Assembly (NCBI GenBank): GCA_002269645.1
Contig: NIVC01000237.1
Span: 62,001 to 126,000, forward strand
DNA from: Macrostomum lignano
Taxonomy: Eukaryota
Length of the DNA stretch: 64,000 nucleotides
Reading direction: 5' to 3'
In this document: in pieces, positions 1 to 64,000 of the stretch
Position numbering within the stretch: position 1 is the first letter of the stretch
Layout: each line of letters begins with the position of its first letter
The notes under the pieces: generated by a model
The model's input: only the letters and a program-made list of their open reading frames with translations
The model's database searches: none
What the model was told of the DNA's origin: nothing
Position numbers and translations under genes: made by a program

Positions 1-632
1 GATGATTGTTAGGATTTACTATAAACATAGGTAAACAATCATAGCCTATAATGGGAACTATTAATTCAAAAGGACTTATGATCTAACTTGATAATTAAGA
101 GATATAAACTATACAATGGTTAATAAAGTTGAGTTACTTATACCTTATATATGCGCAATCTGAAATTATACCAGCTATATAATTTAGTTTTGACTTGAAA
201 AAATTCCACTTAGTTTAAAGACCAAGTAAGACCTCAAACAAAATAAAGTTTCAATTTATAGTAGCTTTTTTGTCAAAAAGGCAAAAAATCTTAAATAGCA
301 GTTGCTTAATATGTATTATAATATAATAGGAAATACTATCTCCTAGAAGACTTTAGTTAATTAACTAAGAGAAGAAATTACAAAGAAAACTATGCAGGTT
401 TTAAAGGCCTAATATATCTGTACTATAGTCTAGATAATTATAGGCGTAGACAAATATAAAAAATTCTAGTTTTTTATTCTACTTGAAAATAATTACACTG
501 AAAACAAGGTTGCTTATATGCCAACTTAAATAATACATAGATTATTGCATCCTTTGATTTTGGACAAACATTGCCATCTACTAGCAAGCTATAATGCCTT
601 TTATATCATATATATTTTAAAAAGCAAATAAA

Positions 633-998
633 GGGGGGCCATAGCCCAGCGGTAGCGCAGCTGCTCTGGTGTGCCAGCGACCCAGGCTCGATTCCAAGTG
701 CAGCCACATTAATTTGGGGCTGGATTGGAATCTAGGCTTGGCTCGCTTGTGCAATTAACGGCCTTGTCGAGAGCCAACCCCCCAAGGCGCAGTGAAGTGT
801 ACATGCCTAACAATTGATAAAGTTAGGGCCACTGTACACTCCTGTGTGAGTGTGTGCCTGCGTAACGTTTCCGCGCGCTTGTATGCCTGCTCAGGGGAGT
901 CAGCGGAATAGGCAGTAATGCCTCTCACTGGTTGTGTGCCAATGACGCTTAAATTGTGCCAGGGTGCACACAACCCCCCTGCCTTTAATAAAAATAAA
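633..998 (+). mobile_element. Full-length tRNA-derived SINE with target-site duplication
   Basis: A-box TAGCCCAGCGG, B-box-like GGCTCGATTCC, A-rich tail with AATAAA, and a 12-bp direct repeat AAAAGCAAATAA at 620-631 and 999-1010. The body recurs at about 40995-41212. Confidence 0.8.
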
Positions 999-2713
999 AA
1001 AAGCAAATAATTATAATATTTATTATCTAACATTGAATTTATCTATTAAGTAAGCTCATGAAAATTGCTAAAATAATACTTTTGATACAAAATTAATAGG
1101 CCTGAAAGTATAAAAATGATAGGCCTTAGACTCTAAGGCTAATCACAAATGCTTAGGATAGCCTAATAATAATTGTTGGTAAGGCCTAGATTCTATAAAG
1201 CTAAAAACAATTAAATTAACAATTAACAATTATGCACAAAGCCTAAAAATGAAAACAATTATATTTTACTACATTAACTTTCTTATTATATCTAACTGAA
1301 ATTAATCTACTAGGTCCTATATTTAAAATATTTTACGAAATTATGCTACTATTTTGGCAGATAGAGAGTAAAGACCCATCCATCCTGCAATGATCTAACA
1401 TCAACATGATCTCCAGTGTATTATGATAATATGAATTGAAGTTCAAAAAACTTTTTAAATTTAATTTAACCCTCAAAAATTGGGCCACGATAATAGAAAA
1501 TTCTCCATAAAATACATGGAAAAAATTATTGTAAGAGGGGATCCATTGGTCATTGGACCCCAAAATTTTGTTTGAGGGTTAAACCTGTAAATTGTAATTT
1601 AAAAAAGGACTACCAAATGGTTTTTAAATAGATTGGATCCCTTGCTTAGGAATTCATAATTTCTAATTAGGGGCCTACTGTGAGGTTAGTCAATTATAAT
1701 GCTTTGGACAAAAACGATGAGCAAATGCGGAGAGTTTATATAAATTTCTTTTTGATACAACACAACACAATCAGTGGATATGCTTTATGAGTAAGCCCTG
1801 CTGCCAAGATGTGATATAATTTACTTATTTATTTTCAATCAATTACATTAGTAGAAAAAATACAAGATAGAAAAATTTCACGAGAAAACTACCTTTGAGT
1901 CGACAGTCACGTCTGGAAATCGGATGCTGGCGGAAACGAGTGGGCCCGACTTATTCTAAATTGGCGCCCACGCTCTGACTCAGAAATAGTTACAAAAATA
2001 TTTATAAAAGTAAAAATTTAAAATGAATGCAAATATCGCAGTAGTTCTCGCATACATGTATCTATCTTTACAATATGTTATAACGTCTATATCAACTAGA
2101 TTTGTTAAACATCATCCTTTCTGTCACAAAAAGTCAAATTCACCACTTTGCAAGAAATTTTGCGAATAAGATTGGTATCTAGTATCCACTTCTACTACTA
2201 GATGGTAAACTTTGAAACCTTTAAGCGTATAATAAAGCTTAAGACCAGTTTAACTTTTGTCCATCAACCTATATTACTTCTTACTTAGTTTTTGTCTCCT
2301 GCTTACGCTGCTGCTGTCTTGTAATATAGCTGTCTATATCACTATTATAAATATATCGTTTTTTCCTTTTGTGAATTTTAGGACTATTTAATATGTATTA
2401 TAATACTTCTAGTGTCTACTTGTAACTTGATAATTCCCTACGTTCATAACCCTTTTTAAGCTTTTTTGCTTTAAAGCTGGATTCTATTTATTTTTAAATC
2501 TGAATTTCTATCACTTCATTTTGTCTTTTTTGAAGTTAAATGATATATTTGGGTTCATAGGCATAAGTTATAAATTCTATTGATATAAACAGCGTGTATG
2601 CTGAATGTTTCTCAACTTATATCCCTTGAAATTTATACAGAAGATAAATATTCATCACCATATACACTAATTTTACTATTGCAGCAGTCAGCACCCTAGA
2701 AAGCACAATTGGC

Positions 2714-3951
2714 ATGTCAAAAATTGAAGAGGAGGATGACTTTATGTCAGACAGTTTCCTAGCCCAACTATCTGATGTGCGACCAGGCTTGAATTCAGCC
2801 GCACGAAGATCGGCGCAGCCTCCAGCTTCATCAAAGTCGCAGTCTACTAGCAGTGGCAAGTGGGATCGTGCTGCCAAGCAACAAGAAAAGAAGGCAAAGC
2901 AGGCAGAAGCTCTGCAAACAGCCTTGGCAACGCCTTTGCTTACTGAAGCCAGTCCAGGTTCAGACACACTGACAGCTGCCCGCTCCATGATGCTGCGTAT
3001 GGGCTACCAGCCTGGCCGGGGGCTCGGCCGAGCAGAGCAGGGGCGCCTGGAGCCAGTGTCGCTGAGTCTTAAAGCTGACAGGTCAGTTTTCCATAGAGTT
3101 GCTTAATGACAATAGAGATTAGTAATGCTGTATGAACACGAAACTGACGATTTAGGTTCAGAATAATCATGTGATAGTAGAAGCTACGCTAGATTAGCTA
3201 TTTCTGACAGAATAACTGCTTGTGACTAATGAGAATCGTTTGTGACTGTTGAGAATCGTTTTTGACTGTTGAAAATCGCTTGTGACTGATGAAAATTGCT
3301 TGTGACTGATGAGAATCGCTTGTGACTGATGAGAATCGCTTTTGACTGATGGTAATCGCTTGTGACTGATGAAAATTGCTTGTGACTGATGAGAATCGCT
3401 TGTGACTGATAAGAATCGCCTGTGTCAATCAGATATGGAACTAGAACTAGCAATTCAATTTGCACCCCACCAGATCCGGCCTGGGCCACCTGGCCCCTCA
3501 ACAAGCCGCCAGCCGGAAACGGGCCGCCGCAGCCGCCGCGGCAGCCAACGCCGAAGCGGAAGTTGCTGCAAGTGCCGCCGATTTTCGTCTGCGAATGAGC
3601 GCCAAATTTGCTCGCGCCGATGTTGGCGCTGATTTGGCGCGAGCGCAACGCGCCTGCCGTCGATTGGACACGGAGGCGGCCAATGAGGCTGAAGAGATCA
3701 GTCCGCCGCCTGCTGCTTGGTTCTGGCCGCCGGAACTACCAGACGAGGGAGCAGCTCTAGAAGAGAGTGCCGATGATGCTGATGAACAGCAAGACGCTGA
3801 GGAGCCGAGCCCTGAGGAGCAGCTCAGGCTGGTGGTGGATCGGCTGCGCCGCCTGTACAGCTACTGCCTGTGGTGCGGTCACAGGTTCGATTCACCAGCC
3901 AGCTTGCTGTCCGACTGTCCGGGGCCTGAGCGGGCTGATCACGACTCCTGA
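2714..3951 (+). CDS. GPATCH11: G-patch domain protein 11 (CCDC75)-like, 2 exons, 281 aa
   Basis: Exons 2714-3081 and 3474-3951; the phase-2 GT-AG intron rebuilds the G-patch end (MMLRMGYQPGRGLGRAEQGRLEPV...KADR|SGLGH). The N-terminus EEEDDFMSDSFL..DVRPGL and C-terminus YCLWCG..F.....L..DCPGPERADHD match the GPATCH11 family pattern. Confidence 0.9.
3219..3424. repeat. 20-bp minisatellite (TGTGACTGATGAGAATCGCT) in the GPATCH11 intron
   Basis: About 10 tandem copies read directly from the sequence. Confidence 0.95.
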
Positions 3952-3979
3952 ATGTGGCCACCGGCAACCCTGCAAAGTT

Positions 3980-4270
3980 GTGCTCATCGGATGCTCCGGT
4001 GTGCTCATCGGATGCTCCGGTGTGCTCACCGCTAGCTCCAGTGTGCTCGCCACCAGCTCCGGTGTGCTCACCGCCAGCTCCCGTGTGCTCACCGCCAGCT
4101 CCGGTGTGCTCATCGGTTGCTCCGGTGTGCTCATCGGTTGCTCCGGTGGGCTCATCGGTTGCTCCGGTGTGCTCACCGCCAGCTCCGGTGGGCTCATCGG
4201 TTGCTCCGGTGTGCTCACCGCCAGCTCCCGTGTGCTCACCGCCAGCTCCGGTGTGCTCACCGCCAGCTCA
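3980..4270. repeat. 21-bp minisatellite (GTGCTCATCGGATGCTCCGGT variants) in the probable GPATCH11 3' UTR
   Basis: Tandem copies begin about 30 nt after the stop codon; AATAAA lies near 4342. Confidence 0.9.
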
Positions 4271-4799
4271 TCAGCACATAAAAAACCAAACATTCTAACT
4301 TAAGTGTTTTAAGCAAAAAGCATTTATTTAGGTCTAAAATAATAAAATTCTTGTATAGTTCTACCCGCATTTGTAAATATATTTTGACTCTGGCTTTCTG
4401 TGCTGTATGCTGTCACGCTCGGTTATTGATAAGTTTGAACAGAATTTACTAGCGTTAATAATTTCTTTACAAGAATATAGTATCAATAGCTGTACGATAC
4501 TACTCACAACTGTGGTAAAAAGTATTGCGTATAAATACATGTACATGTAAATTGGATAATTAGTGAAATAGTAACAAATATTAAAGAAAATAAAAACCTA
4601 TCCAGGAGTTACAATACTGCTGCAAATACTACTACTTGACGAGAAACAAGTCGAGTCGAATTCTAAGCACTATACATGTATTTGGTTCTAGCAAATTCCC
4701 GCACCAGTTGGTCGAGCATTTAATCGTGCAAGAACTTTAAGGCGCAGAAAGTTACACTACAAAGACATCCAGATGGCATCAAGGACAATTGAATATAAG

Positions 4800-5065
4800 G
4801 AGACCTGATTGGGGCGTATACTGAAAAGGGCAAAAGTTGTTGTAGAGCGATTCATACAGACACGAGAGCCAACCCTAAAGACAGAAAGTGTACACGCTTG
4901 CATGAAGACTCACGCTTGTGCTCAGGATTCAGCGCTAGGAATGGTATGCCAGGAGGCTAATAATTGCAAATTTACTTGAAGCTCGTAGCGCACATGCTCT
5001 GCCAGTTGCTGCCTAGATTTGGCATACCTGTAGTTCCTCTCAGGGACGTCCGGCTATGGATTTTA
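4800..5065 (+). mobile_element. Possible SINE-like fragment
   Basis: The motif GAGCCAACCC...AAGTGTACAC/TGC is shared with the SINE body at about 770-805. No head or TSD is visible. Confidence 0.3.
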
Positions 5066-5529
5066 TGGTGGGCGGACAAAGCCATGATTTCTGCATGTAC
5101 ATGGTACATGACTAAATTCCTACATGTACATTGTCAGAATCGGTGTTGTCAGCGCTCATTTTTAGCGCCGCAGGCACCATTTTTGTCGCCCTGAAGCAAA
5201 ATTATTGATTTCCATAACAGGTCAACAAAGGTGGGGTTGGGGGGACAAAGCATTGGCATGTCCCCCCATAGATTTTACTGGGGGGGACATGGCCCCCCCG
5301 CCGATGGCGACGCCCCTGGTTCCTCTGTTATGCAGTGTAAGTTTCTCTTCATCACTGTGCCGCTTGAAAGATAACCAACTACATGAATGTACACTTCAGG
5401 TACTTTGGTATGTGCGCTCAACTGTAATATAGCTATTGCTACAGATAACCAGTACTACAAATATTTCTATTCATGGTGCATATGGCGATAACCATATTAG
5501 AAATAAGAAAATAAGAATCAACATCAGTT

Positions 5530-6110
5530 AATTAAGTGTTTCGATTACGACACGTTTCGCACTCCGAGGTGCATCGTCAGGTCCACTGGTAACGGAGAAA
5601 ACGATCGAACGAGGTTTAATACGAGCTATTAAATTATAATGCAATGAGGGTACAACAAATCAATGGTATTGGTTTAGATAAGCAGGTTTAAGCAATTGGG
5701 GTTGGCTTGCGTTATTGAATGTACATTTAGCACGCAACATCGATATATGAATCCTACAGTCGCGAGTGCAATAGTGCACACTCTCAGAAAATACGGAGGA
5801 CAAGTCGCTTCAAACTCACTATACATTGAAGCTCTCCACATCAAAGCCCAACCACCTATAGCCTCAACAACCTATGCAACTCCTGCACAGTGGCGTGGGT
5901 CATGTCCTCAGTATTTTCTGAGTGTGCACTATTGCACTCGCGACTGTACATTCAATAACGCAAGCCAACCCCAACCGCTTAAACCTGCCCATCCAAACCA
6001 ATACCATTGATTTGCTGTACCCTCATTGCATTATGATTTAATATCAAACCTCGTTCGATCGTTTCTTCCGTTACCAACGAACCTGACAATGCACCTTGAA
6101 CAGCAAAAAC
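5530..6110 (+). mobile_element. 5'-truncated Penelope-like element: inverted pseudo-LTR, endonuclease C-terminal remnant, pseudo-LTR
   Basis: Inverted arms at about 5570-5790 and 5910-6095 flank SLYIEALHIKAQPPI, which resembles the end of the PLE GIY-YIG domain. Both arms end in a hammerhead-type motif. Confidence 0.7.
5545..5586 (-). ncRNA. Minimal type I hammerhead ribozyme motif of the PLE pseudo-LTR
   Basis: Minus strand reads GAC-CUGACGA-U-GCAC-CUCGGA-GUGC-GAAAC-GU-GUC-GU: catalytic core, 4-bp stem II, palindromic ACGU stem III and a GUC cleavage triplet. Stem I is only 2 bp. Confidence 0.6.
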
Positions 6111-6267
6111 TTATATAAAATCAAACTTGGTCCCTAAGAACGTCTAACGAGGGGTCGGTTTTTGAGAGGAGAATGCACGCAGTACGTACACAAGATAAAG
6201 ATTCTGACGTGTCTAACACCCATTAGTTTGATTAGTATCTGAAATGCCCAAATCCCAAATTAATCAA

Positions 6268-6730
6268 TCAATTCGCGCTGATTGCAGCGGCAGGACTGGA
6301 GCCGGCCTCCGCTGGCAGCACCATGTCGGCCACCGTGTCGCCAACAGCGCCGCCTAAGAACTTTGCGATCGGTTCAACAGCGCTTCTTCCCGGGCCGCTG
6401 CCGACTGCCAGGTGAAGCATCGTCGAGGTGGCCAGCACGACAGCTTGACGAATCAGGGCGCGCCAGAGTCGGCGGCTGAACACCAGCGCGCTGATTCGCC
6501 GATCAATCAGGTCGGCGAGGCTCTGGCGCAGCTTCAGCACGGCGGTCAGCGAGTCGGCAGCGGCCAATTTGACGAATGTGTCAGTCGCGGCTGCGGCTTT
6601 GGTGCGCAGAGCCAGCAGGTGCTGGCCGAGTCTGTAGCACAGCTGGCGGATCTGCTCTACCTGTGGGGGGTCGTTGGAATGGTATGATGTTTCAAAAGCG
6701 GCGCTAATACTACTACTGGTTACACTACAG

Positions 6731-6777
<47 letters not shown>

Positions 6778-6792
6778 GGTTACTACTACTAG

Positions 6793-6823
<31 letters not shown>

Positions 6824-9185
6824 GGTTACTACTACTAGTACTACTAATACTACTACTACTACTACTGCTACTACTACTACAAAACACAGTATGAATTCGC
6901 ACACCTGCAGACTCCGAGCCTCTCCCGACTTGGACCAAACTGCCAGGTGTTCGCAGTTCTCGCCAATCAGATGATAATTGGCTTGCTTTGCCTGTGACCT
7001 GGCGCGCCAGACTACTTGCTCTGGAGAAAAGCAGTCCAGGCTGTGGTAGACCAGGCGGTGGGTCTCGGGCTCCTTAGCCAGGTCCATCCGGTCCTCCCGC
7101 ACAACGCCTTTGCTGCGGCCAATTCGGAGCCACTGCAGCCAAGACTGCCAGGTGTCGCTGCGGGCCTCTGTGTAGTTCGAATAATGCAACACCTGATAGG
7201 ACTTGCCCTCTAGGTCAACCGAGGTCACAATTCCATGGTGCCAATAGACGCCACCCTGTCTCGGATAGCACACGTGATCGCCTGGCGACAGCTGGTCGAC
7301 GCTGGTTATTCGCTGGCGCTCGTGCGGCAGGCCGGCTTCGCCTGTGGAGTAGCGAGGTGCAACGACACGGCGCAGCTCCGCCAGGGTGGCCGGGCCCCGC
7401 GCCTGGCTGCTGACGTAGAGCGGAATGGCCAACTGGCAGCTGGTGGGGTGGAGCGGAGGGGTGGGAGCATACATGCGCAACAGTCGGCCGAGTCGGCCGA
7501 TCCGGCCGACCGATTTGGCGGCCAACCAAGGAAGTCGCAAAAATGCCGACCCGAAAAAAACCTAGTAGTACTAAGTAGCTGACGAGGCATTTTGGCTTTA
7601 TAAGACAGTCATAGTTACTTCTGCCGTTTACCCAGAGTTGCGTTAATTTTGCTTTCGGGTTTTTTTACATGTAAGTCGCATTTTTGGCCAAAAACTACGT
7701 CGCATTTTTGTTAAAACTAAGTCGCACGGCCGACCAAAATTTGGAGGTTGCGCATGTGTGGGTGGGAGACTATTAAAGTAAATAATACATGATGTTGTGT
7801 AGCGATGCTGAGGATCTGGAAGGGTGGCGGCCCCAGCACAACTCTGGGGATCTGCAGTGAGGGTGGCGGCCCCAGCACAACTCTGGGGATCTGCAGTGAG
7901 GGTGGCGGCCCCAGCACAACTCTGGGGATCTGCAGTGAGGGTGGCGGCCCCAGCACAACTCTGGGGATCTGCAGTGAGGGTGGCGGCCCCAGCACAACTC
8001 TGGGGATCTGCAGTGAGGGTGGCGGCCCCAGCACAACTCTGGGGATCTGCAGTGAGGGTGGCGGCCCCAGCACAACTCTGGGGATCTGCAGTGAGGGTGG
8101 CGGCCCCAGCACAACTCTGGGGATCTGCAGTGAGGGTGGCGGCCCCAGCACAACTCTGGGGATCTGCAGTGAGGGTGGCGGCCCCAGCACAACTCTGGGG
8201 ATCTGCAGTGAGGGTGGCGGCCCCAGCACAACTCTGGGGATCTGCGTCGCGCGCGGCCCAGTGGCAAGATACGAAAAGGTGGCAACCCAATCCGTGCCAG
8301 CGGGGAAACAGAGAACAAAACAGCTGATTAAAGTTTAAGAAATTGAGCCGTCAATATCACAAAAATGAAGCCTTACCCAGTACAGAACAGCGATTCATAA
8401 TGACTGTCAGCTTCAGCTGCAGCCAGCGCCGGTGATGCTTTAGCAGCTGACACCGAGTTGCCGCCTCGCCGATGATCAACAGGATGCAGCCGGTCGAAGC
8501 TGGCGCCTGGGCAGCGATCGCACAGATAGGGCGCCACAATGCTGTCCAGGCTGGTGTCTATGGCCTCGGCGTCGCCTTGACAACCATTTTGAGCAGCCCC
8601 GGTCGCCGCTGGCGATGAAGTCTCGTCAAGGAGAGCAAAGACGGCTTCACAAGCTGAGCAGGCGGCCATCAGCTTCAGGGCAGACGCGGAGGCTTCAACT
8701 AACGGCTGCTGGGGGCCGGCCAGTTCTAGCGAGAATTTCAGCCTGCCAGTGCAGCACTGGGGACACTGGAAATCAGCAGCGGGGCTGGCGTCCGCCACGG
8801 ATTCTAACTGGGCCATCTGGTGATCCAGCAGATTAAAGAAATTCTCAATTCGATCTGTGGGTACGGCCGAATCGCAGAGCAAGCAGAGAGTTAATCTGTT
8901 CCCAGGCTGCAAATTTAAGCGCCTGAAAGAGCCCGGCAACTCGTGGTTGCACATGGGACAGTAGGCGTAGCCCTCCCTCTCAGCCACTGGGAACTCGCAG
9001 CACTTGCACACTCGAACAAATGTATTAGCGATGGAGTCTCTAGCAGGGTTAAAGCGTTCGATTTTGACGAATTTTTCTGGATCCAGATTGCCGCACAGGC
9101 AGATGAAGTAGCGCTGAGATGCTGGCCTCAGGGACTGGTGAGGATGGGATAGCAATGTAGCCGAGTCGCTGACACTTCGATGCAT
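6268..9185 (-). CDS. Multi-zinc-ribbon plus LRAT (H-box/NC, permuted NlpC/P60) domain protein, 3 exons, 578 aa
   Basis: Exons 9185-8377, 7439-6905 and 6660-6268 (1737 nt) with phase-matched GT-AG introns (GG|GTAAGG...CCACCAG|C; CAG|GTGTGC...CCACAG|GTA). LRAT motifs PGDH..YWHHGI..VLHY..RARS..Y.L..ENCEH..G.ARSLQV are intact. Confidence 0.85.
6708..6882. repeat. (TAC)n microsatellite in intron 2 of the LRAT gene
   Basis: Read directly from the sequence. Confidence 0.95.
7472..7756. mobile_element. MITE with 10-bp TIR CATGCGCAAC, in intron 1 of the LRAT gene
   Basis: Perfect terminal inverted repeats with TA on the left and TG on the right; homologous in inverted orientation to 17880-18127. Confidence 0.8.
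7822..8246. repeat. 39-bp minisatellite, 11 near-identical copies
   Basis: Unit GGGTGGCGGCCCCAGCACAACTCTGGGGATCTGCAGTGA; it lies inside LRAT intron 1. Confidence 0.95.
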
Positions 9186-10139
9186 TGAGCTTAAACAGAA
9201 CTGGAGTGAAATTAGGATACAACTCTTTTATTCCTGTCTTCTTCTAACTTCTAATTTTGGCAGATTGAATCTGGACCCCAGATACCATATTCGAACCCTG
9301 TTTTCCTAGCTGGATGCAATAAGTGGCTACCCAATTAAAGTTACCCTTTTAAAGTTGTGAAAGTCAATATACCTTTAGCTAAGTGCTAACAGAAGGCTAT
9401 CTGGCTAGCTAAGTGTGTCCAACCCTAGCTAGACAGGCTAAAAGCAGTTGAGACACACTTGTATTGGTAGGCTACCACAATGGTAATCAAGACTGACTTT
9501 ATGAACATACTATCATACTGCCTACAATAATAAAATTACATGACATTGAGTATAACAATTGATGTAAATAACAATTCTATAACATTTAGTAATTGTAAAT
9601 GCTTATAATATTTAAAAGAACAACTTATATCACATATAAAACATTGTAATCTTACTTAATTTGTTCTTTTAGTATATAAATTCTTAAAAATTCATAACTT
9701 AGCATACTAGTATATATTACAAAATTAATTTTTGTTTTTGATATAATATAGCATTTTGCAAGCTAAAAGACTATAAGCAAGCAATTTAATCCAAGATAGC
9801 AAAAACACATGTATTTTGAGCCTCACTGCCAGTTGTCTATGGTAAAACGTGTGTCAAACTGGCAGGCAATTTAATCCTTGGAGCACTTATTTAAGCACTA
9901 TCTTACTTGGCATTTTTATATATTTCATACATGCCTCCAACCAAACCAACCAGGAAGCTTAGTATGAAAAAGTTAGGATGTAGAACAAGGTTTAGCAAGA
10001 AAAAGTTCACTTAATGAAACCTGCATATAAAGAAACACATGATAGAAAGTTTTGAATGTATATTTAGACTTCAGTAAGTTATATAATCACTTCCCCAGCA
10101 ATACAGCCTGTGTGAATTCTTGCCTACATGCTAAATTGA

Positions 10140-10731
10140 CCCTATAGAAAAAAGTTGTGAAACTGCGGACGGTGTCCGGCGCACTTTTGAAATTTTTCTA
10201 AAGCGCAGCGTGCGCACAGGCGCAGCGCCTGCGCGCGCTACCCTTTCTTACTGGCTGCTGCTCTAGCAAATACATATACATGGAAATGGGTATAATACCT
10301 CTGTTGAAGGGGCTTATACACTCGTAATTTATTAAGCTTAGAGATGTTCCAAAAATTCAATTTCAATTTTCCAAAATTTGAAATTTTTTAGAGCGAATTT
10401 CAATTTCGAAATAAAATTTAGAAGTGAAAATTTTGGTAGTGTCTAAAAAGTCGCTAAAAATAAACTACTTTCTACTACATATACATGTATTACTTTTTGC
10501 TTAAGCAGTAAATTGAAAGTAAAAAAGTGAGTGTTGATCATACTAAACTTTGTTTTTCTGAATTATGATTTCGGGAAATTTCAATTTTGATTTTGGAAAG
10601 TTAGCGAATTTTGATTTCGACGAAACTGCAGATCTTTTGGAACATCTCTAATAATCCTAAAGCGCGGTAAAATAGTTTGACTCTTTTCTAAAGCACGCGT
10701 CCGCGGGTTTTTAACATTTATTCCAATAGGG
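10140..10731. mobile_element. Non-autonomous DNA element nested in the MULE
   Basis: Imperfect about 32-bp TIRs (CCCTAT...GCGGACG) and an exact 8-bp TSD TAAATTGA at 10132-10139 and 10732-10739. Confidence 0.7.
10339..10650. mobile_element. Innermost MITE with 16-bp TIR TAGAGATGTTCCAAAA
   Basis: Perfect inverted repeats at 10339-10354 and 10635-10650. The TSD is either TA or a degenerate 8-mer. Confidence 0.7.
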
Positions 10732-12428
10732 TAAATTGACAATGCTTATATTGTTATCACCTCTGTTGATAGCATTGATTATCAATCTACACTTTTCATT
10801 GCTAATCTTAACATATTGCACAGGTGGCACTCTCTGGCAGTGATTCTGTTAATGTCTTCAGAAATAGTGCTAGCTTAGTCATTTTTGTCTAACATGTTGA
10901 AAAAACTGAGATTGGAATCGCATAGACAGCGCTGTTTATGGATTTCAGTGCTTAAATGAGTGCACCAAGGATTAAATTGCCTGCCAGTTTGACACACTTT
11001 TTTACCATAGACAACTAGCAATGAGGCTCAAAATGCATGTGTTTTTGCTATCTTGGATTAAATTGCTTGCTTATAGTCTTTACTAGCTTGCAAAATGCTA
11101 TAATATAGCATGATTGGCAATCACTATATGGTAAGCATATTGTTTAAACATATTTATAGTTGCTATTTTAAACATTTATCACAAAATTTTAATATAAATA
11201 AGCCTTCATCTTATCTCTGCATATGCCTTAACTTTCATGCTTTTGAATGGTATTCCAATAGGACTATAAAATAGATCATGGCAAATTTATACCAAAATAA
11301 AATTAGTTTTTTTTTATTTATGCCAATATAATTTAGGTTATACCAAAATATATTAGTTTGTATTTCTTTCAGAAACAAAAGTTTTACTGAATTATAAAGC
11401 ATTAATTTTACCATAAATTTTTATTAGACCTATTTCTTTTACTTTTATTTTTTCTATAAGTTACACTATATTTTTTATACAATATTCTTCTAGTCTTTAT
11501 CAAGTTTATGTAAAATAATTTTATAAAAGCTTTTTTAACAAAATTTAGTTATACCAAATATGTTAAACCTAAAATTTTATATGCCATGCATACTCCAAGC
11601 TCCAACCAAGATTTGTAGTAAAAGGCAAAAGTATACCAGAGTTGTTTAAATTAAAAAAGAAATAAAACATTACTTAAAAAATTATTTATATTCTAAAATG
11701 TAGTATAGAAACTAGCTTATTAGATGTTAATTTTTATTTAATTTTATAGTTTTTTTATTTGCATTTGCAATAGTTTAATTTTGAACACAATTTAACTATC
11801 AGGCCTAAAGCTAATATAATAGACTAAAGTCAAGATATAAAAATTATTAAAATATATACTGCCAATCAAAATAATCAATGAGTTGATCTACCCTATTGGA
11901 CTATTCTAAAACATGTTTAGGTGCCCTCGTACGCAAGCAAGTGCACAGACAAATATTGATCTCAAGCCCATAGCAGCACAGAATCACAAGAAACACAATT
12001 TCAAAACTAAGCCACCTAAATATTTTCAGTTTTTTATTGCTTTATTAAATGGTAGAAACAGAAAAAAATCACAGTAAAAAACACCCGCCATGCCTAAAAA
12101 TGCTATCTTAAAGTAAATTTGCCTCTGGCAAAGTGACAAAATCGCCAAGTCAGTACTACGCTATCTGTCCGCTATCCAACTTCAATAGAGACGCTCTCGA
12201 GGCTCAGCTGGCACGGGAATTTAAAAAGAGCAATTTTCGGTTTCGAGGACATTAGCAAAAACAAATGTACACTTATAAAGTCAGCTGAATAAAAAGAGGT
12301 CATTTATTTTATATTTATTGTAAAAATCTTATTTATTTTTACACAAAATGTTTATAATTTCCCAATATGGTAAGATTCGCGCTATGTACAAATGTACAAT
12401 GTGACAAAATCCGATACTTAATATCAAA

Positions 12429-12480
12429 TCCTATATACTAAAAATGAAAATCTTGCTTGCTTGCTTGTCCTATCCACTAA
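12429..12480 (+). mobile_element. Possible Helitron-like 5' end
   Basis: A|TCCTATATACTAAAA followed by (GCTT)n resembles non-autonomous Helitron starts. No 3' hairpin or CTRR end was located. Confidence 0.3.
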
Positions 12481-14900
12481 AAACCCATATAATATTGACT
12501 TTCAAACCCTAAACTAAAATAGTTTTTGAAAGAACCACTGCATCTACATGAATTTTTATCTGAGTTTTTAAAAAACCTCTATGCCGGACGGAATTTTCCG
12601 GATAACAAATAATGAAAAATGCTCACGAAAGGCACATGTAATATAAATCCACATTTTGGGTCCACTATAAACTTTTGGTGTGCTTGGTGTGCTTGGGGTC
12701 CTAGCATCTGGGTTAAAAAGCAGCGTAATCATTTCAATCAATTTTTAACATCGAGACTATTTTTTAGCGAAAAATGAATTTAGGTTTTATATTTTTTATA
12801 TTCGAGTGTGCTTCAATTTAATTAAAGCGGGTACTTTCAGTGTTTTAAAGACTGTATCAAGGACTATTTAACGACGGAAGTACTTAAGTTGCATTATAAT
12901 TGCTGGACAAAATTTTGCAACAACTTTTTTCGGGTTTAGTTTTGACGTTTTAACAGCTATAACAAATCTTGTCTTAGAAAGCTTAGGGCTACTTTAAAAT
13001 AAAAGCTTTATTATAATTAAAAAGCGGAAAAACAGTAAAAGCTGTTTTTACCAAACGTAAAGAAAATCTAGCCAACTACACTATTTTGATCAAAACATAA
13101 AATGAATTTTGGGATTACTTACGAAATCGACGGTTTCTTTATTTTTTTATCAATGAGTAAATATATACTGTGGAGTCTATTAAATTCTCTCAACTTCCGA
13201 AGTATTCTTTATGCTCTAATTAATGCAATCATTAAAAAATAAAAGTTCTGAATTATGAACTTTAAAACTTTTTTTCGGTGGGCCCTAATTTACGTTTTAA
13301 TTCCTTTGTTAGGCACTTCAGTGAGAAAATTAAATTTCAGAAATTGTTATAGGCTGCTATTTCACTAGATAGATCTTACTTTCCCATTTCCAAAATGGCC
13401 AAACTTTAGTGATTTGGTTGAGTAATAAGGAAACTACAGCTATTTTAGTAACCCCGATTTGTGCCTTTAGCCAATGGAATTTTTACATTACGGTTTGTGA
13501 TCATTTTTGGCCAAAAAGTTGGCTTTTTGTCTTTGAACACTTGTAATTAATTTTCTAGCCAACCAAAATGACTGTGCTTGGTGTCATTTTGTTCAGTTTT
13601 TTAGTGTTAATTGTATGAATTATATATTTTAATATTATTTTATATGCCCAAGTTGCTAAGCTAATTGAAACAGGATGGGTATATGAAATTTTGACTATTT
13701 TAACCAGATACGCAATGATTGCAATTTTAAAAATACAATAGCATCTGTTCTGCTTGCTTAATTTATACAAGGCTAGTGTCATTTTGTTCAGGTTTTTACC
13801 TACTATAATACTATTCTACTTCTTGCCCTAAATTTTTAATGCATGACAGACACCCCAACTGCAATGTAATGTGCTGTACAGGCTTTGCGCATGGGTTTAT
13901 TAAAAAACGGTTTTGCCTATCGTGTTCAGCATAGCAGAATTAGTTAAATGACACAGAGAACTAGTTTGCCGGAAGGCAGAGTCTCACAAAAAACACAAAA
14001 TACACGTTTCAATGGGTATTTTACATGTAAACGTATCAAAAAAAGAAACCTCCACAAAATTTTTGCGCCTATAGCTATTGGCAAGCGGTTTTTTTACTGT
14101 GCTTGTATTGTCAATAGGTAATGAAAAATATAAAGAGAAACAATGCAGGAAAAGGATTTCTTGGAAAATTTTGGATTTGAAATTTTGCATAGAGCCATAT
14201 GGGCAAAAAAAAAAAAAAAAAATTTTTTTTAACACCAGAAAAATGTTTCTAAATTATCCCTTTACACTATAAAACCTTTGTTTCCATTATAAGAAACACA
14301 TTGCAGCTAAGAAAAAGCATTTTCTGAACCACTGTTTTTTTATTCATTTTGGCTTCAATTTTATATTCCTCCTAAAAAATGGTCAACTTTAAAAATAGAC
14401 AGTGCAAAAAGTATAACAAAGCTAGACTTGCAGTTGGTGTCATTTGAAAGAGCTCCTTTTTACCTTTTAAATGCATATTTTACTTTCATCCTGGCTTCTA
14501 TAGTTTCTTTAAAATCGCCCTTGAAAAATTGGACTTTTTTCTTACTTTTTTGCCATTGGCACGCACTTCTTATAACTCACTGAAGTCCCTACCTTTGTCA
14601 GATTTTTTATAATTAAGTGTTTTTTATGTGATTTGATGCCGTGCTTAAAGCAAAGTAAACGTTTTTAACTGAAGCTAGAGGAATTTATCTACTGCCATGT
14701 AGGTCATGTCATGGTTAATCTAGTTAAATCACTGTTGAGGTCTCACTCAAGATTGAGAGACATTTGAGTCATTTGACTAGATGCATTTAGTGATTTGTGT
14801 TGTGTACTAGCTAGAGGCTGGTAATACTCATCATTACTCGAATCATCAGTTTTAAGTAAAGTAACTCAGTCAATCAAAATTCAACTAACTATAATTGAAT

Positions 14901-15351
14901 GGCAATCCTACAGTTTTCCGCTTTTAATTATTTTTCAAAAAATTACGGCAGGCACAGCAGGAATAAGAAATGACAATAAACTGACAACAATAGTCACTCA
15001 TGATAGTCACAACAGTTAATATGGATAAAAATGGCATAGGCCTATCCAATACAACATATTCCTGAATTGACGCTCTTGAAACAGCCAGCGCCATAAAAAC
15101 TCTTGGAGGTACATCTTGAACAGGCCATCTGCAGTACCATGCATCACCCAGTACTTGGCCTTGCAGTTGGTCCATGCACCCTCAATGGTGTTTGTATGGA
15201 TGGTAGGATCATTGGGGTCGACAAACTGGATAGAGTAATTAATGGTCACATGATTGGCCAGTTGATTATAGGCGGCCAGTGATCACTTGTGAGTCAGTGA
15301 TCACTTGGAAAAGCCAAAAAATATTTAAAAGCGGAAAACTGTAGGATTGCC
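14901..15351 (-). mobile_element. Internally deleted Merlin (IS1016/IS1595-like) DNA transposon
   Basis: Perfect 27-bp TIR GGCAATCCTACAGTTTTCCGCTTTTAA and 8-bp TSD AATTGAAT/AATTGAAC. The minus strand encodes W.AY..L....TINYS..FVDP...IHTNTIEGAW...K...L..YLQEFLWR, the Merlin transposase C-terminus. Confidence 0.88.
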
Positions 15352-17412
15352 AATTGAACTAGAATTGTCAAGTCAAGCTTTACTTTTTAATGCAGTAGGC
15401 TTGTGATTATGAAATAAGGGCACTCAATAAAATGCAGAATTTGCAGCATGTCACCGAATCAAAATGGAATAATACAGTAAAATGCAGATTGTTAAATTGC
15501 TAAATGAACTGAGGATTCCACTAACTACAAGTAAAATGTAAATGCAGGGTAGCCAAAGTATAATCTATATAATACTATATAGTACTATATAATCATATTT
15601 TTTATAACAATAAAACCTTTAAAAAATTGATTGAACTGCTAAAAAGAAAATTATATTTTAAATCCCTATCAAGCATTAGCCATATATTATGGCAGTATTC
15701 ACAAGGTAACCTATATTTATAATTATTACTTTGAGTAGGCCTAATAGATGGCAGATGCTGCTATTATACAGAATCATACTATATTTTTAACTATGTTTTC
15801 AATATGGTTAGGCCTATATTGCTAGGCCTATTGTTATATGTTTCTAAAGAATTTTTAAAAAGTGATATACTAGGTTGCAGATTGTGTAATACTGTATGTC
15901 AAAACAAAATTCTAGCTTATCTAAATATATGCCAGTGTATGCCAAAAACAAAAAATTCCCTAAAATGTATACCAAAAATTCCTCCTAAAGTCATTTATTT
16001 TTCATGAGTTTTCTAAGAAAGGCATTCATATAAAAAGTCTAAAATTGTAATATTTTCATTTTAAACAAACTTAAATTATACTTAAAGAAATAATGATACA
16101 AAATTGATGCTCTTAGCAATAATTTATACTTATTTTATTTGTTGTTAATTTTAAAGAAGCAAAAAGTTTATCACTTGCTCTCTAGACTATATAAATTTTC
16201 TTTTACTTTACATAAAAACATTAATTTATTGAGTTGGAGGCAGAGAAAGAAAACTGAATGAACCGAGGCCTTGAATGTGGGTTTTCAAAAAAAACCCATC
16301 GGCATTGTGTTTGCACAAATATAGTTGATAATCGCGCAGAAGAATCACAACAAAATTTTTCTCTTGTTTTATTCCAACAGCTGGGTCCTCAAGTCTAGGG
16401 GAGGGTAATTGTAAACGTAGCAGAGTGGTCTTGTAGCAGCACGGCCATTCAATTGATGAAACATTGGAGATTCTAACACTATAACTTAATGTGCAGATTT
16501 GCTGAGCTGGTTACTTTCAGTAAAGTAGTTGCTGCCACCACCGTAATTTATATATTATGGAACAATTCAGTCTTGGAGCTTTTTTAAGCTGAGAACTTTG
16601 GTTATTTTATACCCCACTGGCAAATGACTTTAAATATACTAAATCTCTAATATTTGTATGTCCGCAACGCTCTAATAAGAAATACTATGGCTTTGGTTCA
16701 ACGGATAAATATTAGGAGGAAGTTCAAGTTTATTGACTTGTCATTGACTTGACACTATGGGAATGAGATGGGGAGAGGAAGGTTAAGCCAGTGGTAGTAG
16801 AAAATCATGTTGCATTGCGTTTAAATATACAAAAGGAATAATGGTTCACAAATTGAAGCATTGGCTGGACATAAACATGGAAGCAAATTCACACAAAGGG
16901 GCATATCGCGAGGCGGCATTAAACACAGAAAAAAACAAAAACTACAGTTCTCGTCTAGCATTGCGTAAGCAAATGCATAATGAGAGAAACGTGCCAATTC
17001 AACTTCAGGAATGACATCATTTTAAGTAACAGAAAAATGCAAAATTTCAACCCCAAATTGAAAAATTCGCAAATTAATTATTTCGTGGCAACTTGACTAC
17101 CACATTATATTAAAATTTTCATGCAAGGCATAAATTTATTCACCAAAATATATACACTAAAATGTATGCGTAGTTGTATTACTTGTGTATGCCAACAAAG
17201 TGCACCAGGGGTTGTGTATATCAATTGTGTATGCCAAGGACTTAGGGTTGCCATTTTATACTTCAGAAAGTTCCAGCATACATACATACCATCCGCAACA
17301 TGGGTGATATATAGTAGGCCTATCAATTTAAAATATATATTTTTGATTATTATATTTATATTTTATTTTAAGTATATAGAATCTATAGTTTATTCTATAA
17401 TTTATCATTTTG

Positions 17413-17559
17413 CTATAGATTCTACATTTTGGCATGTTATTCTATTTTAATTCTACTATAGATTCCATATTTTGGCATGTTATTCTATTCCAATTCAGCT
17501 ATGGATTCTACATTTTGGCATGTTATTCTATTCTAATTCTGCTATGTATTCCACATTTT
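17413..17559. repeat. About 43-bp tandem repeat, about 3.5 copies
   Basis: Unit core ATTCTACATTTTGGCATGTTATTCTATT. Confidence 0.85.
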
Positions 17560-17879
17560 AGTAGGTAGCTTAAATTTATGCAAGGAATAGTTAATAATAT
17601 TAGATAACAATTTTTTTAATCTTGGGTTTTTAGCTGATTTAGACTAATTTTGATGCTGAGTCCAAAAGTAAATTCAATCAAGTCTAGTTTTTTAGTATGC
17701 AAAGTTTTAAATATTTGATTTGGTTATATAAAAAGAAACAAGAAATAATTTCTTCTTTTTGTAGATGGTAACAAGTAAATTTTCTAGAAGTTGATTTGCC
17801 AAAAGTAGGCTATTTTGCTAAAAGTTTTATTATATGATTCTATTGCAAAACAAACAAATAAACAATTAAACAAATCATA

Positions 17880-18127
17880 CATGTGCAACTTCCAAATTTC
17901 GGTTGGCTGTGCAACTTAGTTTTAACAAAAATGCGACTTACATGTATAAAAAACCCAAATTAACACAACTTTGGGTAAACAGCAGGAGTAACTATAAAGC
18001 CAAAATGCTTCGTCATCTACTTAGTACTACTACCCGGTGTTTTTTCGCGTTGGCATTTTTGCGACTTCCTTGGTTGGCTGCCAAATCGGTCGGCTGGATC
18101 GGCCAACTCAGCTGACTGTTGCGCATG
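17880..18127. mobile_element. MITE of the same family as 7472-7756, with TA target duplication
   Basis: TA|CATGTGCAAC...GTTGCGCATG|TA; colinear with the reverse complement of 7472-7756. Confidence 0.8.
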
Positions 18128-18489
18128 TATGAAACAAATATATATATTTATATATAATAATATATATTTATATATCTATTTATATATTATATATATACAT
18201 ATCTATAAATATATATATATTTGTTTCATACATGCGCAACAGTCGGCTGAGTTGGTGAAACGAAGCTGTTGAAACCCGCGGATTTTGAACCCAGGGAATT
18301 CCAATACCTAGAACTACTTTTGCATATATTCTGAAATCTAAGGCCATACACAAACAAAAACTTGTTAATAGTTAGTAGGATAGAGGTAGACATAAATGGA
18401 GCACATTCGTGTAAAATTAGGGTTTGAGACATTGTTGGCTGGGGTACTGCGCAGAATGTCAAGCAATGTCTGTCTGACTCTAAAACATA

Positions 18490-19101
18490 TATTGCTAAAC
18501 TCTGGTCTCTCCCTGACTCTCCCTACATACCTTGGATCCTTTAAAATTTCTATTGTCTCTTTGTTTCCTCTCATCTCTCTCGTCCCTCGTCTCTCCTCTC
18601 TCCTCTCTCCCCTCTTCTCTTGTATCTTCCCTCATCTCTCTTCTCTTTCATCTCTCTTATCTCATCTCTTGTCTCTTCTTTCCTCTCTCTTCTCCTCTCT
18701 CCTCTCCTCTCTCCTCTCTCCCCCTCTCCTCTCTCCTCTCACCCCCTCTTCTCTCTTATCTTCCTTCTCCTTTCTATTCTTTTCTCTCTTCTTTTAACTC
18801 TCTCCTCTACTCTCTCATCTCTCCTCTCCTCTTGTATCTTCCCTCATCTCTCTTCTCTTTCATCTCTCTTATCTCATCTCTTGTCTCTTCGTTTCTCTCT
18901 CCTCCTTTCTCCTCTCTACTTTTTCGTTTTCTATCTCCTCTCCCTTCTCCTCTCTCCCCCTCTCCTCTCTCTTCTACTCTCTCATCTCTCCCCTCTTCTC
19001 TCGTCTCTTCCCTCCCTCTTTTCTCTCTGGTCTTTGCTCTCTCATCATTCATTTCTCTTCTTTTATCTTTTATCTCTTATCTCTTCTCATCTCTCTTTGC
19101 T

Positions 19102-19159
<58 letters not shown>

Positions 19160-19935
19160 GTCTTTCTCTCTTATCTCTCCTCCTCTCTCTACTCTCTCCC
19201 CTCTCCATTCTCCCCTTTCCTCTCCTCTCTCCACACTCACTTCTCTACCTTTGTCTCTCCTCTCTCCTCTTGTCTCTGTAACCTCTCCTATGTTCTCTCT
19301 ACTCTCCCATCTTTTATCTGTTCACTCTTGTCTCTGCTCTCTCATCCCCCTCTTTAATCTGGCATCTCTGTCTTATATGTTCTCTCACCTCTCTCCTCTG
19401 TACTCTTTTCTTTCCCCTCTTTTGACTCCCCACTTTCCTTTCTCCTTTCTTCTTTTCTCTTCTCTTCCCTTTTCTATACTCTGTCTCCCTCTCTTCTCTC
19501 ACTCTACTCTCCTCTCTCCGTTAGTTCCTCTCGATTGCAACTTAGTTCCTCTCAATTGCGACTTAGTTCCTCTCGATTGCGACTTAGTTCCTCCTGATTG
19601 CAACTTATCTCTCCTTCCACCTCTCTCATCTCTAGAACCTTAGAGATGTAGAGATGTATCTTTATCTCTTCTCTCTTCCCTTTACTCTCTTATCTCTTCT
19701 TTCACCTGTTTCCTCTCTGCTCTCCTCTCTGCTGTCTCCTCTCTCCTCTCATCTGCAGCTCTCTGCTCTCTCATCTCTACTCTCTCCTCTCGCTTTTCCT
19801 CTCTCCCCTCTTCTCCCCTCTCATCGTCATCACCCCCTCATCTCTCCTATTATCTTTCATCTTTTCTTTTATCCCCTCTGTCGCCTCTCCTCTTTTCTAA
19901 TCGTCTATTCCTTCTTCTTTCCACTTTCATCTGCC
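18490..19935. repeat. CT-rich low-complexity tract with an internal duplication and a short 21-bp array (about 19520-19605)
   Basis: Read directly from the sequence. Confidence 0.9.
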
Positions 19936-20377
19936 CCTCAGCTATGAGCTGGATTCTTTATCTGGCCTTTGAGGTAAAAGTATGCCCTCCCTGCTTGGAA
20001 AGCCAGTTTGTGGGATGTAGTACTCTCATGGTTGTTCTCATGCTTTGATCACGTCATCTTTCTTGCCAATTTGCAGCCCTGAAAGGAATTTGTGTATCTT
20101 CAGCTCCACTGCAGTCTGCATTAGTCTAACAACCAAGGAAATATGCATTTCTTAGGAGGCCATTTAAAATTTACACAGTAACCTTTAAAAGAAACCTAAA
20201 ATTTCCATGGTGTGCCTAGTTTAGTAGGGTTGTATTGCATTGCATTGCATCGCCTTTTCATAAATCTTTCGCTCTTACAAACCATGCTGGATTCCCTCGA
20301 TTTGCCAATTGCCATCCAGTGTTAAACTCTGCAGAGTTTGCCAATACAGAGGGGAGGGCAGTGGTTAGAATTTCTCA

Positions 20378-21115
20378 CTAAACTGTTATGGCTAAACGTA
20401 GCCTCTCCACTCTCGGGGTGCAGAGAAGGTTATAAATAAAGTTATTCCAAAACACTGTACACACTGTACCTTGGTCCTGCTCTGGGGGAATGAGTGAGTG
20501 AGCGGCACAAACAACAGAAAAAGCAGACAAACTTCACATGCTTACAGTTTCTTTTTCGGTTGAGTTACAGAGTTGAAACTTTACATTTAGATAGATATTG
20601 AGTCAATGAAGAATTGTGTCAAGTTTGAAGTCAATCGCTTCACGTGGAGCAAACTTATGGCAGCTGAAAGTTAGTCAATTTTGAAACCCCTTTTACACAT
20701 CTGGGCCCAGATTGGGAAAGAGAGGTGGGCGGAGTTTGGGGTGGTTGCTATGCTGAAAAAAACAGCCAAACTTTAAAAGTACACAGCGCCGTTCAAGATT
20801 AACTTTGAGACTCAAAATTTTACTTGATTGTGCCAAAATAGTTTAAGATTGTCTGTGTCAAATTTGAAGAGAATCGGTAGAAGTGGAGTGGCGCTATGGA
20901 GGATTTAGTGAAAAAACACACATTTTGAGCAGTTTTTTGCACTTTTAGGTAGGAAGACTCAAATTTAGAAAATTTAAAGGTAGCCTAAGACATTCTCCGT
21001 AGTGAGTTTAAGGTGGGTGTAAAATTTGGTGTCATTTGGTTGAGCGGTTTGGGAGTCCATAGCGATCAAAATTGTCCACACACAGACACAGAGTTTTGAT
21101 TTTTATAGGTAGAGA
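20378..21115 (-). mobile_element. Possible non-autonomous Helitron-like element
   Basis: Minus strand starts A|TCTCTACCTATAAAAATC followed by a TG-rich run. The candidate end has a GGCTA-4nt-TAGCC hairpin about 12 nt before TTAG|T, one mismatch from CTAG|T. Confidence 0.35.
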
Positions 21116-22011
21116 TGTTAAAATGTTATAATATTCAATATATAATTATCCTATTTAATAAATTTGATGATTTTTAAAAAAAAGAAGGAAAATTAGATAG
21201 TTCAAATTTTTTTGCCTTTAGCACGTCTTTATGGTTTCTTGTAGGCAAACAAGAGAAACTTGCATTAACAATTTTTCCTTCTTTAGTTATTATTGTCACT
21301 CTTAGTCCATAATTCTCAGAGTCTCCCAGATCTTGGCTCATTCAAGGTCAAGTGCAACTGCTATTGAACCAATCCTACTATTTGTACATAATGCACTGGC
21401 ATACATGCCCAACCTCAAAATTTCACCTGTCCAGTGCAACTTTGTTTTGTCCAAGATTTGCAACTTACCTATGCACCACCATACTGAAGGACTGGGGGGG
21501 GGGTAGCACACTTTGCATGCTTGTGCTTACTGAAAAATTAAAGTACCTTATTTCTCTTCCTTTTCTCCTGCCCTCACTTTCCCGATTGATTTATTGTTCA
21601 CTTATTCACTTATGCAGCATTGCAGACCATGCTTGGGCGCAACCTTGGGATTCACCTGGCTGTTTCTATTGGCAACACACACATGTAAATTGCAATTGGC
21701 TGAGAGCAGTCATGTGACTACTATTCTGTCCAATATTGACTTACATGTGTGTGTTGTCAATAGAAATGGCTGGGTGATTCCCAAGGTTGCACATGTATGT
21801 TGCAGACTGCAGTACTAAACTGCACTGTAGCCTGTACCCTGTAGGCTACACTCTACATACTGTACTGTACATGTCTGGCAAACTAACTTGTATATATATA
21901 CACTCATGCACTTTGTACTTGTACTTGTGCAATTTGTACTCGTGCACTCATGTACATTCATTGAGTTATTATATACTTCACTTAAAGATAGACCTGCACC
22001 TGACTATATAC

Positions 22012-22316
22012 TAATAATAATAATAATTGATTACACCTGCCCAATGGGCAGACGTGCAACCGACAGCTCAGCCGCAGCTATTGCGCGGCGCATCTGAAGG
22101 CTGCGTACGGCTGTTCAGTCGAAGGACTGGGGGGTCGCCACACACACCCTCAATTACCCCAGCTAATGCTGGTACCCATTTTACAGCTGGGTAAACTGAA
22201 GCAACGCAGAGTTAAGTGTCTTGCTCAAGGACACAAATTGTTGCAGAGGGATCAGGAATCGAACCCCCAACCTTCAAGTTGTGAGTCCGACGCCCTAACC
22301 ACTAGGCTACAACCCC
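22012..22316 (-). mobile_element. tRNA-derived CORE-type SINE
   Basis: A-box TAGCCTAGTGG, B-box GGTTCGATTCC and a (TTA)n tail. The plus-strand segment CCCATTTTACAGCTGGGTAAACTGAAGC..AGAGTTAAGTGTCTTGCTCAAGGACAC resembles the MIR CORE consensus. Confidence 0.85.
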
Positions 22317-23089
22317 TTTTATATAGCTGTGACTATATACTGAATCTTGCAAGTGAGACGAAAAAGGCTATGAAGACTATTCCATCAACCGGTTTCCCCT
22401 TTCTGCAACTAAAGAGTGAAAGCCATTGCTCTTTACATGATGGAAACTTGGTCGTGTAACTCAATGGAGAAGTTATTGATTGTTCTAGTGCACATTGGAT
22501 ATTAGAAGAAAATTTACCAGCAATCTTAGTGCAGCCCAAGGATCAGGTGATGGTGCAGCTGTGCCACCACATTTAAGGGAACTAGAAACACCACCATCCC
22601 AATGGTCAGCAAGCTCACACAAAGAGGGACTGTTATTGGCAGTGCAAAATCCACAGGTTGTTGCTTCTAATAGAGATCTATCTATGCAGAATGCAAAAAA
22701 TGAGATTCATAGTGCAAATGCAACAACCTACACATATTGCTATTCTCAAGTAATGTTAGCTGAAAGAGAAGCTGTTTTTGAAATAAAGAAGAAACTAGAA
22801 GTCTTGAGACAGAATTTGTACAATGGCACACTGCTCATGCTGAATCTATTGCTATAGAATCTTGACCATCAACTGATGCTAGTTCTGAAGCGTGGATCCA
22901 ACCATAACACAGCCATTCATTTGGACTCAGATTCGGACGCTGAGATTGATGGCCGAAGAAGTGAGAGTCCTCCAAGAAAAAGATATTTTTGTAGTTTATC
23001 AAAAGGGATTTTGATGAAGTTCAGTCTCATGAAGAGATTTTGATGAAGTTTAGTTTTATGGAGAGGATTTCTATAGATTTGGCACATGA

Positions 23090-23640
23090 ATGAGTCAGAG
23101 AAGAAGGTATAGAGAAAATTGAAAGAATAGAGGAGAGATAATAGTTAAAGAGAGTAGATATAAGAGGACAGATTAGCGATGACAGATGGGAGAGAAGAGG
23201 GAAGTAAGGCAGGAATGAAGAGGGAGAGAAGAGCAGAGGAGAGATGAGATGAGAGTGGAGATATGAGATAGCAGACAAGAGACAGGAGAGATGAGAGGAG
23301 AGAAAATAAAGGAGAGATAAGAGCGTACAGCTGAAATAAAAGAGAGGGGAGAGGAAAGAGATGAAAGGTCAGAGATGAGAGAGTTAAGAGAAGAAAGGAG
23401 AGGGTATAGAAAATAAGATAAACAAGAGTAGCAAGGAGAAAAAAAAGAGAGAGAGTATAGGAGAGACGATAGATAAATGAGTAGAGATGAGATATAGAGA
23501 GGAGAGAAGAAGGGAGAGATAAGGGAGAAGAGAGGACACAGGAGAGGGTATAGACGAAACACGGGGGAGAAGAGATAAATAGAGGTAGAGAGGAGGAGGG
23601 GGAAGAGAGTAACAGCAAGAATGCAGAGAGGAGACATGAG
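23090..23640. repeat. GA-rich low-complexity tract
   Basis: Read directly from the sequence. Confidence 0.9.
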
Positions 23641-23744
23641 AGTCTGGGTCTGGACAATGGCAGTCAGTTTTTGCAAACAGGGAAAACAAGATATGGTATT
23701 TGAAAGGCTTTGCAGAGAATTTGGAGACAATTTGGGATTCAAGA

Positions 23745-24075
23745 CAACTTAGTTCCTCCCGATTGCGGCTTAGTTCCTCCTATCCTGATTGCAACTTAGT
23801 TCTTCCTAATTGCGACTTAGTTCCTCTCAATTGCGACTTAGTTCCTCTCGATTGCGACTTAGTTCCTCCTGATTGCAACTTAGTTCCTCCTGATTGCGAC
23901 TTAGTTCCTCCTGATTGCGACTTAGTTCCTCCTGATTGCGACTTAGTTCCTCTCGATTGCAACTTAGTTCCTCTCAATTGCGACTTAGTTCCTCTCGATT
24001 GCAACTTAGTTCCTCCTGATTGCAACTTAGTTCCTCCTGATTGCAACTTAGTTCCTCCTGATTGCGACTTAGTTC
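23745..24075. repeat. 21-bp minisatellite (GATTGCGACTTAGTTCCTCCT), about 15 copies
   Basis: Same unit as the short array at about 19520-19605. Confidence 0.95.
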
Positions 24076-25889
24076 CTCTGTTCTCTCTTCTCTTTCTCCT
24101 CTTTCTCCTCTTTCTCCTCTCTCTTCTTCCTCCTTTCTTTTCCTTTTCTCTTCCTCTCCTTTCTTTCTTCCCATAATTTTTTTAATTTTTTCATTTCCCA
24201 TTTTTGATTTTGCGACTTACCTTGGCCGGTGGCCATTTCACCTGTCTGGTTTGGACAGGTTGGACAGGTGTTGGGCATGTATGTGCACTGGTACCATGCA
24301 TCCTTGTTGTATGCATCTATAAGCTGCCAATAGACTTGTGCAACTGGCAATCCTTGTAGCCATTCAGTTTTAATGTAATACTGCTTGTTGTGCAGGTTAC
24401 ATCTCCCATAACTGCAGCATTGGCCAAGGAAGAAAATCAATGGTGAGGAGAATTGAAATGATGACAATAAGAAATGTTCAAATAGCTCAAGTGCACAATA
24501 AATGATTGCTGCTAACTGCTAGGTAGCTATGGTGACAGCTGTAGCCACTAAAGCAATGTCTGTGGTAGAAATTGATCAATTGCACCAACTTTTGGGATGC
24601 CCCTTATAATTTTTCCCATTGTTCTTTTAAAACTCATATTTGACTTATAAATGGAAAATTGAAAGTCAGTCCACATTTAAAATCACTTTGATAGCAATTT
24701 ATATAGAATAAATTCATTTAACTATTATTTAGCACTATTGGTAAATGATTGATAAGTAGTGAGGTAGGCATATTATTAACTGAAATATTAATATTTGGTA
24801 TTATTTGGTATTTGAATCAGTTCTATTAAATATTTGAATATAATCAACTTATAAATAGGCACACTAATGCATATATGCAAATAATATATATATATAATCA
24901 TGCATAGGAACATGCTCATATAGGAGTTTATAATGGACCTACTTTATTTATTGTTAGAAATATAAAATTTATTATGCCTTGGCATCATGATCATTATTTG
25001 CTGAGATTCAAATTTAGCCCCAACTTAATATGATTGCACATGGAATTAAGCATAAGCTATGGGCATTTAAGAGTGCCATAATAGACTATTGGGCTATGGC
25101 CCTTGGCTCTTTACAGTTGGAAACTTAGTCAATTCTTTAGTTACAGAACTTAAATTTTCTGGAGTCTAACCCAACTAGAAACAAAATTTATATTAATTTT
25201 AAACAAAAATTGATTTGTAATTCTAGATAAAACTCTTGATTATTGGACATACATGTAGACTTTTTATGTATTTTAATTTTGCCTTTTTGACTGTCTACTT
25301 GAAGTATATTTGAAAATTAATAAAATGCTATGGACACTACTGTCTTTGGTACTGATCATATTATGGTATAAAATAAGCTTTTGTTTTTTATTGCAAGAAA
25401 GTATAGAATTATGTCTTCTTTCATCTAGTATATTCCATTTACAGATTTAATGCTCAGAAATCTTGCTGGATTATATTGATAGATTGCTTTCATGAGGAAA
25501 TTGACTGTCTGCCCTATGAGTTTGGTTATAGTATTTGTATAGTATTAGCAGCAGTATGTTTGTTATGGCTTAGCTAGATTTTTTACTTAAAGGGTAAAGT
25601 CATGATCACTATGTTGGCCATAAAAGCTGTTAAGTAAAGAAAAAATAAAAATTCCCATTTTTCAGAATCAAGACAAACAGAAACAGCTACTGGTGTGACT
25701 GGCATTGTACTTCTTGGCATCAGGCAGAAATATTAAGGCTAAGATTTTCTGGCGTAATTCTATTTTTAACTGAAAATTTGACTGTCTAGAAAAACTCGAC
25801 TAGATCGGGCATGAGGCAGCCGATGCTGCTGGACTGCACCTAGAGTACGAGTGTTTTCGCTCGGTCGGTCGTTTAATTTCAAATAAATC

Positions 25890-28800
25890 ATGTCGACCTC
25901 GGCTGATACAGAGGAAAAGCTTACTAAACATTTGGTTTTGATTGAGATCTCTGATTCTGTTGGTGTTAACCACGAGAACAGTGTTGACGAAGAGAGCAAC
26001 GAAGCTGCAGTTCGAGCAGTTGTCGAACAGGTCTGTCAGAAGGTGTGCGATGTCTGCTGCACTGTCGGCCCCAATAGCATCAGTGATCGCATCCAAGCTG
26101 TACAGCTTGAAGCCACAGCCTCAGCGCAGTCTGACAGTATTGCTGCTATTCAGCATGACTCCGTAAAAGCAATTGACGAGTCGGCATCAAGTCAGCATTC
26201 TTGCGAATCAATACCGTCTCCAGTTGCTCAGAGCACGTCTCAGGAGCGGTTCTCGCCTGGTGCCAATGAAGAAAAAACTTCTCCACCTGTAACTAATGCA
26301 GAATCTGACTTAGATGCGGATACAAAAGCTGATGTAGAGGAGAACCTGGTGCAGCAAAAACAATCTTCTACTGAAGTAGCTTTGAGTACCAACGCTGAGC
26401 AATTGTCTCCTGTTAAAATGAAAGAAGAATCTAGAGAGTCTCTCAATAGTAGAGAAGAAGAAGAAGCGGGCAAGCAAACGCCTCTACAGGTCGTTGAAGC
26501 AGCAGACGAAGTGCTGCATCAATCTGAGCTAGACAATCAGAGTGCAGCGCAGCAATGCGCCACATCAGCAGAGAACTTGCAGCCAATTGATCGATCGTCA
26601 AGATTAATCAATGATGAATTAGAACCAGTGAAAGAAACAATCGACAGGAGCATGGATCAAGACTCGAGACCGATCTGTTCGCCCGACGATGCTTGTAAAG
26701 AATCTTTAGAAGCCGAAAAGCCGCTTGAGGACCAACATATTTATCAGTCATCTGATAAGACGCTCTCCGAAAACTCTAGTCAGACAGTTGCAAATCAGTC
26801 AATACAAGACGCGAATGCGTCTAGTTGTTCAAATTCTGCTAACAGTGAGCAAATTGAAGTTACAGAACAGCAAGCATTACAGACAGAGGCCCTCATTGAA
26901 GAAACCAACTCACAAGTATTGGAAGCGTCGCCACCAGAAGATCAAGGCTTAGAAGTCGCTGCTGCAACTTCACATCAACACAATGAGCAGGAACAAGAGG
27001 GGAAGTTGTCGTCTCAGAATATCCCTTTTGCAGAATTACTTCGAGAACAATATCAATCTTCGGGTAGTAACTCGCCAACTGTTGAACTTCAACATGCTGA
27101 TGTAGCACAAGTGGACGATGCATCGCAAAATCAACAGCAGTCTGATCTAGCAGAGCCCAGTGCTGAGCTTGCAGATCATTCTGAGATGGCGCTCGATTCA
27201 AATCAAGGTTCAGTTTCGTCGGAAAGTGAAGCAGAATCTCAGAAAGCAGTGCTGACTGTAGATAATTCCTCAGCAGACGAACCAGAACTAATACCATCTG
27301 AAGCTGCAGTGGTGAATGTTTCATCGCTAGATCATTCTGCAGACAATAGCGACATCGGAGCCGCATGTGGTGCGGAAGTGGAAGCAACGACTGCTTCTGA
27401 AAGCGATCCCAGCAACACATTAAGATCTGATGTTGAATACATGGAGCCAGAGACAGTTTCGTATGATGCCCTGCACATTGAATCTGATGGCATACTAAAT
27501 GAGGTTTCCCAGTTGCTGTCGGATATGTGCTCCAAAGTATCATCACTGCAGCAGGGGTCGAAGGAAACTGCAAGCGATAGTGAAGATGATGACGATCTTA
27601 TGTCAGAGTTGCACGGCGGTAGAAAGTCTGGTGGCGGTACTTGCGCTGAAGGTGAAGTTGACGACTACATGTCGGAATTGTGCGGTGACGGTCCATTGAC
27701 TAAAGTTGCAGCAGCAGCCGCTGATGATGCAGAAGCTGACCTAATGACTGAGCTGTCGGGCAGCGGAGCTCAATTGTCAGCCGTTGTTGCAATGGGCGAT
27801 GAGAGCGGCGACGAGGCTGACACAGACTCTAAACTAATTCTGTGTACTGCTACAACCGCCGCGGGTGCTGTCGGATCCAGTGATGTTGAAGTGACGGCTG
27901 AGTCTAGTGCCGAACCTATTGCCACCGCTTCGGTCATAGTTGATTTGCCATCGACCTCAACATCAGCTATTGCACAAACAGAGTCAGTTGCTTCCGCCAC
28001 AGCCGATGCATTGGCTAGCATAAAAGCAATGGCAGTGATGGCTTCAGCTGGTTCAGGATCTTCCGCGGACGAATTGGCCGCTCTTAAGCGACGCCTTGAA
28101 CAATTGGAAGCTGAAAACAGGATGCTGAAAGAGAGCATACAGCCGGCAACAGCTGAACCAGCTCAGGCTGTTGTTGCTACTGTTGTCACCTCAACTGCCA
28201 GTGCTGTAGTGAGTGGCACGGCTGCCAGCGGAAGCTCCGGCACGCAGCAGCATCAACAGGCTGATTCTAGCGGCAGTCCGCAGAGTTTCTCTTCGTACGA
28301 TTCAAGCTCACAGAATTATATTCCTGCCGGCGGCTTTCTTAAGAGTCTTAGTGAGATTGAGGAGTCTGGCGGCGCCGTCAGTGGTGGATGCACCGAGACA
28401 CCGTCGACTTCCGCCTCGTCTGCGTCTCAGCAACAGCAGGCGGCGCCGCAGTCTCTTGAAAGCGGCATGGCAACAATCGTTACAGCAGCCGCTTCTGTGC
28501 CGGCTTCCACCGTGGCTACTGCTGCCATTCAGGCGCCCGTTTGCTCGCTAAATACAGGCGTCTCCGCTGCGGCCGGTCACATTCCAGCTACTATCACGCC
28601 AAGCGGTCAGATACAGTTTTTACTGCCGCCCGGCGTGTTGCCCTCCAATTTCGCCGGTCTGGCAGCTGTTCCTCAGTCTGCGTCGTCGGTAGAGCCTGCG
28701 TCAGTGACCGCCGCGTCTACCAGGGCAACAACCACAACTACATCGTCCGCTGCCAGGCCGACACCCGTTAAGCCTGCCGCACCGGCGCCTTCCAAATCGG

Positions 28801-31800
28801 TGCAGTCGACTTCAGCCGCCGGAGCGTCGTCGACTTCGACTCCCGCTAACAGGCGCGTGCGCACGATCGCTCCGAAGCCTATCGCTATGCGCCCCATCTT
28901 GCCGTCGCCCAGGACCGACATGAGTGCCAAGCTGCAGCCGATACAGCTGCCCGGCAGCAAAATCGCTTCATCATCTGCGGTATCCGCCACCGCCACTTTG
29001 TCTGGCGCATCAAAGAAGTCCAAAGTGTCCACGTCGGGCAAGAAGCCTATGCAGACAGTGCCGGCCTCTTCAACAGTGCCAACGTCGGCGTTGCACGGGT
29101 CAGTTTCGACTCCGATGCCCGTGGCAATGCAGCTGCCATCTGGCGCCATCGCCGCTGTGAGCCAGTCCAAGTCGTTGCCGCTAGTTGTTGGCGCTCCAAT
29201 TGGCGTTTGCGGCTCGATGGCGCCGCTTCTAGCCGGGACCGGCATCCCCATGCCTGTCAATCATTCGTCCGCCGCGGCGGTGTGGGCTGCTGCCCCGCCT
29301 GGCGCCACATTTGCCACTACCTGGGCTCCGACAGCGCCTACAGCCGTAGTGTTCTCGTCTGGCCATCCGCTTAGCGCTGGCAGTTTAGAAGGCACCGCCC
29401 TACCGAGCCACGACTTGCTAGCCATCGCTTGCCAGGAGGCCGGCCTGTCGCTCGATTTGGACCTGGGCAGTACAGTGATGATCTCTACTAGCCAGGACTC
29501 GGCCACGTCCTCGGCGCCAATCATTGAAGGCGTCGGCTGCGACCAACAGTCGGAAGCGGTGGCCGATCTTAGCGGCCTGGTTGTTGATTCGCAGAACGAG
29601 TCATCTTTCCTGCACGAGCTTGGTCTTATACAGCCGCCGTCGCAGGATGAGGGTACTGCTCAACAAAATACCGATGCCGCTGTGCCGCTCTCTTCCGAGT
29701 CAATTGTTCAGTGCCCTCCTCAGCAAGAGCAGAAACAAGAGCAAGCCCAAAATCAGACTGTGCAACAGCAGCAGCAGCAGGAGTGCTGGAATACAACAAC
29801 ATTCGATGAGTTTAACGCTGCCCTGAATGATTTCAACAGCGACTCGGTCACGGCTTCGTCGGATCCGCCTTCGAGTTCGAAATCGTTGAATTCAAATCGG
29901 GCTAGTGCACCGACCGCAGCAACGAAGCCTACTGAAACCGTTGTTACCAATAGTAGTGGGAGAGAATCTTCCAAATCTGCTCCGTTGTCTGTTTCCACTG
30001 AATCTGTTACGCAATTAGCCTCCAGTTTGACTAACAAAAAGTCGCACGCCAAGTCAAAGGTGACTTCGCCGTTGCCAGCTCCAGCCCCGGCTTTGTCCAG
30101 TACTTCCAAAGCTACTGAATCCGCGCCGGCCAACTCGCAGGCTGGCAAGCAGCCGGCGGCTCAATCGACAAAAAATACGCCAAAGAAGAAGGCGCCGCCT
30201 GCGTCAACAACGGCAAATAAAAGATCAACCCCAAACAAAGAGCGAGAAGCGAAATCTGGCGCTCGAAAGCTGCAGGCAGATCCCAGCGGCGACGATTTAG
30301 AGCTGTTTAAAGAGATCATCCCGCCGAAGAAGGTGATCCACAGCCTGTCGGAGAATGACGAAATCGAGGAAGCCGTCAAAGGCATTGTTGGCCCTTCTAG
30401 CTTAGAGGACACGATAACGGGTGTGCTGAAAGCTGGCGATGCCTCCAACCAGGAGCGGGCGGTGGTTAAAGATTCTGGCGCCAAGACCTCTGCTACTGGA
30501 CCAACTTCTCCCCAGCAGCCAGCTTCTGCCTTGCCGCCTTCATCTTCATCGAATGCGCAGTGCCAGCTGGCTGACTTGTCGGCAGTTGGGGACTCCTGTC
30601 CGGTGGTGAGTATTCCAGAGAGCGCAGCTGTGCCGTTCGGTGATCCGGTTTGCCTGGCCACAGCAGAGCGGCCCGCTGCAAGCCAGGAGCAAACCGAGCG
30701 ATCCGGCAGCGCTAAGAAAAAGCATCATCAGGACAGCAGCAGTAAGAAGCCGCCATCGGTAACTGATCAGAAGTCTTCTCAAGCGGCTTCGAGTTCGAAT
30801 AAGCGAAAATCTGTCGAATCTTCGTCGGGCTCTACGAAGTCAAACAAGTTGGCGCCGGAGGAAAAGTCGCCGCAGCGCAAGGCTTCGTCAGCGGCCGCCT
30901 CTTCGCCAACAAAAGAAGATTCCAAAGGCAAAGCGGCGTTGAATGAAGGTTCCAAGGCGTCAAAGGCGTTAACTAGCCCTAAAAATACTGTAAAGGACAC
31001 GAAATCGAAAGAGAGTCAGAGCCCAAGCAGATTTGAGCAGCAGCAGCAGCAGCAACAGAAGTCTTCAAGTCGCAGCGCCATTCATCGTCACAAACAGCTG
31101 GCCGAAGAAAAGACTGAAGCGCCTGCTTCTTCTTCTTCAAGTCGAAGGGATTCTAGCGAACGGAAGCAGCAGAAACACTCGAAAGATGTTAGGAAGAGTT
31201 CCGAACAGACACACGAGAAGCTGCCGAAAGCTTCAAGTAAAAGCGAAGCGACTGTAGAAGAATCCTCAGAGATCACGGCTTCTTCCTCCAAGTCCAAATC
31301 TTTGACGAATTCTTCTTTGTCAAAGAAACGCGAGGACAAGAAATCAAAATCGAATGCCAGCAGCGGCAGCAGCAGCAAGCAAGCCGCCCCGGCCAAGCCT
31401 GCCAAATCTGTTCCGCCGAGCAGCGAGCCAGTCAGGCGCAGTGAAAGATCTCGATCGACTAGCAAACTTAAATGTGACGACTCCAAGGAGACTCTCGCTA
31501 CTGAGTCTCGTCGGACTCTGTCCGTTTCTACGTCCGAGTCGGCCTCAGTTGTCGGGCACAGCAGCAGTTGCAGCAGCAAAGCTGTCCGGGCGTCGCGCCG
31601 AATCGCCGCCAAGAACGTCAAGCGCCAGTCGTCGCGCTCAGCGGCCGACTCGGGCAGGCTGTCCGATGTTGAAAGCTTTAGCTCCTCCTCTTCATCTTCC
31701 GACTCTGACACTGAGGAAATCGACAAGCCGGCGGGCAAGTCAAAAACAATCGCTAAAAAATCATCGGAACCAGCCGCAGCGTCGCCGGCCGTGTCGCCGA

Positions 31801-33271
31801 CAAAAACAGCGGCGGGTGGCAGCAGCAGCAGCAGGCTGTCCCGGCAGGATAGTGACCAGCTGCTCTATGAGCACCACCCGATGCACGGCGAACCGGTCAC
31901 CAGCCGCGAGAAGCGACTGTCGGCTAGGCGCGCCCGTCAGTCCGAGCTCGAACTGCACGAAGCTGTTGAGGCGTCTAAAGTCACTGCCGGCTTTGCGTCT
32001 GCTTCTTCTAGTAGCAAGAGCAAGACAGCTGGTAGCAAGGCGGCAAATTCATCGGAAGCGGATAAGCCCGATAGTAAAAGCGACAGTAAAGATAGTGAAG
32101 TTAAAGAGCCGAGCGAGGCCGCCCCATCTCGCAGTCAGGAGCCGGCGCCGCTGCCAGAGCTGAAACCCGGAGAGGAAATCGCTGCGGCGCTTGAAGACGA
32201 CAGCAGCGTAGCCGAAGGCTTCGGCCTGTTGGAAGCTTCCGGCAGCGGCCTGCGCGGAATCGGTGACGCGGCGCATTTCCTATGGAACCGGGCCGTCCTG
32301 GGCGGCACCGGCGGCGTCAGCGGTAGCGGCGACGATCCTCTCGCGTCGAATTCGCAGCATCGCCGACAGAGGCCGTTGATCGAAGAGCGCAGCCCCAGTC
32401 CGCCCCCGCAGCCGTCGCTGGCGCTGGAGATCATCGCACGCGGCGGCATTGTTAGGCCGAAACCGGCCGCACAGTCGCAGCAGGAGCCGCAGCTGCCGTC
32501 GCCGCTGCTGCTGTCCTCGCCACTGTCCACTCGAGCTCAGCAGGCTCCGCCGCCGGAGCCGACACCGCCGCAGCCGCCGCCACCGCCTCCGGCCCCGCCG
32601 AAGCCGGCGTTCGTCCCGATGAACCTGTCCAAGCTAGAAAAGCGAGATGCTGGACGGTCGAAGGATTCGACGCCGGCCAATGCCGGGTCGACAACACCGA
32701 GCTCGTTGTCGGGGGGTTCAGCCGGGCCGGCCAGCAGCGGCGGCAGTCCAATCAAGCGGAAATTTTTCTCCTCCGACCGCGAAGATCGCCGTAGGTTTCT
32801 ATTCAAACAAAATTTCGGCAGCGTCGGCGCCAAAACCAGCAGCGGAGCTGGCGGCGGCGGCAGCAGCGCCGGCGGCTCCGGGTCGGGCGGCGGCAACAGC
32901 CGGGGCCAGTTCGACTTCGAGCCGGACGCTGGCGGCAAGCGGGCCAGGCGGAATCAGTCGGAGGCGGCAGCCACAGCGGCGGCAGCGGCGGCCCTGCTGG
33001 ATCTGTCGGCGCAGAAGTTTGTCCCGCCACTGTCGGTGTCGGTCGCCTCCGCTTCTCAAGCGCTGTCGGACGCGCCGCCAACAGCAGACGACGCCGCGGC
33101 CGCCAAAGTGCCGAAAGTTCCAAAGATATCGATTAAACCGGTGAAGCCTGATGCCGTGCCGGCTGCTGAACTGCGCCAGCCACAAGAGGCTGTCCGAGCT
33201 GCTTCATCTGATCCACAGATTCCCATCAAGCTCAAACTCAAGCTTAGTAATCAGTTGCAGCAGCAGCAGCT

Positions 33272-33306
<35 letters not shown>

Positions 33307-35114
33307 CGGCTGGCGATGACGGCAAGCAGCTGGGCAGGGTCGAGCAGGCGCAACAGCGGCCCCAGCCGAAACTCCTGGAGTGCGGCAGCCCCCGGCCCAT
33401 GGGCTACGAAGAGGACTATGCTCAGATTTTAAAGCAGAAAAACAAAAAACGCGAGAAACGTCAGCACCACAAAGACAAGCAGCAGCGCAAGAAAGACCGT
33501 AGAGATAAGAAGAAAAAGGCAAAGTCGGAGCAGCAGCAGGTCGAAGGTCAAGCTGTCGATGCCGCCGGAGCCAAAAAGCAGGCCGAGCTGCCCGGTCGGG
33601 TGCACCCGTTCCTTGCCGAGCCGTCTGCCGAACTCGACCAGGCGCCCGAGGAGGCCAGCGCTGTTAGCCAGGAGCCCCTCGATGCCTCCGGTGTCGCCGA
33701 GAACTCGGCCGAGACGCTGCACCGGGTGGCGGCATCGAGAAGCGCCGATACCGTACCCATCACCAGCCAGGAGGTTGACGCGGTGCTCGACCGAGCGGCC
33801 GATTCCAAATCCGCCACCCCCGCAGCCGCCGCCCCGACCAGCAGCGCCAGCATGATTCTGCCGAAGAAGCGCAAGATTTACCAGCCAGGAGGCGCCGATG
33901 TCTCCGCCGACGAATTCGCCGCCTCGACTGCCTTCGATCAGCAGCAGCTGCAGCAAATTGGCGCAAGTAGCAAGCGGCGACATCTAAACGAGTCCAGCTC
34001 CGAGGCTAACCCGGCGCCGCTGCCGTCTGAGCAGCTGCCTCCGCCGCCGCCTCCGCCGTTGCCACCTCTGCCATCCGCGCACGGGTCGCAATCTCAGCAG
34101 CAGCAGCAAAAGAAGAAAAAAGACGATTATCGGCATCACCAGTCTAGTAGCAGCGTTTATCAGCAGCAGCAGCCGCTTCTTCAGCAGCAGCAGCTGCATC
34201 ATCATCACCATCAGCACCATCCGGCCACTCCCGGCTCCACTGGCGGTGGGGGCGGCGGCAGTCTGAACTCGCCTTGGGGCGGCAGCAGCGGCTACGGCGG
34301 CGGCAACCAAGCGGACCCGAGCCCCTACGGCGCCGCCGGCCTCCACATGCCGGCCGTGGTTGAATCGTCGCCGCCGAAATCTTCGGCAAGTGCGGCGCCA
34401 CTTCCGCCTCCGCCGCCGCCTCCGCAGCCGTCGGCCGCCGCGGTCCCCGCCCCGTTCAATCCGTACGAGGCGGCCGCCGCCGCCGCGGCCAACACGGCAG
34501 CCTATGGCAACCAGTTCCTGTCGCAGTACGATCCCTACGGCCTGAACTTTGTCTACCAGCGAGCGCAGCAGTACTCCTCCGATTACTTCGGCTGGCAGGC
34601 CAATCATCATGCCGCTGTGGCCGCCTACGGTCACCATTTCCCGCCGGTGTTTCCGCCTGCCGCGGCCGCCGCGGCTGCTACTGGGGACGCCTACCACGCC
34701 CAGCATCACCAGCATCATCAGTCTGTGGTCTCGTCCGCCTCGGCTGCCGCAGTGGCCGCCGCCGCCGCCGCCTCCAGCGTGTCCGCTATCGGCGACAGTC
34801 AGAGCGGCAGCAGCGGCAAGCGGCACCATCATCATCAGCACGGCCAGCAGCAGCAGCACCATCATCAGCATCAGCAGCAGCAGGCGCACTCGCAGCATCT
34901 TCACCATCATCAGCAGCTGCATCAGCAGGCAGCTCCTCAGCATCATCACGCTGCGGCTGCGGCGGCGGCTGCGGCCGCTACAAATCCGTACAGGCCGCAG
35001 GATTTCTACTCGCAGACCAGTCAGCTGTTCTCCAATTTCTATCCGCCTGCTTTTGATCCCAGGCGGGCAGCTGGGCATCATCTGAACCCGTTCGGCGGCA
35101 ATCCCTTCCCCTGA
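25890..35114 (+). CDS. Giant intronless 3074-aa low-complexity, probably nuclear protein; family not recognised
   Basis: 9225-nt uninterrupted ORF with an in-frame TAA just upstream of the ATG and G/C-ending codons in the 3' two-thirds. It contains a short coiled coil (ELAALKRRLEQLEAENRMLKE), PKKRK, a Lys-rich tract and poly-Q/H/A/P runs. Confidence 0.9.
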
Positions 35115-37189
35115 TGATGCTGGCCCAGCCTCTCCGCCTATCACTGGCCAGCCGAGCAACTCTATGCATATCTCTGAGCTGTTGTGTATACTCTGTACAG
35201 CACAGGTGCGTTTTATTTATTTATTTCATCTTTATCTAGCTTTAGGCACCGTCTGCTTGTTTCTGCTTGTGTATCTTGCTTACATTTTAGTCTCTATATT
35301 ATATATACATTTGTTTACTCTGCGGTGCGAGCGTGTTTCTTTACTAGCTAACAGATTCAGCCATTCGTTTGAAGTTGACTCTTCAAAGATTTATATTCAA
35401 TATTAATAATAATACTATTATTATAGTAGTAGTAGATCTATGTTTTTATTGAACGCAATGCCGCACAGCCGCTGCGCAGGCAATGGAGACTCTTACAGCA
35501 AATGCAGCTATTTTGTACATAACCCCTCCGCGTTCTGCGTATTATTAGCATACATGCAGAGAGTTGAGTTCATCGCATCATTTGCTGCAATATTTTATAT
35601 TACACGGTTTCACAGTAGTATGTTTAATCGTTTTTATTTGCTTATTCGTTACAAATTGATTTTGCGTCTTTTAAATTATTGTTAACAACAGGACAGTCGA
35701 TTTTGTAAATCAAGTCAAGATTTAACGAGGAACTTTCGTATTCTGGCTGTGCAAATAGTCTTGGCCATAGACAAAATTCTACCCGTTGGGGAAGTCAAAT
35801 TAAGAATTAACTTTAAGCTGCCGCATGGTCAGCAGAGCCGACCATGGACCAAAAACCTTTACTGCTGGTATTTTTGTGGAGTGTATGGTAAAAGAAAAGT
35901 TATGAGCTGCACAGTAGCCGTTCCTGCCGAGCATGATCAGCAGCGCTGATCATACGAAAAATGGGTGAAAAAAGTCCTACTTATCTGCAATGGAATGCAG
36001 CGAGTCGGTTTTAGCATTCTCTGTGATGACGTCATCAATCTCAGAATCCGATGTATGCAAAATTTCCATGGTTGTAGCTAATTTACTTTTCAATAAAATG
36101 ATGCACTACTCGTATTAAAGAGGTGCAGTGCTTTCTCTTTCAAAAAGGCCTGTTTGCAGATTTTAAAGTGAACTGCAGTGTCTATTGCTAGACATCGAGT
36201 GTACACACTGCATAATCTATTCAGAGAGCATTAAGTGAAATGCACTTTGAAACTGCTTTTTTCGACCCTAGATTTGTCCAAGCCGAGTATAAAATGCTCC
36301 CTTCTCGGCTAGAAGGGCTTTGCACAGGGGCGCATTAAGATTCTGGCTATAGTCTATGGCCAGCCCAGCTGACCATGTCGGCAGGAACGGAGCTTTTGTA
36401 TTTCTAGCTCCGGCGCGAAAAGGTTTTAAGGAAATCTACTTTAGGGAGCATCGACAGATCAAGCATTAAACAGAATATGGGAGTATATGTTTGGAACATT
36501 AACTTGGTGGAATTCAATCAAGGGGTTCGTTTGCGAATGACTCGGTTCTCGTGTTGACAGATTGTACGGGGAGCAGGTGTAGAGTTTTGTTTGACTGAAG
36601 TCTGGTGCAACTGTCCTACTGTTAATTACGTAGAACGCATTCAGGCACTTAATTTCTGCATCGTTGTTCTTTGTTTGTCATGCGTGTGTTATTTTTATTA
36701 AATTGTGTTTATTGATTCTCCAGTTGCTTAGTGCTTGCTTTAAACAAAATTATTTTATATATAATTTTTTTTCTATTTGTGAATTGCAAATTTGTGGGTG
36801 CAAGTTCTGTAACCCGGACAGGTAGACACTGGCGCGATTGTTTCAAACTTGTGATATTTTCAAAAACGAATTACGTACTTTGATATATTAGAGAGAAGTT
36901 TTTCTGTTGTCCAAGTAGTTACTGCAGATTTACTGTTATATCATAATTTATATCCCTCAACCTTCTTTTGTTCACTATTTTTGTTACTTTAGTTTTTTCT
37001 CAGCGGCAGAACAGGGGCAAACTCCCAAATGTCAAACCATGACATTTGGGATGCTCGCTGAATAACCATAGACTTATCAAGCCTTCAGGTATATAATCAT
37101 AACTTTTTATTTATTAAGTTTTCATCTTTTTAATTAGTTATGTCAAGACAAATCAAAGCTTAAACGAAAATTTAACTATACTTAAGGTC

Positions 37190-37325
37190 TGTAGTCTAGT
37201 CTATGGGTATATTGTCTATGGTTTATGGTCTAGTCTGTAGTCTATGATTAGTATTATATAGTCTATGGTCTTTAGTCTGGCTTATGGTCTATAGTATGTG
37301 GTCTTCGGTCTATAGTCTATGGTCC
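37190..37325. repeat. Degenerate short tandem repeat (CTATGGT/CTATAGT)
   Basis: Read directly from the sequence. Confidence 0.7.
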
Positions 37326-38457
37326 AAATCCTGCTGTTCAATTGGAGACCTGGTTACGGCACCTAACCGTCCCTCCCCTCTGTCGTACCCTTATTATGAA
37401 TAAATGCTCGTTTTAACTATGCAGTACATGGATCTGTAAGTGGTAGTAAGCCGCGTATGCAAACCATAATTATTGCTTATTATTGCTTGGATCGTAAAAT
37501 TTATTCAACTTTTTTGTAATACAATAATATATTAATTATTGTTGTGTAAAAAATAGTTGTTTCTCTGTTTGCTCTGCTATCCTCTAGTCGACTTCGTGTG
37601 TTGGCAGTTCATCAATCCCTCCTCCACCCACCCACACGTGTGCTCTGGTTGGTTGTCACTCCGTTACACTAATTAGTATCATAAACGATGTGTTAATTAA
37701 TAATACTGTCTTTGTTATTAATATCCAAACTATTCCCTAGGAAATTAGCGAATCTCTATTTTTGTGGAATCTCTGAAATTCTGATTCAGCACAAGCTGTG
37801 TGGGTCAAATCGATGTTTTGCTTGAACTCGATGTATTGAGAATTTTTTAGTGACCTGTTTTTAGTTTTTCAAAACAAATGAGAATAAATGGCTTGCGTCT
37901 GTCGCTAAATTTGTTAATTGTTTCTATATGATTAGCCGATGAGCTTGGGATAAGCAAAGAAATATTCATCGTTTTGTTGCGTAATCATGTAATCCTTTCC
38001 CCCAAAGTTCCCATAAAAACTCCGTGTTTTTTTGCTCTGTGTGTCTCTCTGTTTCCTTTTGTTTTTTTTTGAATTGTTATAATCGACCTAGTTGGTCGAT
38101 GGTCTTTTTCTAATGAAACGCAACACACACACACACACACACACACCAAGTGCAAATATATGAATATAAATATATATCCTTAACATTTTATAAGCGTGTA
38201 TGTGAGGGGGATTTTAAGTACAAGTCGCTCTCGCATTGTCCCGACCATAAAATTCTTTATTTGAAAAAATTCAATTAATAGTTGGTCTTGCCTTCTTTGC
38301 TTGTTGCTATTTTATTTTCAATTAGATCTCTTTATTTAGCTAGCCGGATAGTTCTAATTGCTCGAACAGGCTCCCAATCTAAGGCAATCTAAGGTACCCG
38401 GGATTGCCTACTGAATAGTAGCAATGAAAGGATTTTAATGGAATATACTGTATTGTA

Positions 38458-39756
38458 CGAGGGTCAGTCAAAAAGTAATGATAATTTTGTTGTACCGCCT
38501 AAAATATTAGAGTTATTGAACTGCAACTGGTTTCATTTGAAAAAACATCTTTTGATCTTTATTTGACAGAGTTTTGGTTCTTCTAAAGTGATTGATGCCT
38601 GCATGGTGACACTCTAATCACAGTATATCCTTTAAGCAATGGAAAATTCAAAAATCGAAGCTCGTACTAACGTGACATTTCTTGTATAGCTTGGTTGGAA
38701 GCCAGCCAAAATCATTGACGCTTTGAAGAAGGTCTATGGGGACATTGCTCCACTAGATCCAACCATTTACTGCTGGATTCAGGCTTTTAAGGAAGGCCGA
38801 GAGTCCACGGAAGACGCCCAGCGGTCGGGAAGGCCTACAACATCGCGCACAGGGGAAAATGTGGTAGCTGTGCAGCCAGTGATTGAGCTGGATCGGCGCG
38901 TGACCATAGACAATATTGCTGAAAAAGTGGGCATTGCTCATGCCAGTGCTCACTCCATTGTGATGGACTATCTTGGTCTGAGCAAGCTGAGTGCTTGCTG
39001 GGTCCCGCGGCTGTTGCGGCCTGAACACTGGGTTCAATGCACTGAGTGCGCCATAAACCTGCTGAACCGCTTGGACGCTGATTCAGAAAACAGTTACCAG
39101 CGCTTAGTGACCGGGGATGAAACATGAATATTTCAATACAATCCCGAGTCCAAGGTCCAAACCAAGGAGTGGCTGCCACGAGATTCAGCAGGCCCCAAGA
39201 AGTTCCATTCGGAATGGTCTGCAGCGAAGGTCTTGGCGACAATTCTCTGGGATGTTGAGGGAGTGGTGACGGTGGACTTCTTGGAAAGCCAGAAGACCAT
39301 CAATGCCACCTATTATGAGTCGCTTCTGTAAAAGCTCCGCACCGAACTGGCCAAAAAGCAACATGGCAAGTTGCACCTTGGGATTTTCTTTCACCATGAC
39401 AATGCACCAGCTCACACTTCTCGGCTCTGCCATGAAGCCCTGCGAGATTTCTGCTGGGAAATCCTCCAGCATCCTCCATATAGCCCTGGTTTGGCTCTTT
39501 CGGACTTTTTTTGCTTCCCAAGCTGAAGGAAGCAATCAAAGGAGTCCAAGATGAGGACAAAGAGGCTGCCAAAAAGGCTACTGTACAGTGGCTTGCTGCA
39601 CAGCCTCCTGAGTTCTACGCAAACGGCCTGGAGAGATGGCGACACTGCATGGAGAAGTGCCTGACCCTGGAGGGGGACTATGTTGAAAAGTAGATTTCCA
39701 TTTAAAGTTTGAGACTCGTGAGAACAAAATTATCATTACTTTTTGACTGACCCTCG
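38458..39756 (+). mobile_element. Full-length mariner element (1299 bp), probably irritans-like
   Basis: Perfect 34-bp TIRs CGAGGGTCAGTCAAAAAGTAATGATAATTTTGTT with TA duplications at 38456-38457 and 39757-39758. Confidence 0.95.
38639..39693 (+). pseudogene. Inactivated mariner D,D34D transposase
   Basis: Motifs WVPRLL, VTGDET, HHDNA and YSP(G)LA.SDF. Premature stops at 38687, 39125 and 39329, and a frameshift near 39510. Confidence 0.93.
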
Positions 39757-39879
39757 TATGTAGAAATGATGATACTGTAGAGAAGTTAAAGCGAGACAAT
39801 CTAAATTGAGTTAAAAATCAACATTAAAGTAAAAAAGTAAATAAAAACGGCAGTGTATTTATAAGACATTAACGGGAGG

Positions 39880-40310
39880 GGTTTGAGTGCTGATAAGAAA
39901 AGGCGGAGTGGAGTGCGCGACTAAAGAAAGAGGCGAGATTGAATAGCCAATCAGAAGACAGCGAGGATAAGAAAGGCGGGAGAGGGTGGAGGCAGATAAG
40001 AAAAGGCGGGAGAGGGTGGAGGCAGATAAGAAAAGGCGGGGTGGAGTGCGCGACTATAATAATGAGAGGCGAGATTGAAGAGCCAATCAGAAGGCAGCGA
40101 GGATAAAAAAGTCGGGGGTGGAGTGCAGATAAGAAAAGGCGGGCGGAGTGCGCGACTATAATAATGAGAGGCGAGATTGAAGAGCCAATCAGAAGGCAGC
40201 GAGGATAAGAAAGTCGGGGGTGGAGTGCAGATAAGAAAAGGCGGGTGGAGTGCGCGACTATAATAATGAGAGGCGAGATTGAAGAGCCAATCAGAAGGCA
40301 GCGAGGGAGA
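39880..40310. repeat. 102-bp tandem repeat carrying CCAAT and GGCGGG boxes
   Basis: AGCCAATCAGA at 39947, 40083, 40185 and 40287 (spacing 136, 102, 102). Confidence 0.85.
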
Positions 40311-40622
40311 GAGATAAGAATAACAAGACTGAACTGGACAGAGAGGAAGAGAAAACAGACGATCGTGCAGATAAACTTAAGAAAATCGCGACATGAACAC
40401 ACCAGACACCCATTTTAAATATAACCACTCACAGAGATAAGACAGCTCCCACACCAATGCTTAATTATTGATATTTTGCCATTGCAATCGTCTAAACAAC
40501 TAGAAAAGATAAGTGACGTGTGTCTGGTTAAAATGGTTTCTCATAATCCCAGTGCAGTATGGTGAGTCATTGCTCTACTTATGCTTAGAGTACGTGCACA
40601 TGTACATATGTGCATGCACGTG

Positions 40623-49069
<8,447 letters not shown>

Positions 49070-49804
49070 CTGGAGCGTCTTCATTGAAATTCAAACTAGC
49101 TCGTATAGCCATTTTCTGCAAAAGAATTTTGCTACAATTTTAAGCATGATTTCGCATGCGATCGCGAGAGCTTTCTACTTTGCTGTGTTGCGACAAAAGA
49201 CAGAGAAAAGAGACAAGATGCAGGAGCACACGAGGCTTTGAGTAGCAGACAAGGCAGGTTAAGCAAGTTTTTGTAGCAATCTGTACGTCTGCACCTGAGG
49301 TTGGCATGGGTGAGATGCGACTCACTCACTGGCCTGACACGATGTGAGCAGCGGTAGGGAAGACACACACACACACACACACATAGCTCGTAAGTAGCAG
49401 ACAGACAATGAAACCATCTGCATATGCAGTTATAATAATTGACTGCCACAGTAAAAATTGTTTATCAATTTACCAAACATTTTTACTTACATAAAAGATC
49501 GCGAAAATTAAGAATTGGTATAGAAAAAATTGACAAAACCGAATATGAGCTGACAGTTGACTTGGTTGCTAGTTTAAGTTGAAATCGAATAGTTTTTGCT
49601 CATGCCTATTTGCACAGAGTACAAGTCAGATATTGATAAGACAGAAAGGCAGGGGCCTGTCTATATGCATTTTCTGCCTTCGCCGATTGCATAAATTCAT
49701 GCAGGTAGAGAGAAGATTACTGGGTGGGACAGGCAGATCGGAAGAGTAAGAGTGAGATAAAGGAGAAAGAGAGGGGGTCGTCTCACAAGCTCGAAACTTC
49801 ACGA

Positions 49805-50230
49805 GGGAGAGAGAGGAAGAGGGAGAGAGGGGGAGTGAGAGAGAGGGAGAGAGAGGGAGAGAGAGGGAGGGAGAGAGAGTGTGAGGGAGCGAGAGGGAGG
49901 GAGAGAGAGGGAGAGAGAGGGAGAGAGAGGAGGGAGCGAGAGAGAGGGAGAGAGAGGGAGGGAGAGGGAGAGAGAGGGGGGGTGAGAGAGAGGGGGGAGA
50001 GAGAGAGGGGGAGGGACAGAGAGGGAGAGAGAGGGGATGGAGAGAGAGGGAGAAAGAGAGGGAGGAGGGAGAGAGAGGGAGGGAGAGATAGGGAAGGAGA
50101 GAGGAAGGGAGAGAGAGGGAGAGAGAGGGAAAGAGAGGGGGAGCGGGAGAGAGAGGGAGACAGAGGGAGGGAGAGGTAGGGATAGAGAGGGAGGGAGAGG
50201 TAGGGAGAGAGTGGGAGAAAGGGAGGGACT
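49805..50230. repeat. GA-rich low-complexity tract
   Basis: Read directly from the sequence. Confidence 0.93.
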
Positions 50231-50739
50231 GAAAGGTCAGTTTTAATGGTACAGATTTTTCTTTTACTCCAATTAAAAGATCAAATATCAAATCAGGGCC
50301 TTCGTGCTTGGATTCCTGAATTTTTACCTAAACTGGGTAAAAGTGCAGACAGTTATTATACTACCGATATGTTTTGTAAACAATTTAATGCACTATTAGT
50401 TGAAATTGGGACGAAAACTGGCTCTCAAGCTAGATTCAGCTCATGATTTAATTATTTTTTCATGGTCTCGTAAATTACAGTTACACGTTGCTGATTGCAC
50501 TACTAACTTTAGTAAAATGCCAAAAATATGCTGAAGATCAACTCACCAGTTGGATGGAAGATATTTTAGCTATATGAGTGACACACACACTCGTTGCATG
50601 GCTTGGGGGTTAGCGCCCATGGGCGAGAACCGTAGGCTCCAAATGAATGCGGAATCGAACCCATGAAACACTGGCGCATGAAAGTCAGCTGCTTAACGGT
50701 TTTGCCTGCAACGTAGCAAATGGATTGAATCTGCTGTTT

Positions 50740-50860
50740 TGTGATTGGCTGAGATCTATAAGGGAGACAGGCAGAGGCCTTGAAAGATGCTGCTGTTTTT
50801 AATCTCACTCGGGTTCTCTTGCGGCTTGAATTGCCTTAGTAGCGAAGAAGCCCAATCAAA
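50740..50860. promoter_or_regulatory. Candidate promoter with opposite-strand CCAAT boxes
   Basis: GATTGGCTG near 50742 and CCCAATC near 50851, 100-200 nt upstream of the DEG/ENaC ATG. Confidence 0.3.
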
Positions 50861-50949
50861 GGTCGATATTCAGCAGCTAGAAGGCCGAGGCCGAGCTCCT
50901 CTTACCGGCAGCTAATTGCATCGAAGTCAGTCTCAGGACAGCAGCAGTC

Positions 50950-56288
<5,339 letters not shown>

Positions 56289-56726
56289 AGTGTCAGCGTC
56301 TACCCCGCTGGAAACGTCGGCGGCGTCAGGAACCGTCGGGACAGTCGGAGAGGCGGACGAGAGCGCCGGCGGCGCGGAGCTGTTCAGCCTGCTGTGACGG
56401 ATTTGCTCGCTTTGAGCTGAACTGCTGAGCTGATTGAGCTCGGGTCTTGGCTCTTGAGTCAGGGGCGTAGCCGAGATGAGGGTCAAGGGGGCCGCGCCCC
56501 CACCTAAAAGGTGCTGGCGCCCCTTTGTGCTGGCGCTGGCGCTCCTGGCCCAAATTAAATGTGATGGCTCCCCTATGAAAAATGTTCATGGCTATTCTCT
56601 TGATTCTATTGGCAGTTAGCAGCAGTTTTCGCTAGAATAAAAGCGTACAGTTACAGTTGGAGAGACGAGAGGGGGGAGAAACAGAGAGAGATAGATAAAG
56701 AATAATTTTAGAGGAGAGAGAAGTGT

Positions 56727-56880
56727 GATTAGATGAAGAGATGGGTGAGACAGGATAAAGTGAGGAAGGCGATTAGATGAAGAGATGGGTGAGACAGGAT
56801 AAAGTGAGGAAGGCGATTAGATGAAGAGATGGGTGAGACAGGATAAAGTGAGGAAGGCGATTAGATGAAGAAATGGGTGA
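56727..56880. repeat. 44-bp tandem repeat, about 3.5 copies
   Basis: Unit GATTAGATGAAGAGATGGGTGAGACAGGATAAAGTGAGGAAGGC. Confidence 0.9.
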
Positions 56881-57463
56881 GACGATACAGTGAGGAGGGA
56901 GACTAGATGGAGAGATGGGAGAGACAGGATGGAGAAATGCGAGAGGGAAGGAGAAGAGAGAAAGAAAAGGGTGATAGACAAACTAAGAGGAAAGGGAGCA
57001 GAGATAGTCAAGAGCAAGGCAAGCGATTGGGATTATATATTGCATAAGTCTGCTATCCGTCTAGCGTGGTCCCCCCGAGCACAGAAATTTACGTCGTATT
57101 AATTAATTCCTACCGATGCCGCCCAATAAAGATTTCTTTTATATAATATATTGACGTATAATTATGCGCTAAATTTCGGATCGCACTTCAACGAGAGTTT
57201 GGAGCAGTCGTTTTGTTGCCAATATTAATCTTCACAGGCCACTATAAGTCTGCCTTCTTATAGCTAGGGCAGGGTGACTCTCAGATGGCAGGCTAGGGGG
57301 GGAGTGACGTCTATATTTTACAACTCAGGGGGGCGGGGCAACTCCGGCCTGGGGACCATATGCGGCCCGCCAAGCCTCTTTATCCAGCCCCCGGGTCCTT
57401 TGAAACTTCATAGCAATCCGTCCCACTCAAGGTTTGTGGCTCCCTCACGAGCGAGCGTATTTC

Positions 57464-60015
57464 CTCTCCTCTCCCTTCTCTCCTCTCCTCTCCCTTCTCT
57501 CCTCTCTTCTCCCTTCTCTCCTCTCTTCTCCCTTCTCTCCTCTCCTCTCCCTTCTCTCCTCTCCTCTCCCTTCTCTCCTCTCCTCTCCCTTCTCTCCTCT
57601 CCTCTCCCTTCTCTCCTCTCCTCTCCCTTCTCTCCTCTCCTCTCCCTTCTCTCCTCTCCTCTCCCTTCTCTCCTCTCCTCTCCCTTCTCTCCTCTCCTCT
57701 CCCTTCTCTCCTCTCCTCTCCCTTCTCTCCTCTCCTCTCCCTTCTCTCCTCTCCTCTCCCTTCTCTCCTCTCCACTCCCTTCTCTCCTCTCCTCTCCCTT
57801 CTCTCCTCTCCTCTCCCTTCTCTCCTCTCCTCTCCCTTCTCTCCTCTCCTCTCCCTTCTCTCCTCTCCTCTCCCTTCTCTCCTCTCCTCTCCCTTCTCTC
57901 CTCTCCTCTCCCTTCTCTCCTCTCCTCTCCCTTCTCTCCTCTCCTCTCCCTTCTCTCCTCTCCTCTCCCTTCTCTCCTCTCCTCTCCCTTCTCTCCTCTC
58001 CTCTCCCTTCTCTCCTCTCCTCTCCCTTCTCTCCTCTCCTCTCCCTTCTCTCCTCTCCTCTCCCTTCTCTCCTCTCCTCTTCCTTCTCTCCTCTCCTCTC
58101 CCTTCTCCCCTTTCCCTTCTCTCCTATTCCTTCTCTCCTCTCTTCTCCCTTCTCTTCCTCTCCTCTTCCTTCTCTCCTCTCCTCTCCCTTCTCTCCTCTC
58201 CTCTCCCTTCTCTCCTCTCTCCCTTCTCTCCTCTCCTCTCCCTTCTCTCCTCTCCTCTCCCTTCTCTCCTCTCCTCTCCCTTCTCTCCTCTCCTCTCCCT
58301 TCTCTCCTCTCCTCTCCCTTCTCTCCTCTCCTCTCCCTTCTCTCCTCTCCTCTCCCTTCTCTCCTCTCCTCTCCTCTCCCTTCTCTCCTCTCTTCTCCCT
58401 TCTCCCCTTTCCCTTCTCTTCCTCTCCTCTTCCTTCTCTCCTCTCCTCTCCCTTCTCCCCTTTCCCTTCTCTCCTCTTCCTTCTCTCCTCTCTTCTCCCT
58501 TCTCTTCCTCTCCTCTTCCTTCTCTCCTCTCCTCTCCCTTCTCTCCTCTCCTCTCCCTTCTCTCCTCTCCTCTCCCTTCTCTCCTCTCCTCTCCCTTCTC
58601 TCCTCTCCTCTCCCTTCTCTCCTCTCCACTCCCTTCTCTCCTCTCCTCTCCCTTCTCTCCTCTCCTCTCCCTTCTCTCCTCTCCTCTCCCTTCTCTCCTC
58701 TCCTCTCCCTTCTCTCCTCTCCTCTCCCTTCTCTCCTCTCCTCTCCCTTCTCTCCTCTCCTCTCCCTTCTCTCCTCTCCTCTCCCTTCTCTCCTCTCCTC
58801 TCCCTTCTCTCCTCTCCTCTCCCTTCTCTCCTCTCCTCTCCCTTCTCTCCTCTCCTCTCCTCTCCCTTCTCTCCTCTCTTCTCCCTTCTCCCCTTTCCCT
58901 TCTCTTCCTCTCCTCTTCCTTCTCTCCTCTCCTCTCCCTTCTCCCCTTTCCCTTCTCTCCTCTTCCTTCTCTCCTCTCTTCTCCCTTCTCTTCCTCTCCT
59001 CTTCCTTCTCTCCTCTCCTCTCCCTTCTCCCCTTTCCCTTCTCTCCTCTTCCTTCTCTCCTCTCTTCTCCCTTCTCTCCTCTTCTCTCCCCTTTCCCTTC
59101 TCTCCTCTTTTCTCCCTTCTCTCCTCTCTTCTCCCTTCTCCCCTTTCCCTTCTCTTCCTCTCCTCTTCCTTCTCTCCTCTCCTTCCCCTTCTCCCCTTTC
59201 CCTTCTCTCCTCTTCCTTCTCTCCTCTCTTCTCCCTTCTCTCCTCTTCTCTCCCCTTTCCCTTCTCTCCTCTTTTCTCCCTTCTCTCCTCTCTTCTCCCT
59301 TCTCTCCTCCCCTCTCCCTTCTCTCCTCTCTTCTCCCTTCTCTCCTCCCCTCTCCCTTCTCTCCTCTCTTCTCCCTTCTCTTCCTCTCCTCTTCCTTCTC
59401 TCCTCTCCTCTCCCTTCTCCCCTTTCCCTTCTCTCCTCTTCCTTCTCTCCTCTCTTCTCCCTTCTCTCCTCTTCTCTCCCCTTTCCCTTCTCTCCTCTCT
59501 TCTCCCTTCTCTCCTCCCCTCTCCCTTCTCTCCTCTCTTCTCCCTTCTCTCCTCCCCTCTCCCTTCTCTCCTCTCTTCTCCCTTCTCTACTCCCCTCTCC
59601 CTTCTCTCCTCTCTTCTCCCTTCTCTCCTCCCTCTCCCTTCTCTCCTCTCTTCTCCCTTCTCTACTCCCCTCTCCCTTCTCTCCTCTCTTCTCCCTTCTC
59701 TCCTCCCCTCTCCCTTCTCTCCTCTCTTCTCCCTTCTCTCCTCCCCTCTCCCTTCTCTCCTCTCTTCTCCCTTCTCTACTCCCCTCTCCCTTCTCTCCTC
59801 TCTTCTCCCTTCTCTCCTCCCCTCTCCCTTCTCTCCTCTCTTCTCCCTTCTCTCCTCCCCTCTCCCTTCTCTCCTCCCTTCTCCCTTCTCTCCTCTCTTC
59901 TCCCTTCTCTACTCTCCTCTCCCGTGTCTCCCCTCCCTTTTCTCCTCTCTCGTCTTCTCTCTCTCCTTTCCATTCTCTCCTCTCCCTTTTCTTCCCCTCT
60001 ATTCTAATATTCTCT
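57464..60015. repeat. About 2.5-kb polypyrimidine minisatellite (19-bp TCTCCTCTCCCTTCTCTCC and variants)
   Basis: Read directly from the sequence. Confidence 0.97.
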
Positions 60016-60119
60016 CTCCCCTCCTCTGGCCGGCAGTCATGCACTAGATTCTCTATCAGGCCCTTGAGGTAAAAAGTTTGCCAAAGCTTATTTTACATGA
60101 ATAGAAAGTTGAGCACCTC

Positions 60120-60121
<2 letters not shown>

Positions 60122-60183
<62 letters not shown>
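60122..60183. repeat. (GT)n microsatellite
   Basis: Read directly from the sequence. Confidence 0.97.
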
Positions 60184-60185
<2 letters not shown>

Positions 60186-60639
60186 TGCTTAGTTGCTGAC
60201 ATCTACTAGCATCTAAACGCTCGTATTACTCGCAGTAGTAGATTATTATACGAGTAACTTAAGCTGGGCGGCAGATGTGCAGCGGGCTGGGGGGGGGGCT
60301 GCATGGCTGGCATATCCTATTCATTTGGACTGACATCTGCTAGAGATTACATGCAGAGCAGCCATTGCCGCAGCTTGTGAGGCTTGGTGTCCAGTTTCAA
60401 TACGAAATGATGCTCATAAGACTAAGCATTTCGAGTCAATGATGCGTTTAGGAACTGGCTCCAGGCTATGAAACTCCCAGAGCTCATTTTACTCAGTGAG
60501 ACTTGATTGGGCTTGATTTTGATGAACTTGATCAGTGAATAGTCTACATAATGTTAGATTAGACTAGGTTAGACTAGATGACACAAGATGAGATTAGATT
60601 ATACAAGATTAAGACTTAGTTTAGTTTTGACTAGATTAG

Positions 60640-61160
60640 AATTCGAGGTAGATGAGAATGGAGAAGAATAGGGTGAGAATAGATTAGCATAGCTGAAAAT
60701 AAATGGGAGTAGATGAGAATATACGAGAATTTATGAGAACATGTGAGAATAGACAAGAATGGATAATATCAAACAAGAATAGACGAGAATAGATAAGAAT
60801 GGATGACAATAGAAGAGAATAAATGGGAACAGATGAGAATACTACGTGAGAATAGATGAGAATGGATAATATTAAATGAGAATAGGTGAGAAAAGATAGT
60901 AATAGATGAGAATAAATGGGAATAGATGAGAATAGACGAGAATAGATGAGAACGGATGACAATATATGAAAATAAATGGAAATAGATGAGAATGCGTGAG
61001 AAAAAAATGAGAATAAGATGAGAATAAGATGTGATTAAGATGAGAATAGATGAGAATAGATAAGAATATATCAGAATTAGAGGAAAAATACATGAGAATA
61101 GTCAGAATAAACGAGAACAGATAAGAAAAGAAGAGAATAGATGAGAATAGATGAGAATGG
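60640..61160. repeat. Degenerate GATGAGAATA-type short satellite
   Basis: Read directly from the sequence. Confidence 0.85.
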
Positions 61161-61624
61161 ATGGGGCGACTACTATTTCACACTAGCCTAGGTTTCGTTC
61201 TACTAGCATATGCTAGTATGATAGCTATTCAACACAAATACTTTTATACTGCAAAAAAAGAAATACGGCCTCCCTTCAATTCAGTGCATTTCATTAAGCA
61301 TGGCTTGACCCCAATTCATGCATTCCAAATCTGCAGCTCTCAGTTTCCTTCTGACGAACTGCCGAGCACCGCCTCGAGTTGAGAATCAATCTCACACAGT
61401 TCGTCCATCCATCAATTCTTTTCAGAAAACGAATGCGCTAGCTTCTCCAAATCTTAAGGGCTTTGGCTAAGAATATTAATTTATAACTAAGCCTAAAGCT
61501 TGGATCTACCGGCCTTGGAATGTAGATCTGGGACTGGGACTGGGAAAAGCACATTTCATGAATATTTTATTACATGGCACATGTATAACATGTATAGTAT
61601 TCTTGTGAGAGCCAAGATGCTGTG

Positions 61625-62022
61625 TTAGAGTCAGTTTAAGGTCTTCAGTCAGTGGTTTGTCAGAGTCAGCCTGAGTTCTTCAGTCAGTGGTGTGTCAGAG
61701 TCAGCCTGAGGTGTATTCAGTCGGTGGTGTGTTAGAGTCAGTTTAAGGTCTTCAGTCAGTGGTGTGTCAGAGTCAGTCTGAGGTATTCAGTCAGTGGTGT
61801 GTCAGAGTCAGCCTGAGGTGTATTCAGTCGGTGGTGTGTCAGAGTCAGTCTGAGGTATTCAGTCAGTGATGTGTCAGAGTCAGCCTGAGGTGTATTCAGT
61901 CAGTGGTGTGTCAGAGTCAGTCTGAGGTCTTCAGTCAGTGGTGTGTCAGAGTCAGTTTGAGGTCTTCAGTCAGTGGTGTGTCAGAGTCAGTCTGAGGTCT
62001 TCAGTCAGTGGTGTGTCAGAGT
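61625..62022. repeat. 35-37-bp minisatellite (CAGTCAGTGGTGTGTCAGAGTCAGTCTGAGGTCTT)
   Basis: Read directly; there are no unique spacers. Confidence 0.93.
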
Positions 62023-62369
62023 CATAAGTCTGGTTTTATTACGGGCTCTTATCACCTTGTTAGCAAGCGCGTCAACTATTCATGCCGCCGAGACGAGAGC
62101 ATTTTAGTAACAACTCTGAGATGCTGTGGCCGCGATGCTTGGAGGCAGAGAGGAAGGCCGGAAGGGAGCCAGAGATTCATATAGATGCGCTATTATTTGC
62201 TGATTGTTCGTGACAAATAAATCCAAATACATCTAACTGCGTGAGCTGCTATCGATTATAATTCAACTACTGATAGTAGATGTGTTGCGTATTTTGATGT
62301 TTGACTTGCCAAGTAGCACGGGTTTCTATGTACAACTTTGGCAAAAAGTCATTAGAGTGAGTAGCAATA

Positions 62370-62480
62370 GGACAGGTTTGTCCCAGGTTTGTCCCAGGTT
62401 TGTCCCAGGTTTGTCCCAGCCAGGTTTGTCCCCAGGTTTGTCCCCCAGGTTTGTGCCCAGGTTCTTCCCCCAGGTTTGTC
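62370..62480. repeat. 11-12-bp repeat (CAGGTTTGTCC)
   Basis: Read directly from the sequence. Confidence 0.9.
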
Positions 62481-62861
62481 CAAGGAAATCTAATTTAGGC
62501 GGCACAAGAATAGTGGTGCAAATCTGTAAGCCCCTTTAAAACAAGGTCATAACAAACAAGGCAGATGTATAAAAACGCAACTTTTTATGCTGTACTTTAG
62601 TCTGTAAATATTGTACAGGTCAGCTATGCCGTTTGTATTGCGCTAAGATAAGCGACAAAAAATTCAGGTTGAAAAGTTTGCAAACAGTTGATTGGGAGAA
62701 GCACGCCTGTTGAAGTCTGAAGTCTGATCGCCGCGACTTCCTGGCTTGTTGAGTTGCTGAGAAATCTTTTGAGAAGGTTCATAACTTGTCTAGAGGGTTT
62801 CGAAAAATGTAAGTGAATTTTTAGCTTAAATATCATTTTTAGAGACACTACTGCATCTATT

Positions 62862-63120
62862 GAGTGTCTGGACACTGCATCTAGAGTGTCTGGACACTGC
62901 ATCTAGAGTGTCTGGACACTGCATCTAGAGTGTCTGGACACTGCATCTAGAGTGTCTGGACACTGCATCTAGAGTGTCTGGATACTGCATCTACAATGTC
63001 TGGACACTGCATCTACAATGTCTGGACACTGCATCTACAATGTCTGGACACTGCGTCTACAATGTCTGGACACTGCATCTACAATGTCTGGACACTGCGT
63101 CTAGAGAGTGTCTGGACACT
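62862..63120. repeat. 22-bp minisatellite (GTGTCTGGACACTGCATCTAGA)
   Basis: Read directly from the sequence. Confidence 0.93.
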
Positions 63121-63485
63121 ATATCTATATACAATATATAGATGCATCTTGAGAATCAAGGGACAGATTATGTGTAGAGATTTAAATGTTGAAGACATTC
63201 GTTAAGATAATCTTTAAAAATACCTTGACAATTAGGGAAGAACGCCTAAGCAGCATGGCCCAAACTTCTGAGTCAGTTTTCGTCGAAGAGTGATCAGGGA
63301 TCAATGGATTTTTCCCAGACCATTCCTATTCCGGCGGCGATAAAACCCGACCATAATCCAACTTTTCGTTGCTATGCTCCAGAGACTTTTTCAGGCGGCT
63401 TGGATGGGGAATCTCGGGATACGGGCAGGTATTTTTGTGTACAAACAATTCAAGAAATTCAATAGTCCGCCAGTCAGTCGAGTTG

Positions 63486-64000
63486 CTAGGCGGGCCAGTG
63501 CGGCAGATGTGCGCGCTCTCGACAGCTGGGGCAGTTTAGCCTCCTCAAATAGCCACTCAGAGAATCTGAGTCAGCTCCTTCCGACACCTCCAGGGCGAGG
63601 CGGCGTCGGCTGCCTGACCTTCGCCCTCGACCACTGCCTCGATGTCGGTCTCGCCGACTTCTCCGCCAGCGGCTTGGCCTTCGTTCATCATTGTTGCAGT
63701 TGTTCAGGCTGGCGCTGTCCGTGGCCTCCGTGGTGGTCATGCGCAGTCGCAGGACGCAGTCGCTGACAAGGCTGTTGGTCTCGTCTCCGTTGTCACCGTC
63801 GGAGCTGTCGCATGACGAAGTCGTCGCTTTCAACGAGAGACTCTCCATCTTGGACGCCGAGACTGACGACAGCTCGGCGGTCTCCGTGTCGGTGGCGTCG
63901 TCTACCAGCGGGTTGCAGTCGGTGCGCACTGGCGTCAGGAGGCGGCGCTGGCGCACGCGATGCACCGTCGGGGCAGCCGTCCGAAGCTGATGCGGCCGCA
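63486..64000 (-). CDS. Partial 3'-terminal coding region of an unidentified Ser/Asp/Arg-rich protein
   Basis: The frame is open from the window edge to TAG at 63486-63488, with G/C-ending codons. It ends ...YLRRLNCPSCRERAHLPHWPA. Confidence 0.6.
   Translation of the reverse strand, partial: RPHQLRTAAPTVHRVRQRRLLTPVRTDCNPLVDDATDTETAELSSVSASKMESLSLKATTSSCDSSDGDNGDETNSLVSDCVLRLRMTTTEATDSASLNNCNNDERRPSRWRRSRRDRHRGSGRGRRSGSRRRLALEVSEGADSDSLSGYLRRLNCPSCRERAHLPHWPA

What the first reader, a model, noticed from the sequence alone, without database searches (positions are those of the whole stretch)
6268..9185. Tandem zinc-ribbon array fused to a catalytically intact LRAT/H-NC enzyme
Seen: three ORFs that look unrelated in the track splice into one 578-aa protein. 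Exon 1 has a GTAAGG donor at its in-frame stop, and the join completes a CxxC motif (LFCTG|CQLAI). The N-terminal half has eight Cys knuckles (CLC, CKCC, CPMC, CLLC, CPQC, CSAC, CDRC, CTGC), enough for about four zinc ribbons. Next come the LRAT triad (YWHHG, VLHY, NCEH) and a helical tail ending in a small-residue GGAVG motif. Known: LRAT/PLAAT H-NC domains are phospholipases or acyltransferases, are usually small single-domain proteins, and also occur as picornaviral 2A proteins. Inference: I do not recognise this architecture. It could be a ligand-, nucleic-acid- or metal-gated lipid-remodelling effector, possibly in immunity or organelle destruction.
Basis: partly seen in the sequence, partly recalled or inferred. 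Interest (0 to 1): 0.8.

Follow-up and report, generated by a model that had tools for sequence, protein, structure and literature searches.

The report
Zinc-ribbon array fused to LRAT enzyme
A real three-exon flatworm (Macrostomum lignano) gene encodes four zinc ribbons, an intact PLAAT/LRAT-type lipid enzyme domain and a basic helical tail; the protein is already in UniProt, and it belongs to an unstudied family found in flatworms, annelids and relatives, so it is moderately rather than highly novel.

Summary
Three minus-strand ORFs join through two GT-AG introns (9185-8377 | 7439-6905 | 6660-6268) into a 578-aa protein. That protein is 100% identical over its full length to UniRef A0A1I8GNP3, 'LRAT domain-containing protein', Macrostomum lignano.

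Eight Cys knuckles form four Cys4 zinc ribbons. This many knuckles arose in 1 of 100,000 shuffles, most of the knuckle Cys are invariant in relatives, and AlphaFold gives each unit a knuckle-β-β-knuckle-β topology. An LRAT domain follows (Pfam E 1e-10) with the His337/His355/Cys432 triad, then four amphipathic helices.

The fusion is not a gene-model artefact. An M. lignano paralog encodes ribbons, LRAT and tail in one uninterrupted exon, and another relative does so in a single ORF.

The architecture is not unique. At least about 20 clusters (50% identity) carry 4 or more knuckles upstream of LRAT, including two M. lignano paralog groups and the annelid Ridgeia. All are unnamed beyond 'LRAT domain', no Pfam model reached E ≤ 1 on this protein's ribbons, and I found no literature.

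The ribbon region is always acidic and the tail always basic. This argues against nucleic-acid binding and suggests membrane binding, perhaps with autoinhibition.

Most likely function: an interface phospholipase A/acyltransferase with a regulatory or targeting zinc-ribbon module. An immune or organelle-destroying role is untested.

The parts
8377..9185 (-). Exon 1: codons 1-269 plus 2 nt of codon 270. It encodes zinc ribbons 1-3 and the first half of ribbon 4. The ATG is at 9185-9183.
   Evidence: ORF 8373..9185; splice reconstruction; tblastn of the 578-aa protein gives 100% identity for residues 1-270
8997..9101 (-). Zinc ribbon 1 (aa 29-63: C29xC31 ... C60xC62C63). It carries the family signature CxCGNxDxxxF.
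   Evidence: C29, C31, C60 and C63 are invariant in A4 and A6; strands 39-44, 55-60 and 66-68 in the AF2 model; the signature recurs across the family
8874..8960 (-). Zinc ribbon 2 (aa 76-104: C76xxC79 ... C101xxC104)
   Evidence: Cys invariant in A2 and A4; strands 87-93, 96-101 and 107-109, with pLDDT 74-80 in the N-terminal model
8649..8765 (-). Zinc ribbon 3 (aa 141-179: C141xxC144C145 ... C176xxC179)
   Evidence: C144, C176 and C179 invariant in A2; strands 149-155, 170-176 and 182-184
7436..8522 (-). Zinc ribbon 4 (aa 222-271: C222xxC225 ... C268xxC271). It is split by intron 1 inside its second knuckle, and it has a lineage-specific Ala/Ser-rich insertion.
   Evidence: C225, C268 and C271 invariant in the 9-sequence alignment A2; the junction restores CxxC; strands 265-268 and 274-276
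7440..8376 (-). Intron 1 (937 nt, GTAAGG...CCAG). It contains a perfect 39-bp x 10.9 minisatellite at 7821-8245.
6905..7439 (-). Exon 2: end of ribbon 4, the conserved linker helix (aa 289-300, LRRxV...SxGxxGxP), and the LRAT domain
6905..7324 (-). LRAT / H-NC catalytic domain (aa 309-448). H337 is at 7240-7238, H355 at 7186-7184 and Cys432 of NCEH at 6955-6953.
   Evidence: Pfam PF04970 E 1.1e-10; the family profile hits the PLAAT2/3/4 and LRAT-chimera structures at E 2e-9 to 1e-6, with H, H and NCEH aligned; pLDDT 89-98 over most of the domain; Foldseek hit to a giant-virus LRAT, E 2.7e-4
6661..6904 (-). Intron 2 (244 nt, GTGTGC...ACAG). It contains a (CTA/TAG)n microsatellite at 6704-6880.
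6268..6660 (-). Exon 3: basic amphipathic four-helix tail (aa 449-578; helices 447-473, 475-500, 506-534, 540-562; GGAVG at 550-554) and the stop codon at 6270-6268
   Evidence: AF2 pLDDT about 80-88; tail pI 10.5; hydrophobic moment up to 0.54; Kyte-Doolittle peak 1.47 at residues 516-534

Best explanation
This is a genuine three-exon Macrostomum lignano gene. It belongs to a conserved but uncharacterised spiralian lineage of the LRAT/PLAAT (permuted NlpC/P60) family.

The protein has three modules:
1. An acidic N-terminal array of four Cys4 zinc ribbons.
2. A catalytically competent LRAT domain (His337, His355, Cys432).
3. A basic, amphipathic four-helix C-terminal tail. In many relatives this tail ends in glycine-zipper-like hydrophobic segments.

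Proposed mechanism, inferred by homology to PLAAT/LRAT: the tail docks the enzyme on a membrane surface. Cys432 attacks an sn-1 or sn-2 ester of a glycerophospholipid and forms an acyl-thioester. The acyl group is then released (PLA1/2 activity) or transferred to an acceptor (acyltransferase activity).

The zinc-ribbon array is most likely a protein-interaction or regulatory module, not a nucleic-acid binder. Its negative charge is consistently opposite to that of the tail. This suggests, as inference only, that it could mask the tail or the active site until a partner binds.

Shown here: the gene structure, the domain content, the conservation of the Cys ligands and the triad, and the existence of the family. 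Inferred: the lipid substrate, membrane binding, and the regulatory role of the ribbons.
For: Gene model:
- The splice reconstruction gives a 578-aa protein identical to UniRef A0A1I8GNP3.
- The exon 1/2 junction restores a CxxC that is invariant in 9 relatives.
- The exon 2/3 junction sequence RSLQ|VEQIRQLCY is contiguous in the closest relative's contig L001 (RSFQVENIRQLCY). L001 also has an intron-like ...ttccacag|CTGCAAG at the position of the window's intron-1 acceptor.

The fusion is real:
- M. lignano paralog P0005 encodes residues 93-620 (core ribbons, LRAT and tail) in one uninterrupted exon of L003.
- P0003 (735 aa) carries the whole architecture in one ORF.

Family:
- 762 phmmer hits at E <= 0.001. 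At least about 20 representative clusters have 4 or more knuckles upstream of LRAT.
- Named members come from M. lignano and Ridgeia piscesae.

Enzyme:
- Pfam LRAT E 1e-10.
- The family profile hits PLAAT2/3/4 structures at E about 2e-9, with the catalytic His, His and NCEH aligned.
- H337 and N431 are invariant and H338 and C432-E433-H434 nearly invariant in 73 sequences.
- The CHH triad of LRAT is documented in PMC10318531. PLAAT3 C113 and its C-terminal TM segment are required for membrane damage (PMC9338259).

Ribbons:
- Shuffle test 1/100,000.
- β topology in two AF2 models.
- The best Foldseek matches are Rpb9 (tandem zinc ribbons), NrdR, TFIIS and Rpp21.

Charge dipole: the N-terminal region has pI 4.2-5.6 and the tail pI 8.7-11.1 in 19 of 19 members. 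The tail helices are amphipathic.
Against:
- There is no biochemical data for any member of this lineage.
- The tail of this particular protein is only weakly hydrophobic (Kyte-Doolittle maximum 1.47), and it has no Gly-zipper Pfam hit, unlike 10 of 73 relatives. Membrane anchoring is therefore less certain here than in PLAATs.
- Foldseek support for the zinc-ribbon fold is not significant (best E 0.017), and ribbon pLDDT is only 50-87.
- Direct sequence similarity to PLAAT3 is short (19 of 54 identities).
- Some NlpC/P60 relatives are amidases or peptidases, so a lipid substrate is not proven.
- The autoinhibition idea rests on charge alone. No inter-domain confidence data were available.
Confidence: 0.55

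Rival explanations
1. Innate-immune or cell-death executor (a sharpened form of the first reader's idea). The ribbon array senses a pathogen- or damage-derived ligand, relieves autoinhibition, and unleashes a membrane-destroying PLAAT-like lipase whose glycine-zipper or amphipathic tail inserts into membranes.
For: The family shows a variable ribbon number (1 to 6 or more) and lineage-specific paralog expansions: three groups in M. lignano and many LRAT paralogs in Mytilus. The ribbons (25-30% identity) and tail (14-20%) diverge faster than the LRAT core (34-43%). Glycine-zipper hits occur in 10 of 73 relatives. PLAAT3 can destroy organelle membranes (PMC9338259).
Against: There is no expression, induction or genetic evidence. 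I found no association with known immune domains (death, TIR, NACHT) in any member examined. Faster divergence of non-catalytic modules is common and not specific to conflict genes.
Confidence: 0.15
2. The catalytic domain acts on proteins rather than bulk lipids, for example as a thiol amidase, a deacylase, or a ubiquitin-like-modifier peptidase. The zinc ribbons would recruit the protein substrate.
For: The LRAT family lies in the NlpC/P60 papain-like superfamily, which includes peptidases, lipid-amino-acid amidases and PPPDE deubiquitinases/desumoylases (PMC3142127, PMC10318531). There are weak Pfam hits to Peptidase_C97 in 11 of 73 members and to Amidase_6 in this protein (E 0.005, below the cut-off). 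The acidic ribbons are better suited to protein binding than to nucleic-acid binding.
Against: The only hits above threshold are to LRAT (73 of 73 members). All solved-structure hits are PLAAT or LRAT lipid enzymes. The NCEH motif and CHH triad are the LRAT type. The basic amphipathic tail points to membranes.
Confidence: 0.15
3. Gene-model artefact: exon 1 (the zinc-ribbon ORF) and exons 2-3 (LRAT plus tail) belong to separate transcripts. Alternatively, an LRAT-only isoform starts at the in-frame ATG just upstream of the exon 2 acceptor (MYAPTPPLHPTSCQLAI...).
For: No RNA reads were examined. An in-frame ATG exists in the 3' end of intron 1 (ORF 6773..7540). The gene caller also called the closest relative's contig as an LRAT-only ORF (P0002). 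The exact protein is not on record in the contig collection.
Against: The junction restores an invariant CxxC. Paralogs and orthologs encode ribbons plus LRAT in a single exon or ORF. The exon 1 ORF would otherwise end with half a ribbon. A previously deposited gene model gives the same 578-aa protein.
Confidence: 0.05

Closest known systems
PLAAT1-5 / HRASLS family (e.g. PLAAT3 = PLA2G16; PDB 4dot, 4dpz, 7zom)
   Same: Both have a permuted NlpC/P60 LRAT domain with a His-His-Cys triad, an NCEH(F/L) motif and an S-x-Q-V motif that closes the domain. In both, a membrane-directed C-terminal extension follows. The family profile matches these structures at E about 2e-9.
   Different: PLAATs are about 160-aa proteins with a short Pro-rich N-terminus and a single C-terminal TM helix. 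This protein has a roughly 280-aa array of four zinc ribbons and a 130-aa basic four-helix tail. Pairwise similarity is limited to about 54 residues at 35% identity. It is not an ortholog.
LRAT (lecithin:retinol acyltransferase)
   Same: Same Pfam family (PF04970) and the same acyl-thioester chemistry expected from the conserved Cys and His residues.
   Different: LRAT has N- and C-terminal membrane helices and no zinc ribbons. By my own knowledge it also has an LRAT-specific insertion. No retinoid link is implied here.
Uncharacterised spiralian 'LRAT domain-containing proteins' (M. lignano BOX15_Mlig027228 and Mlig018064; Ridgeia piscesae KAK2171280; unnamed ENA/Logan proteins P0003, P0004, P0007, P0057 and others)
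   Same: Same architecture: tandem CxCGNxDxxxF...CxxC ribbons, then LRAT, then a basic helical or Gly-rich tail. The four ribbons align one-to-one with P0004, P0005 and P0006.
   Different: The number of ribbons and the linkers vary. P0005 and P0006 have Glu in place of the second His. Many relatives have clear glycine-zipper hydrophobic ends that this protein lacks. This gene is split by two introns where the paralog P0005 has one exon.
Rpb9 / TFIIS / TFIIB-type zinc ribbons
   Same: Cys4 coordination, two knuckles and a three-stranded β topology, arranged in tandem as in Rpb9. These are the best Foldseek matches of the N-terminal model. There are weak Pfam hits to Zn_Ribbon_TF, Zn_ribbon_IS1595 and Lar in relatives.
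   Different: No significant sequence or structure score (E >= 0.017). The ribbons are acidic rather than basic, and there is no transcription-machinery context. The resemblance is at fold level only.
Viral LRAT/H-NC proteins (giant-virus LRATs; picornaviral 2A H-box/NC)
   Same: Same catalytic fold. Foldseek hits Catovirus and Pithovirus LRAT proteins at E 2.7e-4 and 1e-2.
   Different: The viral proteins are single-domain and have no ribbon array or helical tail.

Membership tests
LRAT family (Pfam PF04970; permuted NlpC/P60) | Sequence match above the curated threshold | tested here: met
   42.2 bits against a cut-off of 24.3, E 1.1e-10, residues 319-444 covering profile positions 2-119 of 120
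LRAT family (Pfam PF04970; permuted NlpC/P60) | Cys-His-His triad in permuted order (the two His residues N-terminal to the NCEH Cys) | tested here: met
   H337, H355 and C432 are present. H337 is invariant and C432-E433-H434 nearly invariant in 73 relatives. The family-profile alignment to PLAAT2/3 places the consensus His, His and NCEH on the PLAAT catalytic residues, and H337/H355/C432 of this protein occupy those consensus positions. The CHH triad of LRAT is per PMC10318531.
LRAT family (Pfam PF04970; permuted NlpC/P60) | LRAT/PLAAT-like three-dimensional fold | tested here: met
   AF2 pLDDT is 89-98 over most of the domain. Foldseek hit to Catovirus LRAT, E 2.7e-4, probability 1.00. The whole-model PDB search was uninformative because the model is multi-domain.
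LRAT family (Pfam PF04970; permuted NlpC/P60) | Phospholipase A or acyltransferase activity through an acyl-Cys intermediate | not testable with these tools
   Requires an enzyme assay with wild type versus C432S
PLAAT/HRASLS subfamily | Small protein: a short Pro-rich N-terminus, the LRAT domain and a single C-terminal TM helix (PMC9338259) | tested here: not met
   The N-terminus is a 280-aa zinc-ribbon array. The tail is four helices of 130 aa whose best hydrophobic window scores Kyte-Doolittle 1.47. It works like a PLAAT but is not a PLAAT ortholog.
Zinc-ribbon fold | Four Cys ligands supplied by two knuckles, conserved in relatives | tested here: met
   Eight knuckles; 1 of 100,000 shuffles reach this number. 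Most of the knuckle Cys are invariant across alignments A2, A4 and A6.
Zinc-ribbon fold | Knuckle, β-hairpin, knuckle, β-strand topology and structural similarity to known ribbons | tested here: inconclusive
   The topology appears for all four units in two AF2 models, but pLDDT is 50-87. The top Foldseek hits are Rpb9, NrdR, TFIIS and Rpp21, with E >= 0.017.
Zinc-ribbon fold | Zinc binding (about 4 Zn per chain) | not testable with these tools
   Needs metal analysis of purified protein
Glycine-zipper membrane motif (PF13488) | Pfam match or a GxxxG-type repeat within a hydrophobic segment of the tail | tested here: not met
   No hit in this protein at E <= 1, only a single GGAVG. Ten of 73 relatives do match.
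Spiralian ribbon-LRAT-tail lineage (unnamed) | CxCGNxDxxxF-type ribbons upstream of LRAT, a conserved LRRxV...SxGxxGxP linker, an acidic N-terminus and a basic tail | tested here: met
   Ribbon 1 carries CLCGNLDPEKF. Linker residues R284, L292, R293, S301, G306 and P308 are invariant in A1. The charge pattern is shared by 19 of 19 members.

The most novel reading that the evidence does not exclude
The CxCGNxDxxxF zinc-ribbon array is a ligand-sensing, autoinhibitory module. It electrostatically masks the basic membrane-inserting tail of a PLAAT-like lipase. Binding of a pathogen- or damage-derived protein ligand, or oxidative zinc release, would free the tail and trigger membrane or organelle destruction. 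That would make this a previously unrecognised invertebrate cell-autonomous immune or cell-death effector family.
Probability: 0.12. Interest if true: 0.75.

Novelty: new variant of a known kind. Interest (0 to 1): 0.45.

Why it matters
PLAAT/LRAT enzymes are known as small, constitutively active membrane lipases. They act in organelle clearance, lipid signalling and, by my own knowledge, picornavirus entry, and how their destructive activity is restrained is poorly understood. This family carries a large conserved zinc-ribbon array and a long basic tail on an intact catalytic core, which offers a natural example of a regulated or targeted PLAAT-like enzyme. M. lignano is transgenic- and RNAi-tractable (own knowledge), so the question can be tested directly. 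The ribbon unit itself (CxCGNxDxxxF...CxxC) lacks a domain model and could be added to domain databases. If the gene turns out to be ordinary lipid metabolism, the finding is a useful annotation and nothing more.

Tried and rejected
- Exact-protein contig look-up for P0001 found nothing on record, so no transcript contig of this gene itself was available.
- A single-sequence PDB search found nothing meaningful. A family profile was needed.
- A word-indexed homolog search with the 9-sequence full-length alignment timed out.
- The same search with the ribbon-only alignment returned just 2 proteins. Whether the ribbon module occurs with other effector domains remains unanswered.
I redid it with exact substrings.
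- The whole-model Foldseek search against PDB was uninformative for a multi-domain model.
- Literature searches for LRAT with zinc ribbon, glycine zipper, Macrostomum or flatworm found nothing relevant.
- Two of the three cluster look-ups returned almost no organism names, so the phyletic range rests on a few named members.
- I considered and rejected nucleic-acid binding by the ribbons (acidic in 19 of 19 members).
- I rejected a RING or cross-brace reading: each pair of adjacent knuckles flanks its own β-hairpin in the models. The UniProt 'RING-type' label on a paralog fragment is probably a generic Cys-pattern hit.
- I rejected a paralogous copy elsewhere in the window, because tblastn finds none.
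Full report
**Observation**

On the minus strand, ORF 8373..9185 ends with ...CTG TTC TGT ACT GG|GTAAGG, so the in-frame TAA lies inside a consensus donor. An acceptor ...CACCCCACCAG| at 7440 opens exon 2 (7439..6905). Exon 2 ends ...CTGCAG|GTGTGC, and a second acceptor CCCCCCACAG| opens exon 3 (6660..6268). Joining the three pieces gives a 1737-nt CDS and a 578-aa protein. tblastn of that protein back to the window finds only these three pieces and no second copy.

The protein is 100% identical over 100% of its length to UniRef A0A1I8GNP3, 'LRAT domain-containing protein', Macrostomum lignano. The window is therefore flatworm genome, and this exact gene model is already in public databases.

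**Are the junctions right?**

I could not examine RNA reads, and the exact protein is not on record in the contig collection. The comparative evidence is strong, however.

- The exon 1/2 join creates C268-T-G-C271. Both Cys are invariant in a nine-sequence alignment of full-architecture relatives.
- The exon 2/3 join gives RSLQ|VEQIRQLCY. The closest relative (P0002, 59-62% identical) has RSFQVENIRQLCY contiguous on its contig L001. That contig also shows an intron-like ...ttccacag|CTGCAAG exactly where the window's intron 1 ends.
- The M. lignano paralog P0005 (PAA49922) encodes residues 93-620, meaning its four core ribbons, LRAT and tail, in one uninterrupted exon of L003.
- P0003 (735 aa) carries the whole architecture in a single ORF of L002.

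The ribbon-LRAT fusion is therefore real and not a product of merging genes.

**The zinc ribbons**

Eighteen of the 19 Cys in residues 1-275 lie in eight C-x(1-2)-C knuckles. Only 1 of 100,000 shuffles reaches eight, against a mean of 2.06.

They pair into four units at residues 29-63, 76-104, 141-179 and 222-271. These align one-to-one with the four core units of P0004 and of the M. lignano paralogs P0005 and P0006, and most of the knuckle Cys are invariant there.

Two AlphaFold models give every unit the same knuckle, β, β, knuckle, β topology. pLDDT is 50-87, best for units 2 and 3.

Foldseek of the N-terminal model puts Rpb9 (two tandem zinc ribbons) at ranks 1-13, followed further down by NrdR, TFIIS and Rpp21. 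The best E-value is only 0.017. The fold assignment is therefore reasonable but not proven.

Pfam has no hit in this region of the protein. Across 25 family members I extracted 91 such units. They share the recurring signature C-x(1,2)-C-G-N-x-D/N-x-x-x-F ... C-x-x-C, often followed by G-[IV]-D-D. Ribbon 1 of this protein (CLCGNLDPEKF) carries it.

**The catalytic domain**

Pfam LRAT matches residues 319-444 (E 1.1e-10, 42.2 bits against a cut-off of 24.3). A profile of 73 relatives hits the PLAAT2, PLAAT3, PLAAT4 and PLAAT3/LRAT-chimera structures at E 2e-9 to 1e-6. In that alignment the consensus positions occupied here by H337, H355 and the NCEH Cys432 fall on the PLAAT catalytic residues. 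H337 and N431 are invariant in all 73 sequences, and H338 and C432-E433-H434 are nearly invariant.

The domain is modelled at pLDDT 89-98 over most of its length and matches giant-virus LRAT proteins in BFVD at E 2.7e-4. The CHH triad is the documented LRAT type (PMC10318531). Direct pairwise similarity to PLAAT3 is short, 19 of 54 identities around NCEH.

**The tail**

Residues 447-562 form four long helices with pLDDT about 80-88. They are amphipathic, with hydrophobic moment up to 0.54, and net basic. The most hydrophobic window (516-534) scores Kyte-Doolittle 1.47, which is borderline for a transmembrane helix.

Relatives often end in clearly hydrophobic Gly-rich segments (Kyte-Doolittle 1.8-2.0). 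Ten of 73 match Pfam Gly-zipper_Omp. This protein does not.

**The family**

An exhaustive phmmer search finds 762 proteins at E <= 0.001, most matching through the LRAT domain only. Among the listed hits and cluster members, 28 sequences, representing at least about 20 clusters at 50% identity, have four or more knuckles upstream of LRAT. Typically there are eight, giving four ribbons.

Named members are two further M. lignano paralog groups (BOX15_Mlig027228, Mlig018064) and Ridgeia piscesae KAK2171280. A search from the Ridgeia protein adds many unnamed ENA, Logan and JGI proteins with four or five ribbons, plus bivalve (Mya, Mytilus) LRAT proteins with none or a single knuckle and a second LRAT-like domain. 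The unnamed ENA protein P0180, which closely resembles the Mya protein, has one CxCGN ribbon followed by two LRAT-like domains.

All are labelled only 'hypothetical' or 'LRAT domain-containing'. I found no paper on LRAT plus zinc ribbons, LRAT plus glycine zippers, or LRAT proteins in flatworms. The architecture is thus conserved and already in databases, but undescribed.

**A family-wide charge pattern**

In all 19 full-architecture members tested, the ribbon region is acidic (pI 4.2-5.6, net charge -8 to -57) and the tail basic (pI 8.7-11.1, net +2 to +16). This argues against nucleic-acid binding by the ribbons. It fits a tail that binds anionic membrane surfaces. It also permits, as inference only, an intramolecular acidic-basic interaction that could keep the enzyme off membranes until a partner engages the ribbons.

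Domain-wise identity to paralogs is highest in the LRAT core (34-43%), lower in the ribbons (25-30%), and lowest in the tail (14-20%).

**Mechanism**

The best-supported reading is an interface phospholipase A/acyltransferase of the PLAAT type. The tail binds the membrane, Cys432 forms an acyl-thioester from a glycerophospholipid, and the acyl chain is hydrolysed or transferred.

In PLAAT3 both the catalytic Cys and the C-terminal membrane segment are needed for membrane damage (PMC9338259). The ribbons most likely mediate protein interaction or regulation.

Rivals:
- an immune or death effector (a special case of the above, with no direct evidence);
- a protein-directed amidase or peptidase (weak sub-threshold PPPDE and amidase hits);
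- a gene-model artefact (unlikely, given).

**Comparison and novelty**

The protein is a member of the LRAT family, and all testable criteria are met. It is not a PLAAT-subfamily member, because the architecture criterion is not met. It belongs to an unnamed spiralian ribbon-LRAT-tail lineage.

I rate it a new variant of a known kind. The enzyme class is familiar and this protein is already predicted. The conserved zinc-ribbon array, the ribbon signature and the charge dipole have not been described. Interest is moderate at 0.45: worth a domain-database entry and a test in a tractable flatworm, but not the 0.8 first assigned.

Noticed in passing
window 7821-8245 (inside intron 1): A 39-bp unit repeated 10.9 times at 100% identity with no indels. 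It looks like a very young or homogenised minisatellite. It creates long spurious ORFs in several frames on both strands.
   Followed up: partly
window 6704-6880 (inside intron 2): A (CTA/TAG)n microsatellite of about 58 copies (79% matches, 4% indels). It extends the exon-2 ORF artificially into a poly-Val/Ser tail.
   Followed up: partly
window 25890-35114 (+): A single uninterrupted 3074-aa ORF starting with ATG. The first 700 aa are acidic, Ser/Glu/Ala-rich and look disordered. There is no Pfam hit at E <= 0.001. It may be a large single-exon gene of unknown function.
   Followed up: partly
window 44917-45480, 53298-54700, 57462-59985 and many others: The window is extremely repeat-rich, with 28 Tandem Repeats Finder rows above score 300 (some overlapping rows describe the same array). 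They include (GTCT)141, (TATC)351 and a 19-bp CT-rich unit repeated 135 times. These explain the extreme GC/AT skews at 18-20 kb and 58-60 kb and several long spurious ORFs.
   Followed up: no
window 10001-18000: An 8-kb AT-rich block (GC 0.30-0.32) lies immediately upstream of the gene, against 0.47-0.54 across the gene itself. Composition is very heterogeneous across the window, from 0.30 to 0.64.
   Followed up: no
L003 2001-4068 (M. lignano NIVC01003758.1, paralog P0005): The paralog keeps ribbons, LRAT and tail in one exon and has only small introns in its extra N-terminal ribbon region. The window gene is split at two different places. Introns have therefore been gained or lost between the paralogs.
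   Followed up: partly
P0005 and P0006 (M. lignano paralogs), alignment A1: The second triad His (H355 here, VLHY) is Glu in both paralogs (VIEY, LIEY), while the first His and NCEH are kept. This is a Cys-His-Glu variant of the triad within the same family.
   Followed up: no
P0180 and P0185 (the unnamed ENA protein P0180 and its Mya arenaria relative): In P0180, one CxCGN ribbon is followed by an LRAT domain with NCEG/NCES instead of NCEH, then a glycine-zipper-like segment, then a second LRAT-like domain with NCKD. P0185 has the same layout but no CxCGN ribbon. This tandem-LRAT architecture was not examined further.
   Followed up: no
window 42608-43591 (-): A 328-aa ORF with a sub-threshold Pfam hit to MRVI1 (21.4 bits against a cut-off of 27). 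It overlaps a 21-bp tandem repeat and is probably spurious.
   Followed up: no
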